Shown here: positions 1 through 64,000 of the stretch, piece after piece | Layout: every line of letters begins with the position of its first letter | Position numbering within the stretch: position 1 is the first letter of the stretch | Origin: Candidatus Latescibacterota bacterium | GTDB taxonomy: Bacteria > Latescibacterota > UBA2968 > GCA-2709665 | NCBI GenBank assembly: GCA_965219455.1 | Contig: OZ244744.1 | Coordinates: 4,192,001-4,256,000 of the forward strand | Reading direction: 5' to 3' | Length of the DNA stretch: 64,000 nt | Position numbers and translations under genes: made by a program | Notes under the pieces: model-generated | Databases searched by the model: none | The model's input: the letters and a program-made list of their open reading frames with translations, nothing else | What the model was told of the DNA's origin: nothing

Positions 1-732
1 CAAATCACCATTGGGCGAGTAATAGCCTGGAATGGCGGTCTGCTCAGCGTGTCAACTCGAATGTGTGGTTCTTGCGATGCGTTCCCTACGTGTGAACACG
101 GTTGTACGGAATGCCCAAAAAGCGCAAGCTGGTGACTTTCGAATGAACTCGCTTGTAGGCCCTTGTCGCTCACGTTCCACTCACATTGGGAAGGATCGAA
201 GGCTTTGCGAATAGTAATTGCTCACATGTTGCTTTGTTGTCCATTATCTCAAGGTCGGCCAAGCCATTTGTGGCACAGTTTACGACGAATTGCCACTGGC
301 AGGCGCGTGGCGGATGCTGGTGGTTGGCTGCTCTGGATCGTCAACAGCCCACACGCCGATTGACCGAACCAACTCCATTTTGCCTTTTACGTCAATTTCT
401 CATCATTACTTAAAAATAGGCAAATTTCATGCGAACAACAATAGAAGAATTCCGGATGATGACGTTAGATCGATCGACCGATCGATCATGGTCCGTCTTC
501 CAGCGACCGGAAGGCGCAAAAACGTTGAACAGAATTCCCAAACGGTGGCTTCTGAGGGTTCGCGATGACAAATGTCGAAGGCCATTGCCCAAAACTGTTG
601 TTTCCCGTTGAAGTCCAGGAACTCTTCTTTTAATCAGAAAGGGGCCGTTAGCGGGTAGGTGAACAGGCAACGCCTTTCTTATTTGGCGAGAAAGCTGAGT
701 TGGCTATCGGTCATCCATAAAAGATGCCGAAG

Positions 733-2583
733 TCATTGGATCAAGCCCTCTTTGATTGGCCAGGATAGAAAACTGAGGTTTCTGCTTCTCGCCCAATTCC
801 TGGCTGCCTCAGCGAGACGGTCGTTACGCGATTTTAGGAAAATTGTGGCCACATTTTTGTCGCCGTAGAACCGAAGAGCGTCGATAAGAACAGGCTCATA
901 GCCTCTGATATTTCTCTTAATATAGAACCGATGGGCGCCAGCGACAATGGGCAGATTTCGCTTTCTCAACTCATTGATTAATGCCTCGGACGCTTGATCA
1001 TTCGCAATTTCAGCCAGGTCTTCCGCTGCACGGATACGGGTCCCGAGATCCATATCGTGGAACTGTCTTAGAATGTCTTCTACGAGATTCCCGGTCGATT
1101 CAGTATCTCTCCAATTTGGATCAAGCATATCCAATGAACGAGATACGTCCGTTACTCTCAGCCGTTTCGACCTTACAGCATCCAGCATAGCCTGAAACGC
1201 ACGTTTATCGCCGATTTTTCCCAATGCCATTGCCGCTTCCCGTCGAACATCAATAGAAGGGTCATTCAAGGCGGCAATCAATGGCTCCAAGGAACCTCGA
1301 TCACCGATTCTACGTAGTGCCGCTGTACCAGCACGACGAACAAAGGAGCTTCGACTGCTCATGAGTCTTACGAGGGCATTTGCGGACCTGGCGTCCTTAA
1401 GTTCTCCCAATGCCTGTGCGATCGCGATGCGGACATCCCGTGGACTCTCAATGACGATTTCAGAAAATGGGCCAACATCGGATACTGTGGCGTCATCCAG
1501 AGCCGCAATGAGTGCGTTGACTGCGGTTGTATCTCCAATCTTACCCAATGCGGCCGCCGCGGCAAATCGAACGGATCGAATTGAATCTTCGAGCGCTTGA
1601 CGCAAGGGTTCAAGCGCGCGCGCATCTCCCATTTCGCCTAAGGCGTACAACAAATCGGTGCGGACGCTCCAGTCAGGTTCATTCGCCAACGCACTGGTCA
1701 GGGACCCCAGTATGCTTGCATCTCTCATTTCACCGAGACCTTCGGCTGCAGCTTCTCTGACAAGCGGATTCTCGTCGTTCATGAGTTCAAGAAGCTCGTC
1801 CTTCAGTGATTCTGCCCACTCTTCATCCGTCCAGTGTCGGTTGATTCTTGCAAACGTCGCGGCAATGCTTCGGCGTTTTGTCTCGGCGAGTTTCTCGTCT
1901 TTGAATCTGGAGATTAGATGCGATAGTGCTCGATCCGTGTCTTCACTTTCCTCCCAATCCGGGTCCAGGTTTTCCAATGCATAGGCGATTAGAGAACCTA
2001 ACGCACTGTCTTGGACTTCCCTGACAAGAGCCTGTGTAAGCGGATCAATCGCACTCGGATCACCGACGTTTTTTAGTGCAAGTATTGCTGCAGCGCGGAC
2101 GAACCTGTTTTCGTCGTTCAAACATCCGGAGAGAATCTCAACACAACCGACACTTCCAATATCTCCCAATGCAGAGACCGCGGTCATTCGAAGGTTAGGA
2201 TCCGTTTTCGTTAGCAATTTTGATATAGGACCCGTTGCCCGTGAGTCCTTCAGTGCGCCGAGGGCCTCAATTGCGGCCAGCCCGACAATCCGTTCACGGT
2301 CGTCGATTTTAGACAGTAGCGGGTCCACGGAACTGGGATCCTGAATCGTCCCAAGGACATCGATCGCCTTGAGACGGACCCTCGTGTCGGGATCATTGAG
2401 CGCCCTGTTCAGTGCTTCAATTGAACGCTGGTCTCTGTTCCGGGAAAGCGACTCGATTGCGTGAAGTCGAACACCAGCACGCTTATGTCCAAGATTCCGA
2501 ATGTCCTTTTTAACACTGGAATCGCAATTGGAGAGCGAGAGGGCCGCACACAAAAACAAGCCGATATTTAGAATGCGGTGCAT
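733..2583 (-). CDS. HEAT-repeat (PBS lyase-like) lipoprotein
   Basis: Many tandem 'VRxxAAxALGxIGDxxAVxxLxxAL' repeats; N-terminal signal peptide with lipobox-like LSLSNC; start taken at MHRIL (2583). Confidence 0.85.
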   Translation of the reverse strand: MHRILNIGLFLCAALSLSNCDSSVKKDIRNLGHKRAGVRLHAIESLSRNRDQRSIEALNRALNDPDTRVRLKAIDVLGTIQDPSSVDPLLSKIDDRERIVGLAAIEALGALKDSRATGPISKLLTKTDPNLRMTAVSALGDIGSVGCVEILSGCLNDENRFVRAAAILALKNVGDPSAIDPLTQALVREVQDSALGSLIAYALENLDPDWEESEDTDRALSHLISRFKDEKLAETKRRSIAATFARINRHWTDEEWAESLKDELLELMNDENPLVREAAAEGLGEMRDASILGSLTSALANEPDWSVRTDLLYALGEMGDARALEPLRQALEDSIRSVRFAAAAALGKIGDTTAVNALIAALDDATVSDVGPFSEIVIESPRDVRIAIAQALGELKDARSANALVRLMSSRSSFVRRAGTAALRRIGDRGSLEPLIAALNDPSIDVRREAAMALGKIGDKRAFQAMLDAVRSKRLRVTDVSRSLDMLDPNWRDTESTGNLVEDILRQFHDMDLGTRIRAAEDLAEIANDQASEALINELRKRNLPIVAGAHRFYIKRNIRGYEPVLIDALRFYGDKNVATIFLKSRNDRLAEAARNWARSRNLSFLSWPIKEGLIQ

Positions 2584-2771
2584 TGTCAGCCCGCCATCCA
2601 TCAGCCGCCCTTTCCAGGACGTTGCTCGTCCGATTCAAGGCGCAAAATAAACACTTCGATCGGTCCAAGTGTCCGGCTAAGGATCACGCTGCTGCAAAAC
2701 TTCAGAGCCAGACGGCGAACTCCAATCGTAGGTGTCATGATCTCTAAGCTACAAGCCTGGTTGATCAAATA

Positions 2772-4145
2772 CTATAATCTCTCTGAGCCCTTCATTGCCT
2801 CGATTCGCCAACTGAATTCCTCAACCAAGTGATGTCGAAAACCGATGACCCGAAACCTAATCTGGCCATTTTGGTCTACAAACGTCGTAATCGGTAGCCC
2901 TCTGAGAAGATCAAGCTCTTGATGTTGGTCGTCGAACAAGACGGGGACGTGGATATTCTTGTCTTCAAGCCATTGTACGATCTTGATCGGATCAGCATCG
3001 GCAGTGATTGTGATGACTTCGACTTCGCCGTCATTCTTGTATTTGTCGAAGAGTTCCTGGATTTCCGGTAGTTCACGAACACAAGGTCCACACCAGGTCG
3101 CCCAGTAGTTGATGACAAGGACTTTTCCCTTGAGATCTCTGAAAAATACGGTGTCTCCGTTGAGATTTCTTAAGGAAAAACCGGGGCAAGGAAGCGAATC
3201 ATTAATCTTCGATGCCAGGATATCGGATCGTCTGATGGTCCGTTCTTCAACCTTTAAGAAATCGGCCAGATAATCGCTTTTCTTTCTGTTTTGCGATCCA
3301 GAAATAGTAACGAGGCGTCCAACTAAAGGATCTGATGGTAGAACAGATTCTCCATTTTGTACTCTGATGGAGAGCGCTTTCTTCCATAGTGTCATAGCCT
3401 TAATCGTATCCATAATCGCAAGATTGGCATCGCCGCAATTGATGAAATAATCCAATGTCTTCCTATCGCGCCCGTACATTATCAATTGAACATCACGTTC
3501 CTTGGGTAAGAACACCTCTGCACTCTTAAAAGCCTCCAGGGATTCTTGTTTTCGTCCCTGAATGAACGAAATTCTCCCCAAAGCAGCGTATAGTCGGAAG
3601 GCCTGATCATGCGCATTGTGCCTACCATTTATACCCTTCAGGACTGCAGTTTTAGCTTCTTCAAGGAATGTCGTATATAGGGCCAACGCGATAGGTGCAT
3701 CGGCGAAAGTTTCAATGGGGTTGTTTCGTTCACGCTGGATCAGTTGCTTGAACAGATAGAGCAGCTCAGACGTCGGGAAATCTTCTTGGTAGATTGCTCT
3801 CCAAAAAAGGTACCTATAAGCCTCACCCAACAACTCCAGCCCATCTCCAATTGGCCGATCAAGTCTCATCCTGAGCAGCCGTACGGCTTTCTCAGTTCCT
3901 ATCGCATCTCCATCAACCTGGCTAAGGACAAGAGCAGCGGCGGCGACTTCACGATCTGAGGAGTTGATTCTGAGCAATTCAATGGCAGTTGCAACTCGTG
4001 ATGAATCATTGGGCGCTGCGTCCAGAACAGTGGTGCAAATCAATAAGATTTGGACCACTGCAATCCTCCAGGAAGGAGCCTCGAATATGCCGGTAAGTCT
4101 GTCGAGATACCTGCGGCTGTGTATTCGGAAATAGTACATAGGCAT
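2772..4145 (-). CDS. TlpA/ResA-family thiol-disulfide oxidoreductase with N-terminal TPR-like helical region
   Basis: C-terminal redoxin domain 'KGKVLVINYWATWCGPCVRELP' with a WCGPC motif; TPR-like segments upstream; start uncertain. Confidence 0.8.
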   Translation of the reverse strand: MPMYYFRIHSRRYLDRLTGIFEAPSWRIAVVQILLICTTVLDAAPNDSSRVATAIELLRINSSDREVAAAALVLSQVDGDAIGTEKAVRLLRMRLDRPIGDGLELLGEAYRYLFWRAIYQEDFPTSELLYLFKQLIQRERNNPIETFADAPIALALYTTFLEEAKTAVLKGINGRHNAHDQAFRLYAALGRISFIQGRKQESLEAFKSAEVFLPKERDVQLIMYGRDRKTLDYFINCGDANLAIMDTIKAMTLWKKALSIRVQNGESVLPSDPLVGRLVTISGSQNRKKSDYLADFLKVEERTIRRSDILASKINDSLPCPGFSLRNLNGDTVFFRDLKGKVLVINYWATWCGPCVRELPEIQELFDKYKNDGEVEVITITADADPIKIVQWLEDKNIHVPVLFDDQHQELDLLRGLPITTFVDQNGQIRFRVIGFRHHLVEEFSWRIEAMKGSERL

Positions 4146-4340
4146 TACCGTAACTCAATGGGTTACAATTCGTCCTCCCCAGCTGCCGGCACAGGGTGGC
4201 AAACTGGGATGTCTGATAGTGCTACTCGTTTTTTCGACCAGTCCGAAGACGCACGGGTTGCGCTGCCTTTTTCTTAAGGTCTTCAAAGCCTTCCCCTGGA
4301 AACCGGCGTCAACGTCGAAAATGAAACAGGTCATAGAACA

Positions 4341-6728
4341 TTAATTCCCGACGCCGGGCTCGCCAGTTTCGGAAACTGTCTCGACCTGAAGTTCGGGAAG
4401 TACAAATTTGAATGGCAGCGTTATCCAGACGGGTACGGTATTGCCGTCACGTTCAGCCGGTTTGTACCTGAATTGTGTAACTACATCAATCGCTGGATTA
4501 CGAAATATCTCATCGCCTTCCAGTACGTGTACGTCGCTAACGGAGCCATTCACATTGACCTTGAACTTCAATTTCACTCTGCCTGTCAATCCAGCTTTTC
4601 GCGCTACGCCAGGGTAATCTGGCCGAACATTATTCGGGTTCAGATGGACGGGCATTACGTGAACCTCCGAAATCTCGAAGACCTCATTGCCGTCAATACC
4701 GCTACTGTCGGCAGCCGCTTCGTCCTGATTTTCGGGAAGCGCGAACGCAATGCGCTGGGCCATCCACGCCGGGACCGGTTTGCCACCAAGTTCAGCAGGC
4801 TTGAACCGAAATTGCGATAGGGCATCGGTCGCCGGCTTCCGGAAGATTGCTTGCCCTTTCAAGACTTTAATGTCGCTGACAGTACCGTCCGCGTTGACCT
4901 TGAGCCTTAGGAATACGTTGCCTTTTAACCCTGCTCTTAGCGCTAAATCCGGGTAAATTGGCGGAACAGAATGCGTGAGGACCGGTTTTTCGTCAACCTC
5001 CCATATCTCGAAGGCCTTTTCGGCTTCAGCGTCACCCTTTTCGGGTGGCGGCACGGACTTTGGTTTGGGTAGCTGAAAACTGATTCGCTGCGTCATCCAC
5101 ACGGGGACAGGCTTGCCTTCGTGCTCGGCAGGCGTGAACCGACATTGCGAAATGGCATCGATCGCAGGTTTGTGAAAAATCGCCTTTCCTTTTAGGACGT
5201 TGATGTGGCTTACCGTTCCATTTACGTTTACTACAAAACGCAAGAACACGTTTCCCACTAAACCAGCTTTTCGCGCCTTATCCGGATAAACTGGTCCAAC
5301 GGGATTTGTGAGAACCGGTTTAACGTCGACTGACCAGAATTCTAAGACATTGTCTGGTTTAGATGAAAAACGAATTGGTGTCAACAAGGTAACGGGCACG
5401 ACTTTTCCGTTGTACTCAGCGGGCTTGAAACGCCATTGCAACACAGCATCTGTCGCGGCATTGTGAAATATCTCCGGTCCCTTCAATACGGTCACGTCGC
5501 TTACCGAACCGTCGACATTGACGATAATCTTTAGATGCACAACACCATCTATTTTGTTTTCTGGCGCTTCTTCAGGATATTCGGGTGGGAGAATCTTCAC
5601 GGGATGGGGTTTGACGTCGACCTCTTTTATGTCGTAGACGACGTACAAAACGTCGTTGCCGTCAACATGACCAGATACAGCACCGACCTCCCGGGGTTGT
5701 GTATTTTCGACGGTCCTGTCGTCTGTAGCAGACTTCGACACCTCCAGTCCACGTTCATTCTGCGTATATGCTTCTCGGATCGAGAACGGCGCGATCATGA
5801 GTCCGATGAGAACGGGAATCGCCAACTGCCACTTCGACCGTTTCATTTCGCCCTCCTTGTAATTGAGTAAGTGCTCGAATCGTGCTTTCAGCGTCGTTTC
5901 GCGCTCGATTAAATACAGGGTCAAGGCACTCGGCGCAGGTCGCCTGTCTACAAAGTCCAGGAGCAGGCGCCCGTATTCGGCAGGCGTCAGGTTCGTTTCG
6001 CGCAAAACCGCTTCGTCGCAGCGCAATTCGCGGAGGTACATCAACTTGCGGTTCAACAGCCAGATCAGGGGGTTTGCGCCGAAAAGAGCCGTTGCCATGG
6101 CCTGCAGTGTCAGCACGTAGATATCTCGTCTTTCAAAATGCGCCAACTCGTGCCTGACAACGCCCCGTAGCTCGTCGGGCGACCAGGACGACCAGTTCGA
6201 CGGCAGGTACAATCGCGGCCTTTCTAAGCCCACCAGAGTGGGAGAAGGCAGGCTGGATTTGGAATATACTTTCAGGTTCCGGGTTCCGATCAGTGATGCA
6301 ATCTTGGGCGCCAGTTCAACCGGGATTGCCGATTTCAACATACGATGAAAGGCCGCGTTTTTCCACAGAGCCACACCTGCCCAGACCAGGACTGAAAGAA
6401 TCCACAGGCAGAACAGGTAGAACGCCGGAGGAAGGGTCGTCACGGCCACTGTGGAAAATGAAATGGCATCAGAGACCACGCCGGAATAAAAGGGATCATC
6501 TACCGCGACATTTGTCGATAAAATCAGAAACGCGGGTATTGGGATGGCTAAAACGGGCGGGACAAACACCTTCGCCAGTCCCAGCAGATAGAGCGCATAT
6601 CTCATTCGCGTTTCCAGCGCCAACCATCGATCCACGGCCCACACCAGCAATATGAACAGCGACACTTCGATCATGTGCACCGCGTAAAGCGGCCACCACG
6701 CTTCGGCCAGGGTGATCAACGTATTCAT
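4341..6728 (-). CDS. BlaR1-like M56 metallopeptidase fused to four TonB C-terminal domains
   Basis: TM helices, 'HELAH' zinc motif and 'ELRCDE' M56 motif, then four copies of 'P.YP..A...G..G.V.L...VNxDGxVSDxxVLKG...F..PA.DA..Q.RF.PAE..GK.VPVW'. Confidence 0.9.
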   Translation of the reverse strand: MNTLITLAEAWWPLYAVHMIEVSLFILLVWAVDRWLALETRMRYALYLLGLAKVFVPPVLAIPIPAFLILSTNVAVDDPFYSGVVSDAISFSTVAVTTLPPAFYLFCLWILSVLVWAGVALWKNAAFHRMLKSAIPVELAPKIASLIGTRNLKVYSKSSLPSPTLVGLERPRLYLPSNWSSWSPDELRGVVRHELAHFERRDIYVLTLQAMATALFGANPLIWLLNRKLMYLRELRCDEAVLRETNLTPAEYGRLLLDFVDRRPAPSALTLYLIERETTLKARFEHLLNYKEGEMKRSKWQLAIPVLIGLMIAPFSIREAYTQNERGLEVSKSATDDRTVENTQPREVGAVSGHVDGNDVLYVVYDIKEVDVKPHPVKILPPEYPEEAPENKIDGVVHLKIIVNVDGSVSDVTVLKGPEIFHNAATDAVLQWRFKPAEYNGKVVPVTLLTPIRFSSKPDNVLEFWSVDVKPVLTNPVGPVYPDKARKAGLVGNVFLRFVVNVNGTVSHINVLKGKAIFHKPAIDAISQCRFTPAEHEGKPVPVWMTQRISFQLPKPKSVPPPEKGDAEAEKAFEIWEVDEKPVLTHSVPPIYPDLALRAGLKGNVFLRLKVNADGTVSDIKVLKGQAIFRKPATDALSQFRFKPAELGGKPVPAWMAQRIAFALPENQDEAAADSSGIDGNEVFEISEVHVMPVHLNPNNVRPDYPGVARKAGLTGRVKLKFKVNVNGSVSDVHVLEGDEIFRNPAIDVVTQFRYKPAERDGNTVPVWITLPFKFVLPELQVETVSETGEPGVGN

Positions 6729-7123
6729 TCCGGGCCTCCTTTCTTTGCTTTCTCCCTTGCTTCAATCAGCGCGCGCAATTCATCCAGTTCTTTCTGGGAA
6801 AGTTCGCCCGAATCCACGAGATACGTTGCCAGCGACCCGAAGGATCCTTCGAACATACGGGACACGAGGGTTCGCGTTTCTGCCCGCGCGACCTCTTCCC
6901 TCGACACGGTTGGCCTGTACACATTAACGGGACCGATTTTCTCACGATCCAACACGCCCTTTTCAGCCAGAATATTCATGATCGTCTGTACGGTCGTATA
7001 GGCCTTCTCGCCATTGGGATAGACGTAATCCAGAACGTTGCGAACCGTGACCCGGCGGTTGAATTTCCAGACGCCGTCCATCACCTCCCACTCGACTTCG
7101 GCCAGTCGTCTTTTCTTCGCCAT
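6725..7123 (-). CDS. BlaI/MecI/CopY family transcriptional repressor
   Basis: 'EWEVMDGVW...AYTTVQTIMNILAEKG...FEGSFGSL' BlaI signature; AAGGAG RBS before the ATG at 7123; 4-nt overlap with the M56 gene. Confidence 0.92.
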   Translation of the reverse strand: MAKKRRLAEVEWEVMDGVWKFNRRVTVRNVLDYVYPNGEKAYTTVQTIMNILAEKGVLDREKIGPVNVYRPTVSREEVARAETRTLVSRMFEGSFGSLATYLVDSGELSQKELDELRALIEAREKAKKGGPE

Positions 7124-7281
7124 AATCATCTCCTTTGCGCTCGTCTTATGACTCAATTTTCAGTAATAAAACGATTTTATCTGTGTGGCCGGTACATATG
7201 CCGGACACTCGGCGTATATTCTGATGTCTTAGACGATTTCAATGCGCCCGCCATGCCCACGATTGGATCGCTCTACCCCGC

Positions 7282-7362
7282 GTGGGCGCAACCCTCGTGG
7301 TTGCCCTGTTGTGCAGGTTGGCGCCTGTCTCGCCGTGGGGCGCCCACAAGAGGCGCCCCTAC
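7282..7362. repeat. Degenerate REP doublet (REPIN-like element)
   Basis: GTGGGCGCAACCCTCGTGGTTGCCC ... GGGCGCCCACAAGAGGCGCCCCTAC: two inverted GTAG-type REP hairpins; the right one ends in CTAC. Confidence 0.55.
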
Positions 7363-7441
7363 CAGCAGCATACCTGCTGTTGCAGGCATACCTTCGTCGA
7401 AGAGGGGTTCTCCGCTGCCTTTCCAGTGATTTGTCCGAATT

Positions 7442-7465
7442 ATATTACTAATATATTAGTAATAT
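7442..7465. promoter_or_regulatory. Perfect 24-bp palindrome, probable BlaI-family operator
   Basis: ATATTACTAATA/TATTAGTAATAT is an exact inverted repeat overlapping the -10 box of the minus-strand promoter for blaI. Confidence 0.75.
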
Positions 7466-7489
7466 GACGAATTCATTAGGAACTGTCAA
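7461..7489 (-). promoter_or_regulatory. sigma70-type promoter for blaI-M56
   Basis: Minus strand reads TTGACA-17 bp-CATATT. Confidence 0.6.
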
Positions 7490-7815
7490 GTGGGGATTTT
7501 ATTTTTTCTGGAATTGCTGAACAATTACCGTAAGGAAAACCGGGAATTTCCCGCGTCCGCAGGTAGAATCGAAGCGTGAGCCGACTCCGCAATCCTTTCT
7601 CTATTTCTTCGCTGGCGTCTACTTCCCGCTTACGCGGTATCGACGACCGAGACTGGAATCGAGTTTCAGGAGTGTCTGGACTTCAATGGGTGGGCGTCGT
7701 ATATTGCGCAATCCGGCACCGATCGTGTGCCCCGGTGAATTCGTGTGGCAGGCGCAGGATATTCTGTCGGTTTTCTTCTGTGTGGTCCCGTCGACCGCTT
7801 TCTGGAATGCTTCCA

Positions 7816-10800
7816 ATGTCTGATAAGGATCTCACGAGACGGGAGTTTCTTCAAGGGGCCGGTCTGGGCACCATGGCTCTAGCGGCCGGATGCGATCCGG
7901 CTTTGTGGAGGAGCGATATGGGGATCGAACGGATAGATTGTTCAAGGGAAACAAGGTACTGGGAAGGTGAACGGCCGTTTCCAAGAGGCGTGGCGCATCC
8001 GCTGTTCTATACGCCTGACCAGATCGAGCGCGCCAGGAGGCGGGTGGAATCGCATGACTGGGCGAAGCGGTTTCGAGACGGGCAGTTGCGTTGGATCGCC
8101 CGCCGAAAAATCCTGGAGATGCCGGACGAGACCATACGCGCTGGTATTTCAGAGCAGGTTAACTTTCCTCTTCCGCGCTGTCCGGTTGACCGGCGAAAGC
8201 GGAGTTGGCGGATCCATTTCTGGAAATGGTCGCCGGAGGATCCGGACCATGTCCGGTGCGAAATCTGCGGGAGCGTGTTTCCGGGGCCGGACCACCGGCC
8301 GGTGGGAGAGATCGAGGTGGTGGGTCCGGCCGGCGGGGTGGTCCGATACCGTTATTGGGAGGATGAGGAGGGGATGCGGTACTTTTTCGAAAATATGTTG
8401 TTGAACTACACCCAGTACCACGTGATCCGGATGGCGGATCCCCTGTCGATTGCCTACGCACTAACCGGCGAGATAGCGTATGCGCAGAAGGCGGCGGTGA
8501 TACTGGATCGGCTTTCGGAAGTCTACAGGAACTATCCCGTGCACGGACTGGGCGTGGCATATCTCCACGCAGATCGGAGGGGATTCTACGAGAACCATTT
8601 CTACAAGGCCCCGCCCTTTCCCTTCGTGTCCGCAAGGATGGGCAATTTTCACGCCAGCCCGTTTTCAGACGCGAACAATGCGTTCCGCCTGGCCCAGGTG
8701 TACGACCTGATCTCCGAAAGCGGCGCCATCGAAAAACTGTCCGAAGCCGAGGGTCGGGACGTGCGCAGGGCAATTGAACGGGACCTGCTGTACGAGGCGA
8801 TCCGGCACACGCTGGAGACCCCGCACGGCTCCACCAATTACGACGGGGGAAGGATCAACGGGCTGGCCCTCGCGGGGCGGGTTCTCGATGAACCGGATTT
8901 CGTTGCCAATGCGTACATGCTGTATCGGACATTGATCGATAACTGTTATTTTTACGACGGGTACTGGCACGAGGATACGCTAAACTATTTCAATATGATT
9001 ACCGGGGGCACGCTCCGTGTGCCGGATGTAATCAGTGGCCCGGGAGGAATAGATGTCTACGGAGAGATGCCATTTCTAGAGCGGATCTATACGGCGCCAT
9101 TGGGGTTGTTTATGCCGGACGGGCGCACGCTGATGGCGAACGATACGTGGGCGTTGAGTACCGGTGTCGCCCGTGTGTCAAGTCGAATTGGATCCATGGC
9201 CCGATTCGTGGAAGCAGCCGACGAGATCGCAGGTACATCCAGGATTCCCGTTGCCGACGTCGAGTATGCACTCTTCCGGCGGTCTTCGGAAGCGGGCCGG
9301 CGCGTCACGGAGGACGATTTGCTGGCGCTGGCGCCTTCCAACTATCTTCTGCCGGGTGCGGGCGATGTGATCCTGGGCGTGGGACTATCGAAGGAAGCCG
9401 TGCGGGGGACGTTGTGTTATGGTCCATGGGGCGGGCACCACCATTACGATACGCTCGCAATGGGAATGGATGTGTTCGGGCAGGAACTTCTCTCGGACAT
9501 CGGATATACGCATACCCGTTACCGGGAGTGGGCGACGACGGTCGGCAGCCACAATACCGTGGTTGTAGACGGGCAGGAGCAGACAAGAGACAGTGGGCGG
9601 CTGAGGTGCTATCACCCTGCTTCTGGCACGCGCGTGGGACTGGTCTGCGCGGAGGCCCCGGGGGCTTTTAGGAATGCGACGGTGTATCGCCGAACGATGA
9701 TGCTCGTCCCAACGGGCACCGATAGCGGGTACGTGGTGGATCTGTTTGAAGTGAAGGGCGGCGACGTGCACGATTATCTCCTGCACGGATCGGCGGATTT
9801 CGACCAGGCGCTTTCAGTGGATGTGGAACTCCAGCCTGCGGACGAGGAGATGATTCTGAGCGGAGAGGGGACAGACGGGGCGCTTTACGGTTATTTGAAA
9901 CGAACGCGCGGGGCGGATGTGTCCGGAGAATTGGAGGTGCGGTTCGAAGGCAAGGGGACGCTGGTGGATGTCAGGTTCCTCGGCGTTCAGGCGGGTCGAT
10001 TGCTGGTCAGCGACGCACCGTCCATCCGCCGGACGCAGGAGGATGACGGCAAATTGGACGATTTCTGGTTTCCGGTAGTCTGTTTGCGAAACCGAAACGG
10101 CGCGAGCCGGTTTGTGTCGGTGATCGAAGCACACCGGGGCCGAAGCGTTATTCAAGATGCGAAGCTGGTGGCGCAGGATCGCGCCGGGGTTGTCCTGCGG
10201 GTGACGGAACGCGGCCGGGTTCGGACAATCGCGATAGATCCCGAGGGAGTCGGGTTGGCCACAAACCTGCCGGATGGAAGGCGTTTTGAACTCAGGGGGC
10301 GCGCCGGCGTGATGAGCGAATCCTCCACGGAAATTGATCTCGACGTGATCGACGGGTCGCTGTTACGGGTGGGCGAGGCGACAATCGAACAGATTCGCGA
10401 CTACGAAGGGACGATAACGGGGCTGGCGGGAGATATGTCGGGCGAACCGGGGCGCAGTGAATTGGAAGTGGATATTCCGTTGCCGGAGGATGGATCGCTG
10501 GACGGAAAGGTAATCTACGTCCGTCATCCATCGGGGCTGGAGACGGTGTATCTGGTGAAGCGAATCGAGCGGGAAGACGATGGCAGCCGCGTTTATCTCG
10601 CCGATATGCCCCGATTCGTCAGGGGTAGAGGCGAGGTGGCATCCGGGAAGCGATCCAGGTTCGACAGCAACGTGGACCACCCGAAAGAAGGGGCGTATCC
10701 GGGATGCCGGCTCCGGATCGGGGATCGCGTGTTTACCATTCGCAAAATGAGAGGGCGCACGACCTTTGTCGTGGAGGAGGCGTTTGATTTTTCGGAGGTT

Positions 10801-10863
10801 ATCGGCGAACCATTCGACGTGTTTTCAACGGCCGTCGGTGATCAGGTCAGAATTGTGGCGTAG
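7816..10863 (+). CDS. Tat-exported heparinase II/III-like polysaccharide lyase (lipoprotein)
   Basis: 'LTRREFL' Tat motif plus LAAGC lipobox; 'GGHHHYDTL', 'DIGY' and 'SHNTVVVDG' heparinase II/III motifs; start moved to MSDKD (7816). Confidence 0.8.
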   Translation: MSDKDLTRREFLQGAGLGTMALAAGCDPALWRSDMGIERIDCSRETRYWEGERPFPRGVAHPLFYTPDQIERARRRVESHDWAKRFRDGQLRWIARRKILEMPDETIRAGISEQVNFPLPRCPVDRRKRSWRIHFWKWSPEDPDHVRCEICGSVFPGPDHRPVGEIEVVGPAGGVVRYRYWEDEEGMRYFFENMLLNYTQYHVIRMADPLSIAYALTGEIAYAQKAAVILDRLSEVYRNYPVHGLGVAYLHADRRGFYENHFYKAPPFPFVSARMGNFHASPFSDANNAFRLAQVYDLISESGAIEKLSEAEGRDVRRAIERDLLYEAIRHTLETPHGSTNYDGGRINGLALAGRVLDEPDFVANAYMLYRTLIDNCYFYDGYWHEDTLNYFNMITGGTLRVPDVISGPGGIDVYGEMPFLERIYTAPLGLFMPDGRTLMANDTWALSTGVARVSSRIGSMARFVEAADEIAGTSRIPVADVEYALFRRSSEAGRRVTEDDLLALAPSNYLLPGAGDVILGVGLSKEAVRGTLCYGPWGGHHHYDTLAMGMDVFGQELLSDIGYTHTRYREWATTVGSHNTVVVDGQEQTRDSGRLRCYHPASGTRVGLVCAEAPGAFRNATVYRRTMMLVPTGTDSGYVVDLFEVKGGDVHDYLLHGSADFDQALSVDVELQPADEEMILSGEGTDGALYGYLKRTRGADVSGELEVRFEGKGTLVDVRFLGVQAGRLLVSDAPSIRRTQEDDGKLDDFWFPVVCLRNRNGASRFVSVIEAHRGRSVIQDAKLVAQDRAGVVLRVTERGRVRTIAIDPEGVGLATNLPDGRRFELRGRAGVMSESSTEIDLDVIDGSLLRVGEATIEQIRDYEGTITGLAGDMSGEPGRSELEVDIPLPEDGSLDGKVIYVRHPSGLETVYLVKRIEREDDGSRVYLADMPRFVRGRGEVASGKRSRFDSNVDHPKEGAYPGCRLRIGDRVFTIRKMRGRTTFVVEEAFDFSEVIGEPFDVFSTAVGDQVRIVA

Positions 10864-10998
10864 CCCTCGTTAATCCCCGAATCTGTGAGATTCACTCCGG
10901 CGAACCATCCACGCTTCTCCCGGATGTGCGATGTCCGCGACCCGATTTGCAATGACTCGCACGGTACGCCAGGGTCTTGATAGACGGTAATCGGCGGG

Positions 10999-11730
10999 TC
11001 AGTTTTCTTCTTCCTCGCCGGCGTAGGTATGGCCGCCCAGGATTGCCCGGACTTCGGCGGCTGAAGAGGCGCTAAGCAGCGCCCCCATTCTTTCTTCCTC
11101 CTCCTCTTGCAGTGCACGGACGTTGTTGAGAACGGCTTCCAGTTTGTCGGAGGGGAACTTGCACGCGCCGTTTTCGTCCATGTGGACGATTTCGCCCGGC
11201 GCGACGTCCATCCCGCCTACAGAGACCGGAACATTGACGGCGTGTACCGCCATGCCGCCGTGCCCGGCGGTGACGCCGCTGAGCATGTACTGAAATTTCA
11301 TGGGCCGGATCTCGTCGATGTCCCTGGAGGGGCCGTTGGAGATGGCGCCCACGCAGCCGACCGCCTTCATTGCCGAGGTCATGTTTCCACCGGCCAGTCC
11401 GACCTTGGCCGCGAGTTCAGGCGGGAATTTCTGCTGGAAGACGAGGACCGTCGGTTTCGGAGACGCGTCCATGGCGTCGATCACGTCCAGAAACGACAGA
11501 GAGTTGTAGTCGGGGTCGGGCAGTCCGAAGACGCAGGTCACCGCGTAACCGACCGTGCGGCCCAGTTCGGGATACATGCACCGTATGGATTGGTCCGTAT
11601 ACCAGTTTTCCGTCCAGGGATTGTAGAGGCTCAGGCAAAGCGGGTCGCCGGGATAAGTGGCCACGACATTCGTGATTGACGGGGTGTCGAAATTTTTCAA
11701 TTCTTCCAGCATTTCCTGAGAGGTCGCCAT
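10999..11730 (-). CDS. RraA family protein (HMG/CHA aldolase-like)
   Basis: 'GRTVGYAVT', 'GGNM', 'NGPSRDIDEI', 'VAPGEIVHMDENG'. Confidence 0.85.
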   Translation of the reverse strand: MATSQEMLEELKNFDTPSITNVVATYPGDPLCLSLYNPWTENWYTDQSIRCMYPELGRTVGYAVTCVFGLPDPDYNSLSFLDVIDAMDASPKPTVLVFQQKFPPELAAKVGLAGGNMTSAMKAVGCVGAISNGPSRDIDEIRPMKFQYMLSGVTAGHGGMAVHAVNVPVSVGGMDVAPGEIVHMDENGACKFPSDKLEAVLNNVRALQEEEEERMGALLSASSAAEVRAILGGHTYAGEEEEN

Positions 11731-11811
11731 CTGGGACTCCTTCGGTTTTTTGCGGGATTAGTGTAAGTACGTCGATCCTTCCCTTCCCCATCGCGTGGGA
11801 CCGGTTCTGTC

Positions 11812-12627
11812 TTATCCTTCTCTGGGGAGGAGTTGCAGGGGCTGTACAATCCGGCGGCGCGCCGGCGTGAGTCTTTGCAGGAGTTCCGGTGACGGTTGAT
11901 AACCGTGGCGAAAGTTTCCCCATGAGGGTCCGTACCGGTAGACAACCACGCGCCGGGTACCCGGGTTGGACCGCCGGGCGGAGCCGTGTGAGATGCCGTC
12001 CACAAATAGAAGCGCGTCCCCCGCGGCCATTTGGATTTCGACGGCGCCTTCAATGCCTTCGACAGTGGCGTTTCTGGACATCCTGTGTCTGTCGAAGTTC
12101 GGGTGTTTGAAGTTGGATTTATGGCTTCCGGGGATGACCATGGTGCCGCCGTCACCGGGTCCGACGTCGGTAAGCGCAATGAGGATGTTGATCTGGCCAC
12201 ACATAAAGCGCCCGCCGTGGTAGCGGAACTGATTGCGCAAAATGGGCGGGTATCCACCGGAGTGCAGCCCGATGGCTTCGCCGGGTTCGCGAAAATTCGC
12301 GAAATTCTCGTCGATGAACAAGGGGCCGTGGTGGTAGTCGAAGCTGCCTTCGCCTCCCACAAAGCGCTTCACCTTTTCAAACCACGAGGGATGGTCGATC
12401 AGTTTCTCGAAGGGCTCCCCGGCTTCATAAATCTGCTGCAGGTTCAGTCCAGAGGTGTCGTCGCCGTAGGTGTGCGCCTGAATATGGCCGAACCACTCCC
12501 CTGGCCTGATTGGAGGTATTTCATCCAGGCAGGCATTGAGTTCCCCAACTTCCAACCGGGTGAGCGCGTTATTGAGATGTAGATAACCGCGAAGGTCAAA
12601 CAGGTACGTTGCCAGATCGATATCCAT
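11812..12627 (-). CDS. Phytanoyl-CoA dioxygenase (PhyH) family Fe(II)/2-oxoglutarate enzyme
   Basis: 'FDLRGYL', 'DGGTMVIPGSHKS', 'AGDALLF...SHG'; first metal motif is HSG. Confidence 0.85.
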   Translation of the reverse strand: MDIDLATYLFDLRGYLHLNNALTRLEVGELNACLDEIPPIRPGEWFGHIQAHTYGDDTSGLNLQQIYEAGEPFEKLIDHPSWFEKVKRFVGGEGSFDYHHGPLFIDENFANFREPGEAIGLHSGGYPPILRNQFRYHGGRFMCGQINILIALTDVGPGDGGTMVIPGSHKSNFKHPNFDRHRMSRNATVEGIEGAVEIQMAAGDALLFVDGISHGSARRSNPGTRRVVVYRYGPSWGNFRHGYQPSPELLQRLTPARRRIVQPLQLLPREG

Positions 12628-12687
12628 GGATGTTCCTACGGGGTGTTTTGAAACCTGGGGACGGAACGCCGTCGCAGGTCAAATGGT

Positions 12688-13680
12688 TCAAGTTTTGCGC
12701 GCCGTGAGGATGCTCGATCCGTTCGGTTGCCTGATCCGCCGGACATTCCCGAATCCCGCCTGGGTCAACCAGGTTCTGTACTCGCATTCCGTGTAGGCGC
12801 GCCCCCCGCGATAGATGTTGAGGAAGACGATGTTGAAGATGGCAGCTTCGGGCGGTGAATATCGGCAGTCGTCCAGGATGCCGTTACCCAGGATGTAGAT
12901 GGCGCTGCCGGGCTTGAGTACGGCGCCTATGTGCGATAGGGCCCGACCTGCCTGGCATGGAGGAAGGGTCTGGATAAAGGCTTTGACCACAGCCGCGTCA
13001 AACTCGCCCGGAACGGGTTCTCGGGTGGCGTCTATCGCGAGGGTTCGGATCCGGTCGGTCGCATTCGCCTCACGGATGAAGCGTCTTGTAACAGGGATCA
13101 CTTCGGCCAGGTCCAGAACGGTTGCGCTAAGCTTGGGGCAGGCTTGGCTAACGCCGATGGCCAGCCCGCCCGAACCCCCGCCGACGTCCAGCAGGCGCGT
13201 GCAGGATGAAATATCGAAGCGCTCTGCCAGGTTCCGGCCGGTCGCCAGCGACTCGTCGTGAAGTCCACGGAAGAATGTGTACAGCTGACCGGGGGTCATG
13301 TTTCCAAAGCTGTGTTCGGCCTGAGGTTGGTCCAGCCGAATCGAGTCCGCGGTCTTGAGGGTTGCCGACCACAGGTCGGAGAGCAGGTGGTGGACGTTGC
13401 CCACGTAGTTGGGGCTGGTCTCTACCAGGTGATGCCGAGCCTCGCTGCCGTTGAAGAAGCGATTGTTTTCAACGCCCAACAGGCCCGTTGCCGCCAGCGC
13501 GTAAAGTAGAGGGGAGAGACGCTCGGCCGACACCTGGATTCTTGCGGCGATCTGTTCCGAATCAAGTGGGCCGTCCGCCAGGGTCGTGAAGACGCCAAGC
13601 TGCATACCGGCCAGCAGGGCGAACGAGGAATAGGCATTCTGGATCAGGCGCGATATCGTCTCGGCTTCGGGCACTTCCAT
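12688..13680 (-). CDS. SAM-dependent O-methyltransferase (ASMT/CrtF-like, with dimerisation domain)
   Basis: N-terminal winged helix 'LGVFTTLADGP', 'LLDVGGGSG' SAM motif, C-terminal 'GRAYT..EY..WL..AGF'. Confidence 0.88.
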   Translation of the reverse strand: MEVPEAETISRLIQNAYSSFALLAGMQLGVFTTLADGPLDSEQIAARIQVSAERLSPLLYALAATGLLGVENNRFFNGSEARHHLVETSPNYVGNVHHLLSDLWSATLKTADSIRLDQPQAEHSFGNMTPGQLYTFFRGLHDESLATGRNLAERFDISSCTRLLDVGGGSGGLAIGVSQACPKLSATVLDLAEVIPVTRRFIREANATDRIRTLAIDATREPVPGEFDAAVVKAFIQTLPPCQAGRALSHIGAVLKPGSAIYILGNGILDDCRYSPPEAAIFNIVFLNIYRGGRAYTECEYRTWLTQAGFGNVRRIRQPNGSSILTARKT

Positions 13681-13691
13681 AAAGCTGTTTC

Positions 13692-14555
13692 TTATCGTTC
13701 GACTTGGACGTTGCCGTCTTCGTCCACGGTGAGGGAGGGAACTTCGCCTTTGTGATTGGAATAAGGCCCGAACATGACCGCGCGCTGTTCGTCGGTCATT
13801 CCATCAACGAGGTCTTCGCCCCAGTATATTTCCGGGGGGGCCAGTTGACTCGCCGGACCGCCACGCACACACGAACGGGCGGCGTATTTGAACAGCACGG
13901 AGCGGCGGGGCCGCTCGCTTTGCCAGGGACGCGTGCCATGGGTCTGCGCTCCGTCCATGAAAAACAGGACATCGCCTGCCCGCATGGCTGGCTGTACAAC
14001 GGTACCCATGTCGTCGTCGCACGTACGCACGCCCGGAGGCATTGGAAACCCGGATTTGTGGCTGCCGGGTACGCAGGTGAATCCTCCGTCCTCCGGGTTT
14101 ACGTCGGCGAGTTGCCAGCTTACCGTGACGCCGCCGCAGTAGGTTTGACTGTTCTGGTGATTGTATGCCACGTAGGGTCTGTGCGGTTCGCCGGCGCCGT
14201 GCATGGTCAGGCCTTCGGTGCCTTTGACGCCGGATATGAGCAATGGACCGTGATCCAGTCGAAAGCCGGCGCCGCACATCACGTTCAGGCGCAGGACGAC
14301 GGAGGGGTGGGCCAGCATCTCTCGGAACGGTTCACAGTACGGGCGTTCCATTTGCAGGAGGCCGTGCATGGTGGGGCGTCCGGTGCCCCGGAGGGTATGT
14401 GAGCCTCGCGCACCCCGATTGTCGTCGCCCACGTGTATCCGGTCCTGGTGCCGGTCGATGGCTTCGTTCGCAGCGGTGATTTCTTCGGGTGTCAGCACGC
14501 CTTGTACGACGAGATAGCCCGTGAGATCCCAGAAATAGCGTTCTTTTGCGTCCAT
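13692..14555 (-). CDS. PhyH family Fe(II)/2-oxoglutarate enzyme
   Basis: 'YFWDLTGYL', 'DGGFTCVPGSHKS', 'AGDVLFF...THG'; first metal motif is HGA. Confidence 0.85.
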   Translation of the reverse strand: MDAKERYFWDLTGYLVVQGVLTPEEITAANEAIDRHQDRIHVGDDNRGARGSHTLRGTGRPTMHGLLQMERPYCEPFREMLAHPSVVLRLNVMCGAGFRLDHGPLLISGVKGTEGLTMHGAGEPHRPYVAYNHQNSQTYCGGVTVSWQLADVNPEDGGFTCVPGSHKSGFPMPPGVRTCDDDMGTVVQPAMRAGDVLFFMDGAQTHGTRPWQSERPRRSVLFKYAARSCVRGGPASQLAPPEIYWGEDLVDGMTDEQRAVMFGPYSNHKGEVPSLTVDEDGNVQVER

Positions 14556-14596
14556 CGTATACTCCGGAGACGTTCCGTGACGGTGTAAATGCTCAT

Positions 14597-15472
14597 TCAG
14601 GCGATCCAGGTCTTGTGGCCGTCGGATCCAAGCCGGGGAAAGTCGTTACCGGTGTGGACTCCGGGACCGTAGAGGACGGCCTTCTGTTCAGGTGTGAGGT
14701 CGCGGACCCATTCCCCCCAGCGCGCTTCTGGTGCGAAGTGGCGACCTGTCGCCCGCGCGACGGCCCGGGAGGCATATTTGTAGAGAACGGAGCGGCGTCC
14801 GTGTTTCCCCTTCCAGGGAAGGGTGCCGTGCGTGGCGGTTTCGGCAAAAAACAGGACGTCACCGGCTCTCATCGCTGGCTGTACAACCAGGTCCTTGTGG
14901 TCTTCTACGGACCGTACGCCCGCCGGGGTGGGTTCGCGTGTCTTGTGGCTGCCGGGTACGATGCAGAAGCCGCCGTCGCCCTTATTGACGTCAGCCAGTT
15001 GCCATGCGACGGTGACACCCCGGCAGTAAATGTTGCCATTCTGCTGGTGGTACCATACGGAAGGACTGAAAGGTTCGCCCGCGCCGTGCAACTGGTGACC
15101 CTCGGCGCCGGCTTCGGCGCCTATAAGCAGGGGGCCATGGTCAAGGCGGAATCCCGTACCGGACATGACGTTCAGGCGGGAGACCACAACGGGATGGACG
15201 AGGAGTTTGCGGAATGGCTCGCGGTAGGGTGTCGGCCAGCCGAGCATCCCCGTGAGTTCCGTCCGCCCCTGTTTGCCCTCCAGGGCCGATGAGCCGCCCG
15301 CGAGGCTGTGGGACTTGATGGGGCGTGTGGACATGTGGTCGGCAAAGCGATCAAGAGCGCTATTGCATTCCTGTGCCTCTTCGACCGTGAGGGCGTTTCT
15401 AACGACGAGATACCCGGTCAGGTCGAAGAAATATCGTTCTTCAGCCGACATGAGGTACAGGTTGGCGGCCAT
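14597..15472 (-). CDS. PhyH family Fe(II)/2-oxoglutarate enzyme
   Basis: Close paralog of the adjacent gene (shared RLNVM.G.GFRLDHGPLLI, HGAGEP, VVQPAMRAGDVLFF). Confidence 0.85.
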   Translation of the reverse strand: MAANLYLMSAEERYFFDLTGYLVVRNALTVEEAQECNSALDRFADHMSTRPIKSHSLAGGSSALEGKQGRTELTGMLGWPTPYREPFRKLLVHPVVVSRLNVMSGTGFRLDHGPLLIGAEAGAEGHQLHGAGEPFSPSVWYHQQNGNIYCRGVTVAWQLADVNKGDGGFCIVPGSHKTREPTPAGVRSVEDHKDLVVQPAMRAGDVLFFAETATHGTLPWKGKHGRRSVLYKYASRAVARATGRHFAPEARWGEWVRDLTPEQKAVLYGPGVHTGNDFPRLGSDGHKTWIA

Positions 15473-15507
15473 TGTGCCTCCTGGCTAAACGAAATATAGT
15501 GGTTGAC

Positions 15508-16506
15508 CTACTGCGAAGTCTGGGTTCCGAACCCTTGCCGACGCTTCGCCTGCTCTTCCTCCCAATCCGCCATCACCTCGGCGGTCCGGCGCAGGAGTTG
15601 CTCGTCCTTTTCAGCGCGGACCGCGTGCGGATCACGGTCCGCCCAGTTGTAGTAGCCGTTTCCGGATTCCAGTCCGGTGGCTCCCGTTGCGACGAGCGCC
15701 TGGAGGTGGGCCAGTGGCTGCTCCCACCCGGCCAGGGTCCGCCAGAGATGCGAGGCCACGCGAACGTGCATCGTCAGACCGTTGATGTCTCGTTGTTCCA
15801 GCGGGCCTGCGGTGGTGAATCTGGGCGCCAGTCCCAGCCGGAAGGCGGCGTCGATATCTTCGGCGGTAGCGACGCCCGAGGCCAGCAGGTCCACGGCTTC
15901 TCGGATGAGCGCGTGTTGCAGCCGGTTGACGAGAAACCCGGGCACATCCTTGTTCACGTGAAGGGGAAAGTAGCCCAGCCGTTGCCAGATGCTGGCGATG
16001 CGATCCAATGTCTCGTTCGAGGTCTGTTCGCCGCGGACTATTTCGGCAACGGGAACGATGTGAGCCGGCTGTACGAAATGGGAGCCCGCAACGCGATTCC
16101 TGTGACGCGCGAGTTCCGCAAGTCTGCTGATGGGAAGGCCAGACGTGTTGCTGACGAGGGGAACATCCCTCTCCGACAGGGTATCCAGGCGCTGGAAGAG
16201 CGCCTGTTTGGCGGCGAGGTCTTCGGTGATGGATTCCACGATAAAAGCGGAATCGGCAGCCGCAACTTCCAGGTCCGTTGTGGTACGTATTCGGTCCAGG
16301 ACGATTTCAGGCGTTTCACCCCGCAGCCGGTTGTGCCGGTGGAGGTCCCTCGCGTATCTTTGCAGGTTCTTTCGGGCATCCACGAGGCTTTCCGCCCGCC
16401 GGCCGATCAGCCAGGTTTGCTTGCTCCCCAGGGCCAGGACCAGAGCGATCTGACTACCCATCAGACCGGCGCCGACAACGGTGGATTTTTCCAGGAAAAG
16501 GTCCAT
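15508..16506 (-). CDS. 3-hydroxyacyl-CoA dehydrogenase family protein
   Basis: 'VVGAGLMG' Rossmann motif, 'SNTSGL', 'HFVQPAH', 'KDVPGFLVNRLQHAL'. Confidence 0.88.
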   Translation of the reverse strand: MDLFLEKSTVVGAGLMGSQIALVLALGSKQTWLIGRRAESLVDARKNLQRYARDLHRHNRLRGETPEIVLDRIRTTTDLEVAAADSAFIVESITEDLAAKQALFQRLDTLSERDVPLVSNTSGLPISRLAELARHRNRVAGSHFVQPAHIVPVAEIVRGEQTSNETLDRIASIWQRLGYFPLHVNKDVPGFLVNRLQHALIREAVDLLASGVATAEDIDAAFRLGLAPRFTTAGPLEQRDINGLTMHVRVASHLWRTLAGWEQPLAHLQALVATGATGLESGNGYYNWADRDPHAVRAEKDEQLLRRTAEVMADWEEEQAKRRQGFGTQTSQ

Positions 16507-16602
16507 ATATTACGATTCGCCTTTGAAGACGGGACGCGCCCGTGAAGCGGGCCTTCAACGATTCACGGGCAGCCGCCACACCGCCCTTTTCCCCGGCCGA
16601 TG

Positions 16603-17898
16603 CTATATATCTACTTCAACCCGCTTGAGGGCCTCCTCAGCGGCCTCCAGTGTCCGGTCGATGTCCGCCTCGGTGTGGGCAAGCGAAAAATAGATCTTAC
16701 TGCCCGGGTTGAAGAAGATGCCACGTTTGATCATTTCAATGCCGAATTGCTTGGCGGCACCTGCGTCGGCTCTCAGTGTGTCGGCGTAGTTTCGGATTTC
16801 GATATCCGCGAAATAGGGCTGCAGGACCGGTCCTTCGCCCAGGACTTGAAGGGGCAGCCCCGCCCGTGCGCCGAGTGCTTCCAGGCCGTTCCTTAGACGT
16901 GCGGGGATTTCGTAGAGCCGTGTGTAGACGCCGTCGGTTTCCAGTACGTCTAACGTTGCCAGGCCGGCGGCGGCGCTGACGGGGTTCCCATTAGTGGTGC
17001 CGCTCACAAAGGCATACGGCGCGTTCCCTTTACGGCGGGGGTCGGCGAATGAGAGGATATCCGCGCGCCCACAGACGGCGGCCATCGGATACCCACCGCT
17101 AATCGTCTTTCCGTAGACGGCGACGTCCGGTACGACGCCGTAGCGCTCCTGTGCGCCGCCCCAGGCGATGCGGAAGCCGGTAACGACTTCGTCGAAAATG
17201 AGGATGGTGCCGTGGGTGCTTGAAGCTTGCCGGATGGCTTCCAGAAAGCCGGGTTCGGGCCTAAGGGCGCGTTGAAAGGGTTCGACGATAACGGCCGCCA
17301 GGTCGTCTGCGTAGGACGCGATGAGTTCTTCGGCGACGTTGGCATCGTTGAAAGGGGCGACCAGAACCGATTGGCCGACGGTTTTGGGTATGCCGTGGGA
17401 GTCGGGGACGGGCAAAGGACCGTCCGTGGGCTTCGGCGGTGTCGTGCTCTGCTGGGCGTAGTCGTGGGCTCCGTGCCAGCCGCCCTCGAATTTCAGGATC
17501 TTCTCGCGGCCGGTGAACGCCCGCGCCATTCGCAGCGCGGAAAAAGTACCTTCGGTGCCCGAGGAGGTGAAGCGGATGGATTCCCCGCAGGGCGAGGCTT
17601 CAACGATGCGCTCGGCCAGCCGGATGATGGGTTCGTTGAGCGCGTAGAAGGTCGAGCCCAGCGCAACCTGGCGTTGGACGGCTTCGACCACAGCGGGGTG
17701 GGCGTGGCCCAGGATGAGCGGGCCGGATCCGAGGACGTAGTCGATATACTCCCGGCCTTCGGTGTCGTAGATCCGGCAACCGTTTCCGCGCCGGATCACG
17801 GTTGCGACTTCGTCCGGCATCCGAAAGCTGCCCAGACAGCCGCCGGCAAGGTAGCGGTCGGCCTTTTCAAGCAGATCTCGCATCGGCTTGTTTTCCAT
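16603..17898 (-). CDS. Class III PLP aminotransferase (glutamate-1-semialdehyde aminomutase-like)
   Basis: 'GPLILGHAHP', 'SSGTEG', 'FDEVVTGFR', PLP lysine in 'GKTISGG'. Confidence 0.88.
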   Translation of the reverse strand: MENKPMRDLLEKADRYLAGGCLGSFRMPDEVATVIRRGNGCRIYDTEGREYIDYVLGSGPLILGHAHPAVVEAVQRQVALGSTFYALNEPIIRLAERIVEASPCGESIRFTSSGTEGTFSALRMARAFTGREKILKFEGGWHGAHDYAQQSTTPPKPTDGPLPVPDSHGIPKTVGQSVLVAPFNDANVAEELIASYADDLAAVIVEPFQRALRPEPGFLEAIRQASSTHGTILIFDEVVTGFRIAWGGAQERYGVVPDVAVYGKTISGGYPMAAVCGRADILSFADPRRKGNAPYAFVSGTTNGNPVSAAAGLATLDVLETDGVYTRLYEIPARLRNGLEALGARAGLPLQVLGEGPVLQPYFADIEIRNYADTLRADAGAAKQFGIEMIKRGIFFNPGSKIYFSLAHTEADIDRTLEAAEEALKRVEVDI

Positions 17899-18187
17899 TG
17901 GACGTTCCCAGGGTACCATGGAAGAGGGGTCGGGGCGGCGTCTGACGGCTCCATAAGATATCGCTGTGCAGGCGATCTGTCACGTTCTTTCGCAGTGTGT
18001 CTGAAAGCGAAGGGGTCTACAATATCCAATAAGCAAATCTACAGACAGTTGTTTCAGTACAATGAGATGCATTCATTGAACCGGGTGTGAGGCGTCAATC
18101 CCGGGGCGCGCATGGAGTGGCGCTTCCGGCATGTGCAACCTCGCATCGCATTCCGACGACCCGATAGGTAAGGCAACGGAGGCAGGT

Positions 18188-19552
18188 ATGACAAGGGGTA
18201 GTTCAGAAATACCTAACGTGGTGGTTTTTTATACCGATCAACAACGATGGGATACAACCGGCGTTCACGGGAACCCCATGGATCTGACACCCAATTTCGA
18301 CCGGATGGCACAGCGGGGCACCCATGTATTCAATTCATTTACGTGCCAGCCCGTCTGTGGTCCCGCGCGATCCTGTCTGCAGACCGGGTTGTATGCGACG
18401 ACAACGGGGTGCTTTCGCAATGGAATCCCTCTGCCCCCGGATAGTCGGACCCTGGCACACCACTTCAGAGACGCCGGTTACCGCACGGCATATATCGGCA
18501 AGTGGCATCTGTACGGTCGGGGAGCGACCGGACCGGTACCACGGGAGGGACGTGGAGGCTACGAATACTGGCTGGCGTCGAACGTGCTCGAATTCACGTC
18601 GGAGGCCTACCGGACGATCCTGTACGACAACGAGGGAGAGCCGGTGGACCTGCCGGGATATCGGGTCGATGCGGTAACGGATGCGGCCATCCGGTATATT
18701 CACGCGAATAGGGAACGTCCGTTTTTTCTGTTTGTATCCTATATCGAACCCCACCACCAGAACCATATCGACGATTATCCGGCGCCGGATGGTTACCGGG
18801 AACGGTATAGCGGCGGGTGGATACCGCCTGATCTGGCGTCACTGGGCGGATCGGCCCATCGCCATCTCGGTGGTTATTACGGGATGGTGAAGCGGCTGGA
18901 TGAGGCACTGGGGAGGATGCTGGACGCGCTGAAGAGTACGGGCATGACGGAACGGACGGTCGTGATGTTTACGTCGGACCACGGTTGCCACTTCAAGACT
19001 CGGAACGCCGAGTACAAACGGTCCTGCCACGAGAGTTCGATTCGGGTGCCTACGGCTCTTCAGGGGCCGGGATTTGACGGCGGGGGGCGTATCTCTGATT
19101 TGGTGAACACGATCGACCTGACGCCTACCCTTCTGGATGCGGCAGGGATTCCGGTGCCCGGAGAGATGCAGGGGAGTTCGATCCTGCCGCTGACCGTCGG
19201 GGACAACGGGGGGTGGCCCGAGGAGACGTTTGTGCAGATCAGCGAGGCGCAGGTCGGACGGGCCGTGCGCACCCACAGGTGGAAGTACGGCGTGAATGCG
19301 CCGGGACGCCACGGTGCGCAACACGCGGGGTCGGATCGGTACATCGAACAATATCTGTACGACCTGGAGGCAGACCCGTACGAACTGTGCAACCTTATCG
19401 GCATGACCTCACATGGGGAGGTGGCTGAGATAATGAGGCAGAGGCTGCTTCGCCGAATGGTTGAAGCCGGCGAGGAGGCGCCGGACGTCCAAACGGCTGA
19501 AGTCAGGGAAAACGGACAGCGACGGGTGTCGCCGATTGAAGCACGAAGCTGA
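18188..19552 (+). CDS. Formylglycine-dependent sulfatase
   Basis: 'CGPAR' CxPxR motif, 'YIGKWHL', 'TSDHG'; GGAGG RBS before 18188. Confidence 0.9.
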   Translation: MTRGSSEIPNVVVFYTDQQRWDTTGVHGNPMDLTPNFDRMAQRGTHVFNSFTCQPVCGPARSCLQTGLYATTTGCFRNGIPLPPDSRTLAHHFRDAGYRTAYIGKWHLYGRGATGPVPREGRGGYEYWLASNVLEFTSEAYRTILYDNEGEPVDLPGYRVDAVTDAAIRYIHANRERPFFLFVSYIEPHHQNHIDDYPAPDGYRERYSGGWIPPDLASLGGSAHRHLGGYYGMVKRLDEALGRMLDALKSTGMTERTVVMFTSDHGCHFKTRNAEYKRSCHESSIRVPTALQGPGFDGGGRISDLVNTIDLTPTLLDAAGIPVPGEMQGSSILPLTVGDNGGWPEETFVQISEAQVGRAVRTHRWKYGVNAPGRHGAQHAGSDRYIEQYLYDLEADPYELCNLIGMTSHGEVAEIMRQRLLRRMVEAGEEAPDVQTAEVRENGQRRVSPIEARS

Positions 19553-19681
19553 TTCTGCTTAGTATTAGAACCGTGATGAGGAACGGAGTAATGCGGCCGA
19601 CTCTGTCTCGACACGTAGCGTTGAGACAGATGAAATTTATTACGGTCTCTGACGGAGAATCGGTCGATCACCCGACGATAT

Positions 19682-21436
<1,755 letters not shown>

Positions 21437-21451
21437 CTAGGAGCATAAAGC

Positions 21452-21483
21452 ACAAAGGGCCGCCCCCCTGGTAGGGAACGGCC
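21452..21483 (-). terminator. Expression-platform terminator of the TPP riboswitch
   Basis: Minus strand GGCCGTTCCCTACCAGGGGGGCGGCC hairpin followed by CTTTGTGCTTT; its 5' arm CCGTTCCCTAC can alternatively pair with the aptamer 3' end GTAGGGAAGCGG. Confidence 0.6.
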
Positions 21484-21508
21484 TCTTGATTGGCTGCAAG
21501 ACCTTTAT

Positions 21509-21583
21509 TCCGCTTCCCTACGCTGGCATAATCCAGATCAGGTTCCAAGGGTATGATCTCAGCCGTTCGGCACCCCACGCGGA
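21509..21583 (-). ncRNA. TPP riboswitch (THI element)
   Basis: Minus strand GGGGTGC..GGCTGAGA..ATACCC..GAACCTGATCTGGATTATGCCAGCGTAGGGAAG directly upstream of thiC; TTGACA-17-TATCTT promoter at 21623-21595. Confidence 0.95.
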
Positions 21584-21619
21584 TCTTACTATACAAGATA
21601 TAGGGGAAAAAGAAATCTG

Positions 21620-22504
21620 TCAAGGATGGAATTGCAGATCCGTCTGAGGACGCATCCGGACTTCGACTTCGAGCCGCGTCTTACCGCCGCCCTGACGGAC
21701 GCCGCGGGTGGGAGAGATGTCCAAATAGTCGCGTCCGATCGCGATCCGGACGTGTCGTTCGTCGGCAAGGCTCTGGTTGGTCGGATCGAAGCCCACCCAG
21801 CCGAGTTCCGGCAGCAGACACTCAACCCACGCGTGGGTGGCATTACTCCAAGCCTGGCCGTCGGGAGAGCCGGAGACGTAGAGATAGCCCGAGACATAGC
21901 GGGCGGGAACGCCCCAGGAGCGCGCGACCGCGATCATCACGTGGGCATAGTCCTGGCAGACTCCCCGGCCCGAATTCAGAATTTGCTCAATTGGAGACGC
22001 GGCCGATGTGCTTCCCGGAGCGTACTGAAATCTGCTGTGCAGTGTGTCTGAAAGTCTGATCAGGTCCCTGAGTGGGTCGTTTCCACGTGAAATGCCGTTC
22101 TTGTCCGTGAAATCGGCGAGTGCCGGCGACGGCTTCGCCATCGCACTGGGATGCATAAAGTCCCAATGTAGAAATGAAGCCTTCCAGGCGTCAATCTCCG
22201 TCCACGCGGCGGCTCCGAGTCCGGAAGGAAGCGACCTGAAGGGAGCCGGTCTTACGGTCGAGTGTGTGGCAATCTCCAGCGCTTCGTGCTCCCGGTGGAT
22301 GTTTAGAACGTGCCGCGTATTGCCAAAAGGATCCTTTTCGTCGTTTACGGCGCTCGGCGGTTTCGTTTCGATCTCGAAACGACCGAGTTGCTGACCCCCA
22401 TTTTCGAGCGGCTTCAGGCAAAGCAACATGACGCATTGCCGCGCGGGGGATTCGTACTGGTAGCGTGAGACGTGCCTGATTTCGTACTGGATGTTTCCGG
22501 ACAC
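21620..22504 (-). CDS. Transglutaminase-like protein (Bact_transglu_N + catalytic core)
   Basis: Catalytic triad motifs 'GVCQDYAH', 'THAWVE', 'GFDPTN'; N-terminal 'YEIRHVSRYQY'. Confidence 0.92.
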   Translation of the reverse strand: MSGNIQYEIRHVSRYQYESPARQCVMLLCLKPLENGGQQLGRFEIETKPPSAVNDEKDPFGNTRHVLNIHREHEALEIATHSTVRPAPFRSLPSGLGAAAWTEIDAWKASFLHWDFMHPSAMAKPSPALADFTDKNGISRGNDPLRDLIRLSDTLHSRFQYAPGSTSAASPIEQILNSGRGVCQDYAHVMIAVARSWGVPARYVSGYLYVSGSPDGQAWSNATHAWVECLLPELGWVGFDPTNQSLADERHVRIAIGRDYLDISPTRGVRQGGGKTRLEVEVRMRPQTDLQFHP

Positions 22505-22524
22505 GGTATGAGCACACCCGGGAA

Positions 22525-23511
22525 TCAGTCAACGACGGCGTAATCGATATAGGCGGCGGTCACAAGATCATGCAATTCCCGGCAGTAATCCATGAGGTTT
22601 TCGAGGAGGGCCTCATGGTCTTCGCGATCGGGCCAATCGTAATGGATCAGTGCGCACATACGTCTGGCCAGGCGCAAAGCTACAGCACTGGAATGCTCAT
22701 CGGACCCGGGACCGATGGCGTTGAGTTCCGCAGCCACCGCGTCGAGTGAGTAGCATAGAGAGCCGTGTAGAAGAGGGTCGGTGACGAGCAGATCGAGGAC
22801 CCGGGGCGGCTGAACGTCGACGCTATAATTGCGGCCGTAAGCATCAAACGCCTGGCAGACGTGCAAGAGGTTCGTCCAGTCCGCGTCGGAGGACTCGTCC
22901 ATCAGCTTGTCCATGGAGAGTTGAGAAAGAAACAACGAAGCCGAGCTCTGGGCGCGTTCGATACAACGCCCGAGTCGCAGGAAATGCCACCCTTCGTCGC
23001 GATACATCGTTGCTTCCGCCACGCCGGCAAACGTGTTGATGTCACCTGCCGTTTCTGCATAAAAGCTCTCCGGGGAGGTCTTCCAGATATCCCGAATGCT
23101 CAGCTTCCGGAGCCGCAGATACGCCAGGTTCAGACAGGTCCACATCTCCCCGCTGATGCAGTGGCGCATCTGCCGCGCATTCTCACGGCCGAGGGAGAAA
23201 CAATTCCAGACGGAATCCGGATTTGTGCGCTCGAAAGTGAGATCGTCGGCCAGCGTGTAGGAATCGGCCAGCGTGAAATCGTCGTTCCCGACCATCGCGA
23301 TGCTACCGCCGGGAGGCCGCCGATTCAGGCCCATGTAGATTCGACTCCATCCGAAATAGATCTCCCGGATTGGCCGATCAACCAGCGCTTCCACCTGAAA
23401 TCGCAGCAGGCGGCAGAGATGTTCCGCCCGGTCCAGGTAGCGGCCCATCCAATAAAGGCCCTGCGCGCTGCGCGAGAGGAGTCTGGGATTTCCAGGATTC
23501 GTTGTCATCAA
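22525..23511 (-). CDS. Alpha-E domain protein (DUF403)
   Basis: 'LSRSAQGLYWMGRYLDRAE', 'RENARQMR', 'LGRCIERA' ER-repeat signatures. Confidence 0.9.
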   Translation of the reverse strand: MMTTNPGNPRLLSRSAQGLYWMGRYLDRAEHLCRLLRFQVEALVDRPIREIYFGWSRIYMGLNRRPPGGSIAMVGNDDFTLADSYTLADDLTFERTNPDSVWNCFSLGRENARQMRHCISGEMWTCLNLAYLRLRKLSIRDIWKTSPESFYAETAGDINTFAGVAEATMYRDEGWHFLRLGRCIERAQSSASLFLSQLSMDKLMDESSDADWTNLLHVCQAFDAYGRNYSVDVQPPRVLDLLVTDPLLHGSLCYSLDAVAAELNAIGPGSDEHSSAVALRLARRMCALIHYDWPDREDHEALLENLMDYCRELHDLVTAAYIDYAVVD

Positions 23512-24893
23512 TCCTCATCAGCTTCTTCCGGTGTGAGTACGAATTCGGGGTATGCCTCCATTCTCAGTTCCCCCACATCCTGCCCCAGCCGCTCGACCTT
23601 GTCGGACACGCGGACGCTCAGGGTCGCGTCCAAAAGGCGCCACAATACCCACGAAGTCAAAAACACGAACGCGCCAACCGCTACGATACCCAATAGTTGG
23701 ACGCCGAAGTTGCCGCCTGCGGCGATGCAGACCGCCAGCGTTCCCCAGATGCCGGCGAAGAGGTGGGCAGGTACCGCACCGACGACGTCGTCGATTTTCA
23801 ACCTCTCCAGCAGCCGGATTCCCAGCGTGCAGAAGATGGCGCCCACGCCGCCGATAATAATCGCCCAATAATGTTGGACGATGTCGGGACCGGCAGTTAT
23901 TGACACCAGCCCCGCAATCGCTCCGTTCAGGCTGGCGAACAGGTCCATTCGGCCGAGGATGGGTTTGGAAACGACAAGCGCTACCACCACGCCGGCAGAC
24001 GCCGCGAGATTCGTGTTGACCAGCACATGGCTCATAGCCACCGCATCGGCGGCGCTCCCCAACGCCAACTGCGACCCGCCGTTGAAACCGAGCCAACCAA
24101 ACCAGAGGATGAACACGCCCAGCGTTACCGCGACGATATTGGACGGCGGGGTGGCCTTTATTGAGCCGTCTTTCCGGAATTTCCCCAACCTTGGCCCTAC
24201 CACCAGTGCGCCCGCAAGCGCCGCCCATCCGCCGGTGCTGTGAACAATGGTCGAGCCGGCGAAATCCTTGAATCCCATTGCACTCAACCACCCTTCGCCC
24301 CAGGTCCAGGCGCCCACCACGGGGTAGATGACAGCCGTCAGGACCAGCGTGAACAAAAAGAAGGACCACATCCTGACCCGTTCCGCCAACGCGCCGGAGA
24401 CAATCGAGGCGGCCGTCGCCACAAAAACCATCTGGAAGAACCAGTCGGACATGGTGGAATATTTGTTGGCGATAACCTTGGCCTTCGCCGTTTCCTGACC
24501 CGCTACGAGGGCGAGATCGGCGGCAGACGGACCGTAGAGGAGTTTAAATGAGCCGATGAACTTCCCGACTTCCGTATACATCAAATTGTAACCGATGAAG
24601 TAATAGGCGAGCCCCGCTATCGAGTAAAGACCTATGTTCTTCATGCAGATCATCCCGGCGTTCTTGGTGCGCACCGAACCGGATTCGAGCATTGTGAACC
24701 CGGCACACATCCACATAATCAGCGCGCCCCAGATCAGAAACGCGAAGGTGTTGAAGACGAACATGGTCTCCTGGTCAATCGCCGCATACGCGGCGGTGGT
24801 CCCGCAAAGCAGACAGCCGAGCACCAGCAGAGCGATTCTCCCCGAGGAACCGCCGACGCGCTTGTGAAATGGAACTTTCGTGGAACCTTTCAT
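23508..24893 (-). CDS. amtB: Ammonium transporter (Amt family)
   Basis: 'FFQMVF', 'DFAGSTIVHSTGG', 'WFGWLGFNGGS', 'IDDVVGAVPAH' (twin His conserved); ATGA overlap with the alpha-E gene. Confidence 0.95.
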   Translation of the reverse strand: MKGSTKVPFHKRVGGSSGRIALLVLGCLLCGTTAAYAAIDQETMFVFNTFAFLIWGALIMWMCAGFTMLESGSVRTKNAGMICMKNIGLYSIAGLAYYFIGYNLMYTEVGKFIGSFKLLYGPSAADLALVAGQETAKAKVIANKYSTMSDWFFQMVFVATAASIVSGALAERVRMWSFFLFTLVLTAVIYPVVGAWTWGEGWLSAMGFKDFAGSTIVHSTGGWAALAGALVVGPRLGKFRKDGSIKATPPSNIVAVTLGVFILWFGWLGFNGGSQLALGSAADAVAMSHVLVNTNLAASAGVVVALVVSKPILGRMDLFASLNGAIAGLVSITAGPDIVQHYWAIIIGGVGAIFCTLGIRLLERLKIDDVVGAVPAHLFAGIWGTLAVCIAAGGNFGVQLLGIVAVGAFVFLTSWVLWRLLDATLSVRVSDKVERLGQDVGELRMEAYPEFVLTPEEADED

Positions 24894-24967
24894 GCCTTCT
24901 CCTTTCGTGGTTTTTCCACAACGATGAGATGCGTGGTCTACCTGACAGATGTCACGAATGCGTCTGC

Positions 24968-26401
24968 TCAGTTTCCCAGGACCCAGAGGTCTTTGCCGCC
25001 GCCGCCCTGACTGGAATTCACGACGAGGCTGCCTCGGCGCAAGGCGACACGGCAGAATGCCCCGGGCACGATTCGCGTCTCCCTCCCGTGCAGCACAAAT
25101 GGACGCAGGTCAACGTGCCGCGGCTCAAACCGGTCGTCGGCAAGACACGGCGCACGCGACAGCGGCAGGACCGGTTGCGAAATGAAGTCAGCCGGGTTGG
25201 CGCGCAACTGCGTGGCGTACTCCCGGCGTTCCGTCGGTGTGGCGTGGGGGCCGACCAGCATGCCGTAACCGCCAGACTCTCCGACACGCTTTACAACCAG
25301 TTTTTCGAGGTTGTCGAGTGTGTACTCGAGGTCTTCCGGCCTGCGGCACAGGTAGGTCTCTACGTTGGCCAGAACGGGCTCTTCACCCAGGTAGTAGCGT
25401 ATCATGTCGTGAACGTAGGCATAGACGCTCTTGTCGTCGGCCACACCTGTTCCGGGCGCGTTCACGAGGGTCACATTGCCAAGTTTGTAGGCGTGCAATA
25501 TGCCAGGTACACCAAGCAGCGAATCCGCGCGAAAGACGAGGGGATCGAGAAAGTCGTCGTCGACACGTCGGTAAATCACGTCGACGCGCCGGAGGCCGGT
25601 GGTGTTGCGCATGTAGACAAAACCGTCGTTCACGAGGAGATCCCGACCCTCTACCAGTGCAGCTCCAATCTCGCGGGCCAAAAACATGTGTTCGTAGAAA
25701 GCCGAATTGTAGACGCCAGGCGTCAGCAGCACGATGCATGGGTCGGACCGCCCCCCCGGAGCAAGCTCTACAAGGGTTTCGCGCAGCAACCTGCCGTAGT
25801 GTTCCACATCCTGTACGCGCGAACGTCTGTAAAGGCGGCGAAGACTTGCCTTCACCGCTTTGCGGTTCGCTACCATATACGAGACACCCGACGGAACGCG
25901 AAGGTTGTCTTCAAGTACAAGAAAGCCGTCGTTGGTGCGCACGAGGTCGGTTCCGCAGATGGATACCCAGGCGCCATGAGGAGGAGAGGCGCCACGCATT
26001 TCGACCCTGTATTGCGGACAGCCCCTTACCATGTCCCTCGGAATGACACCGTCTTCGATGATGCGTGCGTCATTATATATATCTTGAAGAAAGCGATTCA
26101 GGGCGGCGAGGCGCTGTGTGAGGCCCTTGACGAGCTGGCGCCACTCGGCGCCCGATAAAATCCTCGGAAGGCAGTCGACGGGAATGATGCGTTCAGTGGC
26201 CTCCTCATCGTCGTAAACGGTAAAGGTGATGCCTTCATTTGAAAACGAGCGCGTTACCCGTTCCTGGATGCTTGATAGTTCCTCCACCGAGAGCTCGCTC
26301 AGCGCTTCGAAAAGCGGACGGCAATGCTCCCTGGGAGTACCGTCCGAAAGGAACATCTCGTCGTAAATGGCTGGATCAAGGCCGTAGGTATCAAATTCCA
26401 T
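24968..26401 (-). CDS. Circularly permuted type 2 ATP-grasp protein (putative peptide ligase)
   Basis: 'LEDNLRVPSGVSY', 'IYRRVDDDFLDP', 'GTGVADDK', 'VVNSSQGGGGKDLWV'. Confidence 0.93.
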   Translation of the reverse strand: MEFDTYGLDPAIYDEMFLSDGTPREHCRPLFEALSELSVEELSSIQERVTRSFSNEGITFTVYDDEEATERIIPVDCLPRILSGAEWRQLVKGLTQRLAALNRFLQDIYNDARIIEDGVIPRDMVRGCPQYRVEMRGASPPHGAWVSICGTDLVRTNDGFLVLEDNLRVPSGVSYMVANRKAVKASLRRLYRRSRVQDVEHYGRLLRETLVELAPGGRSDPCIVLLTPGVYNSAFYEHMFLAREIGAALVEGRDLLVNDGFVYMRNTTGLRRVDVIYRRVDDDFLDPLVFRADSLLGVPGILHAYKLGNVTLVNAPGTGVADDKSVYAYVHDMIRYYLGEEPVLANVETYLCRRPEDLEYTLDNLEKLVVKRVGESGGYGMLVGPHATPTERREYATQLRANPADFISQPVLPLSRAPCLADDRFEPRHVDLRPFVLHGRETRIVPGAFCRVALRRGSLVVNSSQGGGGKDLWVLGN

Positions 26402-26606
26402 GGCAACAGTGTATGTGATTGCAGCTTCGTTTTGATAAGAGCAGCGTTACGTGCCGAAAGAACGGGTTAAGTCTTGCCCAGCAGCCTGCTCGATGCCCAT
26501 GTTCGGCAGATGACCGCGGCCGAGAGTGCGGATCCTGTCGCGTCGATAGGAACCAGGCGATCTCATAGGTCCGCAAACGGGGCTGCGCGGGTTTCTCGTA
26601 ATGACT

Positions 26607-28808
26607 TCAGGGCGCATCCCCATCGGTGGTTTCCTCCGGCACCAATTCGGGAGCTTCCAGGGGTATTTCGACAACCATCTCGGTAAATTCGCCGGGATCG
26701 GTTTCGACCCGAATGCTGCCTCCGTGCTCTCGCACAATATCGTTCGAAAGTGCAAGACCGAGCCCTGTTCCCTGGTCGGTGGGCTTGGTCGTGAAAAATG
26801 GGTTGAAAATCTTGTCGACGACGTCGGGCGGAATTCCGTTTCCATTATCCTTGATACGTACCTCGAGCCGTTCCGATCCACGTCGGGTCGTCAACCAAAG
26901 CGTAGGCATGTATGGCGCTTTATTGTTGTCCGGTTGTTCATTTCCGCGCCGTTTTTCGTCGGTCGCGTGGCAGGCATTACTAACCATGTTCAGGAACACG
27001 CGGCCCATATCCTGAGGGATCACCTCGACGTCGCCCGTGGACGGGTCCAGATCCTGTTTGATGTCGAGTTGGAAATCCGGGTCGCTCGCCCTTACGCTGT
27101 GGTAGGCAAGCCTGGCGTGTTCGTCGAGCAGGTTGTTTATATTGGTGGGCTGTCGCTGTGCCGAACCCCGTCCCATCGATAGCATGTCCTGAACGATCCG
27201 GTTGGCACGCTCGCCGTGTTCGCGGATGCGTTCGAGGTTGTCGGTGAGGTCCTGGCAGATTTCCTTGATGAGTTCCCGTTGTTCTTCGTCCAGATCTCCT
27301 GCCTCCTCGCTGAGCATCTCCTGGAGCTCCTCCCGGAGTTCTTCCAACAGTTCCACGGAGACCTCCGAGAAATTCTTGACGAAATTCAGCGGGTTCTTGA
27401 TCTCGTGTGCGACCCCGGCGGTCAGTTCGCCGAGCGCCGCCAGTTTTTCGCGCATCACAATCTGGTCCTGCGCCCGCCGGAGGTCCGCGAGCACGGATTC
27501 GAGTTGTTCGTTTTTTTCCCGCAACTCCTCGGCCAGCTTTTCGACGAGGTTCAGGCGCTGGACTTCCAGGGCATGTCGCCGGAATACCTCCAGCGCCGCC
27601 GCCATATCGGCGACCTCGTCGTTGCCGCTGATATCGACCCTGGCTTCCAGGTCGCCATCGGCCATACCTCGCATCCTGTTCGACAGGCGTTCGAGCCGGC
27701 GCAACAACACCCGACCAACAAAAAGCCACGCGATCAGCACGGCTCCGGTGATGCTGACCACGTTCAGTCCAAGCAGAACACTGCGTCCGGTCCCGATCGC
27801 CTGGGTGGATGCCCGCGTGGCCTCTTGCGTCCGCTCCCGGGCCGCACTGACGAGACCCTCGACTTCAGTGCCGAGTTTGATTTCGAGGTTCAGGTTGTCC
27901 TGGAGGAGGTTTCGCTGCCGCTCGGCGAGCGCGAACTCACGAACGATCAGTTCGAAACCACCCTGTTCACCCAGACCCAGCTCGAACAGCCGGTTCAGGT
28001 GCGGGGCGATTTGATCGCGCCATGGCGATGTACCCAGGGCCGACAAGCTCCGCTCGATACGCCCGGCAGCAGCCTCAAAACGCTCCCGCAGCGGTTCCAG
28101 CAGGAGGGCGTCCGACAGATTGAATGAACTTGACAGGAGCTGTGTCGCGATGGTGGCATCGGCCTTTAAATCGGCCAGGTGGCGGTACCGATCGAATTCA
28201 TCATTTGAAAAATGCCGCTCGCGGGGCGCGGGCGGCTGGCCTATTGTACGATAGCCTGTCATCGCGTAGAAGAGTTGATCGTCGATGGCCGGAATCAGCA
28301 TGCCAAACAATTTGCCCCGCAAATTGGACAATTCCGCACGCAGTGCTTCGCTGCGCGCGCTGACCTCGAACAACTCGGAGACCTCCCGCTCGATGGCTTC
28401 GATGTTGGACGTGAGCGCGGCGGCATAGTCGTGAATTCGTCTGTAACGCTCCTCGCCTTCTTTCCTGATGTCCCTGTGCATCAGGGCTGCCAACAGTGTT
28501 TCGAAGGCCCTGCGCTCTTCGGCGATATCTGCCTTGACGCGGACGAAGTCATCCACCGTTGACGCCGAGGTCAGACGGGGTGCAGCGGCGACCAGAGTAC
28601 CACTCTGCCGGGCGACTCCAAAGGCGGTGGCCATTTCCGGCACGCTACCCTCGTTAACACGGTTCTGGATGTCGCCCACGAGCTCGAATGAGAACCACCC
28701 GACCATACTGGCGACCATGGTTATGGCAACGGCGCCTCCGATTCCCAGATAGAGTTGCGTGGCGATGCGGAAGCGGCCCTCGAGCAGATGTTTCAGCGTA
28801 CGGATCAC
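26607..28808 (-). CDS. Membrane sensor histidine kinase (TorS-like periplasmic domain, HAMP, HisKA, HATPase)
   Basis: Two TM segments flanking a long helical domain; HAMP 'DEVADMAAAL'; H-box 'AHEIKNPL'; N, G1, F and G2 boxes 'DNGNGI..FFTTK..GTGLGL'. Confidence 0.92.
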   Translation of the reverse strand: MIRTLKHLLEGRFRIATQLYLGIGGAVAITMVASMVGWFSFELVGDIQNRVNEGSVPEMATAFGVARQSGTLVAAAPRLTSASTVDDFVRVKADIAEERRAFETLLAALMHRDIRKEGEERYRRIHDYAAALTSNIEAIEREVSELFEVSARSEALRAELSNLRGKLFGMLIPAIDDQLFYAMTGYRTIGQPPAPRERHFSNDEFDRYRHLADLKADATIATQLLSSSFNLSDALLLEPLRERFEAAAGRIERSLSALGTSPWRDQIAPHLNRLFELGLGEQGGFELIVREFALAERQRNLLQDNLNLEIKLGTEVEGLVSAARERTQEATRASTQAIGTGRSVLLGLNVVSITGAVLIAWLFVGRVLLRRLERLSNRMRGMADGDLEARVDISGNDEVADMAAALEVFRRHALEVQRLNLVEKLAEELREKNEQLESVLADLRRAQDQIVMREKLAALGELTAGVAHEIKNPLNFVKNFSEVSVELLEELREELQEMLSEEAGDLDEEQRELIKEICQDLTDNLERIREHGERANRIVQDMLSMGRGSAQRQPTNINNLLDEHARLAYHSVRASDPDFQLDIKQDLDPSTGDVEVIPQDMGRVFLNMVSNACHATDEKRRGNEQPDNNKAPYMPTLWLTTRRGSERLEVRIKDNGNGIPPDVVDKIFNPFFTTKPTDQGTGLGLALSNDIVREHGGSIRVETDPGEFTEMVVEIPLEAPELVPEETTDGDAP

Positions 28809-29986
28809 GGCACCGTGTCCTGGAGCGTCTCGATCGGATAGTAGCGGCCGTCACGACCGATCATGGTCAAGAAAACGGCATCCGACCCCTGATTGTCCTG
28901 GCTGCCATATAGCAGTTCAAATCCGTCTATATCGACGATTCTGGTACTGCGGAGGCTGTTGAGAAAGGAAGCCCGGCTGACCTCCGCACCACAGCGTTCG
29001 AGGGTGGCGATGGCGAGGCGGCCGGCCAGGTACCCTTCGAAGGAAACGAACCCGGGAACAGCATCGGAATCGAAGGCCGACAGAGCCCGGCGGTAGGCAG
29101 ACGCAACGGGGAAGTCGTCGTCGGTTGGAAACGGTACGACCTGAGTGACATAGACGCCGGCTCCGGCGCCACCCAACTGCCTGGCGAGTGCGTTGCTGCC
29201 CACGAAAGAGATGGTAATGAAAACGGGGTCCATACCGATGTTTCGGGTCCATGCGATAAAGGTCGCAACCGGTTCATACGCGCCAACCAGGATCACCGCC
29301 TCGGGGTTTGCCATGCGAAGGTCGAGCAGTGCCGTTTTCACCGCCGTTGTGTTGCGCGGATACAACCCCACTGCAACGGCCTCCATGTTACGCCGTTCGA
29401 GTGCGCGTCGCGCGCCGTGGTACCCGGCCCGGCCGAAGGAATCGTCCTGGTACAAGACGGCGATGCGCTTTATACCGAGGTCGCCGGTCAGCCGCGCGAC
29501 CATCTCCTCCGTCTCCTGGTTGTACGAGGCTCTCAGGTTAATCACATTTTTCCACTTTGGGTCCCGAAGGAACGCCGCACCGGTGAAGGGGGCGATATAG
29601 GGGATATTGGCCTCGGCGGCGATCGGGGTGGCTGAACGCGACGTCGGTGTTCCCACGGCGCCGATAAGCGCGAACACCTCTTCCTCTTTGATGAGGGTGA
29701 GGGTGTTCGCGATCGCCGCTTCCGGCTCGTACGCGTCATCACGAGACACGAGTTCCAACCGACGTCCGTGGACGCCGCCGCGCCGGTTGATCTCGTGGAA
29801 CGCGGATTCGATCCCGCGTTTCATGTCCGTGCCGAGTTGCGCAGCCGGGCCGCTGAAGGCGGCGGATTGACCGAAGAGAATGCGCTGGTCGGAGACGCCC
29901 GTTTCCACCTCGCGGCCGTGTGCGGCTGTAAAAAGCGCCGTCCACACGGCGAAAAGCAGCACGGCCTGATGAAGCGTCCACCTCAT
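28805..29986 (-). CDS. Periplasmic substrate-binding protein (LivJ/Peripla_BP_6 family)
   Basis: Signal peptide; 'FGQSAAFSGPAA.LG', 'GGVHGRRLEL..DDAYEP', 'VGTPT'; 4-nt overlaps with both neighbours. Confidence 0.9.
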   Translation of the reverse strand: MRWTLHQAVLLFAVWTALFTAAHGREVETGVSDQRILFGQSAAFSGPAAQLGTDMKRGIESAFHEINRRGGVHGRRLELVSRDDAYEPEAAIANTLTLIKEEEVFALIGAVGTPTSRSATPIAAEANIPYIAPFTGAAFLRDPKWKNVINLRASYNQETEEMVARLTGDLGIKRIAVLYQDDSFGRAGYHGARRALERRNMEAVAVGLYPRNTTAVKTALLDLRMANPEAVILVGAYEPVATFIAWTRNIGMDPVFITISFVGSNALARQLGGAGAGVYVTQVVPFPTDDDFPVASAYRRALSAFDSDAVPGFVSFEGYLAGRLAIATLERCGAEVSRASFLNSLRSTRIVDIDGFELLYGSQDNQGSDAVFLTMIGRDGRYYPIETLQDTVP

Positions 29987-30402
29987 TCCGACCTCCGTTT
30001 GACCAGCGTCAGGTGATTCCGTTCTTTCTCCCGCTTATAGTGCATTTCGTCCATCATTGTAAGTACCAGGTGAATGCCGAGTCCCCCGATAGGTCGATCC
30101 TCGATCCCCGCTTCCAGATCCGGTTTTGGGGCGTCAGTTAAGGGGTTGAAGGGCCGGCCGTCGTCCGCGATCTCGATTGTGATCGCGTCGTCGTCTGAGG
30201 TAAACGTGATTTCAATTACGCCAGGACCGCCGTCGAGACCATGTCTGACGATGTTATTTCCGATTTCCTCTATGGCAAGGTCAACCTGGTGTACCACCGC
30301 GGGCGACCAATTTTCCTGCAGCCCAATGTCTTCGGCGGCGGCGGCGACCTGTCGCAGTTCGTCGAGGTTGGCCTCGATCCGAAAGGATTGCTTCATGCTC
30401 AC
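29983..30402 (-). CDS. RsbW-like anti-sigma factor / Ser kinase (HATPase_c_2)
   Basis: 'EEIGNNIVRHG', 'DDGRPFNP', 'GGLGIHLV..MMD'. Confidence 0.9.
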   Translation of the reverse strand: MSMKQSFRIEANLDELRQVAAAAEDIGLQENWSPAVVHQVDLAIEEIGNNIVRHGLDGGPGVIEITFTSDDDAITIEIADDGRPFNPLTDAPKPDLEAGIEDRPIGGLGIHLVLTMMDEMHYKREKERNHLTLVKRRSE

Positions 30403-31568
30403 GTGTCCGTCCCCCTGTAGCGAAACGTAACGCAGGTTATATCGTCGAACTGAGGGGTGTCTCCCACAAAACCCGTCACGGCACTGAAGATCGCTCCGTT
30501 GGCGCCGCCGGCGTCCTGCGGGGGCGCATCCACAAAGACGTTTCGAAGGCGTTCGACCCCGAATTCTTCCTCCACGTCGTTGATGGCTTCGGTGACGCCA
30601 TCTGTATAAAGAACAACCGTATCGCCGGGTGCGAGCGTCACCGAATTGTATACGTATTCGATGTCCGGCAACATTGCAAGGGCGATGCCGCCCGTGAGGG
30701 GGAGCATGGTCGCCTGTCCGTCCGCGTTGACGATAAGCGGCGAATTGTGCCCGCCGTTGGCGTAAACGAACTGTCGATTCACGGGATCGAATACAGCATA
30801 AAACACGGTGACGAACATCGCGGCTTCGTTATTCTCGCAGAGTGAGTTGTTCACTTCGAAAAGGACCTCTCCGGGATTGGCGGTCCCGATTGCAGCACCT
30901 CGAAGTACCGTCCTGCTCGACATCATGAAGAGCGCCGCGGGCACCCCCTTGTCCGAGACATCGGCGATTGCGATGCCGATGCGACCGCCGTCGAGTCGGA
31001 TGATATCGAAGAAATCACCGCCGACGTTGCGAGCGGGTTCCATGCTCCCATATATCTGGTAATCGCGATTCTCGGGAAACCGTGTGGGTAGAATCGACTG
31101 CTGCATTTTACTGGCAACGTCTAGTTCGTTCTGTAACGCTATCAGCTTGTCGCGGGATTCGAGCGCCTCCCGCCACTCGATCAGATGACGCATCGTTCGA
31201 TCGATGGTCACCTGCAGGTCCGAGAAGTCTATGGGCTTGGTGACGAAGTCGAACGCGCCGCGGTTCATTGCGATCCGGATATTTTTCATATCCCCGTACG
31301 CCGAAATTATTACGGAACGGATATTCGGATCCACCTTGGGGATTTGCTCGAGCAACGTAAGGCCGTCCATCTGGGGCATGTTGATGTCGGAGAGCACCAT
31401 ATCGATGCTATCGTCTTCATTCAACCGCTCGAGCGCTTCTATGCCGTTACGGGCAAAAACGAACGTGTAGCGGCCCCTGCGAATGGCGCGTCGCATACGC
31501 TGCAACATGAGCGGTTCGACGTCGGGCTCGTCGTCCACGACCAGGATCTTATATGGGAACGCTGACAT
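30399..31568 (-). CDS. Response regulator receiver + PP2C/SpoIIE phosphatase (RsbU/RsbY-like)
   Basis: 'ILVVDDE..LSDINMP..FVTKP' receiver; 'VGGDFFD', 'IADVSDKG', 'YTDGVTEA', 'DDIT' SpoIIE motifs. Confidence 0.93.
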   Translation of the reverse strand: MSAFPYKILVVDDEPDVEPLMLQRMRRAIRRGRYTFVFARNGIEALERLNEDDSIDMVLSDINMPQMDGLTLLEQIPKVDPNIRSVIISAYGDMKNIRIAMNRGAFDFVTKPIDFSDLQVTIDRTMRHLIEWREALESRDKLIALQNELDVASKMQQSILPTRFPENRDYQIYGSMEPARNVGGDFFDIIRLDGGRIGIAIADVSDKGVPAALFMMSSRTVLRGAAIGTANPGEVLFEVNNSLCENNEAAMFVTVFYAVFDPVNRQFVYANGGHNSPLIVNADGQATMLPLTGGIALAMLPDIEYVYNSVTLAPGDTVVLYTDGVTEAINDVEEEFGVERLRNVFVDAPPQDAGGANGAIFSAVTGFVGDTPQFDDITCVTFRYRGTDT

Positions 31569-31900
31569 ATCGGAATACCCCGCGATAGAATGGTCTTCCT
31601 GAATATTGAAACCTGCCGGTACGGGTCAATGGATCGAATGCGATCCTTGTAACGTTATCGGACCATGGAATTCCGGCGGAATGATCCGCTCCGTTTGGCA
31701 CTTGCCTGAGAGCGTGGACGACAATCCGATTGGAATCCCGGCGCGCCTTGAAAGCAGGAACGGACTGTGTTCTGACAAATCCGGTCCGGCATTCGACTGC
31801 CGGCCAGAGGTCGAAACCGATTTCATTGGTGACCGGAATTCCCGAATGCATTGCGGTCGATTCCGACTGCGGTCGCCGTTTCGGATATTCCAAAGTGGGA

Positions 31901-33571
31901 TCACTGCGTAGTCTCGTCGTCCAACTGCTTCAACTCGTCGGCGATTTCATCCATCAGGATTACGAGGTCGACAACATCATGGCTGGTTATAGTACCCAGG
32001 AACCTGTCTGATTCCTCATCCTGGACCGGTATCACGGACAATGAATGACGCGACATCTCCTGAAGAACGTCTTCGATGGGCTCGTCGGGGACGGCATAAG
32101 GCGGGTCCGGGCGCAGCACATTTCGGAGGGGTGTGTCCGCCCAGGATCCCATGGGAACAGACGTCAGCCGCGCTGGAGACACGATCCCCGCGACGGCGCC
32201 TTTGTCGACCACGACGTAGTCCTGTTGATCCGGCACGATCCAGTCATCGGCAAAACTTCTGATCGACAGTGTTGCTTCGGGATAGGTCCGGGACGGGTCC
32301 AGTACGTGACCGGCTGTAATGTCGTCCAGCGCGCGCCGCGCGAAGGACGTCGGCACGACTTCTGGCGGCGTGGGGCGGTGGGTCAGGCGCGCTCTGGTGA
32401 CCGCCGCGGAGATTGCCAGTGGCATCAGCACGATATAGCCGAGCATTGCAAGCACGACCACCGAGAACACTTCCTGTCCGATCACGCCGTTTTCGAGGAG
32501 TACAAGCAGAAGCGCGATCTCTGCCACGCCCTTGGCCATCAGTCCGGCCGCCTGCGCGTAGGGTTTGTCGAGGCGAGCCACGTAGGCACCGATGAACGCG
32601 CCCGCGAACTTTCCCGCCGCGGGAATCGTTAGTATCGCGACAATGGTCGCCAAAGGCAGAGACAAAAAAGAAAAGTCCAGGCGCAAGCCCGCCGAGGCGA
32701 AAAAAAGTGGTACGAACAGGCCCTCTGCTGCGCTTCGAATGCCCGGCATAACGTCGTTGCGCACCTGACGCGGCAGGCCCGACAGGGCCGCGCCGAAAAG
32801 CAGGGCGCCGAGGGATCCGTGAAGGCCTATTTCCTCGGCCACGACGACCATTAAACACAGACCGCCAATCAGCAGACCGAACGACAACTCGGGTACGTTA
32901 AAGAATCGTTTCAAAAAGAGAATCGTCGTCGGCATGATTCTTGCGGACAGAATCCATGCCACGACCGCGAAAGCCGCGACCTCCGCCAGCAGAAACACCA
33001 CACTGACGGCACCCATGAAATGGTCGTGTGCGCCAATGGTACGCTCGCCGATGCTGAACCCGACCACCAGGAGCGTGATCATCTCGGCGATAATGACCGT
33101 TGTGAAGATCTCGAGCCCGAGTGGTTCTTTAAGATACCCCTTGTCTGCGAGTACCTTTGCCACAAGTCCCATGCTTGACATCGACAGGATGCCGGCGAGC
33201 GCCAGTGCATCCTTAAAATGGAGTTCGAGGGCAAAATTCACCCCGAACAGGTTCGACGTGACCACCATGGCCGCAAACATGGAGATCACAACAGACAGTG
33301 TGGCGGCACAAAAAAAACGCCCGCGGATGGTTGCCACGAAGCCGGGGATGTCGATCTCGTCGAGACCGACAAGGAAGAAGAGGATAAAGACGCCAATACC
33401 CAGGAAGACCTGAAGCTTGCTCGTCGGTTCAATGATCCCGGCGACGGGTCCGAGCAGGATACCGGCCGCCGTGTAGGCCACGATCGAACTCAAGCCAATC
33501 CGGTCGAGGAGGCATTCGAGGAGTTTGGCTACGACGATGAGCAACCCGATCGGCAGCAGGTTTTCGATCAT
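31901..33571 (-). CDS. Cation:proton antiporter (CPA2/KefB-like) with C-terminal CBS pair
   Basis: About 12 TM helices, 'AGILLGP', 'LFVPLFFASAG', 'GKFAG'; C-terminal CBS-like 'VVVDKG..AGIVS' and 'IPVQDE...LGTIT'. Confidence 0.85.
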   Translation of the reverse strand: MIENLLPIGLLIVVAKLLECLLDRIGLSSIVAYTAAGILLGPVAGIIEPTSKLQVFLGIGVFILFFLVGLDEIDIPGFVATIRGRFFCAATLSVVISMFAAMVVTSNLFGVNFALELHFKDALALAGILSMSSMGLVAKVLADKGYLKEPLGLEIFTTVIIAEMITLLVVGFSIGERTIGAHDHFMGAVSVVFLLAEVAAFAVVAWILSARIMPTTILFLKRFFNVPELSFGLLIGGLCLMVVVAEEIGLHGSLGALLFGAALSGLPRQVRNDVMPGIRSAAEGLFVPLFFASAGLRLDFSFLSLPLATIVAILTIPAAGKFAGAFIGAYVARLDKPYAQAAGLMAKGVAEIALLLVLLENGVIGQEVFSVVVLAMLGYIVLMPLAISAAVTRARLTHRPTPPEVVPTSFARRALDDITAGHVLDPSRTYPEATLSIRSFADDWIVPDQQDYVVVDKGAVAGIVSPARLTSVPMGSWADTPLRNVLRPDPPYAVPDEPIEDVLQEMSRHSLSVIPVQDEESDRFLGTITSHDVVDLVILMDEIADELKQLDDETTQ

Positions 33572-33777
33572 GGTCGGCCTTTCAGTTTCTCGGGAGATTC
33601 GGGAGGAACCCTCTGGTTCCAGGACAAAACGCGGCCGCCACGCCGTCCATTCTAAGTGCCGATGACGTGAATGATCGTCCAGAGGACCCGGTATGGCTAC
33701 GGTGTCATTTCCACCCGTGGTGCTGTTTCAGCGAATCGCATTCTGCTTCTGTAGAGCAGTCCCGGACCAACCATCTC

Positions 33778-34122
33778 CTAACCTCCGACCGCTGCCAGCG
33801 CTTCGGACCGGGAGGCGTAAACCGGTATAATTTTGTCGAACCCGCTGATCTCGAAGACCTCCCTGATTGGTTCCGAGAGCGAACAGACCACGAATTCCTT
33901 TTCTGACTTCCGAAGCGTCCTGGCGGTCAGCAGAATGACCCGAAGGCCCGCGCTGCTTATATATGAAAGCCCTTCGAAATCCACAATCACGGCTCGCCCG
34001 TCTTCGTGCTGGGTGATTGCGGAATCGAGCGCTTCCTCGAACTCACGGGCATTGGACCCGTCGACGCGACCCTCGGCCTTCGCGATCAAGGTGCCGTTGT
34101 CCCGTTCGGTGTTAACCTCCAT
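33778..34122 (-). CDS. STAS-domain anti-anti-sigma factor (RsbV-like)
   Basis: 'GRVDGSNA', phosphoacceptor motif 'YISSAGLRV', 'EVFEISGF'; AAGGAG RBS. Confidence 0.93.
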   Translation of the reverse strand: MEVNTERDNGTLIAKAEGRVDGSNAREFEEALDSAITQHEDGRAVIVDFEGLSYISSAGLRVILLTARTLRKSEKEFVVCSLSEPIREVFEISGFDKIIPVYASRSEALAAVGG

Positions 34123-34596
34123 CGACCGATCTCCTTATTTATTGTGACTCTGCCTCTCAATTACGATATATTAGAATACATTGACGGATGTGCGCCGAAA
34201 CGATTAGATAATAGTATTCGTTCGATATGTCAAGTATTTTGTTCAAGATTGCAGCACACGGAATTGCCGCATCGTTCCCATTTGCAAAGGCCCTTCGTTC
34301 CAGGTCGCCACCCCCGGGCGTGACGGGCGGGAAAGGAAGGAATAGTGTTCTGTCCCGGAAATAGATTGCTTGAATTCGGCCGCCGAGTCGCCCGGCTCGC
34401 ATCCTTCGACAGGCTCCTAGGCACAAACGAGAAACATTTCCTGGTCTTGCGAGTCATATAACATGGTTGGATCATGTTGAACCTGGTTTGGCATTCGTAA
34501 AGTCAATCACAGTTAGCAACTGTAAACGGATCGATGTATCGTCGGACGGCAGGACGGCGACTATCGCAAGTAACTTTCCAAAGAAGGGGGATCGCA

Positions 34597-35565
34597 ATGT
34601 CTGGTTGGATTCGAAGCGTGTTTCTGTTGACGATGGCCGCAGGCGTGATATCCGGCTGCGGCGGTGACCGCGTTACCACCTCAATGGCGCCGGAAGCGGA
34701 CCCGCTTGCTGAGGGGGTCAACCCCGCAGCCCGGCAGGGGCACGCAGGACAGCCGTTGGGCAAACTGGCGATAGATGGGAATATGACGCAGGCCGTGGTT
34801 GTGGCAACGGTGCGGCAGGGCGGCGCGGCGCTTAGCGGCGTGACCGTGGAGTTGTCACGTTCTGTCTCGGGTTTAGCGACGGATTATGCATGGTCGGGCG
34901 CAACCGATGCGAACGGTGAGGCGCGCGTGGTGATTGGGGGAGGTAATGTAAGCGGTTACTATCGGGTGCGCGCCACTCAGGACGGGGTCGTGCTGGATTC
35001 CTGGTCGAGCATTCCGGTCAATGGCGGATACGAAGTGACTGTTGAACTGCCCGTTGGCGGGAAGGCGCGAGTGACGGGTTCATCGCCCCTTCCGAGCATT
35101 ATCGGTTCCTGGGGATACGTGGGAACGGATATGGTTGAGACGATAAGCGAGAACCTGGTGAATGCTATCCTCGAGCAGGGTCTGGTGGATAGTGCGACTG
35201 CCGTCTTTATCGTCAAGGAATTTACAGGCGATCTGGAGAGCAGCCTCCGCGACAGTGTCTGGTCGCCGATCCGGCGTCTTGATGCAGACGGCACTTTTGA
35301 GGGCCAGGACAGCACGGGTGCGTGGTCCGATACGGGTACCTGGAAGGTGAACGGCGATATTCTCACAATGGTGGAAGAAGACGGGCTGATTATGGAATGC
35401 TCGTTCGACGTGGAGGGGGACAACCTGACGCTCACGTTCACCAGGGAGCAATACATGCGGATTGTCCTGCAGTCGGCAGGGGAGTTGAACGAGGAGGACC
35501 AGCAGTTCTTTGATGCCATGCTCAAGGCGGACGACACGATCAGATTCTTCTTCGAAGCCCGTTAG
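34597..35565 (+). CDS. Lipoprotein with N-terminal Ig/carboxypeptidase-regulatory-like module and C-terminal lipocalin-like domain
   Basis: Lipobox ISGC; beta-rich 'GVTVELSRSVSG...GATDANGEA' module; 'IIGSW' and 'GTWKVNGDILT' lipocalin-like motifs. Start at MSGWI. Confidence 0.6.
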   Translation: MSGWIRSVFLLTMAAGVISGCGGDRVTTSMAPEADPLAEGVNPAARQGHAGQPLGKLAIDGNMTQAVVVATVRQGGAALSGVTVELSRSVSGLATDYAWSGATDANGEARVVIGGGNVSGYYRVRATQDGVVLDSWSSIPVNGGYEVTVELPVGGKARVTGSSPLPSIIGSWGYVGTDMVETISENLVNAILEQGLVDSATAVFIVKEFTGDLESSLRDSVWSPIRRLDADGTFEGQDSTGAWSDTGTWKVNGDILTMVEEDGLIMECSFDVEGDNLTLTFTREQYMRIVLQSAGELNEEDQQFFDAMLKADDTIRFFFEAR

Positions 35566-35783
35566 CCGCGGGATAAAGGTAAGTCAGGGGACCTGTGCTT
35601 CCCTGATCCCGTTCACGAAGCATGAATGAAGGATAAGAAATCCACTCTATGGCAGACTAAACGCGCCGGGAGCGAGTCCATCGCCCCCGGCGCGTTCGTT
35701 TTTTGACGAAAATTCGCACGACAACCAATTGCCGAGCGGACCGCGTGGGCAGTTGATGTTGCCAACACCCTTCGCTGCGTTCC

Positions 35784-35999
35784 CTACTCGCAGCGTACGA
35801 GAGGCCCAGTCCGAAGGCACGACGAACGGAGTTGACTCGTTGCATGCCCTGTGCCGCATCCGATCTCCAGGATTCTTCCATCGTCAGGAATCCCCGATAG
35901 GCATTCGACGCCGCCAATTGGTTCGCCGGGGTACCTGGGCCTGATTTCATCGTAACGGCATGCGACGCTGTCGAAGGTATTTCGTCGAGAGTCGGGCAT
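35784..35999 (-). pseudogene. Truncated class I SAM-dependent methyltransferase (N-terminal fragment)
   Basis: 'TFDSVACRYDEIRPRYP...RILEIGCGTGHAT' followed by loss of similarity and an early stop. Confidence 0.65.
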
Positions 36000-36358
36000 C
36001 GTATTCGTCCTGGCGGTCAGCATTCCAGCTTTATCGATATTCAAGGGTGCTATCGCGTAGCGCCTGGAATTCGAGGGTCTCCCATAATGATGTCCATGAA
36101 CGGGTCCAGGCGGCTCCGGATCTTTGCGACATCCCGAATCGTCACGCGCGTGTGAAAGTTTACGTGGCGGCCGCTGGATAAGATAATTCTCCACAATTGC
36201 AGTGTCAAACTTGGCCAGGCCTATTATCGCTCAAGAGAATGGCTTGACCAGCGACACTTGTGACGCCTTGGAGCGCGCCCGGAATACTCGGGGAAGGGAG
36301 TCTTCGGTCGCGGACCATCAGCGGGACGACTGGTTACGAGGCCGTTGTAGGCGGTACC

Positions 36359-37678
36359 CTACGGGTAGAGTCTTTTGGGCCCTCGATAGACGTACGTGAC
36401 TTCCCGGACGTTGTTGTATCCAAGCAGGATCATGAGCATTCGGGTGAGGCCAAAGCCGAATCCGCCGTGGGGCGGACATCCATATTTGAAAAAGTCCAGG
36501 TAGAACCGGAGCGGTTCTAAACTGAGACCTTTTTTTGCGGCTTGGGCAGCCAGAATTTCAGGGCGGTGTTCTCGCTGAGCGCCGGTGGTGAGTTCCAGGC
36601 CATTCCAAAGCAGGTCGAAGCTCTTTGTGACGGTAGGATCCTCTGGATACCTCATGTGATAGAACGGGCGGACGGATACGGGATAGTCGGTAAGGAAGAC
36701 GAATTCGTGACCGTATGTTTTTTGGATGTATTCGCACAGGATGCGCTCTCCCTGAGGGCACAGGTCGCCCTGTCTTTGTGGCGGGGGCGTGTAACCCAGT
36801 TCCGCTAGTCGGACGACGGCTTCTTCCATGGCGATTCGTGGGAAGGGATAAGCCGGAACGGTGACTTGACGGCCGAAGTGTTCGGCGATTGATTCGCCAT
36901 GGGATTTTTGCACGGCGAACAGTATGTGGCAGAGCCATTGTTCTTCAAAGACCATTAGATCCTCGTGGGAGCGGATCCAGGCAATTTCAACGTCGACGCT
37001 GGTGAATTCGGTGTCGTGGCGCGACGTGAACGAGGGGTTCGCTCTGAAGACGGGGCCAATTTCAAAGACTTTGTCGAAACCGGCAGCCATGGCCATCTGC
37101 TTGTAGAACTGGGGCGACTGAGCGAGGTAGGCTGTGGTGTCGAAATATGGAAGTTCAAAGAGTTCGGCGCCGGATTCGCTTGCGCTGCCCATGATTTTCG
37201 GGGTATGTATTTCGATGAATCCCTCTTGCTCCCAGAAGTTACGCATAGCGGCTTGGACGGTGGTCTGGATCTGGAAGAGCAGATGGTTCTCCGGTCGGCG
37301 CAGATCCAAATGTCGCCAGTCAAGCCTTGGTTCCAGACCGGGTGGATCCTCGCCAAATGGTTCGATAGGTAGTGGTGAGGCCGCCTTGTTTTCGATGTCA
37401 AGTTCGGCCAGTTGAATTTCGATGCCGCCGAGGCGGACGTTTGGATTCTTCACGACGCGGCCAGTGACTCGAACGGCGGATTCACGGGTAAGGGTGGAAA
37501 CTATGATTGCCAGGCCGGGATTCTGTTGTTTTTTGTGGACGACCTGGACCTTTCCCGTGGGATTGCGGAGAATGATGAATTGCATTTGTTTCTGGTCGCG
37601 AATGGTCTGTACCCATCCTCGAAGGGTGACGGTTTGTCCATTGTGATGACTGAGTCGGGGTATGGATATGTTTCTCAT
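36359..37678 (-). CDS. aspS: Archaeal-type aspartate--tRNA ligase (probably non-discriminating Asp/Asn)
   Basis: About 440 aa with no GAD insertion; OB-fold 'LRGWVQTIRDQ', 'YLAQSPQFYKQ', motif 2 'FRANPS..RH..EF', motif 3 'PPHGGFGFGLTR'; AAGGAG RBS. Confidence 0.92.
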   Translation of the reverse strand: MRNISIPRLSHHNGQTVTLRGWVQTIRDQKQMQFIILRNPTGKVQVVHKKQQNPGLAIIVSTLTRESAVRVTGRVVKNPNVRLGGIEIQLAELDIENKAASPLPIEPFGEDPPGLEPRLDWRHLDLRRPENHLLFQIQTTVQAAMRNFWEQEGFIEIHTPKIMGSASESGAELFELPYFDTTAYLAQSPQFYKQMAMAAGFDKVFEIGPVFRANPSFTSRHDTEFTSVDVEIAWIRSHEDLMVFEEQWLCHILFAVQKSHGESIAEHFGRQVTVPAYPFPRIAMEEAVVRLAELGYTPPPQRQGDLCPQGERILCEYIQKTYGHEFVFLTDYPVSVRPFYHMRYPEDPTVTKSFDLLWNGLELTTGAQREHRPEILAAQAAKKGLSLEPLRFYLDFFKYGCPPHGGFGFGLTRMLMILLGYNNVREVTYVYRGPKRLYP

Positions 37679-37722
37679 GTGATAATGCTCCTTTTTTAAG
37701 AGGTCTGAGTTTTCAGGCATGG

Positions 37723-37757
37723 AAAAACCGCCGCTGGTGTGCGACCAACGGCGGGTT
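37723..37757 (-). terminator. Attenuator terminator upstream of aspS
   Basis: Minus strand AACCCGCCGTTGGT-CGCAC-ACCAGCGGCGG-TTTTT; its 5' arm is perfectly complementary over 11 nt to 37796-37806 (antiterminator). Confidence 0.8.
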
Positions 37758-37775
37758 GTGTTTCAGAGTAAGTTT

Positions 37776-37916
37776 TCAGCCATATATCGGCCCGGCCCGC
37801 CGTTGGATAGGGTCATGGTGGTTATTATGGTGGTCGGGATTGACGTCCAGGCATACGGCTGGCGCGAGAGATTTCTGCGGGGTTGTGATGCGGAAGATAG
37901 AACAAGCCATGGTCAT
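37776..37916 (-). CDS. aspS leader peptide, Asp/Asn/His-rich (46 aa)
   Basis: AGGAG RBS, then MTMACSIFRITTPQKSLAPAVCLDVNPDHHNNHHDPIQRRAGPIYG*; the control codons sit immediately 5' of the antiterminator. Confidence 0.75.
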   Translation of the reverse strand: MTMACSIFRITTPQKSLAPAVCLDVNPDHHNNHHDPIQRRAGPIYG

Positions 37917-38077
37917 TGTATTGGTCTCCTGGTTCCGCACATCACCTATTGCCAACATTTACGAATTTAAGGAGTTTTCACGGGCGACACCGAAGCAATG
38001 CTCCGTTGGACGCCACCTTGAGTGTCATGCGCCCGCACTCAGAATACGTCAGAACACGCACAAGGTGCCGGGAAACC

Positions 38078-40526
38078 CTATTGCGCTTCGATGGCCGCCG
38101 TAACGATCTCGCCGTTCAGTATGACGTGAAGGCCGGGATCGAGCGGGTTGTTAAGCACGACGTCTAAATCACGCGCACGCGTGATGCTGGTCAGATCCGA
38201 TTCGGCCTCCTTCAGTGCCAATGAGAGCGCCTGATCATTTACGGTAAGTTGCAGCCGTTTCAGGGGTGCGCTGAGTGAGAGATTGGCGTTGCTCTTGTAA
38301 CGTCGGACCGCAGTGGCGATCTCAACCAGGAGGTTGCCATTTGTTTCGGCGCGTTCGTCTAAAAATCGCGGGTTCACGGACGGCCAGGTGGAGATGTGGA
38401 TGGATTCACCGTTCTCTGCGAACAGTCCAACGTAGATCTCTTCGGTTACGTAAGGCAGAAACGGCGCAAAGAGGTGGATGCAGGTTCGAAGCACGTGGCT
38501 GAGTGTATATTGCGCACCACCGGTTCCGATCCCGGTCTCGTCATACAGACGCCGCTTGGCCATTTCAAGGTAGTTGTCCGCCAGGTCTCGCCAGAAGAAG
38601 GTTTCGGTTTCACTCCTGGCGAGAGCGTATTGATAGTTTTGGAAAAAGCCGGTTGCCCGATCGATAAGGCGTTGTGTCCGCGCCAGGATCCAGCGGTCCG
38701 CGGGGGTCAGGAGTGGAGGTTCGACTGGAGTGCGGTATCCTTGTAGAAACCGTTCGCTGAAGCGGGCCACATTCCAGAGTTTGGTGACCAGTTTGTGACC
38801 GGCCTGGATTCTTTCTTCGCTGATTACCGTGTCTTTGCCGAATCCCGTTCCGGCCGCCCAATAACGCACGGCGTCGGCGGAATATTTCTCGATTATGTCT
38901 ATCGGCGCGGCCGGTCCGCCTCCTCGGCTCTTGCTGATTTTCCCCGTGCCTTCCGGAGCCAGGCCCCATCCGGAAATGCATATTTCCTTCCAGGGTATCT
39001 GTCCAAAATGGTGGTGAGATTTGACAATGGTGTAGAAAGCCCAGGTCCGAATGATTTCGTGTGACTGGGTGCGCATGGACATGGGGTAGACGTCCTGATA
39101 GAGCTCGTTGTCGCATAACCAACCTGCCGCGATTTGAGGACTGAGCGATGAAGTAGCCCAGGTGTCCATAACGTCCGTATCGGCTACCCAATCGTTGGCG
39201 CCGCAAGTACACCTTGCACGCGGGCAGGTTTCGAGCGGGTCCAATGGCAGTTCGGCTTCTGGCGCCACGGTGATCTTACCGCAGCCACCGCAATACCACA
39301 CCGGAAACGGGATGCCAAAATGGCGTTGGCGGGAGATACACCAGTCCCCAGTGCAGGTTTTCGATCCATTCAATGTAACGGGCTTTCATGTGCGGGGGAT
39401 GCCACCTGATATCTTCGCCCAGTTCGAGCCAACGGCTTTTGAAGTCAAGGACACGGATGAACCACTGCGGAGCGACGATGTATTCCACCGGCGTGTCGCA
39501 GCGATCGTGGACCCGAACGGACTGAGGTGCGGGCCGCCTGTCCACCATCAAGCCGCGTTCATCGAGTGTCTTCACGATCTGTCGTCTGGCTTCGGACACG
39601 GAAAGGCCTTCGAGAATGCCGGAACCCGCGGTCATCCTGCCGTTCCTGTCGATGGCGGAGACCAGCGGCAGGTTGTGTGAACGCCACCAGGCCACGTCCG
39701 CAGCGTCGCCGAAGGTGCAGCACATCACAGCGCCCGTGCCTGTTTCGGGATCCGCCCCTGTATCCTGCAGTACGGGCACATGATGGCCATAAAGGGGGAC
39801 TGAGACATTGCGGCCGATGAATGAACTATAGCGTTCGTCACTTGGATGGACGAAAATCGCCGCACATGCGGACAGAAGTTCCGGCCGGGTGGTGGCGATC
39901 GGCAGTGACATGCCCCCTTCAAGGTGGAAGTGCACGGTGACGAATTCACTCTCCCGTTCAATTTCGTTCAGTTCGGCCTGTGCGATTGCGGTTCCGCATT
40001 CCGGGCACCAGATAGCCGGCGCCTTTTTGCGGTAGACCAGTCCTTTGTCTAACAGGTCTATAAATGACTTCTGTGCAATGCGGCGGGCGGTGTCGCCCGC
40101 TGTGCGATAGGTATGTGACCAATCGACCGAAAGCCCCAGGCGAAGCCAGAGGTTCTCGTATTCGCGTTCAATGGCTTCACCGTGGTACATGCATTTTTCG
40201 ATAAACGCCTGACGGCCGAGTCCCGATGCGCTTGTTCCAAGGCGTTTTTCCACCAGGCGTTCGGTGGGGAGACCGTTGTCGTCATACCCCATCGGGTAGA
40301 AGACGCGCCGGCCGTTCATTCGCCAGAAGCGAGCCATGAAGTCGGCATGGCTATAGGAGTAGACGTGACCCATGTGGAGTTTTCCGGACACGGTCGCAGG
40401 AGGCGTGTCGATGGCGTACACGGGGCCTTCGGCCAGCCTTTCGAATTTGTAGATGTCCGACAGTCGCCAGCGCGCCTGAAGGCGAAGCTCTGTTTCCTGT
40501 GGGCGATATCGTTTGGATGAGGCCAT
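38078..40526 (-). pseudogene. valS: Archaeal-type (short) valine--tRNA ligase split by a single +1 frameshift
   Basis: 'IDTPPATVSGKLHMGH' (HIGH), 'DWCISRQR', 'DTWATSS', 'KISKS' (KMSKS); an extra G in TGG-G-GAC (plus-strand CCCC at 39346-39349) breaks ENLHW|DWCISRQR. May be a sequencing error. Confidence 0.88.
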
Positions 40527-40581
40527 TCTGATTCTCCCGGGAGGAAAATTCAACTCTTCGATTCCATAGATTTCGTTCCTC

Positions 40582-40767
40582 TCAACCGTCGAAGACGGCG
40601 AGTTCGAGGATCTTGAAATTACAGACTACATCCTGAAATCCTATCCGCCGCAGCCAATCGCGGTGTACCCTTGCGGCGGCCGGCATATTGGCCTGTTTGC
40701 CCTCCCGGTGGTAATATTCGTAAGCCATCTGTACGGATTGCCGCAATATCCCTTCCCGCCTCACCAT
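40582..40767 (-). pseudogene. C-terminal remnant of a class I methyltransferase
   Basis: 'DWLRRIGFQDVVCNFKILELAVFDG' resembles the C-terminus of small SAM methyltransferases; no SAM-binding motif remains. Confidence 0.45.
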
Positions 40768-40791
40768 CAGAATTCCTTGTAGTGTGAATAC

Positions 40792-40826
40792 AAAAAAAAA
40801 CCGCCATCGAGTGGACTCGATGGCGG
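40792..40826 (-). terminator. Attenuator terminator upstream of valS
   Basis: Minus strand CCGCCATCGAG-TCCA-CTCGATGGCGG followed by T9; alternative pairing partner ATGGCGG at 40865-40871. Confidence 0.85.
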
Positions 40827-40852
40827 GATAATGATTCTCTTCGTTTTCGCTG

Positions 40853-40978
40853 CTATACCATAAGCCGCCATAGGGTCCTATGATTATTGGCCGAATTGAC
40901 ATCGTTTACAGGGCGTACGGCGTCGTCTACACTTCGCGGCAGCGTGAGGTTCAGGAACCGGTGGCTGTTGACGTTCAT
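40853..40978 (-). CDS. valS leader peptide, Val/Asp/Asn-rich (41 aa)
   Basis: MNVNSHRFLNLTLPRSVDDAVRPVNDVNSANNHRTLWRLMV*, lying between a consensus promoter and the terminator. Confidence 0.7.
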   Translation of the reverse strand: MNVNSHRFLNLTLPRSVDDAVRPVNDVNSANNHRTLWRLMV

Positions 40979-41020
40979 GATATTCTCTGTGTTGTAGGTT
41001 TCCGGCATCGAATTCACAAT

Positions 41021-41049
41021 AATATAGAAGACCGTCCCGATGATGTCAA
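41021..41049 (-). promoter_or_regulatory. sigma70-type promoter of the valS-aspS leader
   Basis: Minus strand reads TTGACA-17 bp-TATATT. Confidence 0.7.
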
Positions 41050-41093
41050 GGCGATTCCGGATTCTACCGGCCCTTACGCCCGTGTCCATGCCC

Positions 41094-42110
41094 CTACCCG
41101 CGGCGTTTCCGTCCCCCGGATTTCATTTCATCCAGCTTGGCCTTTTGTTCATCCGTAAGGATGGCGTCGAGGTCATTCTCGAAATCTTCTTTCAATTCGT
41201 GCAGCGTGTACCTGAGACCCGAACGGTCGCCTGACTCCTGAGCACTGTCGATCGCGGATTTAACGTCGGCCTGGTAATCCTCATACAATTCCTTGAGGTC
41301 CGCGATCTGTTGGTCGCTCAGGCCAAGGGAATCGCTCAGTGCGGCGATGTAATTTCCCCGCCCGCTGTCCTTCCTCCGGGAGGTTGCATTGGCCTTGATT
41401 TCCTCGAGTCTGGTCTGTTGCTCGTCCGTGAGGACATCGTTGAAGTCCTCTTCGAATCCCAGTCTCAATTCCTTCAGACTCTCCCGAAGCCCTGTACGGT
41501 CTCCCGACGCTTTGGCGTTATCGATCAGGGCCTTGACGTCGGCCTGGTAGTCATCGTGCAGTTCATTCAGATCCGCGACCTGTTCGTCGCTCAGGCCCAG
41601 CGAGTCGGTCAACGACGCGATGTAATTCTCCCACGCTTTGTCCTTCCTCCGTGCGGCCGCATTGACCTTGATTTCCTCGAGTCTGGTCTGTTGCTCGTCC
41701 GTGAGGACGTCGTTGAAGTCCTCTTCGAATCCCAGTCTCAATTCCTTCAGACTCTCCCGAAGCCCGGTACGGTCTCCCGACGCTTTGGCGCTATCGATCA
41801 GGGCCTCGACGTCGGCCCGGTAGTCTTCATGCAGTGCATTCAGATCCGCGACCTGCTGGTCGCTCAGACCCAGCGAGTCGGTCAGCGCCGCGACATATCG
41901 TTCCCATCCATTGTGGTTCCCGCGCCGAAATTTGCTGTAATTGTCGCCATCAAATTTGGAACCTATCTCGTCCGTGGACGCCTTTGAGGCCTGAGATGAG
42001 CTTTCAGTGGATCCAGTCCCGGTTGGAGACTCGACGGGGATCTTGTTACCGCACCCGAGGAGTGTGAAGGAGACGACGACGGACGTGATGGCAAATCTGC
42101 GAAACGACAT
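41094..42110 (-). CDS. Lipoprotein with three tandem Spy/CpxP-like (LTxxQ) repeats
   Basis: Lipobox LLGC; three ~91-aa repeats 'LGLSDQQ...VLTDEQ'. Confidence 0.8.
   Translation of the reverse strand: MSFRRFAITSVVVSFTLLGCGNKIPVESPTGTGSTESSSQASKASTDEIGSKFDGDNYSKFRRGNHNGWERYVAALTDSLGLSDQQVADLNALHEDYRADVEALIDSAKASGDRTGLRESLKELRLGFEEDFNDVLTDEQQTRLEEIKVNAAARRKDKAWENYIASLTDSLGLSDEQVADLNELHDDYQADVKALIDNAKASGDRTGLRESLKELRLGFEEDFNDVLTDEQQTRLEEIKANATSRRKDSGRGNYIAALSDSLGLSDQQIADLKELYEDYQADVKSAIDSAQESGDRSGLRYTLHELKEDFENDLDAILTDEQKAKLDEMKSGGRKRRG
41120..41900. repeat. Intragenic tandem repeat with a 273-bp period
   Basis: Near-identical DNA blocks starting at 41401 and 41674 (TCCTCGAGTCTGGTCTGTTGCTCGTCCGTGAGG...); the third copy is more diverged. 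Confidence 0.85.
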
Positions 42111-42141
42111 TTCTGTTTCCTTTCTATCCCGGCTGATTCGG

Positions 42142-42657
42142 TCAAATCGAAGAGGGGCTGGCGTCGTTGCGGTCGGGACGTGGATGTCCCATTCCCTTCA
42201 AGCCCCTCCGGTAGCCACCCTTGCGCCACATCTTGCGAAATCCTTTTTTCGGACGATCCCTACGCATTTCGCGAAGCATGTTCCGTTGCTCCGGGGTCAG
42301 GACGCTGTTGACTTTGAGTCGGTGGTTGACCCGGTTTTCCAGGATCAGGGATCGGGCGTTGTTGACGGTGCCAACCCGCGCTTTGACCTCGGCAGGGCTC
42401 GGTTCGTCCTGCCCCATAGCGGCTCGGAGATCCAGCCTGGCCACCTTCAGGTCGGCGCGCAACTGCGCCATCTGTTTGGCCCGCTCCAGGTTGAGGCTTT
42501 CCAACCTGGTCCGCTGTTCTGCCGAGAGTTCCAGGGCTGCCATTGGCGACTTCCGGGCTTTCCAGCCACGTTTGCCGCGATGGGCGTTTGAGGGCAGCGC
42601 CCACGCGATGACAACAACGGGAATGAGAATTGCAGCGATGAAAGCTAGACGTTTCAT
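42142..42657 (-). CDS. Spy/CpxP/ZraP-family periplasmic protein
   Basis: Signal peptide; 'LELSAEQR' and 'VLTPEQR' LTxxQ motifs; AAGGAG RBS. Confidence 0.85.
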   Translation of the reverse strand: MKRLAFIAAILIPVVVIAWALPSNAHRGKRGWKARKSPMAALELSAEQRTRLESLNLERAKQMAQLRADLKVARLDLRAAMGQDEPSPAEVKARVGTVNNARSLILENRVNHRLKVNSVLTPEQRNMLREMRRDRPKKGFRKMWRKGGYRRGLKGMGHPRPDRNDASPSSI

Positions 42658-42748
42658 GGTTTGGCTCCTTTCGGTTTTCCCGGCTATTCGTCTTTAATGG
42701 CGGTTACCCGGCGTGTCGAGGATGCGCATCCAACAATGGCTTTACACC

Positions 42749-42780
42749 TTTGACAGATGGTTGCATCCGTGCGTTCCCTG
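42749..42780 (-). promoter_or_regulatory. ECF sigma promoter motif (copy 2)
   Basis: Minus strand CAGGGAACGC-N16-GTCAAA, matching the copy upstream of the ECF sigma gene. Confidence 0.7.
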
Positions 42781-42786
42781 ATGCGA

Positions 42787-43680
42787 TCAGAAATTGAATG
42801 TCCTGCCACCGGGTCTACGCCTGAAGCGGCGCTCCCATCCCATGCGTCGCTCGATGCCGGCAGTGATTTCTTTGAACTTCTCTGCCTGATTTGCACGCAG
42901 CAGGGTTTTGATTTCAGACCAGGTCTTCCCGGTTATGGACGCGAATTGCTCGTCGCGTTTCTGGAATATCCGGCGGGTTGCCTCCCGTCCGTCCTTCTCG
43001 ATCTGATCGATTTTGGCCCGTTGCTCGACCGATAAATCCAGGTTCCACCTTCGGTAGAGTCCTCGAAAGGGAACCGGTTTGCGTGCCTTGATTTGTTTCA
43101 ACTGCTGCGGGGCGAGCACGCCGTACATTTTTTCGCGTGTCTGTTCCACCCTTGTCCTCAACTGCTTTCGGATTTTCCTGCGCATTTTTTGCATCGACGC
43201 CCAATTCTTTTTGAGGATACTTCTCACGTTCGCCTGTTGTTCTTCGTCGAGGTCGAGATCCCTGGTGAGTTGTCGCAGGATAATTTCCGGAGACACGGGG
43301 CTTGTCAATTCGTCGAATCTCTCCTGCTGATCCGGCGTGAGTAGATCCCGAATCCTGGCCCACGTTTTTCGGGTGACCGACTCGGTCTTCGCGCGGATTT
43401 CCCTGCGCATTTTGCCCATCGTTAACCGACCTTCATCCAGGATCTTTTCGATTTCGGTCCGTTGCTCGCCGGTCAGTTCGAGGTTTCGAACGTATCGATT
43501 GAGCAGGCGTTCCGAAGTTGAGCCAAACGGGGGTGTGCGGCGGCGTTCAGACCGGTCGGAAATCCCTTGACCTTTGCCAGGGGGACCCCAGCGCTGGTAC
43601 GTGGCGCCCAGGGCTGCTCCGAGGACGAAAATGCCCAACGCAAGCAGGACGGCCTTCATGCGGGTGGCGTTTGTCGACAT
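42787..43680 (-). CDS. Membrane-anchored protein with multiple Spy/CpxP-like LTxxQ modules
   Basis: N-terminal TM 'LLALGIFVLGAALGA'; 'LELTGEQ', 'LLTPDQQ', 'LDLDEEQQ', 'LDLSVEQ'. Confidence 0.75.
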   Translation of the reverse strand: MSTNATRMKAVLLALGIFVLGAALGATYQRWGPPGKGQGISDRSERRRTPPFGSTSERLLNRYVRNLELTGEQRTEIEKILDEGRLTMGKMRREIRAKTESVTRKTWARIRDLLTPDQQERFDELTSPVSPEIILRQLTRDLDLDEEQQANVRSILKKNWASMQKMRRKIRKQLRTRVEQTREKMYGVLAPQQLKQIKARKPVPFRGLYRRWNLDLSVEQRAKIDQIEKDGREATRRIFQKRDEQFASITGKTWSEIKTLLRANQAEKFKEITAGIERRMGWERRFRRRPGGRTFNF

Positions 43681-43683
43681 GGG

Positions 43684-44127
43684 CTACCTCGTCTGCAGTA
43701 TATATAAAATGTCGTCGCGGGAAAGTTCGCCCTGGGAGAACATGCCAACGTCCGTTTCCGCCCACTGCACCTTCAGATAGTCTTCCAGCGTATATTCGGG
43801 CGCTTCGGTGGTGAGATTGCCCAGGACGGCCAGAAGCAGGACAGCGGCGGCCAGAATTGGAAGAAACCTCGTGCCTACCCATTCAAACTGTTTCCACGGC
43901 TCCGCGACGTCTTCGACGACAATATGCCGCGCAATGTGCCGCCAGAGCCCAGGCGGCGCGGATTCGGGTCTGGCGGCAAGCAGGCGTTGTATGCGCTTGA
44001 GATAATCCAGTTCTTCCCGACATGCGGCTGAGGCGGAGAGGCGCGCCTCAACCTCGCGCATTTGTTCGGCCGGCAGGTTGGATTCCAGATATGCGGGTAA
44101 AAGGGCCTTGACTTCGGAATCTTTCAT
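43684..44127 (-). CDS. Transmembrane anti-sigma factor (degenerate zf-HC2/ZAS)
   Basis: 'LLPAYLESNL...EVEARLSASAACREEL' plus one TM helix; ATGA overlap with the sigma gene. Confidence 0.75.
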   Translation of the reverse strand: MKDSEVKALLPAYLESNLPAEQMREVEARLSASAACREELDYLKRIQRLLAARPESAPPGLWRHIARHIVVEDVAEPWKQFEWVGTRFLPILAAAVLLLAVLGNLTTEAPEYTLEDYLKVQWAETDVGMFSQGELSRDDILYILQTR

Positions 44128-44714
44128 GGCGATGTACCCTCTTTCCACTCGTTGTATACGGGCCGTAGAAGATCCCTGAGATGTGCCCTGGCCCGAGAGA
44201 GACGAGATTTGACCGTACCTACCGAACAATTCAGCGTTTCTGAAATCTCTTCCTGCGACATTCCCTCGATATCTTTCAGCACGATAACCAGCCGATGGTT
44301 GGGCGAGAGTTGATTAAGAATTTTCTGTATGGTTTCCTGGAGCTGCAGCCGCTCGAAATCGCCGGCGGGTGTTCGGAATTCCCAGAGGTGTTCGGAAGAG
44401 AAGCGTCCGGACTCCAGGAGGGTATCGAGCGAGGTTGAATCTCGACGACGCTTCTCTTTTTGTGCCGCGTTGAGACAGACGTTAACGGCGATTTTATAGA
44501 GCCAGGTGTAGAACCCCGATTCCGCCCGGAATCTGGGCAGGGCCTGGTATGCTCGAATGAAGGCTGTCTGGGCGGCATCCCTGGCGACCTCCCGGTCTCC
44601 CAGAATTGAACAGGCCAGGTTGTAGAGGCGCCCTTCGTAACGTTCCACCAGTACCCGATACGCCTGATGATCTCCCTTCTGGCAGCGTCTGACCAGATCC
44701 AGCTCTTCACCCAT
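44124..44714 (-). CDS. ECF RNA polymerase sigma factor (RpoE/SigW-like)
   Basis: 'DAAQTAFIRAY', 'FYTWLYKIAVN', 'SQEEISETL..SVGTVKSRLSRAR'. Confidence 0.93.
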   Translation of the reverse strand: MGEELDLVRRCQKGDHQAYRVLVERYEGRLYNLACSILGDREVARDAAQTAFIRAYQALPRFRAESGFYTWLYKIAVNVCLNAAQKEKRRRDSTSLDTLLESGRFSSEHLWEFRTPAGDFERLQLQETIQKILNQLSPNHRLVIVLKDIEGMSQEEISETLNCSVGTVKSRLSRARAHLRDLLRPVYNEWKEGTSP

Positions 44715-44853
44715 TCAGGCTCCCGGAAACACGGCATAGATCCAAACCAACAGATATGGTGGCTGCATTTGGGCAACCGGCAGTGACATGAAAAACGGCC
44801 CCGCACTGCTTTGGGGGTTGGGCGTGCCGCCTGCATTTTGACTCTTCACACTC

Positions 44854-44885
44854 TTAGACATGCCCGTTGTGGCCGGCGTTCCCTG
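44854..44885 (-). promoter_or_regulatory. ECF sigma promoter motif (copy 1, probably autoregulatory)
   Basis: Minus strand CAGGGAACGC-N16-GTCTAA upstream of the ECF sigma gene. Confidence 0.7.
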
Positions 44886-44946
44886 CGGGCACGAAAATCC
44901 GGATGCTGTTGAACAACATCCGGCGGTTGATCTTTTTTCCGAGTAT

Positions 44947-46722
44947 TCACTCGGTGATTATATCCGCAAATGTATGGCCGGAGGGAATCATGGGAAGGAC
45001 ATGTTCCTGGTAGGGCACGATCACGTCGAGTAAGTAGGGGCCGGGTGTCTCGAGCAGGCATTCCAGGGCTCCCCGAAGGTCTTTCTTGTGTTCCACGCGA
45101 GCGGCTGGAATGCCGAATCCCTCGGCAATTTTGACAAAATTGGGATGGATGCCGCCATCCGGATCGCCTATAAACGTATGCCCGCGGTTGCTCTGATAGA
45201 ACCGGTCTTCCCACTGAACCACCATACCCAGATGCTGGTTGTTGATGATGATTGTCTTAACGGGCAGTTTCTCCACATATAGAGTGGCCAGTTCCTGCAC
45301 ATTCATAACAAAGCTCCCGTCGCCATCGACGTTGACGACCAGGTCGCCAGGTCGGGCCAGTTGCGCGCCCAGGGCGGCGGGTAGACCGAAGCCCATAGCG
45401 CCCAGCCCGCCCGACGTGAGCCAGTTGCGGGGCTCGTCGAAGAGGTAATACTGGGCGGCCCACATCTGATGCTGTCCCACTCCGGTGGAGACCACCGCTT
45501 TCCCTTCCGTTATTCGGTACAGCAGGTCTATGGCATGCTGCGGCAGGATCGCGTCGGCCGTTTCCTGGTAACCGAGCGGATATTTCTGTCGCCAGGTCTC
45601 CAAGTCGGCATGCCAGGCGGCGTAGTCTCCTGGCTCCACCTGCTTATTCAGGTCCTCAAGTGCGTATTTGACGTCGCTCACAACAGGAATGTGCGCGATT
45701 TTGTTCTTGTTGATTTCAGATGGGTCGATATCGACGTGCACGATTTTGCCGTGTTTGCAGAATTCTTCGAGCTTTCCGGTGACGCGGTCGTCGAAACGAA
45801 CGCCCATAGCCAGCAGCAGGTCCGCATGGTTGATCGCGTAGTTGGCGTATACTGTGCCGTGCATGCCGACCATCCTGAGCGAGAGCGGATGGGTTTCCGG
45901 GAAAACGCCCAGCCCCATGAGTGTTTGCACTACGGGTATATTGGTCTTACGGACGAGTTCTCGAAGCTGCTTGGCGGCACCGGCAGCCACGATGCCACCG
46001 CCGACATAAAGGACCGGTCGTTTGGCTTCGCGGATGGCGCGGACGACGTTATCGATGGCTTCGTTGTCGGCCCGGATATGTGGATTGTAGCTTCGAATGG
46101 CCACGCCATCGGGCCAAACCGGAGTATGCATTGCTTGTTGCACATCTTTCGGCACATCGATCAACACGGGTCCGGGACGGCCCGTGCTTGCAATGTGGAA
46201 TGATTCCTTTACAATACGTGGAATATCCTCTATGCGATCGATCAGGAAGTTGTGTTTGGTGATTTGCCGGGTGACCTCGATGATGGGCGTCTCCTGAAAG
46301 GCGTCGCCCCCCATCACGTGTGTCGCCACCTGACCCGTGATAGCCACGAGAGGAACGGAATCCATCTTGGCATCCGCCAATCCGGTGACCAGGTTGGTGG
46401 CTCCCGGCCCTGATGTGGCCAGACACACGCCGACCCTGCCAGATGCCTTGGCAAATCCTTCCGCGGCAAAGATCTCACCCTGTTCGTGCCGGCACAGTAC
46501 GTTGCGTATCCTGGACCGTGTGAGCGCCTGATGAATCTCCATACTGGCGCCGCCAGGGTATCCGAAGATGACATCGACACCTTCTCTGACCAGCGCTTCC
46601 ACCAGGATATCCGCGCCCTTCATTGGGGATGCGGGGGGCGAAGACGCGCCACCGATCCCCACCTGCTGTTCCGGGCGCCCGTTGGTCTCGGAAGCGCGAA
46701 TTTTCTCTGATCCCTTTGACAT
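44947..46722 (-). CDS. ilvB: Acetolactate synthase large subunit
   Basis: 'FGYPGGA', 'RHEQG', 'TSGPGATN', 'RFDDRVTG', TPP motif 'DGDGSFVMN...NN'. Confidence 0.95.
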
Positions 46723-46820
46723 TTGCCAAATACTCCTGAGTTTAAGATGCCATTTTAAAATTATTTAATGCAAATTTAACACGTACTGGCGGTCCGTCAA
46801 ATTCGTGTGGTAAAGCCGCA

Positions 46821-46852
46821 AACAAAAAAGCCGTCGAATCGGCATCGACGGC
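46821..46852 (-). terminator. Attenuator terminator upstream of ilvB
   Basis: Minus strand GCCGTCGA-TGCCGAT-TCGACGGC-TTTTTTGTT; CGGCGGCGGCAGGGC at the end of the leader can pair with GCCCGCCGTCG. Confidence 0.8.
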
Positions 46853-46881
46853 GGGCTGAATTCGTGTATTTGCCAATATGG

Positions 46882-46989
46882 CTACGAGCCCTGCCGCCGC
46901 CGGGATACGGATACAAAAAGGCCGCTGTTCCGGTTTACGCTATTGTCGACCAGGACTGCAACGGGCATATCGCGTAAATTTAGAACCAT
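46882..46989 (-). CDS. ilvB leader peptide, Val/Leu-rich (35 aa)
   Basis: AAAGGA RBS; MVLNLRDMPVAVLVDNSVNRNSGLFVSVSRRRQGS* (7 Val, 4 Leu); too short for the supplied ORF track. Confidence 0.75.
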   Translation of the reverse strand: MVLNLRDMPVAVLVDNSVNRNSGLFVSVSRRRQGS

Positions 46990-47108
46990 GTGGAAATCCT
47001 TTACAACGGTTCCTGGCGGCCTTAGCTGCACCGCCGCCTCGAAACCCCGCCACGACGAAATGCCGGCGGGAGATGCGGTGACAGGTGATCTGCGTTTTTC
47101 AGGAAAGT

Positions 47109-47137
47109 ATAGTATCGGTTTCGAATCGAAAAGTCAA
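47109..47137 (-). promoter_or_regulatory. sigma70-type promoter of the ilvB leader
   Basis: Minus strand reads TTGACT-17 bp-TACTAT. Confidence 0.6.
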
Positions 47138-47365
47138 GGTGTTTTTGATTCCGTGCGGTCACGCCCAGGCAGACGGATGAATTCCCAGGAATCCAGTGCG
47201 GTGTCATTTGCGTCCGTGTGTCAAAAGTCTTGCAGGCGCATGCGGTATTTGACTATTTTGAGGGGGAGAACCCATGTTCTTTCGCCGTGACGTCCGAAAT
47301 GGAACGGAAACGCGTGGCCCCTACAGGCTTCCGGTAGAACACCCGTATATATCCGGGGCGGAACA

Positions 47366-48130
47366 TTAGCTCTCTTCCAACTCCCATATCTTGTCGCGGA
47401 TGGCTGCGGCGCGCTCAAAGTCTTCTTCCTCAACGGCTTGAGCCAATTCCTCTTTGAGTTTTTCCGCGGGACTCTGCGGACGTTTGCTCAGAATTTCGTC
47501 TTTGAGTTCTCTAAGGGAATCCTGAGAGCGCTTTTTTTCCATTTCGAACTCTTCGGCCTCCACACCCTCGAGGTTCGCGATCTTCGTTTGCGCGTCGTGG
47601 ATAATTTCGAGGGCTGTGTCGTAATCCTTCTGCTGGGTCGCGATCATCACCCTGGCGACGGCGTGGATTCTGAGAATGTAGGGCCACCACTTTTCAAGGT
47701 TTTTCCGGTCTTCTCCGCGTTCAGCATACCGGTTTACAAAGCGAAAGACGTCCATATTTCTTTCGGTATCGCGCACAACCCGGCTGTAATCTCTAATCTG
47801 GAGCAGAAATACGTATCGCTCGTATATCCGCCTGCTTTCATCGAAGATCTCGGAACAGGCGTGCTCGTCCAGATTGAAGCCGGCGGTCGATCCGGAAGCG
47901 CCCACGTGTTTCTGCAACAGTTTCTTTTGATAGTCCAGGACAAAGGTCTGATTGTAGGGCTTCTGGCCGTCGGGTCGGCCGTCCAGTTCCATTTGCAATA
48001 CGCCTTGAAACGCGCCTTGGTCCACACGCACCTGGATTTTCTCCACGCCCCCGGGATCGATTACTTTACGAATGCTGTTCTGTGGATCGTAAGGCCAGTT
48101 TTTCAGGATTGATCCAATATCTTCTGACAT
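47366..48130 (-). CDS. UvrB/UvrC-motif (UVR coiled-coil) containing protein
   Basis: C-terminal 'LAQAVEEEDFERAAAIRDKI'; N-terminal 'LQMELDGRPDG..P' and 'RDTERN'; start at MSEDI. Confidence 0.75.
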   Translation of the reverse strand: MSEDIGSILKNWPYDPQNSIRKVIDPGGVEKIQVRVDQGAFQGVLQMELDGRPDGQKPYNQTFVLDYQKKLLQKHVGASGSTAGFNLDEHACSEIFDESRRIYERYVFLLQIRDYSRVVRDTERNMDVFRFVNRYAERGEDRKNLEKWWPYILRIHAVARVMIATQQKDYDTALEIIHDAQTKIANLEGVEAEEFEMEKKRSQDSLRELKDEILSKRPQSPAEKLKEELAQAVEEEDFERAAAIRDKIWELEES

Positions 48131-48460
48131 CCCTGGGCTCCGGGGCTTGAACAAAATTGTCAGTCCATAAGGGTTAGCCGAAGGCCACCGGCAGAACAGT
48201 TGATCGACTGGTTCCACGGAACGCCGGCAGAGATAAATGTATATAAGTTCCATACAAAATCAAGCGTAAAGCCGACTGCCCGGACGATGTGTTCTGAAAT
48301 GCGAAACGACGGGTGAGACAGTGCCGCGAAGGGCTGAAACGGGGGAGCGGCCGATGGATGTAGAGACTGCCTCGAGGCGGGACGATGCCAAGACCTCAGC
48401 CATGGGGCATTGAAACGCATTTATTCCATTTTCGTCTTCTATTCCTATTTGGAGAGCCAT

Positions 48461-49774
48461 ATGCTGGCGATTGCGAGGTGTTTTCGATTTAAAGAGAAGG
48501 GGGCAACCTACCGTACGGAGGTGGTTGGAGGGCTTACTTCGTTTGTAACGATGGCGTATATAGCGGCAGTGAATCCGGGTATGTTGGCGGAAGCGTTGGG
48601 TAAGGATCTTTTTGGAGAACTGTTGTTCGCAACCTGCGTTTCAGCGGCACTGTCGACGTTGATAATGGGCGTTGTCGCGAACTACCCGTTTGCCCTGGCG
48701 CCAGGTATGGGATTGAATGCCTTTTTCACGTATTCGGTGGTACTGGGCATGGGCGTGCGTTGGGATCTGGCATTGGGCGTGGTTCTTGCATCCGGCATTC
48801 TATTTACGTTGCTGACGTTGATGCGGGTGAGGGAGGCCATTATCAACGCGGTACCCGATGCCATAAAACAGGCGACAGCGTGCGGCATTGGGCTGTTTAT
48901 CGCGTTTATCGGATTGAAAAACGCCGGAATCGTAGCGGGAAACTCCGCGACTCTGATTGCACTTGGCGACATCAGGAGTGGACCCGTGGGGCTTACGCTG
49001 TTGGGCGTGCTGGGCACAGGAGTGATGTTGGCAAGAGGTGTGAAGGGAGCCATATTGTTGGGGATGCTGGGCGTGGCGGTTCTGGGCATGATGACGGGCG
49101 TGACCTCCACGCCTCAGGGGCTTTTCAGTTTGCCTGCGTGGCCGGAGCGGTTGTTCGGGGTTGCGGCAGTCAACCTGACGGCGGCTTTAGATGTCGGCTT
49201 GATCGGCGTGGTGTTTGTATTTTTGTTTGTGGATATGTTCGACACGATGGGTACGCTGGTGGGTGTGTCCGGGAGAGCGGGGTTTCTGGATGAACGTGGT
49301 CGACTGCCGCGAGCCAACCGGGCGCTCCTGGCCGATTCATTGGGCACGATATTGGGTTCGCTCTTTGGGACGTCGACCGTGACGACGTATGTCGAAAGCG
49401 CGGCGGGTATTTCTGCCGGAGCGCGTACCGGTTTCGCCAGTGTGGTCACGGGCGCCATGTTTCTGCTGGCGCTTTTCTTTGCGCCGTTGGTGGAGGCCAT
49501 TCCGGCGTTTGCAACCGCGCCCGCGCTGATCGTGGTGGGTGTGCTGATGATGGCATCGGTGCTAAACGTGAATTGGCACGACGTCACCGATGCGTTGCCG
49601 GCCTTTCTGACGATGATCGGCATGCCGTTGACGTTCAGTATTTCGGACGGTCTTGCGATGGGGTTTATAGCGTTTCCCATTGTGAAACGGCTGGGAGGAC
49701 GTGGTGACGAAGTGAATCCCCTTGTGGACCTGCTGGCGGTGATCTTCATCGCCCGGTACCTGTTTATGGACTGA
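48461..49774 (+). CDS. NCS2/AzgA-family nucleobase permease
   Basis: 'TMAYI..VNP', 'ALAPGMGLNAFF', 'FDTMGTL', 'YVESAAGI..GARTG'. Confidence 0.92.
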   Translation: MLAIARCFRFKEKGATYRTEVVGGLTSFVTMAYIAAVNPGMLAEALGKDLFGELLFATCVSAALSTLIMGVVANYPFALAPGMGLNAFFTYSVVLGMGVRWDLALGVVLASGILFTLLTLMRVREAIINAVPDAIKQATACGIGLFIAFIGLKNAGIVAGNSATLIALGDIRSGPVGLTLLGVLGTGVMLARGVKGAILLGMLGVAVLGMMTGVTSTPQGLFSLPAWPERLFGVAAVNLTAALDVGLIGVVFVFLFVDMFDTMGTLVGVSGRAGFLDERGRLPRANRALLADSLGTILGSLFGTSTVTTYVESAAGISAGARTGFASVVTGAMFLLALFFAPLVEAIPAFATAPALIVVGVLMMASVLNVNWHDVTDALPAFLTMIGMPLTFSISDGLAMGFIAFPIVKRLGGRGDEVNPLVDLLAVIFIARYLFMD

Positions 49775-49802
49775 GAATATCCGCTTCCAGGATGGCTCGA
49801 CT

Positions 49803-51848
49803 ATGCGTATTGGCATCGATATCGGCGGCACTTTTACGGATGTTGTGGCTGTAAGCGAGGACGGCCGTGTGGCACTCTGCAAGCTGCCTTCCACGCCCGG
49901 AGATTACGGGAGAGCCATCGCAGATGGTGTACGTCGCGTTGTAAAGGGATCGGGGGCGGACGTGACCGAAGTCATTCATGGCACGACCGTGGCAACCAAT
50001 GCCGTACTCAGCGGCACGGGTGCGCGGACCGGCCTGATCACAACACGGGGTTTTCGCGACGTGCTTGAGATCGGGCGGCTGCGGATGCCCCGGTTGTACG
50101 ATCTCTCCTGGGAGAAGCCGAAACCTCTCGTGCCCCGCTATCTCCGTCTGGAGGTGAACGAACGGATTGCCGCCGACGGCGACGTACTGGAAGCGCTGGA
50201 CGTGGAGAGTGTTCATCTTGCGATCGAACGGCTGGTTGAGGAGCGCGTGGTGTCGGTTGCGGTGTGCCTGCTCAATGCGTACGTGAATCCGGATCACGAA
50301 ATCAGGATAGGTGAGTATCTGCGGGCGGCCGGACGGTGGACAGTGACGCTTTCGTCGGAAGTCTTGCCTGAGATCAAGGAATATGAGCGGACCAGTACCA
50401 CGGTGATAAACGCATACGTGCTGCCGGTAGTGCGCAGTTATCTGAGCGATCTTCGCGGGCGTCTTCAGACTCTTGGTATCGATGCGCCGTTGCGGATCAT
50501 GCAGTCGTCGGGAGGCGTCACCGAGGCCATGACGGCGGTCGAGCGCCCAGTGCAGATTCTGGAATCCGGACCGGCCGCGGGTGTGGTCGCCGCGGCGGCG
50601 TTGGGGCGTCACATCGGTTGCGGGGACCTGATTGCATTCGATATGGGAGGGACGACAGCCAAGGCGTCACTTATCGAAGACGGGCGGATTTCCCGGATAT
50701 CGGATTACGAGGTCGGCGGCGGGTTGTCCGTTGCGGGAAGATTGATGGGCGGTGGCGGGTACGCCATTCGAGTACCCTGTATCGATCTGGCCGAAATCGG
50801 AGCCGGCGGCGGGAGTATCTTACAGGTTGATGGCGGCGGTGCGCTTCAGGTGGGGCCGGCGAGCGCAGGTGCGGAACCCGGTCCCGTCTGCTACCGGCGC
50901 GGAGGGAACCGGCCTACGCTTACCGATGCCAATCTGTTGCTGGGATACCTGAATCCCGAAGGACCGGCTGGCAGTAGCTTGCCTCTGGACGTTGCGATTG
51001 CCCGTAGCGCAATGCGGGAATGGATCGCGTCAAAGATGGATCTGGTCGAGGACGAGGCCGCTCTGGGAGCGCACCGGATCGCGGTTGCCCGTATGGTGAG
51101 GGCTGTACGCGCGGTTTCATCCGAGCGGGGCCGGGACCCCCGTGAGTATTCATTGCTGGCTTTCGGCGGCAGCGGTCCCCTGCACGCCGTCGGGATGGCC
51201 AGGGCACTCGGCATACAGAGGGTAATGGTGCCTCCGGCGCCCGGTCTCTTCAGCGCGATCGGTCTGGTCTCGGCAGGATTGCAGTACGATCTGGCACGCA
51301 CCTGCCTAAAACCTCTCCTGAAAACGGAACCGGTTGAGCTACAGTCGGCCTTTGAAAGGATGGCTGACGAAGCCAGAGAAAGATTACCCGATTCAGCAAT
51401 TGAGAATATCGTGGATCTCAGGTACGCAGGACAGTCCTACGAACTGCCAATCAGGGCACCCGAAGGGCAGTGGAGCCGCGGCACCGTTGCCGATCTCCAG
51501 GAAGCCTTTGAAGCGGAACACGAACGCACGTACGGGCACCGCTCCGAGACCGACTCTGTTGAGATCGTTACTTTGAGGATTCGCGCGTTTCTGCCCGAGC
51601 CGCCGTTGCCCCACGGGAGAGACATCACCGAGCCGGACGGCAGCGCCCGAAGACCGGCCAGCAGGCGCGCGTATTTCGGGGAATGTCGGGGATGGATCGA
51701 GACACCGGTTTTGCCTCGGCGTCACCTGGCGGATTCGCCGGTATGGGGTCCGCTCATTGTGGAGGACTATGACGCAACCACGCTGGTACCCCCGGATGTT
51801 CGCGTCCACCGGGACGACTGGAGGAATATCGTGATTGATTTGGAATGA
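49803..51848 (+). CDS. Hydantoinase A / ATP-dependent 5-oxoprolinase subunit
   Basis: 'GIDIGGTFTD', 'HGTTVATNA', 'ESGPAAG', 'DMGGTT', 'GAGGGS'. Confidence 0.92.
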   Translation: MRIGIDIGGTFTDVVAVSEDGRVALCKLPSTPGDYGRAIADGVRRVVKGSGADVTEVIHGTTVATNAVLSGTGARTGLITTRGFRDVLEIGRLRMPRLYDLSWEKPKPLVPRYLRLEVNERIAADGDVLEALDVESVHLAIERLVEERVVSVAVCLLNAYVNPDHEIRIGEYLRAAGRWTVTLSSEVLPEIKEYERTSTTVINAYVLPVVRSYLSDLRGRLQTLGIDAPLRIMQSSGGVTEAMTAVERPVQILESGPAAGVVAAAALGRHIGCGDLIAFDMGGTTAKASLIEDGRISRISDYEVGGGLSVAGRLMGGGGYAIRVPCIDLAEIGAGGGSILQVDGGGALQVGPASAGAEPGPVCYRRGGNRPTLTDANLLLGYLNPEGPAGSSLPLDVAIARSAMREWIASKMDLVEDEAALGAHRIAVARMVRAVRAVSSERGRDPREYSLLAFGGSGPLHAVGMARALGIQRVMVPPAPGLFSAIGLVSAGLQYDLARTCLKPLLKTEPVELQSAFERMADEARERLPDSAIENIVDLRYAGQSYELPIRAPEGQWSRGTVADLQEAFEAEHERTYGHRSETDSVEIVTLRIRAFLPEPPLPHGRDITEPDGSARRPASRRAYFGECRGWIETPVLPRRHLADSPVWGPLIVEDYDATTLVPPDVRVHRDDWRNIVIDLE

Positions 51849-51956
51849 CCCCGGTTTTCCCTGAATCTCCTGTTTAAAATGCGGGCGGTCCTTGCGATCG
51901 TTCGCATTTTCTTGTCAATCCGGGTCGAGGACGGCACAACGGGTCTGCCGGAGGCT

Positions 51957-53678
51957 TTACATGCGCCCGGCACGGGTCCGGAGCAGGTTCGTACGTGCAT
52001 CGTCGATGTTCAACGTGTCCGGGTCGATAGCGACGCCGTACTTCTGTTCGGCGGACCGGATTGAGACTTTGCCGTTTCTGACGTCGTCGAGGACGCGTTG
52101 GGGATCGCGTTCCAGCGGGTTGCCCCAACCTCCAGCGCCCGCCAATACGTGCCGCAGAATGTCGCCTCTGTTGAGGGTGAGTAACGTCTTCGCGGGTAAC
52201 GCCCGGGCTTCGGTGTGTGGGTTCAGGATGTTTTTGGATCGGGATCCCGGCTGACCGCCCGACAGGCCGTAGGGCCGGGAGTTGTGGCGGTCCGAGCGGA
52301 TCTGCAGGGTCGCCCGTGTTTCCGTAAAACGGTATTCGCGTACAATCGAGCAGGAACCGCGATATTTGCCCGCCCCGCCGGTGTCGGGCAGGAATCCGTA
52401 TTCGAGAATCTGGAGAGGGTATTCGGCTTCGATAACTTCGGCGGGGTTGTTGGAGAAATTGACGACAATACTGGCGCAACCGTCGATTCCGTCCCGGTCC
52501 GGGCGACCCCCCCAGCCGCAGAAGAGGAACTCGAGAAAGACAAAAGGGGTACGGTCCGTACGGTATCCACCAATTGAAATACCCGTGTCTCCTCCAACTT
52601 CGCAGGCGGGCACGATATGCGGCGTCAATAGGGCGAGCGCGCCCATAATCGCATTGGCCAATCGAAAGCCGGTGAGACCTCGGGCGGCCACGGGAGCGGG
52701 CGGCACGGGGTTGGCGATCGTGGCGGACGGGATGCGGACGTCAATGGCGCGGAAGAAGCCGGAATTGGTGGGGATGTCCGAGTGCATGAGACAACGTAGA
52801 CAGGCGTACACCGTCGATCTGGTGAATGAAGCGACACAGTTGATGGCCCCCTTTACCTGCGGTGCGGTGCCGGTGAAGTCTACGGACAACGCGCTGCCCG
52901 CGACCTCGATTGTAACGGCGATGGGGATTGGACCCGGGTCGATACCGTCGTCGTCGAGTACGTCGGTAAAGCTGAAACGCCCGTCCGGCAGGGCGGCGAT
53001 TTCTGCCCGCGTTAGGCGTTCGGAGTAGTCCAGAAGTTGGGAGAATCCGCTCTGGAGGCGATCGAAACCCTGATCCCGGGCCAGGGCGACGATTGCTCGT
53101 TCACCTATGTGGCAGGCGGACAACTGGGCGCGAAGGTCGCCCAAAGCGTTGCGGGGGACGCGGACGTTGCGTTCTATAATGTCGAAGATGGCCTGGACCG
53201 GCCGGCCTGCAACGTAGAGTTTGAGCGGCGGAATGCGCAGGCCTTCCTGGTAGATTTCCGTCGAGTCGCAAGCGTTTCCGCCGGCGACCCGGCCGCCGAT
53301 GTCGGTATGATGCGCGATGGACGTCGTGAATCCGAGCAGCCGTGAGTCGACAAACACTGGCTTGTAGATGTAGATGTCCGGCAGGTGCGTGCCACCTTCA
53401 TACGGATCGTTAAGCAGAAATACATCGCCCTCTTCGATGGCGTTGCCATACCGGTTCAGGACGGCGGCGATCCCGGCCGGAAGGCTGCCAAGATGCAAGG
53501 GAAGGCATAGACCCTGCGCGACCAGGCGCCCGTCGGGGTCGCAGAAGCCGGTGGAAAAGTCCATGGAGTTTCTGAGATTGGTTGAATAGGCGGTGCGAAC
53601 GACCGTGAGCGCCATGTCGTCCACGACGGATTCCAGCCTGTTTTTCAGGAGTTGGAGTTCGATAGATGTGTACGTCAT
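51957..53678 (-). CDS. Hydantoinase B / oxoprolinase subunit
   Basis: 'NDPYEGGTHLPD', 'HHTDIGG', 'EIYQEG', 'GGAGKYRG', 'GAGGWGNP'. Confidence 0.92.
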   Translation of the reverse strand: MTYTSIELQLLKNRLESVVDDMALTVVRTAYSTNLRNSMDFSTGFCDPDGRLVAQGLCLPLHLGSLPAGIAAVLNRYGNAIEEGDVFLLNDPYEGGTHLPDIYIYKPVFVDSRLLGFTTSIAHHTDIGGRVAGGNACDSTEIYQEGLRIPPLKLYVAGRPVQAIFDIIERNVRVPRNALGDLRAQLSACHIGERAIVALARDQGFDRLQSGFSQLLDYSERLTRAEIAALPDGRFSFTDVLDDDGIDPGPIPIAVTIEVAGSALSVDFTGTAPQVKGAINCVASFTRSTVYACLRCLMHSDIPTNSGFFRAIDVRIPSATIANPVPPAPVAARGLTGFRLANAIMGALALLTPHIVPACEVGGDTGISIGGYRTDRTPFVFLEFLFCGWGGRPDRDGIDGCASIVVNFSNNPAEVIEAEYPLQILEYGFLPDTGGAGKYRGSCSIVREYRFTETRATLQIRSDRHNSRPYGLSGGQPGSRSKNILNPHTEARALPAKTLLTLNRGDILRHVLAGAGGWGNPLERDPQRVLDDVRNGKVSIRSAEQKYGVAIDPDTLNIDDARTNLLRTRAGRM

Positions 53679-53735
53679 TGGAAATTTATGTTGAGGCGCC
53701 AGCCGGAAGTGAGCCCCTGCATGAAGGCGGATCGA

Positions 53736-54923
53736 TTACACGGGCGGGCGGTAGACGGTGGATGGGGGGTCGATTTCCGGGATCTGTAAAGTGTCCCAAA
53801 AGGTAGTCCCGGAAAACGGATATCGTCTGAGGTCGGGAATTGCAATGGTGGCACCGCCCAGTTCCGCCGAGCGGGCTGCAACGATGCCCGGCAGCGCATA
53901 TTCGATGGCGCGGTAGACGTCAATGGGCGAGGGTAGGTCCTCAAGCAGGATGTTTGTGAAGTGCCGGGCGACTTTCAGATCCGTTCCCCCGTGGCCGCCC
54001 GTGGCATCGTCTACGGCGGCCCGGCTGACCGGCAGAACTCTCCAGCCGTCGTTGTGACTGCAACTGTTATCGAAATAGCGGATGCATTCTTCGTAGGTAA
54101 ACATCTCCGCGCTCCCTTCGGTTCCGAAGAGTCGATAGCGGTGCTCGGACGGACGAATTGTGTTCAGGGTAACCATGATCTTGATCAGGGTGCCCTTCTG
54201 GGTGAGGAACAGGGCGATTTGCCCATCTGATCTCAAAGGCGCTTCCTTGCAGCGCCAGGGGGCGCTGAGGCAGGTAACGGATACGGCGCGGTCGTCCAGG
54301 ATTTCCAGCAGGGGGCCCAGGTCGTGGGTAAGGTACTGGATGGGGGGCTGGTCGGCGCGCCATATGGGTTTCGCATTCACGCTACCGGCGGAATGCACCT
54401 GGCTTGGCGAAAGGCGTTTGCCGTCCGGCGAGAAAAGCGTCTGCGGCAGGTAGTGAAGGTATTCCGCTTCGGCGATGGAGATGGGTCCGAACCGATCTTC
54501 CTGTATCCACTTTCGCCAGTAGGGCGCAAAACCGGCGTAACAGGCGTTTTCGGCCAGCATGTACGTGAGTCCGGTGCGTTCCACGGTATCGCGGAGGCGA
54601 ACCAGTTCGTGTTCGGTGTCTGCTCCCGGAACTTCCGAGAGAACGTGGCAGCCGGCTTCCATTGCCATGCAGGCGTGTTCAACCTGAAGTTTGCCGTTAC
54701 TGGCAATGACCACGGCATCGGGTTTACGTTCCAGGAGATCGTCGTACTCCACCAACAGTTCCGTTGGCGCGCCTTCCCTGTGCAATATTGAACGTGCCTG
54801 GTCCCGGTAGTAGGGAAAGCGGTCGCAGGCGGCAACGACTTCGGCGTTCTCGGTGGCCAGAAAGTTGCGCAGGTGGGCAATGCCTCGCCGCAGGCCCAGG
54901 ACGCCGACTCTGATTTTCTCCAT
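53736..54923 (-). CDS. Gfo/Idh/MocA family oxidoreductase
   Basis: 'RVGVLGLRRG', 'HVLSEVP', 'YMLAEN', 'GGHGGTD'. Confidence 0.85.
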   Translation of the reverse strand: MEKIRVGVLGLRRGIAHLRNFLATENAEVVAACDRFPYYRDQARSILHREGAPTELLVEYDDLLERKPDAVVIASNGKLQVEHACMAMEAGCHVLSEVPGADTEHELVRLRDTVERTGLTYMLAENACYAGFAPYWRKWIQEDRFGPISIAEAEYLHYLPQTLFSPDGKRLSPSQVHSAGSVNAKPIWRADQPPIQYLTHDLGPLLEILDDRAVSVTCLSAPWRCKEAPLRSDGQIALFLTQKGTLIKIMVTLNTIRPSEHRYRLFGTEGSAEMFTYEECIRYFDNSCSHNDGWRVLPVSRAAVDDATGGHGGTDLKVARHFTNILLEDLPSPIDVYRAIEYALPGIVAARSAELGGATIAIPDLRRYPFSGTTFWDTLQIPEIDPPSTVYRPPV

Positions 54924-55436
54924 CGTTTACGTTTCCCCGGAAAAGTGGCGTGCGGTGACGTGGGCGTTCGAATAAACGCCGCAGTTCGACGTGAACCGTC
55001 GGGCGGTCGCGGAAGCCGATGTCCATCCGTCCGGTGGTTCGCCCGTTCGGGTGGCTCTTTTGGCGTTGTCCCCTTTATTTTGACGGGGAAAGACGGCATA
55101 CATGGTAAATCGGGATTTTTGGAATTCGACTTCCTTTCCAGCTAATATATGGAAGAGATAGCGGATGTCATTGGAAAAATTGGGGGAACGATTTGAGGCT
55201 ACCGTCGTTCTAAATGATGTAGCGTAAAGGACGGATCGGCAACTCCTTCTGAAGTAAATGATCGCCGATTTAAATACAGCATTTTCCCGCAGATATCGTG
55301 CGGGAACAGGGGTGGGGGCGGTAAAATCCCGGCGGCCGACCCCCACCCCATCGCACTTGGACGATAGCCATCGGCACGGATTTGCCAGATGCAGGGTGTG
55401 GCCGCCGAAATTCTGGCACGGTTAAGGAGGTCGATT

Positions 55437-58400
55437 ATGATCAGGCGCAATTTGATGTCCGCGATTCTTGTTGGTCTGTTCACGTATGGTATTGCGGGCG
55501 GTCAGGAGTATTTCGGCAAGAACAAGGTGACGTATGACGATTACGACTGGCACTATCTGGAGACGGAGCATTTCAAGATCTATTTCGACAAGGCGTCGCA
55601 GCCTGCGGCGGAGTTTGCGGCGAAGGAGGCGGAGCGCTCGCTGGTGCGTCTGGAGAAGGATCTGAAGTATACCTTGAAGGACCGATATCCGATAGTAATC
55701 TACAACTCGCACAACGGTTTTTCAGTGACGAACATTGCGCCGACGGAGCAGTCGGAGTTTACGGGCGGATTTACGGAGTTTGCGCAGGGTCGTGTGGTGA
55801 TACCGTATACGGGATCTTATGGCGATTTCCGTCACGTGATACATCACGAGTTGGCGCACGTGGTGACATTGGAGATGTGGACGGGCGGCGGGTGGCTGGG
55901 AGCGATGATGACGCAGGCGGCGACGTTGCCGCCATTGTGGATTGCGGAGGGTGTGGCGGAGTATTTATCGCAGGGAGGCTGGGACCGTGAGGGCGACAAT
56001 TTCATGCGTCACGCGACGATCACGGGTTATGTGCCTGGTATGACGGCATTGAGCGGCGCGTTTGCGTATAAGGGTGGTCAGTCTGTATTCGTGATGATCG
56101 AAGAGGAGTATGGCAAGGACAAGGTGGCGGAGTTTATCTCGTCGTTTCGGTCGGCGCGGTCTGTGGACAAGGCGCTGAAGGCATCGGTGGGCGAGGGTGT
56201 GGAGGAGCTGGACGAGAAGTGGCAGTTGTGGTTGAAGCGTCAGTATTGGAACGAGATCAACCTGCACCACGTGTCGGAGGAGGTGGCGAAGCAGTTGACG
56301 GAAGCGTCTGTGGGTCGTGGTTTTTACAATATCGCGCCGTCGTTTTCGCCGCAGGGCGACAAGATCGCGTATGTGACGGAGCGTCAGGGCACGTTCGACA
56401 TCTATCTGATGTCGGCGATCGACGGTCAGGACCTGGGCCGGTTGGTGGAGGGCGAGCGATCGTCGGACTTCGAGGGATTGTTCGTGCTGCGTCCCGGCAT
56501 CACGTGGTCGCCCGACGGCAAGCAGGTCGCGTTTGCGGCGAAGTCGCGTAACAAGAACACGCTGTATACGCTGGACGTGAGGAAGCGGCGCGTGACGAAG
56601 CGCTTCAAGTTCGATCTGGACGGATTGTTCGAGCCCACGTGGTCGCCCGACGGGAAAGAGATCGCGATCGTGGGGTTGAAGGACGGGTGGTCGGACGTGT
56701 ATGTCGTGAACGTGGAGGACGAGTCGCTGCGGCGCATGACGCGGGATCCGTATGACGAGAAGCACCTGAACTGGTCGCCGGACGGGGAGTGGATCGCCAT
56801 CAGTTCGGACCGACCGGCGGCGGCCCTGACGTATGACGGGTCGAAGGATTTCGTCTTCGGCACGTATGACGTGTTCGTGATCCGCCGTGACGGGTCGGAT
56901 ATCCGTCGCGTGGTGGAAAGTGAGGCGAACGACAGCCATCCCACGTGGGGGCCGGACTCGCAGACGCTGGCGTTCGTGTCGGACAGGACGGGCGTGGGCA
57001 ACATCTACATCGCGCACGTGGACGGCTCACAGGTGTATCCCATCAGCAATCTGTTGTCGGGGGCGCGGTATATCGACTGGTCGGCCGACGGCAAGAAGCT
57101 GGCGTTTACGACGTTTCACAAGGGCGGTTATGACATCTTCGTGATGAAGGACCCTCTGAAGCAGAAGCGGGGGACCGAAGATCTGCCGCTGACGCGGTAT
57201 GCGAAGCGTCTGGCGGGTATCGAAGACCGGCCGTTCGTGGAACTGCAGCGTGAGCGCAGGGAGGAGCAGGCGACGGCAAGCGCGGCGGCCGACAGCGCGG
57301 ACGTCGCCGCACAACAGGACACGGTGGTGGTGGCGGCGACGACGGACAGGAAGGTGGAGACGTGGATGTCGGATCAGATGGCGCTGGCGGCCGCCGAGGC
57401 GCGCGGCGACGACGACGAGGGCGCCGGGGCCGACACCCTGGAGACGGACGGCGACAGGGAACTGACGCTGCGCGACTGGAACAGGGAGTTCACGGTGAAC
57501 AAATACCGTGTGAAACTCAAACCGGAATTCTTCGGAGCCAACGCCGGCTTCGACACCTTCTACGGCGTCAGCAGCCTGGTCCAATTGTCGCTGACCGACG
57601 TGATGGGCGACCACCGCGTCATCATACAGTCAGGGTTGAGCTTCTCCCTGAAAGACAGCGATCTCTTCCTCGGATACCAGAACCTCAAACACCAGACCAA
57701 CTACTACCTCAGCGCGCTTCACACCCGAAACTTCTTCATATCAAACGGTCAGGTCGTGGCCGATCGCGTCTACGGTGGTGGCGTTGTTTTCCATCGGCCA
57801 TTCAATCGATTTACCCGGCTTGAAGCGAGTATGCAGGCGATCAATATTTCCCGCGAAAACCTGGGCGTTTACTCAAACCAGCCCTTTCGCGCAGGCTACA
57901 CCGGACGGGTTCTCCGGGGGAGCGGTACGCCGGTTTCCGACAACAAAGCCGTTATTAACAGCCTGGATATCGTCGACGACAACGCGTTGTATTCCCTCTA
58001 CGGGCCGACAAAGGGACGACGGGCGAGGTTGTCCTTAAGGGGCAGTTGGGCAGGAATGCGGTACGGTACCGTTCAGGGCGACTATCGGAAATACATACCG
58101 ATGCTGGATGAGTACACGTTTGCAATCCGTATGTCCGGCGGGACCAGTTTCGGTCGGAACCGGCAGATCTTTTTCCTGGGTGGGGTGAACAATTCAATCA
58201 ATCCGAATTTCGCCACGTTCGCATCCGTTGAGCGGGACCGGATATTCTTCTCCAGTTTTGTCTGGCCCCTGCGCGGCGCCGACGTGTTCGAAATGGCTGG
58301 GGACTCGTACGTGTTGACCAATGTCGCTTTTCGTTTCCCACTAGTGAGACAGCTGGCCATGGGCTGGCCGTTACCCCTTTTGTTTCAGAATGTCCAGGGT

Positions 58401-58628
58401 GAACTGTTCATGGACGTGGGTAGTGCGTTCAATCGGGACAGTTTCGAACCGTGGGAAGCGCGGGACGGTGGTTTTGAACTCCGGGATCTGAAGGCGGGTT
58501 ACGGGTTCGGTGTTCGAGTGAATATGGGCGCGTTTCTGTTCCGCTACGACCTGGCCTGGCCGACCGATTTTGCGGAAACGGGCCAACCCAAGCAGTATTT
58601 TTCAATTGACTACACCGGGTTGTTTTAG
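55437..58628 (+). CDS. Omp85-family protein with N-terminal gluzincin-like peptidase domain and PD40/WD40 beta-propeller
   Basis: Signal peptide; 'HELAH...EGVAEY'; repeated 'WSPDG'; C-terminal barrel with 'LRGAD', 'GYGFGVR' and terminal Phe; TAAGGAGG RBS. Confidence 0.85.
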   Translation: MIRRNLMSAILVGLFTYGIAGGQEYFGKNKVTYDDYDWHYLETEHFKIYFDKASQPAAEFAAKEAERSLVRLEKDLKYTLKDRYPIVIYNSHNGFSVTNIAPTEQSEFTGGFTEFAQGRVVIPYTGSYGDFRHVIHHELAHVVTLEMWTGGGWLGAMMTQAATLPPLWIAEGVAEYLSQGGWDREGDNFMRHATITGYVPGMTALSGAFAYKGGQSVFVMIEEEYGKDKVAEFISSFRSARSVDKALKASVGEGVEELDEKWQLWLKRQYWNEINLHHVSEEVAKQLTEASVGRGFYNIAPSFSPQGDKIAYVTERQGTFDIYLMSAIDGQDLGRLVEGERSSDFEGLFVLRPGITWSPDGKQVAFAAKSRNKNTLYTLDVRKRRVTKRFKFDLDGLFEPTWSPDGKEIAIVGLKDGWSDVYVVNVEDESLRRMTRDPYDEKHLNWSPDGEWIAISSDRPAAALTYDGSKDFVFGTYDVFVIRRDGSDIRRVVESEANDSHPTWGPDSQTLAFVSDRTGVGNIYIAHVDGSQVYPISNLLSGARYIDWSADGKKLAFTTFHKGGYDIFVMKDPLKQKRGTEDLPLTRYAKRLAGIEDRPFVELQRERREEQATASAAADSADVAAQQDTVVVAATTDRKVETWMSDQMALAAAEARGDDDEGAGADTLETDGDRELTLRDWNREFTVNKYRVKLKPEFFGANAGFDTFYGVSSLVQLSLTDVMGDHRVIIQSGLSFSLKDSDLFLGYQNLKHQTNYYLSALHTRNFFISNGQVVADRVYGGGVVFHRPFNRFTRLEASMQAINISRENLGVYSNQPFRAGYTGRVLRGSGTPVSDNKAVINSLDIVDDNALYSLYGPTKGRRARLSLRGSWAGMRYGTVQGDYRKYIPMLDEYTFAIRMSGGTSFGRNRQIFFLGGVNNSINPNFATFASVERDRIFFSSFVWPLRGADVFEMAGDSYVLTNVAFRFPLVRQLAMGWPLPLLFQNVQGELFMDVGSAFNRDSFEPWEARDGGFELRDLKAGYGFGVRVNMGAFLFRYDLAWPTDFAETGQPKQYFSIDYTGLF

Positions 58629-58708
58629 CCTGTCCGTCGGAGGAAGAAACCATAATAGGTGTCGGCAGGTTTGCGTCTATGCGCTGTACCACCACGGAGG
58701 CCACCACG

Positions 58709-59873
58709 GTGGGCTACCGTATCACAGCGGCACTGCTTGTGATATTAGCGGCTGCGGGTTGTGGCAAAGGCGCAAACGACTCCCAGCCGGAGGATTTGTC
58801 TCCGGAGACCGGTAACGGGTCGGCGGTTGACACCAGGGTGGATGGGTTGACGGTACTGACGCTGGTCACCGGGCTGGATACGCCATGGGATCTGGCCTGG
58901 GGCCCGGATGGCCAGATCTGGGTGAGCGAGCGTAAGGGTACGATCTCCCGCGTGGATGCGAAAACGGGCGCAGTAACGGAGGTCGGTCAGATTGAAGCCT
59001 TCGAGCTGAGTGAAAGCGGGTTGATGGGAATCGCGTTCCACCCTGATTTTGAGAACCGGCCCTTTGTTTATGCGGTATACTCGTACAATGCGGGCGGAGG
59101 TTCGGAATCGCCTGGTACGGATGCTATACGACGGCACAGCGCTCGGCCAGCCCGAAATCCTATTGAACGGCATTCCCGGAGCGCCCAATCACGACGGATC
59201 CAGGCTTGCGGTCGGACCTGACGATCTATTGTATCTCACAACCGGTGACGCGCAATCACCCGCGCTTGCCCAGGATCTGAATTCGCTGGCGGGCAAGGTT
59301 TTGCGACTCGACCTCGATGGAGAGCCCGCGGTCGGCAATCCGTTTGGCACAGCGGTTTTTTCCTTTGGACATCGAAATCCACAGGGCCTGGTGTTCCACC
59401 CGTCAACCGGTGCACTCTATAGTACCGAACACGGGCCCCGCGATAACGACGAGGTGAACCTGATTCTGGCCGGGCGGAACTACGGTTGGCCAGGCGTCCA
59501 TGGGTTTTGCGACAATGATGTCCTTACGGGCGAGACCGCATTTTGTACGGCAAACAACGTGGCGGAACCGCTGGCGTCCTGGACGCCGACAATCGCCCCC
59601 GCAGGCGCGGACATTTACGAGGCGAATCTGATACCCGGATGGAAAGGGAGCCTCCTGTTTACGACGTTGAAGGGGCAGGCGCTCTGGCGTCTGAGCCTAT
59701 CCTCCGACGGCCGGCGCGTGACGGACCGGGATGGCTTGTTCCGCGGCGCGTTCGGCCGGCTGCGGGATGTGCTGGTAGGGCCCGATGGCGAGGTGTACCT
59801 GGCCACGAGCAACCGGGACGGGCGGGGTCAGCCGCAGACGGGCGATGACCGGATCCTGGTCGTCACGCCATAA
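58709..59873 (+). pseudogene. PQQ-dependent sugar (glucose/sorbosone) dehydrogenase lipoprotein, frameshifted near 59095
   Basis: Lipobox LAAAGC, 'GLDTPWDLAW' and 'GLMGIAFHPDF' in one frame; 'HDGSRL', 'GHRNPQG', 'TEHGP' and 'GRLRDV' in another; the break lies at GCGGGCGGAGGTTCGG. Confidence 0.82.
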
Positions 59874-59944
59874 GATAAAACAGGGCAGTAAACACGTTTC
59901 CACGTTCCGCCATATGGCGGCTGTTACAATTCAGGAGGTACGCA

Positions 59945-60835
59945 ATGAGACGCGTTCTGACGAGTTTGATCTGTTTCGGGGTATTGGCAGCGGCATCGTC
60001 ACCTGGGGCGGAGGAGACAGACACTTTCACGCCTCCTGGTGCCGGTGTGGGGGCGTGTGTTATTCAGGATGGGAACGGTGTTTCGGCCGATGGCGAGATA
60101 CCCTGGAAGGGTTCGGATATGATGGTACCGTCGGTGTCGACGGGGTTCGGAAAGCTGGGCGTTCCGTCGGAGGGGGTCCGTCCGGTCAGGTGGACCGAAT
60201 ATGCGGAGGAGGGAGATATTCTCATGCCGCAAAGTGGCATGAGAAATAAGAACGGGTTGAGCCTGTACTTCTCCAGCGCGACGGGTGGATTCGGGTTCCG
60301 TATGGGGTACGACCGGCGGCTCTCACCGGTCCTTCGGCTGATTGCGGGAAACGAATATATGACGTATGGACCGCTGCAGGCCTTGAAGAAGCTTGGCGAG
60401 CATCTGCGTCCCGGGGTGCAGCGCGTGACGCTCATATCGATGCCGGTGGGGTTGCTGCGGCAATTTGGGGTGGAGAAACGAATCGTTCCCCACGTCGGAT
60501 TCGGCGCCGGACCCTATGTTCGATTCGACCACCGGGGCGGCTACGGCGGTTTCCTTTCGGGCGGATTGGGCATCGGTACGGGCTTGGGGGGTGGAAACAG
60601 CGGCATGGGTGTACGGTTATCGCAATTGGGAAGTCCGGTTGACGGATTCTCGGATATTTCATTTACGATGGGCGGCTATATTCTGTCCGGTTTTAACGTT
60701 CGGTTTGGAGAGAACAAAGATCTGGCTGTGACGACCGACGGGCGTTACACCCTGGCGCGTTTTTCGGACGCGCTGGGCAACCCCGGAGACCTGAGTGGTT
60801 TCTCCCTTTCAATTGGCGTCGGGAAGTATTTTTGA
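59945..60835 (+). CDS. Secreted protein with probable small outer-membrane beta-barrel domain
   Basis: AGGAGG RBS, signal peptide, 'PHVGFGAG' strand, C-terminal 'SLSIGVGKYF'. Confidence 0.6.
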   Translation: MRRVLTSLICFGVLAAASSPGAEETDTFTPPGAGVGACVIQDGNGVSADGEIPWKGSDMMVPSVSTGFGKLGVPSEGVRPVRWTEYAEEGDILMPQSGMRNKNGLSLYFSSATGGFGFRMGYDRRLSPVLRLIAGNEYMTYGPLQALKKLGEHLRPGVQRVTLISMPVGLLRQFGVEKRIVPHVGFGAGPYVRFDHRGGYGGFLSGGLGIGTGLGGGNSGMGVRLSQLGSPVDGFSDISFTMGGYILSGFNVRFGENKDLAVTTDGRYTLARFSDALGNPGDLSGFSLSIGVGKYF

Positions 60836-61028
60836 GGAGATGCGGACGATCGATTATCGCCATAACCGACAAGAAGCGCCGCGGGTGGTGGTTAAAAAAA
60901 AATATGGATCGTCCCGATCTGAGACGCCAATGTGTAAGCGTAAACGAGACCCTTCTCCGGCGAGGTTGTCACCACCATAGATTCACTTTATGTTGAAACT
61001 TTGACGCTGCGCGGAAGTATAAGGATAT

Positions 61029-61109
61029 AGAAACGCCCTTTCTCCCGTCGTTGTCCTTTTGGACCTTCCCTCCCGCCAAAAGGTTACTCTACGGAGAGAG
61101 GGCGTTTCT
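61029..61109. terminator. Long inverted repeat between convergent genes
   Basis: AGAAACGCCCTTTCTCCCGT ... ACGGAGAGAGGGCGTTTCT with an inner CCTTTTGG/CCAAAAGG stem. Confidence 0.5.
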
Positions 61110-61134
61110 GCGTGTCTGCCCCCGTGGGCATCCG

Positions 61135-61959
61135 CTACATCAGGCTTTCCAGCAGTTTTTTGCCCTGGACCAGATCCCTCACCTTTTGGTCCCAATCCGG
61201 TATTTCGCGTTCCATGGTGACAGGTCCTCGGTATCCGATCTGTTTGAGTCTGGCAATGAAACGATCCATACCGACGTCGCCGTCGCCGAGCGGGTGTTCC
61301 GCGCCGAGTTGTCCTTCGCCCGGTGGCCACTTTCCATCTTTCGCGTGAACGCTGACGACGTAGTCGGCCACAATACCGAGGGCTTCGATGGGTTCTCCAC
61401 TTCCATAAAGGATCATATTGGCCGGGTCGAAGTTGACTCTTACGTTATTTCGATTCAGCGTCTCAAGAAAGTGGAGGAGCGCGGAAGCCGTTTCCTGACC
61501 GGTTTCCAGGCAGAAGTCCTGTCCGTTCGCACCGCAATAGTCGGCCATTCTTCTGACACAATCAACCATGGCATGGTGGTCCGGGTGATCCGGTTCTTCC
61601 GGGACGAAGCCGATGTGTGCGGCCACCTTGTCAACGCCGAGCGCGCTTGCAAAATCGGAAATACGCCCGGTTTTTTTAATGCGTTGCTCCCTCAGGGATG
61701 GATTGAGATACCCTACGGTATCTCTGATGGTCGGAATGTCAGCGTAACTCTCTTCTGAAAACCCCGCGAAGACGGTGGTAACTTCAATGCCGACCGAATG
61801 AATGTCTCGGATCAGCGCGGTACTTCTGTGTTTATCTTCCAGGACATCCTCAGAAGGGGCGGCAATTTGTACGTTCCCGAAACCCAGATCCCGGACCTGC
61901 CTGAGCTGGTCAAGGGTCCATCCAACGCTCATCATGACACCAACCGGCATCTCCTGCAT
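61135..61959 (-). CDS. Sugar phosphate isomerase/epimerase (AP endonuclease 2 TIM-barrel)
   Basis: 'LETGQE', 'NFDPAN', 'VHAKD', 'GDGDV', 'TMERE' metal ligands; AGGAGG RBS. Confidence 0.88.
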   Translation of the reverse strand: MQEMPVGVMMSVGWTLDQLRQVRDLGFGNVQIAAPSEDVLEDKHRSTALIRDIHSVGIEVTTVFAGFSEESYADIPTIRDTVGYLNPSLREQRIKKTGRISDFASALGVDKVAAHIGFVPEEPDHPDHHAMVDCVRRMADYCGANGQDFCLETGQETASALLHFLETLNRNNVRVNFDPANMILYGSGEPIEALGIVADYVVSVHAKDGKWPPGEGQLGAEHPLGDGDVGMDRFIARLKQIGYRGPVTMEREIPDWDQKVRDLVQGKKLLESLM

Positions 61960-61987
61960 TGTTTTCTCCTCCTGTTGTTCGTTTACG

Positions 61988-62540
61988 TCACTCGAAGACC
62001 TCGAATTCGCCGTTTCTCACGATCAGTACAATAGGATCGTAGACCGCGTCTCCGTTGCCGTCGAACGAGAATTCGCCCAATATGGTGTCCAGATCCGTTC
62101 CGCCATGTCCGCCATTGCCTCTCGAATAGTGGTTGGATCCGTCGATCGGGCTCTTGCGAGGGCCGTCGCAAGAATATGCAACGCGGCATAGGACTGCGCT
62201 GCCCATCGGTTCGGTTCAACGCCGAAATTCGTCCTGTACCTCTCAACGAAGGAGGCATTTCCGCGCGTGGAGGCAATGCCGGTCCAGCCCGTAAAGGCGA
62301 TTGCGCCCTCTGCGCCATCGCCTGCAGCACGAACTTCATCCTGGGTCAAAACTGGCACGATAAAGTGAACATTGGCGGGAATGCCACGACAGCCTGCGGC
62401 AGGGTTACATCGACAGCCCGTTTGCCCAACGGCTGTCCTATCGGTTTCTCAGCCTGAGTATCCTGCGGCGTCGTCGGGCGTTCGCCACCGCAGCCCCAGG
62501 CAAGGCCTGCGACAAGTGGGAGAACGAATGCACGGCGCAT
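61988..62540 (-). pseudogene. Internally deleted and frameshifted lipoprotein-ABC substrate-binding protein
   Basis: Lipoprotein start MRRAF...LAWGCGG...GQPLGK, then in other frames the LivJ-like C-terminus 'AAQSYAAL...IREAM' and 'DTILGEFSFDGNGDA'. Confidence 0.7.
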
Positions 62541-62975
62541 ACTGCGGAACACAGGTTGTCTCCTTGAACGAAATGCGTTTTCGATACCGCGGAAGGAACT
62601 CATACTTGAGATCTGATCAGTGGTCATCCGGCTGAACCAGGACAGGGCGTGCAGAAGAACCGGCGTCGAGCCCTTCCCCAATGCAAAGACGCTCTTTTTT
62701 TCCTTAAGTTGAGTCATCTGTCGTCCTATGCGCCCAATATATGTGAGAACCATAGCCCGTGCAAAGTCAAATCACAGAAGCGCAGGAGTACTCGGACAGC
62801 AGCCAGCCATTAAACGAGAAGTTGATATCCAGAACACCGTCTCTGCATTGGAAGATAGTTTAGAGGCTTTCATTTATATAACACGACTTGACAACTGCAC
62901 ATTTGTTTAGTATATCTTCGATATACGGGATGTCTCAATAGCGAGCCATGTAGAGCCCTGGCAAGGAGGTCTGAG

Positions 62976-63272
62976 ATGTCTGACCATGCGGTACAAGAGA
63001 GGGATATCACCGGCGGATCCACATTGAAGTGCTTGAGCGAAGACTTTCGCCGGGTTGTGGAACGCATACAAACCGGGGTCAATGGCGTCGCCTTGCACGC
63101 AATGGATGCGGGGCGTTTGGTGACGGTCGACGCGGCCGAGCGCGCCGTCGACAATCTGGCCCTGGAATTGCAGCGTGGCGTCGGAAATCGAAATGCGTGG
63201 CGGGGGGCGCTTGTAGACTATGAGTCGGCTTGGCTGGAAATCATCCGCAACGCACGAGACGGTAAAAATTAG
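62976..63272 (+). CDS. Hypothetical 98-aa protein
   Basis: Strong AAGGAGGT RBS and upstream TTGACA-17-TATATC (62888-62916); no family recognised. Confidence 0.6.
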   Translation: MSDHAVQERDITGGSTLKCLSEDFRRVVERIQTGVNGVALHAMDAGRLVTVDAAERAVDNLALELQRGVGNRNAWRGALVDYESAWLEIIRNARDGKN

Positions 63273-63541
63273 CTCCGGTCCAATACACCGTCGTCGTGCC
63301 ACCAGTGGATTGGAACGCAAAAAATCACGTTCCGAGGCCAGAGCGGGCAACGCCCGGGCAAACGAAAGATAGATTCCCGGTACAGAACACTAGCTTTAAC
63401 GTCGATCCTGGATCTTCACAACGTTCTTCCTCCTGGTTGAAGAGGCGAGAGGGTAGAAAACGGCTTCGGCAAGCTGGAGGTATAAAGGGCGGATCTTCCA
63501 ATGGAAATCCGCCCTCAGGTTTTTGTACAATCGATTCGTTC

Positions 63542-64000
63542 TCAGGCCAGGTCAACAATGTCTCCGAAGTACCTGCCCGTTTCAGCAATCGTTACGGGTA
63601 CCCCTGTGTGCGTTTCAACGTCGTGAATCAGTTCCAGCACGGGTTCCGTAAGCGCCTCACGGGCGCGGGCGCCCCGCACAGCCGGGTCAAGGTGGTCGCA
63701 GAAAGTGAGGGCAATCTGGGTGGGGCCATTGAGCATAACCGCCTCTTCCAGGTGTCGCCATGAAATCCTGTGGGCTTTTCTGCGGCGTCGCCCTGTCGTC
63801 ACACCGTATTCGACGATACCCCGTCGATCCTGTTCACCTGCAGACATTTCAAACGGCAGCGGACCCGCGCCCACGCGACTGGGTACGGCCTTGACCACCA
63901 GGATGACGTCCTTGATAAACTGCCAGTTCAGCCCTGCATCGTCCGCCGCCGCAACGGTTGTACAATTGTCGGAAGTGCAGAAGGGGTAGTCCGTGGTAAG
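63542..64000 (-). CDS. purA: Adenylosuccinate synthetase, short archaeal-like type (3' part; 5' end outside the window)
   Basis: 'YPFCTS', 'SRVGAGPLP', aspartate-binding loop 'EYGVTTGRRRR', 'IALTFCDHLD' and a short C-terminus. Confidence 0.85.
   Translation of the reverse strand, partial: LTTDYPFCTSDNCTTVAAADDAGLNWQFIKDVILVVKAVPSRVGAGPLPFEMSAGEQDRRGIVEYGVTTGRRRRKAHRISWRHLEEAVMLNGPTQIALTFCDHLDPAVRGARAREALTEPVLELIHDVETHTGVPVTIAETGRYFGDIVDLA

Follow-up and report, generated by a model that had tools for sequence, protein, structure and literature searches.

The 'Anbu operon' triad of a circularly permuted ATP-grasp ligase, an Alpha-E protein and a transglutaminase-like enzyme, with or without Anbu itself, was reportedly described by Valas & Bourne in 2008 and by Iyer et al. 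in 2009. Partner switches driven by a receiver-PP2C phosphatase are represented by RsbK-RsbY-RsbV-RsbW of Bacillus cereus and HsbR-HsbA of Pseudomonas. According to published reports, nitrogen limitation raises the Anbu-operon genes of Pseudomonas putida (Hervas 2008, cited in PMC5666114 and PMC6376114), the genes I35_5080-83 of Burkholderia cenocepacia, which comprise DUF404/407, DUF403 and two transglutaminase genes, drop by 6- to 9.4-fold when ntrC is mutated (PMC5491218), and the triad domains co-vary with urea-metabolism domains in marine metagenomes (PMC3597751). Members of the ammonium transporter (Amt) family that act as ammonium receptors carry the signature QX6EX15NX2D[F/T]X54-60TX2[S/T], and some of these receptors are unfused (PMC11152129).

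In this study, we analysed a stretch of 64,000 nt (the window) from the genome of a Candidatus Latescibacterota bacterium. Pfam matches confirmed a row of four genes, all on the minus strand, in the order that the preliminary description had read from the DNA, encoding a circularly permuted ATP-grasp ligase, an Amt, an Alpha-E protein and a transglutaminase-like enzyme. On balance, and with modest confidence only, we regard these four genes as the output end of a co-regulated nitrogen-scavenging module.

The first gene of the row (24968-26401) encodes the ATP-grasp ligase (477 aa), which gives full-length matches to CP_ATPgrasp_2 (E 4.9e-154) and CP_ATPgrasp_1 (E 2.4e-138), the circularly permuted ATP-grasp families PF14403 and PF04174, and has as its nearest solved chain 3n6x, a 'putative glutathionylspermidine synthase' (E 3.4e-160). 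The Alpha-E gene (22525-23508, or 22525-23511 if a TTG start is used) gives a match to PF04168 (E 4.9e-64) that covers profile positions 1-293 of 294. Both genes are the sole copies in the genome. The AlphaFold2 model of Alpha-E is composed entirely of helices (mean pLDDT 88.7), and its fold searches gave no functional lead: Foldseek against the PDB returned a best E of 0.065 at TM 0.27, and the best Z of the wide VIA-align search, 10.6 against helical membrane proteins, lies within the range that VIA-align states to be common for helical bundles. The Alpha-E profile likewise found nothing below E 0.4 among PDB sequences. The last gene (21620-22504) encodes a transglutaminase-like protein of 294 aa with a cysteine-protease fold, matching Bact_transglu_N (PF08379, E 7.8e-20) and Transglut_core (PF01841, E 4.4e-23), with a solved relative, 3isr, annotated as a 'putative cysteine protease' (E 2.8e-11).

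All three domains of the triad are thus present in the window, and they belong to the same Pfam families and follow the same relative order as in the Anbu operon. The locus differs from it in three respects. The Amt gene lies between the ligase and Alpha-E genes, whereas Alpha-E directly follows ATP-grasp in 74 of 80 loci elsewhere. As the preliminary description had noted, the locus lacks Anbu and any other gene of the proteasome family; PF00227 matches three times in the genome, 1.2-1.9 Mb away, and the gene next to the row is thiC. Finally, the upstream neighbours are a partner-switch and kinase cassette, in contrast to the NtrC/sigma-54 context of the proteobacterial examples.

The four genes are closely packed, with no strong terminator-like site between them. 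The spacer between the ATP-grasp and Amt genes (24894..24967, minus strand; 74 bases, read directly) ends in a strong ribosome-binding site, AAAGGAGAAGG (24895-24905), and holds a partly conserved stretch, CAC-N3-TCTCATC (about 24921-24934), which is found again 25-45 bases 5′ of Amt at several loci within the genus. A sister family, in which the kinase gene is followed directly by Amt across a spacer of about 45 bases, has it there at 10 of 10 loci. The Amt stop is TGA (23510-23508), and the coding-strand letters 23511-23508 read TTGA, within TTGATGA, so that Alpha-E could start at TTG 23511 (4-base overlap) or at ATG 23508 (1-base overlap). Since CTG replaces this TTG in two of the 10 genus and sister-genus loci read, we take ATG 23508 as the conserved start. 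The window and every one of those 10 loci have either TGATG or TAATG at the junction; the overlap of Amt stop and Alpha-E start reported earlier is therefore real and conserved, although its sequence is TGATG and not ATGA. The gap between the Alpha-E and transglutaminase genes is 20 bases. Contigs from RNA libraries, at 91-93% identity, span the Amt/Alpha-E junction (X18, 1,351 bases; X19, 1,758 bases) and the Alpha-E/transglutaminase junction (X18, 893 bases); such contigs may include DNA and cannot prove a single transcript, and stretches that they leave uncovered were not interpreted.

Downstream of the row lie a sigma-70-like promoter site (21623-21595), a TPP riboswitch (RF00059; 21498-21587, minus strand; 75 bits against a gathering score of 54.3), a terminator-like hairpin (21483-21458) and thiC (19682-21406). 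The predicted end of the operon is marked by this promoter and the riboswitch serving thiC. At the other end, no conserved promoter or operator was found 5′ of the ATP-grasp gene, a region that is poorly conserved within the genus. A sigma-54-type candidate found there by eye (GGCACG...GC) was dropped, its spacing being wrong and its surroundings poorly conserved. The Rfam search returned nothing at E<=1 in 24850-26700, and revealed neither a glutamine riboswitch nor any other known RNA ahead of the operon.

The Amt gene (23508-24893) encodes 461 aa with a signal peptide and matches Ammonium_transp (PF00909, E 3.2e-99). It probably belongs to the subtype of NCBIfam TIGR03644, 'probable ammonium transporter, marine subtype', matching profile positions 1-404 of 404 at E 3.4e-153 and 510.2 bits, just under the cut-off of 514, and scores only 115 bits against the NCBIfam AmtB model. 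Residues F157, W198, D210, H218, W267, F270, S274 and H377 are invariant in 25 relatives, and we take them to correspond to the Phe gate, Trp/Ser binding site, twin histidines and conserved aspartate of E. coli AmtB. In having all pore residues and a cleavable-looking signal peptide, the protein resembles, as a bona fide family member, the transporter of the AmtB-GlnK pair, whose PII protein plugs the ammonium channel; it differs in its probable subtype, in being only 27-28% identical to the two other Amts of the genome, and in its lack of a GlnK partner. The absence of glnK beside Amt had been pointed out in the preliminary description and extends to the whole genome: PF00543 has no match in the single 5.84 Mb contig, and tblastn with four PII proteins from relatives gave only a chance match (E 0.003), antisense to an epimerase gene. 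A PII gene is found in 0 of 15 genomes of the genus vs 26 of 26 relatives in other genera, and no GlnD domain was found in this genome.

The closest solved relatives of this Amt are the receptors Sd-Amt1 (8qpf/8qj3, E 1e-67) and Ks-Amt5 (6eu6, E 4e-54), and like these receptors (PMC11152129; PMC5764959) it is genomically tied to signalling proteins. In contrast to them, its Amt domain ends at residue 448 of 461 with no fused transducer domain, the signalling proteins are encoded by separate genes, and a regular-expression search for the N1/N2 signature found no match in the protein: when aligned to the signature it shows C in place of Q, L in place of D and Y in place of F/T (C...E...N..L-Y). 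The idea that this Amt is an ammonium receptor, which had been suggested by its PDB relatives, was lowered because the published signature is not present.

Immediately upstream of the four genes, on the same strand, lies the signalling cassette. Its first gene encodes a STAS protein of the anti-sigma-antagonist type (33778-34122; PF01740, E 7e-19; TIGR00377, E 1e-23), followed, after a Na+/H+ exchanger-CBS gene (31901-33571), by a fusion of a receiver with a PP2C (SpoIIE) phosphatase (30399-31568; Response_reg, E 4.8e-24; PF07228, E 6e-50), an RsbW-like serine kinase of the anti-sigma type (29983-30402; HATPase_c_2, PF13581, E 5e-30; E 1.4e-11 against NCBIfam RsbW, below cut-off), a periplasmic binding protein of the LivK/UrtA type (28805-29986; Peripla_BP_6, E 1.3e-57) that weakly matches NCBIfam models of binding proteins for branched-chain amino acids and for urea, and a membrane histidine kinase (26607-28808) with a TorS-like sensor, HAMP, HisKA and HATPase_c domains in Pfam and a match to NCBIfam TIGR02956 TorS (158 bits over residues 208-442). 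The binding-protein gene overlaps the kinase gene by 4 bases, and the latter lies 205 bases upstream of the ATP-grasp gene. STAS, RsbW-type kinase and PP2C genes, on one strand within 4.2 kb, make up a partner-switching module. With its STAS protein, RsbW-like kinase, receiver-PP2C phosphatase and dedicated histidine kinase, the cassette resembles RsbK-RsbY-RsbV-RsbW and HsbR-HsbA. It differs from them in that there is no sigma-factor gene nearby (a scan of ORFs over 6-46 kb of the window turned up no such domain), in that its kinase has a periplasmic binding protein as its partner, as in TorT/TorS, and in that its conserved neighbours are Amt and the triad.

Among 151 genomes sampled in the phylum, 61 have both an orthologue of the kinase and a member of the Amt clade, only one has this Amt alone and three the kinase alone; the two genes adjoin in 53 of the 61. 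The cassette or its partner-switch half also stands beside triads without Amt in 6 of 80 loci of other groups, labelled as Binatia, Dehalococcoidia, Alphaproteobacteria and Vicinamibacterales. It is the upstream cassette of partner switch and kinase, rather than the triad, that accompanies the Amt clade most steadily. It might be asked whether the partner switch controls Amt itself, with STAS or the kinase/phosphatase acting at the cytoplasmic face in the place of GlnK, or whether Amt is its ammonium receptor, the triad being only a co-regulated passenger. We think this unlikely. The lack of PII throughout the genus and of a GlnD domain in this genome, the frequent adjacency of Amt and kinase, the STAS gene that immediately follows Amt in one genus (L200) and immediately precedes it in two others (L196-L199), the receptors as closest solved relatives and the low AmtB score all speak for it; yet the receptor signature (PMC11152129) is not present, Amt has no fused transducer domain and keeps all transport residues, and genera that possess PII show the same linkage of Amt and cassette, which argues that the cassette is not simply a replacement for PII.

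The possibility that the Amt insertion is unique to this genome, raised in the preliminary description, does not hold. Amt adjoins Alpha-E throughout the genus (15 of 15 genomes) and in both genomes of the sister genus, giving 17 of the 41 relatives searched, and at the 10 loci read synteny extends over the whole row, from the cassette as far as thiC; these counts of Amt with triad or cassette come from related genomes and represent few independent events. In five genomes of two genera from another family of the phylum, Alpha-E is found about 1.5 kb beyond Amt; in four of these genomes the row was read, and it has the order RsbW>STAS>Amt>ATP-grasp>Alpha-E>transglutaminase, with the ATP-grasp protein 79-80% and Amt 70-75% identical. 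A Vicinamibacterales genome (L030) has ATP-grasp>Alpha-E>Amt. Three different orders are hence found, Amt standing before, inside or after the triad according to lineage, a variation more in keeping with co-regulation than with Amt being coupled to Alpha-E in a fixed way.

Only two genera, related to each other, have the exact order of the window, ATP-grasp>Amt>Alpha-E, which occurs in 0 of 80 loci elsewhere, and a third genus of the family has split the row again, with an ATP-grasp stub before Amt (L018) and a separate triad without Amt (L015). These data would suit a neutral rearrangement, in which Amt and the ATP-grasp gene traded positions, or Amt was inserted, a single time in a forebear of the family, and the inherited order means nothing beyond a shared transcript. 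We regard this explanation as very improbable. The adjacency of Amt and triad recurs in other orders and in another phylum, and the cassette stands beside each partner separately in several lineages, which together point to more than one inherited accident.

A different reading, the one put forward in the preliminary description, takes the linkage as direct metabolic coupling, in which the ATP-grasp/Alpha-E ligase uses NH4+ imported by Amt as its nucleophile, or the product of NH4+ assimilation as its substrate, and builds an amide or peptide nitrogen store that the transglutaminase-like enzyme later hydrolyses. Amt and the triad form a tight row in at least four genera of the phylum and in one genome of another phylum, and the Amt/Alpha-E overlap is conserved. 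According to PMC6376114, ATP-grasp enzymes make amide bonds via acyl phosphates, and the Yersinia homologue releases phosphate from ATP. However, two species have kept Amt beside a decayed triad. In one (G011), all three triad genes are frameshifted, while seven flanking genes, including Amt (94% identity), are intact; in the other (G013), about 26 codons of ATP-grasp and 84 codons of Alpha-E are left and the transglutaminase gene is gone, while Amt (90% identity) and its spacer remain. Judging from these decay patterns, Amt does not need the triad enzymes, and the triad is dispensable. Outside the phylum, moreover, Amt was present in the flanks examined of only one of 80 triad loci and absent from the other 79, and the triad was present in 0 of 80 loci of Amt relatives; within it, 67 of the 151 sampled genomes have Alpha-E, 46 of them apart from this Amt. 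Nor is the gene order fixed. Taking both sides together, direct coupling seems quite unlikely. Co-folding of Amt (residues 38-460) with Alpha-E, using their own alignments, scored 0.00 in both runs and weighs neither way.

The proposal of the preliminary description is retained in part: the cluster is linked to nitrogen, Amt has a conserved placement in it, RNA-library contigs bridge the junctions, and this Amt lacks a GlnK partner. The part in which the enzymes act on Amt or depend on it is not borne out, given the intact Amt where the triad has decayed, the lack of Amt at 79 of 80 outside triad loci and of a triad at all 80 loci of Amt relatives, the varying order and the steadier companionship of the cassette.

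In the co-regulated module that we favour, Amt, probably of the marine subtype, would take up NH4+ independently of GlnK, and the triad would serve as a cytoplasmic set of amide-bond ligase and hydrolase, which papers on other bacteria describe as induced by nitrogen starvation. Amt and the triad would owe their joining to a common inducing signal and not to any action of one upon the other. Control probably lies with the genes immediately upstream: the periplasmic binding protein may report a nitrogen compound to the TorS-like kinase, which would control the receiver-PP2C phosphatase, and the phosphatase would set the phosphorylation state of STAS against the RsbW-like kinase. The gene content, order, overlaps, conservation, decay patterns and PII absence are observed here, and we infer control of the operon by the cassette, nitrogen status as its signal, and what the triad makes. 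One point against this module is the 1-base Amt/Alpha-E overlap: its strict conservation across two genera would equally suit two proteins that must be made in fixed stoichiometry.

A bolder extension, which we consider rather doubtful, is that in this phylum the binding-protein-fed kinase, the receiver-PP2C phosphatase, the RsbW-like kinase and STAS form a PII-independent control circuit for this Amt, with the phosphorylatable STAS protein either acting on the channel or reading it out, as GlnK does elsewhere, and the triad as a second output. If true, this circuit would be the main ammonium-control device in a genus that has lost PII. No description of ammonium-uptake control of this kind, with Amt beside a phospho-switch and without PII, was found in the literature examined.

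The triad is widespread across many bacterial phyla, and each independent tie to nitrogen narrows the search for its product; the tie found here consists of an Amt before, inside or after the triad and a signalling cassette common to both. Of perhaps greater importance is the transporter side, in that a whole genus with genomes of 5-6 Mb lacks the near-universal PII and keeps its Amt beside a phospho-switch.

The four genes of the operon lie on the minus strand and are read in the order ATP-grasp, Amt, Alpha-E, and transglutaminase-like (TGase). They encode a circularly permuted ATP-grasp protein (24968–26401; Pfam E 4.9e-154), an ammonium transporter (Amt; 23508–24893; Pfam E 3.2e-99), an Alpha-E protein (22525–23511; Pfam E 4.9e-64), and a transglutaminase-like protein with a bacterial N-terminal domain (21620–22504; Pfam). 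A 74-base spacer, ending in AAAGGAGAAGG, separates Amt from ATP-grasp. The preliminary description placed an ATGA overlap between Amt and Alpha-E. The overlap is genuine but is not ATGA, because the Amt stop is TGA (23510–23508), the conserved Alpha-E start is the ATG at 23508, and the TTG upstream of this ATG is missing in two of the 10 loci read from the genus and the sister genus. In the window the letters TTGATGA are common to the stop and the start, and the junction is TGATG or TAATG here and in all 10 loci. No strong terminator-like site was seen between the four operon genes, which are closed off downstream by a promoter-like site, a TPP riboswitch (RF00059, 75 bits), and thiC. A partly conserved stretch, CAC-N3-TCTCATC, lies 25–45 bases 5′ of the Amt start (24921–24934, minus strand, in the window; loci L006–L014 and L182–L191 of relatives also compared). 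It is kept with the ATP-grasp gene upstream (the window's family) or a histidine kinase gene upstream (sister family, 10 of 10 loci), and could be a candidate Amt-specific promoter, operator or RNA element.

Upstream of the operon, on the same strand and mostly overlapping each other, are the genes of a signalling cassette. They encode, in order, a STAS protein (33778–34122), a receiver-PP2C phosphatase, an RsbW-like kinase, a periplasmic binding protein of the LivK/UrtA type, and a histidine kinase that has HAMP and a TorS-like sensor region; the gene for a Na+/H+ exchanger with CBS domains stands between the first two. A gap of 205 bases separates this set from the ATP-grasp gene. At six loci of the genus (e.g., L007, L008, and L009), an extra lipoprotein gene (approximately 500 aa), which is not present in the window, lies between kinase and ATP-grasp; the C-terminal part of its product is a LivK/UrtA-type binding domain.

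The position of Amt inside the triad (the ATP-grasp, Alpha-E, and TGase genes) is not unique to the window's genome, as it recurs in 17 of the 41 relatives searched. In every one of the 15 genomes of the genus, and in both from the sister genus, no more than about 75 bases separate the Amt and Alpha-E domains; none of the remaining 24 shows this arrangement. Using tblastn and fetched loci, we recovered a conserved row of exchanger, PP2C, RsbW-like kinase, binding protein, histidine kinase, ATP-grasp, Amt, Alpha-E, TGase, and thiC. The row is broken up in a third genus of the family, in which one locus carries ATP-grasp, Alpha-E, and TGase without Amt, and another has Amt behind a frameshifted ATP-grasp stub (residues 24–89, 68% identity). 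Pieces of the window's stretch also occur in four metatranscriptome runs, kept only as contigs. In the run labelled 'sponge metagenome', pieces at least 99% identical lie across the TGase, Alpha-E, and ATP-grasp genes; contigs from relatives (91–93% identical) run across the boundary of Amt with Alpha-E (1,351 and 1,758 bases) and that of Alpha-E with TGase (893 bases), and in one further contig the end of ATP-grasp is followed by the start of Alpha-E with no Amt in between, the split form of the third genus. Contigs cannot prove a single transcript, and DNA carry-over is possible in RNA libraries; these are at most consistent with co-transcription.

In two other species of the genus, the triad has decayed. 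All three triad genes are interrupted in one of them (G011), and the seven other genes of the row, including Amt (94% identity), are whole. In the other (G013), two deletions have reduced ATP-grasp to its last approximately 26 codons and Alpha-E to its first 84 codons, with TGase gone; Amt (90%) and its upstream spacer sit directly behind the kinase gene. The triad is dispensable and Amt is not. Since Amt stays whole in both species despite the broken or deleted triad, models in which the transporter needs the enzymes are disfavoured. That the ligase directly uses the imported ammonium, a reading prompted by Amt lying within the triad operon, is quite unlikely. Another triad is possibly decaying at L199, a locus of genome G103 (10958–12440; order Amt, ATP-grasp, Alpha-E), where ATP-grasp matches in two overlapping pieces, with its first third missing.

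Searching one genome per species (GTDB collection) with the ATP-grasp alignment, and taking the best 80 of at least 603 stretches encoding relatives with flanks of up to 7 kb, we found Alpha-E directly after ATP-grasp in 74 of the 80. Among the same best 80, Amt never lay between the two and was present in the flanks of a single locus (L030, Vicinamibacterales; ATP-grasp, Alpha-E, Amt), so that the frequency of Amt with the triad is low in this out-of-phylum sample; the same signalling cassette or its partner-switch half stood beside the triad in six, in full at L023, L028, L032, and L035 and in part at L030 and L049. The ATP-grasp proteins of L022–L035, from genomes titled Dehalococcoidia, Binatia, Spirochaetia, Vicinamibacterales, Alphaproteobacteria, and Poriferihabitaceae, are 69–82% identical to the window's, far above the expectation from their phyla, a sign that this triad subtype may have spread horizontally; at several of the loci the TGase gene is missing. 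In a survey of metagenome contigs centred on Amt, no triad gene was found in the flanks of the best 80 of at least 550 stretches encoding relatives, and Pfam searches of 49 neighbouring ORFs at 13 of the closest Amt loci revealed neither PII nor triad.

Within the phylum (151 genomes), 62 genomes carried the window's Amt clade (E ≤ 1e-120), 64 carried the orthologue of the kinase (E ≤ 1e-100), and 67 carried Alpha-E (E ≤ 1e-20). Amt clade and kinase occur together in 61 genomes, no more than 3.5 kb apart in 53 of them. Amt is directly 3′ of the kinase gene in the sister family (spacer about 45 bases in the ten loci read), and the two are tail to tail, about 420 bases apart, in all 17 genomes of one genus of a third family; at the single locus fetched from that genus (L200), Amt is immediately followed by a STAS gene. 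Of the 67 genomes with Alpha-E, 21 have it no more than 1.6 kb from an Amt clade member; two genera of the third family account for five of the 21, and the four fetched carry the row RsbW-like kinase, STAS, Amt, ATP-grasp, Alpha-E, TGase. Taken together, the three surveys place Amt before, inside, or after the triad depending on lineage, and the cassette–Amt, cassette–triad, and Amt–triad pairings each occur separately. A neutral inherited rearrangement could be read from the fixed position of Amt within the genus and sister genus; with these pairings recurring across lineages, we regard it as very improbable. The sister family also has a second triad type, in which ATP-grasp and Alpha-E are fused in one ORF of 848–877 aa (L016, 16036–18669; L019, 4033–6579), followed by a TGase gene.

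The window's genome, a single contig of 5.84 Mb, has one ATP-grasp gene, one Alpha-E gene, three Amt genes with a mutual identity of only 25–28%, and three glutamine-synthetase loci. The reported lack of a glnK for Amt extends to the whole genome: no PII gene (PF00543) was found, tblastn with four PII proteins of relatives gave only a chance match in the antisense frame of an epimerase gene, and a domain search detected no GlnD uridylyltransferase. PII was likewise found in none of the 15 genomes of the genus, at least five of them single-contig, and in all 26 genomes from the other eight genera searched in the order, at one to four copies each. With PII missing and STAS genes near Amt in several lineages, the STAS switch might control or read out Amt in place of GlnK; this is unlikely, but compatible with the reading we prefer. 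Another of the three Amt genes (G000:C1, the window's own genome, 398484–399761) has a glutamine synthetase gene (394999–396021) about 2.5 kb away on the same strand. Elsewhere in the window, a class-I aminoacyl-tRNA synthetase is apparently split into two overlapping minus-strand ORFs (38078–40553), of which 39276–40553 matches tRNA-synt_1 profile positions 3–228 and 38078–39373 matches positions 229–412 plus an anticodon-binding domain; the cause may be a frameshift or an assembly error, or the gene may truly be split.

The window's Amt carries a signal peptide, its C-terminal region is canonical, and the AmtB-equivalent Phe gate, Trp/Ser site, Asp, and twin histidines are all present and invariant in 25 relatives, the sites being matched through the E. 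coli AmtB numbering. It stands at the edge of the NCBIfam 'marine subtype' family (510.2 bits; cut-off 514) and scores only 115 bits with the NCBIfam AmtB model. Among solved structures, its nearest relatives are the ammonium receptors Sd-Amt1 and Ks-Amt5; however, it lacks the receptor signature published for them (PMC11152129). A receptor reading was therefore set aside and the protein treated as a transporter, a signalling role being a minority possibility.

The triad and its link to nitrogen are already known. According to PMC5666114 and PMC6376114, an operon of unknown function comprises the ATP-grasp, Alpha-E, transglutaminase, and Anbu genes and is more highly expressed in Pseudomonas putida under nitrogen limitation; the ATP-grasp protein of Yersinia liberates phosphate from ATP, and no stable complexes of the Yersinia proteins were detected. 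Burkholderia cenocepacia I35_5080-83 are among NtrC/sigma-54 targets (changes of −8.2, −9.4, −9.4, and −6.0; PMC5491218), and the abundance of triad domains in marine metagenomes is reported to vary together with that of urea-metabolism domains (PMC3597751). In the collection of papers searched, none was found on the triad together with an ammonium transporter, or on partner switching together with one. Structure and complex predictions contributed nothing further. The variations new here are that an Amt is part of the operon, that a signalling cassette is shared, and that the genus has no PII. We prefer, by a small balance of probability, to read these as a co-regulated nitrogen-scavenging module. 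On the evidence of gene neighbourhoods, the cassette may sense an extracellular nitrogen compound and set a phospho-switch, which would govern Amt and, where present, the triad. Amt would then scavenge ammonium, and the triad may perform a cytoplasmic task of amide-bond ligation and hydrolysis that is useful under nitrogen stress.

What the first reader, a model, noticed from the sequence alone, without database searches (positions are those of the whole stretch)
37678..37930. Ribosome-mediated attenuator with an Asp/Asn/His leader peptide controlling an archaeal-type aspS
Seen in sequence: an AGGAG RBS and a 46-codon ORF containing eight consecutive D/H/N codons (GAC CAC CAT AAT AAC CAC CAT GAC). 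These are followed by CCAACGGCGGG, which pairs perfectly over 11 nt with the 5' arm of a downstream U-tailed terminator ending ~45 nt before aspS. Established: this is the architecture of classical attenuators (trpL, hisL, pheM-pheST), and non-discriminating AspRS charges both tRNA-Asp and tRNA-Asn, so sensing both codons fits. Inference: the His codons have no matching gene downstream. They may be a relic of a hisS-aspS operon (those genes are co-operonic in Firmicutes). Alternatively, all eight are NAY codons read by GUN-anticodon tRNAs that carry queuosine, so the leader might sense decoding efficiency or Q modification. I do not know a characterised Asp/Asn/His leader.
Basis: partly seen in the sequence, partly recalled or inferred. 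Interest (0 to 1): 0.85.

Follow-up and report, generated by a model that had tools for sequence, protein, structure and literature searches.

The report
Asn/Asp leader attenuator with arrest motif
A short upstream peptide rich in asparagine and aspartate codons, followed by a switchable terminator, most likely turns on a spare aspartyl-tRNA synthetase gene when charged tRNA runs short. The peptide also ends in a conserved SecM-like ribosome-stalling motif, which has not been described in this kind of switch.

Summary

The organism is a Candidatus Latescibacterota MAG. The aspS is an accessory archaeal-type copy, found in 28 of 168 genomes of the phylum. Of those 28, 25 carry the leader. The ancestral control run is N-N-N-D-D-N-N. 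His codons occur almost only in the window's genus and one sister genus, so the hisS-relic and queuosine ideas are not supported.

Both helices keep pairing through compensatory changes:
- terminator: 96.5% of cells paired
- antiterminator: 90.3% of cells paired

A second attenuator, with a Val/Asn/Asp-rich leader, sits upstream of the co-located accessory valS.

Conservation stops at the Pro codon. RAGP is the SecM-type arrest core.

My reading is a hungry-codon attenuator in which an arrest motif parks the ribosome on the antiterminator arm. I put the attenuator core at about 0.88 and the arrest role at about 0.5. Nothing has been tested experimentally.

The parts
37926..37930 (-). Shine-Dalgarno AGGAG of the aspS leader ORF, 9 nt before its ATG
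37776..37916 (-). Leader ORF (type 2): 46 codons plus TGA, MTMACS...DHHNNHHDPIQRRAGPIYG*
   Evidence: The ORF is conserved in 25 of 28 orthologous loci.
37812..37835 (-). Control-codon run D-H-H-N-N-H-H-D. The ancestral form in other genera is N-N-N-D-D-N-N.
37788..37811 (-). Conserved peptide motif P-I-Q-R-R-A-G-P, containing the SecM-type RAGP arrest core. On the arrest reading the Gly codon 37793..37791 would sit in the P site and the Pro codon 37790..37788 in the A site.
   Evidence: Codon table. In alignment A1 the first and second codon positions are invariant and the third positions vary. Literature passages. Stalling itself is inferred.
37796..37806 (-). Antiterminator arm CCAACGGCGGG, inside the ORF (codons I-Q-R-R-A)
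   Evidence: 90.3% of cells paired, 3 pairs with changes on both sides, and it is the MFE and centroid structure when the arm is free.
37723..37755 (-). Intrinsic terminator: 5' arm 37755..37745, 3' arm 37738..37728, T run 37727..37723
   Evidence: 96.5% of cells paired, 5 pairs with changes on both sides, z -2.6 when the arm is left out.
36359..37678 (-). Accessory archaeal-type aspS (439 aa), SD AAGGAG at 37693..37688
   Evidence: NF003483 481.5 bits against a cut-off of 353. Closest solved structures are archaeal AspRS 3nel/1b8a and the Thermus non-discriminating AspRS2 1n9w. The genome also has a bacterial AspRS and an AsnRS.
38078..40553 (-). Accessory valS (PRK13208 type), split into two overlapping ORFs (40553..39276 and 39373..38078) by a frameshift
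   Evidence: The gene is a single frame in four relatives. Contigs of relatives lack 1 nt at 39346.
40853..40978 (-). Leader ORF (type 1) upstream of valS: MNVNSHRFLNLTLPRSVDDAVRPVNDVNSANNHRTLWRLMV*. The Val/Asp/Asn-rich stretch is 40930..40880.
   Evidence: It is conserved in 4 of 5 valS-carrying genomes examined. 3 of 4 Val codons are GTA, the rarest Val codon at 13%.
40865..40874 (-). Antiterminator arm of the valS leader (CCTATGGCGG, codons L-W-R), three codons before the stop
   Evidence: duplex energies of -17 to -25 kcal/mol in four genomes.
40792..40826 (-). Intrinsic terminator of the valS leader: hairpin 40826..40801 and nine T at 40800..40792
41021..41049 (-). Promoter-like site TTGACA-17-TATATT upstream of the valS leader
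   Evidence: Read from the sequence. The scan ended at 41000 and did not cover it. It matches the sigma-70 consensus only; nothing was tested.

Best explanation
This is a leader-peptide (ribosome-mediated) transcription attenuator. It controls an accessory, archaeal-type and probably non-discriminating AspRS in a Latescibacterota bacterium.

Proposed mechanism:
- The leader RNA can form either an 11-bp antiterminator (an arm inside the ORF paired with the 5' half of the terminator) or the terminator.
- When Asn-tRNA or Asp-tRNA is scarce, the ribosome stalls in the N/D-rich run just upstream of the arm. The arm stays free and pairs with the terminator's 5' half, and RNA polymerase reads into aspS.
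- When charged tRNA is plentiful, the ribosome runs on and is held at the conserved R-A-G-P sequence, with Gly in the P site and Pro in the A site as in SecM and YwcI. At that position its footprint covers exactly the arm. The terminator then forms and transcription stops.
- The arrest motif therefore replaces the stop codon as the parking place that keeps basal read-through low.

A sister attenuator with a Val/Asn/Asp-rich leader and an ordinary stop-codon parking place sits upstream of the accessory valS of the same operon.

Shown: the anatomy, its conservation, covariation of both helices, amino-acid-level selection on the motif, and cognate control codons in both leaders.

Inferred: the response to tRNA charging, stalling at RAGP, and the ribosome footprint geometry.
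For: 1. Conservation.
- The archaeal-type aspS ortholog occurs in 28 of 168 genomes of the phylum.
- 25 of those 28 have an upstream short ORF ending in I-(Q/R)-(R/Q)-R-A-G-P, followed by a terminator.
- A back-translated pattern scan of 185,579 species genomes gave 32 stretches. Of these, 19 are such leaders, all in Latescibacterota-type MAGs. 18 of the 19 have an aspS match in the locus, downstream of the leader wherever I read the sequence.

2. Control codons.
- The run is NNNDDNN in g6, g11 and L113, and variants of it dominated by N and D occur in g3, g4, g7 and g12.
- N makes up 3.1% and D 5.9% of the proxy proteome.
- The leader upstream of valS is Val-rich, with 4 to 7 Val codons, mostly the rare GTA, plus N/D.
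- Upstream first leaders in genomes without valS are N-rich and lack the Val run (1 Val, 0 in the N-rich stretch). The codons therefore track the gene regulated.

3. Structure.
- Terminator: 96.5% of cells paired, 5 pairs with changes on both sides, 0 of 500 shuffles as high.
- Antiterminator: 90.3% paired, 3 such pairs, against 25-56% in the slid controls.
- One position covaries in all three strands: G-C-G in one group and A-T-A in the other.
- With the arm free, the MFE and centroid structure is the antiterminator (-32.2 kcal/mol). With the arm removed it is the terminator.

4. Peptide-level selection.
- In alignment A1 the first and second positions of the I, Q/R, R, R, A, G, P codons are invariant and the third positions vary. 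Ala and Gly each use all four codons.
- No invariant column occurs between the Pro codon and the terminator.
- The residues after Pro differ (I, N, K, W, A). The stop lies 1 to 4 codons later, or is absent: in L016 the next stop is 57 codons on, beyond the terminator.
- A-G-P lies outside the antiterminator helix.

5. Decay in one lineage: the motif is degenerate (IRRWRPP, IRRRRHP) in the two genomes of one genus whose aspS is broken.

6. Literature, passages read.
- RAGP is the SecM arrest core. B. subtilis YwcI stalls with Gly in the P site and the stall is lost in P91A (PMC10987492).
- The Arg is irreplaceable and RAGP is strongly avoided in proteomes (PMC12992588).
- In this genome RAGP is the most depleted of all XAGP and RAGX tetrapeptides, at 26 observed against 61.9 expected.

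7. Theory: basal read-through of attenuators is set by ribosome release before the terminator forms (PMC1183508). In this window a ribosome at the stop codon would no longer cover the arm, whereas one at RAGP would.
Against: - There is no experimental or transcript evidence. The one RNA run found held only valS-like contigs of a relative.
- Most RAPP-like or RAGP-containing proteins tested in E. coli and B. subtilis did not stall; the upstream context decides (PMC10987492). The proxy proteome of this genome still holds 26 RAGP, so the tetrapeptide alone does not prove arrest.
- The type-1 leaders work, if they work, without RAGP. Arrest is therefore not a requirement of this attenuator design.
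- The Q/R-R-R part of the motif is explained by the RNA arm. Only P-I and A-G-P need a peptide-level reason.
- The whole-leader fold is not unusually stable (z -1.1).
- The sequences are related, and 8 of the 18 aligned rows are one genus. Shuffle controls therefore overstate support. The antiterminator has two robust compensatory positions.
- The broken-gene control is one lineage.
- The His codons of this genus remain unexplained.
- No promoter was identified between valS and the leader.
Confidence: 0.55

Rival explanations
1. An ordinary hungry-codon attenuator that senses Asn/Asp-tRNA, with no true arrest. On this reading the conserved PI(Q/R)RRAGP reflects the RNA arm plus at most a mild translational slow-down at Gly-Pro, or some unknown constraint. 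The terminator wins under replete conditions by kinetic coupling alone.
For: Everything that supports the attenuator core also supports this. The type-1 leaders lack RAGP yet have the same architecture. Most RAGP-containing proteins do not stall (PMC10987492 passages).
Against: It leaves several facts unexplained. The A, G and P codons lie outside the helix but keep their first and second positions invariant, with all four third bases, across eight genera. Conservation ends exactly at Pro. One genome has no stop codon before the terminator.
Confidence: 0.3
2. A metabolite-sensing arrest peptide of the TnaC or SpeFL kind. Free asparagine or aspartate bound in the exit tunnel next to the N/D-rich nascent chain would induce the stall at RAGP and hence termination. 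Codon starvation would play no part.
For: The RAGP core sits next to a polar N/D segment. At arrest that segment would lie near the tunnel constriction (position inferred). Cofactor-dependent arrest peptides exist (PMC12992588 introduction passage).
Against: The N/D segment varies freely in the window's genus (H, Y, E substitutions). N/D-rich and Val-rich runs also occur in sister leaders that lack RAGP, and they match the downstream gene. That pattern is what codon sensing predicts.
Confidence: 0.06
3. One reading: the run is a sensor of NAY decoding by queuosine-modified GUN tRNAs (Asp, Asn, His, Tyr), not of Asn/Asp charging.
For: In the window's genus and its sister genus the eight codons are NAY in 4 of 5 leaders; L004 has one GAA. 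The runs include His, and one has a Tyr. The genome has tgt.
Against: Six other genera use N and D with no His or one, and non-NAY codons interrupt the run in several lineages. The regulated gene charges tRNA-Asp and probably tRNA-Asn. The valS leader shows cognate-codon logic.
Confidence: 0.05
4. Not a regulatory device: a chance small ORF lying in front of a terminator that merely ends the upstream valS transcript.
For: No promoter was found between valS and the leader. The full leader fold has z -1.1.
Against: The leader and terminator are present in genomes without valS, for example genus g6. The ORF is conserved at the amino-acid level. The arm and terminator covary.
Confidence: 0.02

Closest known systems
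Classical leader-peptide attenuators (E. coli trpL, hisL, pheM-pheST; recalled, with the model in PMC1183508, passages read)
   Same: A short translated leader, a cluster of codons cognate to the regulated function, a mutually exclusive antiterminator and terminator, and an intrinsic terminator just before the gene. pheM-pheST also regulates an aminoacyl-tRNA synthetase.
   Different: The control codons are Asn/Asp, and my searches found no such leader described. The antiterminator arm lies inside the ORF, upstream of a conserved RAGP motif, instead of at or after the stop codon. No consistent region-1 protector hairpin was found. Two attenuators are arranged in tandem or flank valS.
Attenuator of the auxiliary tryptophanyl-tRNA synthetase gene trpRS1 of Streptomyces coelicolor (recalled; not found in the library)
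   Same: A ribosome-mediated attenuator controls an accessory copy of an aminoacyl-tRNA synthetase, which is induced when charging of the cognate tRNA fails.
   Different: The amino acid and phylum differ. As far as I recall, that leader has no arrest-type motif.
SecM, YwcI and the RAPP-like (RQH) arrest peptides (PMC10987492, PMC12992588, passages read)
   Same: A C-terminal R-A-G-P core, with conservation ending at the Pro codon that would occupy the A site. The ORF is short and sits upstream of the gene it regulates. The tetrapeptide is depleted in the proteome.
   Different: The downstream gene is an aminoacyl-tRNA synthetase, not sec or yidC. The peptide is 29-46 residues with no evident signal or membrane segment, so no pulling force could release it. 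The proposed output is transcription termination, with arrest as the OFF state. Stalling has not been shown.
T-box riboswitches upstream of aminoacyl-tRNA synthetase genes (recalled)
   Same: They have the same physiological logic: uncharged tRNA leads to antitermination and more synthetase. They also use a terminator/antiterminator switch.
   Different: No T-box match was found in Rfam. Here sensing goes through translation of a conserved ORF, not through direct tRNA binding.
Thermus/Deinococcus AspRS2 with GatCAB (recalled; closest solved non-discriminating enzyme 1n9w)
   Same: A second, archaeal-type AspRS sits beside a bacterial AspRS and an AsnRS in a bacterium. GatB is present here too.
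   Different: This genome also has an asnB-type asparagine synthetase, so the tRNA-dependent route is not the only way to Asn. Whether this enzyme charges tRNA-Asn was not tested.

Membership tests
Ribosome-mediated (leader-peptide) transcription attenuator | Short translatable ORF with a start codon and ribosome-binding site upstream of the regulated gene | tested here: met
   AGGAG, then 9 nt, then ATG and 46 codons. The ORF is conserved in 25 of 28 loci, with synonymous variation.
Ribosome-mediated (leader-peptide) transcription attenuator | [quoted passage not shown] | tested here: met
   N/D runs precede aspS. Val-rich plus N/D runs precede valS-aspS. N is 3.1% and D 5.9% of the proxy proteome.
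Ribosome-mediated (leader-peptide) transcription attenuator | Intrinsic terminator between the leader and the gene | tested here: met
   Hairpin at 37754..37728 plus T5. 96.5% of cells paired and 5 compensatory pairs. z -2.6.
Ribosome-mediated (leader-peptide) transcription attenuator | Mutually exclusive antiterminator whose availability depends on ribosome position in the leader ORF | tested here: met
   The 11-nt arm inside the ORF pairs with the terminator's 5' half. Duplex energies are -17 to -25 kcal/mol in 15 intact loci. 90.3% of cells paired and 3 compensatory pairs. It is the MFE structure when the arm is free.
Ribosome-mediated (leader-peptide) transcription attenuator | Read-through rises when the cognate charged tRNA is limiting | not testable with these tools
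   This needs reporter assays or transcript 3'-end mapping. The RNA run found had no cover of the leader.
Ribosome-mediated (leader-peptide) transcription attenuator | Protector (1:2) hairpin or pause hairpin that gives termination without translation | tested here: inconclusive
   Genus g6 leaders have a local hairpin enclosing the arm. No equivalent is conserved across genera.
RAPP-like / SecM-type intrinsic arrest peptides | Conserved C-terminal core R-A-G-P (or RAPP/RGPP), with conservation ending at the A-site Pro codon | tested here: met
   RAGP is present in 25 of 28 loci, with codon-periodic conservation, and no invariant column occurs after the Pro codon until the terminator.
RAPP-like / SecM-type intrinsic arrest peptides | Ribosome demonstrably stalls with Gly in the P site and Pro-tRNA in the A site | not testable with these tools
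   This needs toeprinting or in vitro translation. The literature shows that many RAGP-containing proteins do not stall.
RAPP-like / SecM-type intrinsic arrest peptides | N-terminal signal or membrane segment and a downstream sec/yidC gene, with arrest released by a pulling force | tested here: not met
   The downstream gene is aspS. The leaders are 29-46 residues and I see no long hydrophobic segment by eye. No signal-peptide predictor was run.
T-box riboswitch | Match to the T-box covariance model (specifier loop and T-box sequence) | tested here: not met
   An Rfam search of 36000..41000 at E up to 10 gave only three weak, unrelated hits.

The most novel reading that the evidence does not exclude
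A cytosolic SecM-type (RAGP) arrest peptide has been built into a classical amino-acid attenuator, giving one 29-46-residue leader two stall sites with opposite outputs. A starvation stall at Asn/Asp codons gives antitermination. An intrinsic arrest at RAGP, directly over the antiterminator arm, gives termination. Ribosome arrest then acts as the OFF brake that replaces stop-codon parking. The N/D residues might serve twice: as hungry codons in the mRNA and as the tunnel context of the arrest.
Probability: 0.5. Interest if true: 0.8.

Novelty: new variant of a known kind. Interest (0 to 1): 0.68.

Why it matters
- It would be the first leader-peptide attenuator keyed to asparagine and aspartate codons. 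It would also be the first one described in front of an archaeal-type AspRS in a barely studied, uncultured phylum. My library searches found no such description.
- It links regulation to the physiology of duplicated aminoacyl-tRNA synthetases. A spare valS-aspS pair is switched on by the very tRNAs it serves.
- The conserved RAGP ending suggests that RAPP-like arrest sequences have also been recruited to set the basal level of transcription attenuators. So far they are known mainly as secretion monitors. A modelling study pointed to this design problem, namely ribosome release before the terminator forms (PMC1183508). As far as I know, no natural arrest-based solution has been reported.
- The element is small and self-contained. 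It could be tested in E. coli or in vitro.

Tried and rejected
- **Rfam:** no family matched the leader.
- **Own-genome scan for other RAGP/RAPP/RAPG leaders followed by terminators:** of 75 candidates, only the aspS leader had the architecture. The rest I judged from the printed list to be chance hits in GC-rich frames.
- **Crude scan for other amino-acid-run leaders:** 16 hits. The one I checked (five Thr) lay inside a coding region. I found no other classical attenuator, but the scan is insensitive.
- **hisS-relic idea:** hisS lies next to the housekeeping aspS, with a short 5' region and no leader.
- **Cross-lineage duplex matrix:** it gave only moderate discrimination between cognate and non-cognate arm/terminator pairs, because the arms are all similar. 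I rely on the column counts instead.
- **Metagenome pattern scan:** 11 stretches. One is a true leader (L113). Eight belong to an unrelated protein family whose N-terminus, which looks like a twin-arginine signal, happens to read DDNNPIRRR. Two are other short ORFs.
- **RNA evidence:** The look-up of sequencing runs listed one metatranscriptome with 6% of the words. When laid, its four contigs were 90-95% alike, covered only parts of valS and none of the leader or aspS. It says nothing about expression or 3' ends.
- **Discriminating versus non-discriminating AspRS:** the alignment to 1b8a shows Gln and Asn where I recall Trp26 and Lys85 of the discriminating archaeal enzyme. That recollection is unverified and I do not rely on it.
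- **Supplements:** the supplementary lists of RAPP-like upstream ORFs in PMC10987492 and PMC12992588 could not be seen. They might contain synthetase-associated cases. The main texts do not contain the words tRNA synthetase, attenuat-, terminator or leader peptide (PMC12992588).
Full report
**Observation.**
- AGGAG at 37930..37926.
- A 46-codon ORF from ATG 37916 to TGA 37778..37776: MTMACSIFRITTPQKSLAPAVCLDVNPDHHNNHHDPIQRRAGPIYG.
- The eight D/H/N codons at 37835..37812.
- CCAACGGCGGG at 37806..37796, the exact complement of CCCGCCGTTGG at 37755..37745.
- A terminator hairpin at 37754..37728 (11 pairs, 8 G-C) with TTTTT at 37727..37723.
- The aspS ATG at 37678, 44 nt after the T run.

Rfam has no family for the region.

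**The gene and the organism.**
- The 439-aa product scores above the curated cut-offs of two NCBIfam equivalogs for aspartate--tRNA(Asn) ligase: NF003483, 481.5 bits against a cut-off of 353, and TIGR00458.
- Its closest solved structures are archaeal AspRS (3nel, 1b8a) and the non-discriminating AspRS2 of Thermus (1n9w).
- Record titles of matching public contigs name Candidatus Latescibacterota.
- The same genome also has:
  - a bacterial-type AspRS with hisS directly upstream of it
  - an AsnRS
  - gatB
  - an asnB-type asparagine synthetase
  - a canonical valS
- The window's aspS is therefore a spare copy. So is the PRK13208-type valS just upstream of it, which in this genome is split by a frameshift.
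- The spare aspS is patchy. It occurs in 28 of 168 genomes of the phylum: 7 of 21, 18 of 31 and 2 of 3 in three families besides the window's genome, and 0 of 112 in eleven other families.

**Conservation of the leader.**
- Upstream of the ortholog, 25 of the 28 genomes have a short ORF that ends in I-(Q/R)-(R/Q)-R-A-G-P and is followed by a terminator.
- One genome (L068) has no leader; its aspS follows another gene directly.
- Two genomes of one genus (L018, L071), both with a broken aspS, have degenerate versions: IRRWRPP and IRRRRHP.
- A degenerate DNA pattern for [D/N/H/Y]-[D/N]-P-I-[Q/R/H]-R-R-A-G-P, scanned over one genome for each of 185,579 species, gave 32 stretches.
  - 19 are such leaders, all in Latescibacterota-type MAGs. 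One of these is labelled Gemmatimonadota and one just 'bacterium'.
  - 13 are chance matches without the leader architecture: 9 lie in ORFs of 119 aa or more in GC-rich genomes and 4 in shorter ORFs, none followed by a terminator or aspS.
  - 18 of the 19 leaders have an aspS match in the locus. In L044 a transposase-like ORF follows the leader instead.
- In the window's own genome this is the only such leader.

**Control codons.** The codon table shows a run dominated by N and D in eight genera of three families. The runs read:

| Lineage | Run |
|---|---|
| g6, g11 and metagenome contig L113 | N-N-N-D-D-N-N |
| g3 (L015) | N-P-N-D-D-N-N |
| g4 | N-N-N-D-N-N |
| g7 | N-H-N-D-D-N-N |
| g12 | N-S-N-F-D-N |
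| g1 (the window's genus) and sister g2 | DHHNNHHD, DHNNNHHG, NHNHNDHN, YNDNNNHN, DHNNDEHN |

- His is thus a derived feature, prominent only in g1/g2 and in one g3 genome (L016), and a single base change from Asn or Asp. I cannot explain it.
- It is not a relic of a local hisS.
- The queuosine idea is not needed, because non-NAY codons interrupt the run elsewhere.
- Asn outnumbers Asp in most leaders. This fits an enzyme whose main value would be to feed the GatCAB route to Asn-tRNA when free asparagine or AsnRS activity fails. That is inference.

**A second attenuator.**
- In the window, a promoter-like TTGACA-17-TATATT (41049..41021) is followed by:
  - a 41-codon ORF at 40978..40853: MNVNSHRFLNLTLPRSVDDAVRPVNDVNSANNHRTLWRLMV
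  - an arm at 40874..40865 that can pair with the 5' half of a strong terminator at 40826..40801 with nine T
  - a methyltransferase remnant
  - the spare valS
- The same leader occurs upstream of valS in three other genomes of the genus. It carries 4 to 7 Val codons, mostly GTA, the rarest Val codon at 13%, plus Asn/Asp codons. A fifth valS-carrying genome has a transposase-like ORF there instead.
- Genomes that lack valS (L015, L016, L069) have two attenuators in tandem directly before aspS. Their first leader is N-rich and has no Val run.
- The control codons therefore track the genes downstream. That is the strongest comparative argument for codon sensing.

**RNA switch.**
- On an alignment of 18 distinct leaders (A1; 8 of the rows are genus g6):
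  - The terminator helix pairs in 96.5% of cells. Five pairs change on both sides, and 0 of 500 shuffles score as high.
  - The antiterminator helix pairs in 90.3% of cells, with three such pairs. Versions slid by 1-3 columns pair in only 25-56%.
- One position covaries in all three strands: G-C-G in one group and A-T-A in the other.
- Duplex energies of arm with terminator 5' half are -17 to -25 kcal/mol in 15 intact loci. The terminator hairpins are -16 to -22.5 kcal/mol.
- In the window, the antiterminator is the minimum-energy and centroid fold when the arm is free (-32.2 kcal/mol). The terminator is the fold when the arm is left out (-25.5 kcal/mol, z -2.6).
- The whole leader is not unusually stable (z -1.1). 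The sequences are related, so the shuffle controls overstate support.

- In A1, the first and second positions of the Ile, Gln/Arg, Arg, Arg, Ala, Gly and Pro codons are invariant, while the third positions vary. Ala uses GCC, GCA, GCG and GCT. Gly uses GGG, GGA, GGC and GGT. Pro uses CCG and CCA.
- The Q/R-R-R codons are the RNA arm, so their conservation is over-determined. A-G-P lies outside the helix.
- Conservation ends at the Pro codon:
  - The next residue is I, N, K, W or A.
  - The stop comes 1 to 4 codons later.
  - In L016 there is no stop for 57 codons, so the frame runs through the terminator into aspS.
  - No column is invariant between the Pro codon and the terminator.
- This is the pattern of an arrest peptide. 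According to the passages I read:
  - R-A-G-P is the C-terminal core of SecM.
  - YwcI of B. subtilis stalls at RAGP with the Gly codon in the P site, and the stall is lost in P91A.
  - The Arg is irreplaceable.
  - RAGP is among the most avoided tetrapeptides in bacterial proteomes (PMC10987492 and PMC12992588).
- In a proxy proteome of this genome RAGP is found 26 times against 61.9 expected. That is the lowest ratio of all XAGP and RAGX tetrapeptides. RAPP has a ratio of 0.34 and RGPP 0.30.
- Against this, the same papers report that most RAPP-like sequences in ordinary proteins do not stall, because the upstream context decides.

**Mechanism proposed.**
- A ribosome short of Asn-tRNA or Asp-tRNA stalls in the first codons of the run. 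The arm is then exposed and pairs with the terminator's 5' half as soon as that half emerges, so transcription reads through.
- A ribosome that is not starved reaches RAGP and is held there, with the Gly codon 37793..37791 in the P site. With a footprint of about 13 nt upstream of the P site (recalled from the ribosome-profiling literature), it covers 37806..37796, which is exactly the arm. The terminator then forms.
- A ribosome at the stop codon (P site 37781..37779) would no longer cover the arm.
- In the valS leader the stop lies three codons after the arm, so a terminating ribosome covers most of it. The two leaders thus reach the same geometry by different means in this genome. The geometry is less regular in some other first leaders.
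- The modelling paper of Elf and Ehrenberg (PMC1183508) shows that basal read-through is set by ribosome release before the terminator forms. It names two ways to avoid this. An arrest motif would be a third.
- I give about 0.88 to the attenuator core and about 0.5 to a real arrest function.

**Comparison with the known.**
- It works like trpL, hisL and pheM, and like the attenuator of the auxiliary trpRS1 of Streptomyces (recalled). It meets every sequence-level criterion of that class.
- It shares the core and the conservation pattern of the RAPP-like arrest peptides, but not their secretion context.
- Five literature searches found no Asn/Asp leader, no attenuator of an archaeal-type aspS, and nothing on Latescibacterota synthetase regulation. 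One paper lists a predicted, uncharacterised 'tRNA synthetase leader' structure before the Shewanella aspS.
- I file it as a new variant of a known kind.

**Limits.**
- There is no transcript or translation data. The one metatranscriptome found did not cover the leader.
- No promoter was identified between valS and the aspS leader.
- The broken-gene control is one lineage.
- Supplementary tables of the arrest-peptide surveys could not be read.

Noticed in passing
window 39276..39373 (minus strand), frameshift near 39346: The accessory valS is split into two overlapping ORFs only in this genome; four relatives have a single frame. Contigs of related strains in three runs lack one base at 39346. 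The exact-match contig of run X2 agrees with the window. The cause is either a recent pseudogene or a base-calling error shared with the source data.
   Followed up: partly
window 40582..40790 and 35784..36194 (minus strand): Two fragments of a class I SAM-dependent methyltransferase flank the valS-aspS pair: a C-terminal piece between the first terminator and valS, and an N-terminal-like piece downstream of aspS. A full-length 245-aa version lies directly upstream of the aspS leader in several genus g6 genomes. The locus has evidently been rearranged.
   Followed up: partly
G000:C1:5338490-5341532 (outside the window): hisS lies directly upstream of the housekeeping bacterial-type aspS, the gene order known from Firmicutes. 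It has a short 5' region, a good sigma-70-like promoter and no leader ORF.
   Followed up: yes
L005, L014, L064 (about 75 nt extra) and L007, L019 (about 200 nt extra), between the terminator and aspS: Small inserted elements separate the attenuator terminator from the aspS start in some genomes. The distance from motif to aspS is 172-175 or 309 nt in L005, L014, L064 and L007, instead of 91-110 nt. They look like miniature repeat elements.
   Followed up: no
L044 (genome contigs): An intact leader and terminator is followed not by aspS but by an opposite-strand ORF and a transposase-like (TnpB/OrfB-like by eye) ORF. aspS seems to have been displaced.
   Followed up: partly
L074 (G017), upstream of valS: A transposase-like ORF sits where the other genomes have the Val-rich leader, and no first attenuator was seen there.
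   Followed up: no
L042 (genome contigs record labelled Gemmatimonadota): This contig carries the same leader peptide and an aspS with the same identity to the query as L004 (G010). The genome tool places G010 in the window's Latescibacterota genus. The submitter's phylum label may be wrong.
   Followed up: no
L104-L108, L110, L111, L114 (metagenome contigs): The N-terminus of an unrelated protein family reads M-A-D-D-N-N-P-I-R-R-R-N-F-L-M-G-A-G and looks like a twin-arginine signal peptide. It matched the leader pattern by coincidence.
   Followed up: yes
window 41094..42110 (minus strand): A 338-aa predicted lipoprotein-like ORF is built of three near-identical repeats of about 95 residues rich in LTDEQ and DSLGLSD motifs. 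It lies directly upstream of the valS leader promoter.
   Followed up: no

Follow-up and report, generated by a model that had tools for sequence, protein, structure and literature searches.

A candidate leader-peptide attenuator upstream of second-copy valyl- and aspartyl-tRNA synthetase genes in Latescibacterota

Leader-peptide attenuation is the textbook mode of control for amino-acid operons and for pheST. The leaders involved may carry codons for several amino acids at once, as do those of ilvGMEDA and ilvBN in the Enterobacteriaceae and of ilvB in the Actinobacteria, valine being included in each case.

For synthetase genes, the named precedent is pheST of E. coli with its pheM leader peptide, and classical attenuators have been computationally predicted before two synthetase genes of Streptomyces, leuS and trpS2, the latter a second copy (both according to PMC1262725). 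Full-text literature searches, taken without the survey of Lopatovskaya et al. 2010 (cited in PMC4833913), yielded no description of leader-peptide attenuation of valS or aspS. Here we describe a leader, L1, on the minus strand of a 64,000-nt window of a Latescibacterota genome, the window being the whole stretch of DNA analyzed and all coordinates being positions within it. L1 precedes second copies of genes for a valine-tRNA ligase and an aspartate-tRNA(Asn) ligase. We estimate a probability of about 0.7 that it is a classical ribosome-mediated (leader-peptide) transcription attenuator.

The L1 leader and its conservation

All parts of an attenuator are found in L1, in the expected order:

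41021..41049, minus strand: promoter-like site, TTGACA (41049-41044), 17-nt spacer and TATATT (41026-41021), agreeing with the consensus at 11 of 12 positions
40853..40978, minus strand: leader ORF L1, 41 codons plus TAG (ATG at 40978, TAG at 40855-40853), MNVNSHRFLNLTLPRSVDDAVRPVNDVNSANNHRTLWRLMV
40862..40875, minus strand: antiterminator arm with core ATGGCGG (40871-40865), within leader codons 35-39
40792..40826, minus strand: intrinsic terminator, CCGCCATCGAG-TCCA-CTCGATGGCGG (40826-40801) followed by T9 (40800-40792)

These are the places at which a first-pass annotation of this DNA had put a TTGACA-17-TATATT promoter, a 41-aa ORF, an ATGGCGG arm and an 11-bp hairpin with T9, and its count of 6 V, 3 D and 7 N in the leader is reproduced. 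The promoter ranks first among seven promoter-like sites in a scan of 35500-43000 (shuffles gave 3.6 +/- 1.8). ATGGCGG is the exact complement of CCGCCAT, part of the 5' arm of the terminator, and the two pairings open to that arm are mutually exclusive. The terminator stem has 11 bp, 8 of them G-C, and a loop of 4 nt; the core of the antiterminator arm lies 9 nt from the stop codon, and more than 15 nt separate the final Asn codons from the arm that follows them. The Shine-Dalgarno sequence is weak (AGAGAA or AGGA types), and the Val codons (6 of 41) are dispersed, with no run.

RNAalifold predicts a 1:2 helix between GCCAC (codons 5-9) and the GUGGC of the arm. This helix has no compensatory change, is lost in genome G017 and leaves the regulatory codons outside it, between predicted regions 1 and 2, unlike in trp, where they lie inside region 1. 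Folded as a whole, the 223-nt transcript has ordinary stability (z = -1.03). The leader matches no Rfam family at the gathering threshold, nor at E up to 10; the T-box model RF00230 likewise finds nothing across 37500-41300 with matches of E up to 10 admitted, and a Pfam search with the 41-aa L1 ORF and the 61-aa ORF that follows the terminator (a remnant, see below) gave no match.

In the comparison of leaders that the first-pass annotation had proposed, the L1 unit, with its frame, arm and terminator, proves to be kept in nine Latescibacterota genomes (source included) from three genera and on one metagenome contig, L258. An L1 covariance model has strong matches (181-233 bits) in 8 of the 22 genomes of the family, and scores the divergent copy in G017 at 18.7 bits and the copy on L258 at 49.6 bits; by this model, L258 is the only true homologue among the 67 stretches that a pattern scan of metagenomes had matched. 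Weak matches in G006, G008 and G020 (~29 bits) were dropped because no gene of the L1 neighbourhood lies beside them.

The promoter, as CCTTGAC with a -10 box of the TAtcTT type, is present in all nine genomes and L258. The frame is open in 10/10 homologues with the stop at a constant position, the start codon being ATG in eight and GTG in two. Indels within the frame measure 6, 3 and 3 nt, and 1-nt indels are confined to the spacer past the stop; among eight sequences, 24, 23 and 18 of the 41 columns vary at codon positions 1, 2 and 3, respectively, with no third-position excess. Because indels are in-frame only and variation is not concentrated at third positions, we conclude that the frame and particular codons of L1 are kept, and not its protein sequence.

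Both RNA pairings are conserved as well. In the terminator 95.2% of cells pair (9 sequences), with two compensatory pairs. In the antiterminator the share is 78.6%, falling to 28-48% if the partner is slid out of register, although 109 of 500 shuffles attain the same share of paired cells, so that the shuffle control is not significant; six pairs of the 6-7 bp core are kept in 9/9 sequences. One T-A pair of genera g1 and g2 is C-G in G017 and L258, where both sides have changed and a CGGCGG arm stands opposite CCGCCG or CCGCTG, and the same change turns a Trp codon of L1 into Arg; this covariation amounts to one evolutionary event only.

Two alternative readings are best weighed against this record. 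The first takes L1 for a free-standing small gene, encoding a 41-aa protein or a ~215-nt sRNA that is independent of the genes 3' of it, and it can draw on L1 having its own promoter and a strong terminator and on the lack of a contrary match in Rfam and Pfam. However, the variable columns are distributed unlike those of a conserved protein, with no purifying selection found, and the replacement of Trp by Arg accompanies the change in the RNA partner. The transcript as a whole is not unusually stable. L1 is always 5' of same-strand members of the module described below, vanishes with that module, and is homologous to a leader of ilvB. We regard a free-standing gene as very improbable.

The second, raised in the first-pass annotation itself, is that the hairpin is a mere terminator of the upstream gene for a Spy-like lipoprotein and the L1 ORF a chance frame. 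The hairpin is the first terminator past that gene's stop at 41094, but it lies 268 nt past it with a conserved promoter between. Moreover, gene and leader are found apart in both directions: L1 is kept in G013, which retains just 31 codons of the lipoprotein gene, and in G015, which lacks the gene altogether, and G002, G008 and G014 have the gene without L1. We find this account scarcely credible.

Codon content and relation to the ilvB leader

Measured against 1126 long ORFs of the source genome, Val is enriched about twofold in L1 (14.6% versus 7.69%) and Asn more strongly (17% versus 3.18%, an excess put at about fourfold), whereas Asp is not enriched (7.3% versus 6.22%). The earlier description of a leader rich in V, D and N, whose enriched residues match both synthetases downstream, thus survives for Val, mostly as GTA, and for Asn, and fails for Asp. 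GTA, the rarest Val codon, provides four of the six Val codons of L1 and 12.4% of Val codons genome-wide. Across nine L1 leaders there are 3-5 GTA codons each, out of 4-7 GTN codons (the G017 count includes its GTG start), together with 4-7 Asn codons among 41-43. Each of the two enriched amino acids has a counterpart among the genes 3' of L1, namely valS2 and the gene for the Asp-tRNA(Asn) ligase, aspS2.

The codon usage of L1 has to be read together with that of a second leader in the window:

46824..46989, minus strand: ilvB leader and terminator, 35 codons, MVLNLRDMPVAVLVDNSVNRNSGLFVSVSRRRQGS; a paralogue of L1

This resident leader is Val-rich and lies ~6 kb upstream of L1. In nhmmer searches the L1 profile matches the ilvB leaders of G019 (E=1.2e-14), G017 (9.5e-12) and G010 (1e-6), and matched 0 of 700 shuffles. 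We therefore read L1 as a duplicate of the resident ilvB attenuator. Asn is partly common to L1 and to ilvB leaders of the same genus (4 of 35 codons in both G000 and G010); because some of it is common to the paralogous leader, Asn sensing by L1 on behalf of aspS2 is best described as plausible.

The downstream module and related attenuators

The module that follows L1 consists, in order, of a methyltransferase gene, valS2, the Asn/Asp/His leader L2 and aspS2:

40582..40767, minus strand: methyltransferase remnant, 61 codons, from the C-terminal end of a gene for a class I SAM methyltransferase
38078..40526, minus strand: valS2, second valine-tRNA ligase, ATG at 40526; two ORFs, with an extra G at ~39346
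37776..37916, minus strand: leader ORF L2, 46 codons, core LDVNPDHHNNHHDP
37728..37806, minus strand: L2 antiterminator arm CCAACGGCGGG (37806-37796) and terminator (37754-37728)
36359..37720, minus strand: aspS2, aspartate-tRNA(Asn) ligase type, 481.7 bits on NF003483 and 382.3 bits on TIGR00458, both above the cut-offs

L1 had been placed upstream of valS, and it is indeed upstream of valS2, with the methyltransferase remnant (40767-40582) lying between terminator and gene. A promoter of valS's own, 3' of the terminator, had been named as an alternative; no sigma-70-like site was found on the same strand in 40800-40526, between the L1 terminator and valS2. The remnant aligns to the final ~60 residues of an intact 246-aa gene in G015 and G019, which matches Methyltransf_25, and the methyltransferase is intact in genus g2. 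A search for its function returned generic class I models only, and no rRNA or resistance family. We also considered whether two leader-gated methyltransferases are paralogues and rejected this, their alignment being limited to the SAM motif. In the ancestral arrangement, the gene that L1 gates directly is a SAM methyltransferase.

The next gene, valS2, has an intact orthologue in G013 (1003 bits on NF009687). Its frameshift in the source genome lies in a run that reads GGGG here versus GGG in G013 and G009. The extra G is present in the exact contig of run X1 and absent from the contigs of relatives (X5, X6, X21), and the frameshift, a single G in a G-run, may be unfixed. In the RNA run X21, contigs 90-95% alike cover parts of valS2, and none covers the L1 leader.

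A second attenuator before aspS had been anticipated, and L2 bears this out, with an Asn/Asp/His-rich leader and a terminator and antiterminator of its own. Six genomes keep it, and in every one the leader contains a run of N/D/H codons. All 11 nt of the L2 arm are complementary to the terminator 5' arm CCCGCCGTTGG, and arm and terminator co-vary in G017 (CGACGACGGGC with GCCCGTCGTTG).

That the two synthetases are second copies had been suspected, and a genome search for canonical valS, aspS and gatCAB suggested. Such a search found a canonical ValRS (32% identical to valS2), a bacterial-type AspRS, AsnRS, GatB and an AsnB-type synthetase (395 bits, above cut-off); asnA was sought in the source genome and not found. 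In Thermus and Deinococcus, an AspRS2-type route is the sole known source of Asn. For aspS2 such a role was ruled out by the AsnB-type synthetase and AsnRS in the same genome.

The module comes and goes within the lineage. It is missing in the sister species G002, G008 and G014, where spy3 adjoins a convergent downstream gene; G013 has lost aspS2, G015 and G019 have lost valS2, and in G011 valS2 was split in an independent event. The valS2-aspS2 module is accessory and in decay. The same losses, together with a methyltransferase of which 61 codons survive, differing from G007 at many non-synonymous sites, and a frameshifted valS2, could be taken to mean that L1 is itself a relic, a once-working attenuator of a methyltransferase-valS2-aspS2 operon that now controls nothing of consequence. 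We consider this unlikely. L1 is undamaged from promoter and start codon through frame and arm to terminator, and it is 89% identical to the copy in G007; L2 and aspS2 are intact in the source genome, and the lesion in valS2 is a single, perhaps unfixed, G that is not seen in contigs of close relatives. In other words, the attenuator reading is preferred, with two qualifications: because valS2 is frameshifted, the L1 unit may be partly a relic in this genome, and because the first gene is also a remnant, L1 may gate little here besides aspS2.

The L1 design is repeated, with cognate codons, in L2 and in the leaders of ilvB, metS2 and trpE, the one before metS2, itself a second metS, being Met-rich and the one before trpE rich in aromatic residues. 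A second family of the same class, f4, places two such units in tandem before valS2 alone, with a terminator hairpin pair at 5/5 loci; our script linked 8 of 10 hairpins to a leader ORF, and Val is strongly enriched in the leaders of genus g25 and only partly in those of g23. Outside the phylum, the nearest relatives of valS2 are in Chloroflexota, and all four loci tested carry T-box matches directly upstream (57-87 bits, E 4e-10 to 7e-18, which is below the gathering score of 93). These leaders are T-box-like and were ruled out as homologous leader peptides. The comparison with T-boxes drawn in the first-pass annotation is thus apt at the level of relatives, which carry such matches, whereas L1 is without any.

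One further reading draws on the leader's most constant segment. GTACGCCCNGTA (VRPV) is invariant in 10/10 L1 homologues, and the gated genes, a methyltransferase and second synthetase copies, are of kinds that act as resistance genes in other systems. L1 could then be a sensor of translation stress or antibiotics, in which VRPV is an arrest peptide and an inhibitor or a slowdown induces the methyltransferase and drug-insensitive spare synthetases. We find this quite unlikely. The methyltransferase, as noted above, belongs to no rRNA or resistance family, and VRPV also occurs in the G019 leader of ilvB, a biosynthetic gene. The stretch forms a predicted hairpin with CUGCGGGGC in six of eight sequences, which would explain its nucleotide invariance, and in the sister leaders the amino acids (Met, Asn, aromatic) suit the genes that follow.

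Proposed mechanism and comparison with known systems

We propose that RNA polymerase initiates from the 41049-41021 promoter and that a ribosome translates the 41 codons of L1. With charged tRNA in ample supply, the ribosome would reach the TAG and cover ATGGCGG, so that the hairpin at 40826-40801 and T9 would form and the transcript would end. If Val-tRNA (the UAC isoacceptor, which reads GTA) or Asn-tRNA were scarce, the ribosome would stall at codons 17-34 and leave the arm free to pair with the emerging CCGCCAT of the terminator 5' arm. With the terminator blocked, transcription would read through into the methyltransferase (here a remnant), valS2, and then L2 and aspS2. Translation of the leader, stalling of the ribosome and amino-acid-dependent read-through are what we infer from the arrangement and conservation of these parts, as is the inducibility of valS2 and aspS2 by L1.

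A broader history can be sketched more tentatively, as a possibility that we would not favor over its negation. It would have the ilvB leader duplicated and re-tuned, from Val to Val plus Asn, onto horizontally acquired spare synthetases whose donors were T-box-controlled, and the Latescibacterota hosting a self-copying family of attenuators. L1 and L2 would form a two-stage, two-amino-acid gate, and with metS2 behind its Met leader the module would provide a starvation-inducible back-up charging set. The spare synthetases of Latescibacterota appear, in any case, to be conditional genes that are quickly gained and lost.

These loci offer a natural comparison, in which one valS lineage is found under a T-box in Chloroflexota and under putatively ribosome-sensed control in Latescibacterota. 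L1 can be followed back to a duplication of the host's ilvB leader, and so illustrates a host rewiring a foreign gene from its own stock of regulatory elements. The leaders of ilvB, trpE, metS2, valS2 and aspS2 suggest that classical attenuation is widely used by this uncultured phylum.

Of the known systems, pheST shares with L1 a short leader ORF with synthetase-cognate codons, an antiterminator/terminator alternative and, as proposed for L1, read-through driven by stalling. Unlike pheST, L1 lies in the phylum Latescibacterota, mixes Val and Asn codons and gates an archaeal-type second-copy synthetase, in an operon that began with a methyltransferase gene and contains a second attenuator. 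Like the multivalent ilv leaders, L1 has more than one cognate amino acid, Val included, and it is a homologue of its own genome's ilvB leader; unlike them, it gates synthetase genes and not a biosynthetic operon, with Asn as the second amino acid of the leader. With trpS2 and leuS of Streptomyces, L1 has in common that it is a predicted leader-peptide attenuator before a synthetase gene, second copy included, whereas the amino acids, genes and phylum are different and the attenuators of Latescibacterota are tandem rather than single. The T-box (RF00230) performs the task that we propose for L1, raising transcription of a synthetase gene when its tRNA is uncharged, but it does so by binding tRNA, whereas L1 would sense through the translating ribosome. 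Set beside these systems, L1 is probably an attenuator of a type already known, here on genes new to that type and in a little-known phylum.

L1 anatomy and conservation

We regard L1, the element upstream of the second-copy valine-tRNA ligase gene valS2, as a classical leader-peptide attenuator that still works or did so until recently, with a probability of about 70%; its transcription, translation and regulatory action are predicted from sequence. The features noticed in the first-pass annotation are all borne out at the locus, including leader counts of six Val, three Asp and seven Asn codons:

42110-41094, minus strand: Spy/LTXXQ-type lipoprotein gene (Pfam LTXXQ); its stop precedes the L1 promoter
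41049-41021, minus strand: promoter-like site TTGACA-17-TATATT, 11 of 12 positions matched
40978-40853, minus strand: leader ORF of 41 codons, MNVNSHRFLNLTLPRSVDDAVRPVNDVNSANNHRTLWRLMV
40871-40865, minus strand: antiterminator arm core ATGGCGG at leader codons 37-39, complement of CCGCCAT in the hairpin 5' arm
40826-40792, minus strand: 11-bp hairpin CCGCCATCGAG-TCCA-CTCGATGGCGG, then nine T

An A-rich spacer of 26 nt separates the leader ORF from the hairpin, and the promoter-like site is the top of seven in 7.5 kb, where shuffles yield 3.6 +/- 1.8. The region matched no Rfam family, and its small ORFs had no match in Pfam. The lipoprotein gene itself contains three internal repeats of about 90 codons (70-72% DNA identity) whose copy number varies among genomes. 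Elsewhere in the window lies a TPP riboswitch (RF00059, 75 bits; 21498-21587, minus strand).

At E <= 0.001, a blastn search with the 567-nt spacer has matches in 9 of the 41 relatives, the genome of the window (G000) counted in; the match in G008 is a 37-nt hairpin piece only. The L1 covariance model scores 181-233 bits in 8 of the 22 family genomes, six from genus g1 and two from g2. A divergent copy in G017 (genus g4), spotted from its ORFs, scores 18.7 bits, and one of 67 stretches from a metagenome pattern scan is a true homologue (contig L258, 49.6 bits). The frame is open in all ten homologues with a common stop register, starting with ATG in eight and GTG in two; indels within the ORF are of 6, 3 and 3 nt, and 1-nt indels occur in the post-stop spacer. 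Variable columns number 24, 23 and 18 of 41 at codon positions 1, 2 and 3, and thus there appears to be no selection on the L1 protein sequence as such, which would be expected of a regulatory leader and not of a small protein.

The terminator has 95.2% of cells paired across nine sequences and two compensatory pairs; among 500 shuffles none matched the paired-cell share and six matched the covariation. For the antiterminator (arm columns 122-135 against the 5' arm), 78.6% of cells are paired, falling to 28-48% when the partner is slid, and six core pairs are kept in all nine sequences; its shuffle control was not significant, as 109 of 500 attained the paired-cell share. A terminator change from A-U to G-C is mirrored by U to C in the arm (Trp to Arg) in both G017 and L258, which counts as one evolutionary event. 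Forced-antiterminator folds are 4-18 kcal/mol weaker than terminator folds, and therefore the antiterminator would need a kinetic advantage to prevail, as it does in known attenuators. In a further predicted helix, 1:2, GCCAC from codons 5-9 pairs with GUGGC in the arm; this helix shows no compensatory change, is missing in G017 and lies clear of the Val and Asn codons.

Codon content and predicted sensing

The Val and Asn codons of L1 occupy codons 17-34. A ribosome stalled there would leave the arm beyond its footprint, and one at the stop codon would mask it. Nine L1 leaders carry 4-7 GTN codons each, 3-5 of them GTA (the G017 figure counts its GTG start), and 4-7 Asn codons per 41-43. Against the background of 1126 long G000 ORFs (Val 7.69%, Asp 6.22%, Asn 3.18%), in which GTA is the rarest Val codon (12.4%), the proposed enrichment in Asp falls away, Asp being at about background level. 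Of the three tRNA classes that L1 was suggested to integrate, Val is likely to be sensed and Asn plausibly so.

Family f4 provides a comparison, as its valS2 stands alone with aspS2 (the second-copy aspartate-tRNA(Asn) ligase gene) missing downstream. Two terminator hairpins were seen by eye upstream in 5/5 loci, and a script matched a leader ORF to 8 of the 10 hairpins. In genus g25 these leaders are clearly rich in Val (for example MTKRIPYAVYYAQPAGLVPSVVVQVRTAVCVV), in genus g23 only to some extent; they contain 0-2 Asn, whereas L1 of the window's family f1, with aspS2 in the operon, has 4-7. This difference, between two lineages, is consistent with dual sensing. The ilvB leaders of genus g1, however, also carry 1-4 Asn.

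The second attenuator, L2, is predicted to be the clearer Asn/Asp sensor:

37916-37776, minus strand: L2 leader ORF of 46 codons, MTMACSIFRITTPQKSLAPAVCLDVNPDHHNNHHDPIQRRAGPIYG, between valS2 and aspS2
37728-37916, minus strand: L2 unit, leader and terminator

Its run of Asn, Asp and His codons is kept in six genomes, and its arm, CCAACGGCGGG, complements the terminator arm without mismatch over 11 nt, the two co-varying in G017. The L2 T-run adjoins the initial ATG in the aspS2 frame, and translation may therefore begin at another ATG, 14 codons inward. Leader-peptide control of a valS-aspS unit, as originally proposed, is thus favoured by the anatomy and conservation of L1 and by L2, and disfavoured in its Asp component by the codon counts of L1.

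Related attenuators and the origin of L1

Attenuators in this lineage share a design in which the antiterminator arm lies within the final leader codons, followed by the stop codon, 20-35 nt of spacer and a terminator beginning CCCGC. Further leaders in G000 are:

46989-46882, minus strand (46824-46989 with terminator): Val-rich ilvB leader, 35 codons
G000:C1:15095-15370 (L174), outside the window: unit with a 52-codon Met-rich leader (..ARFSMRMMSSF..), 20 nt before a second MetRS gene
G000:C1:2220500-2220930 (L176): aromatic-rich leader (Trp, Tyr, Phe) with GTG start, ..YGFSWRGYFYRSYRWYYRE.., before trpE
G000:C1:3141850-3142165 (L175): His/Thr-rich leader ..YAHTAHRHTHHNGS.. with terminator, before a 240-aa SAM methyltransferase

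The Met-rich leader has a promoter (TTGACA-17-TATCTT), the arm CGGCGGT and a terminator; the MetRS it precedes is short (TIGR00398, 396 bits), and the canonical MetRS is encoded elsewhere. The trpE leader has the arm GCCCACG and a terminator. The methyltransferase at L175, unrelated to that of L1, is the second to stand behind such a leader.

An nhmmer profile of L1 matches ilvB leaders in G019 (E=1.2e-14; its peptide includes ..SVVQAVRPVEDLVGV..), G017 (9.5e-12) and G010 (1e-6), and none of 700 shuffles. These matches point to L1 as a duplicate of the ilvB attenuator, with the ilvB leader as the probable parent type. The ilvB attenuator lies 6 kb upstream of L1, in a conserved block of ilvB, sigE, an anti-sigma gene and three Spy-like genes. 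Unlike in its sister G019, no leader or terminator was seen in G015 in the 420 nt upstream of the provisionally placed ilvB start (L170).

The downstream module and predicted control of valS elsewhere

The stretch of 265 nt between the L1 T-run and the valS2 start codon (40526) is not plain leader:

40767-40582, minus strand: 61-codon ORF, a methyltransferase remnant, aligning with the final ~60 residues of the intact gene
~39346 (39340-39350), minus-strand gene: valS2 frameshift, an extra G in a G-run relative to G013 and G009

In genus g2 (G015, G019) L1 is followed by a class I SAM methyltransferase gene that is intact and encodes 246 aa, and alignment with it identifies the ORF as a gene remnant; the gene is decayed in all of genus g1. 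The extra G divides valS2 into ORFs of 425 and 431 codons. It is kept in a contig identical to the window from run X1, possibly the source sample, and is missing from related-strain contigs in X5, X6 and the RNA run X21. G011 has a separate, independent split.

The suggestion that both synthetases are second copies is upheld, since the search of G000 for canonical valS, aspS and gatCAB recovered a canonical ValRS, an AspRS of bacterial type (613-aa frame) and GatB. AsnRS (490.6 bits) and an AsnB-type asparagine synthetase (395 bits) are also encoded, and because of these other genes we consider valS2 and aspS2 accessory. The gene aspS2 encodes a ligase of Asp-tRNA(Asn) type (NF003483, 481.7 bits; TIGR00458, 382.3 bits). 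The intact valS2 orthologue of G013 belongs to NF009687 (1003 bits), which we take to be an 'archaeal-type' ValRS label. The label is supported by the product's greater identity to a Methanosarcinales record (44%) than to the canonical ValRS of G000 (32%), of which valS2 is a paralogue. ValRS matches at E <= 1e-30 occur in 20 of 22 family genomes; valS2 itself occurs in 12 of 168 phylum genomes (seven in f1, five in f4).

The module of L1, methyltransferase, valS2 and aspS2 is accessory and unstable. It is missing in G002, G008 and G014, in which the final Spy-like gene adjoins the convergent downstream gene; valS2 is gone in G015 and reduced to scraps in G019, and aspS2 is gone in G013. In G017 the L1 terminator and valS2 are separated by an IS that carries a DDE_Tnp_4 transposase (L058:7083-8063). 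That L1 outlasts its genes argues for selection on the leader wherever downstream genes persist.

Leader-peptide attenuation is already known, and L1 is a new case of it, of interest for its ilvB-leader origin, its tandem partner L2 and its spare-copy cargo. PMC1262725 describes classical attenuators predicted before trpS2 and leuS in Streptomyces, with pheST cited as precedent, and the reliance of Firmicutes on T-boxes; a 2010 survey on attenuation of aminoacyl-tRNA operons is cited in PMC4833913. Our full-text literature search found nothing on attenuators in Latescibacter and no relevant leader-peptide attenuation paper for valS or aspS, of which supplementary lists could still hold cases.

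A further point of interest is the contrast between L1 and T-box control in a donor-like lineage, the Chloroflexota, to which the nearest outside relatives of ValRS2 belong (58-64% identity). At an E-value threshold, T-box matches of 57-87 bits, below the gathering score of 93, lie directly upstream of valS in 4/4 loci tested of ~18 fetched (L085, L086, L094, L099), spanning the full Rfam model ~50-360 nt upstream of valS. At the gathering threshold none was found in 11 Chloroflexota valS loci, and a default Rfam scan therefore misses these leaders. Thus one valS lineage would be under tRNA-sensing control by T-boxes in Chloroflexota, whereas L1 before valS2 in Latescibacterota would sense the ribosome.
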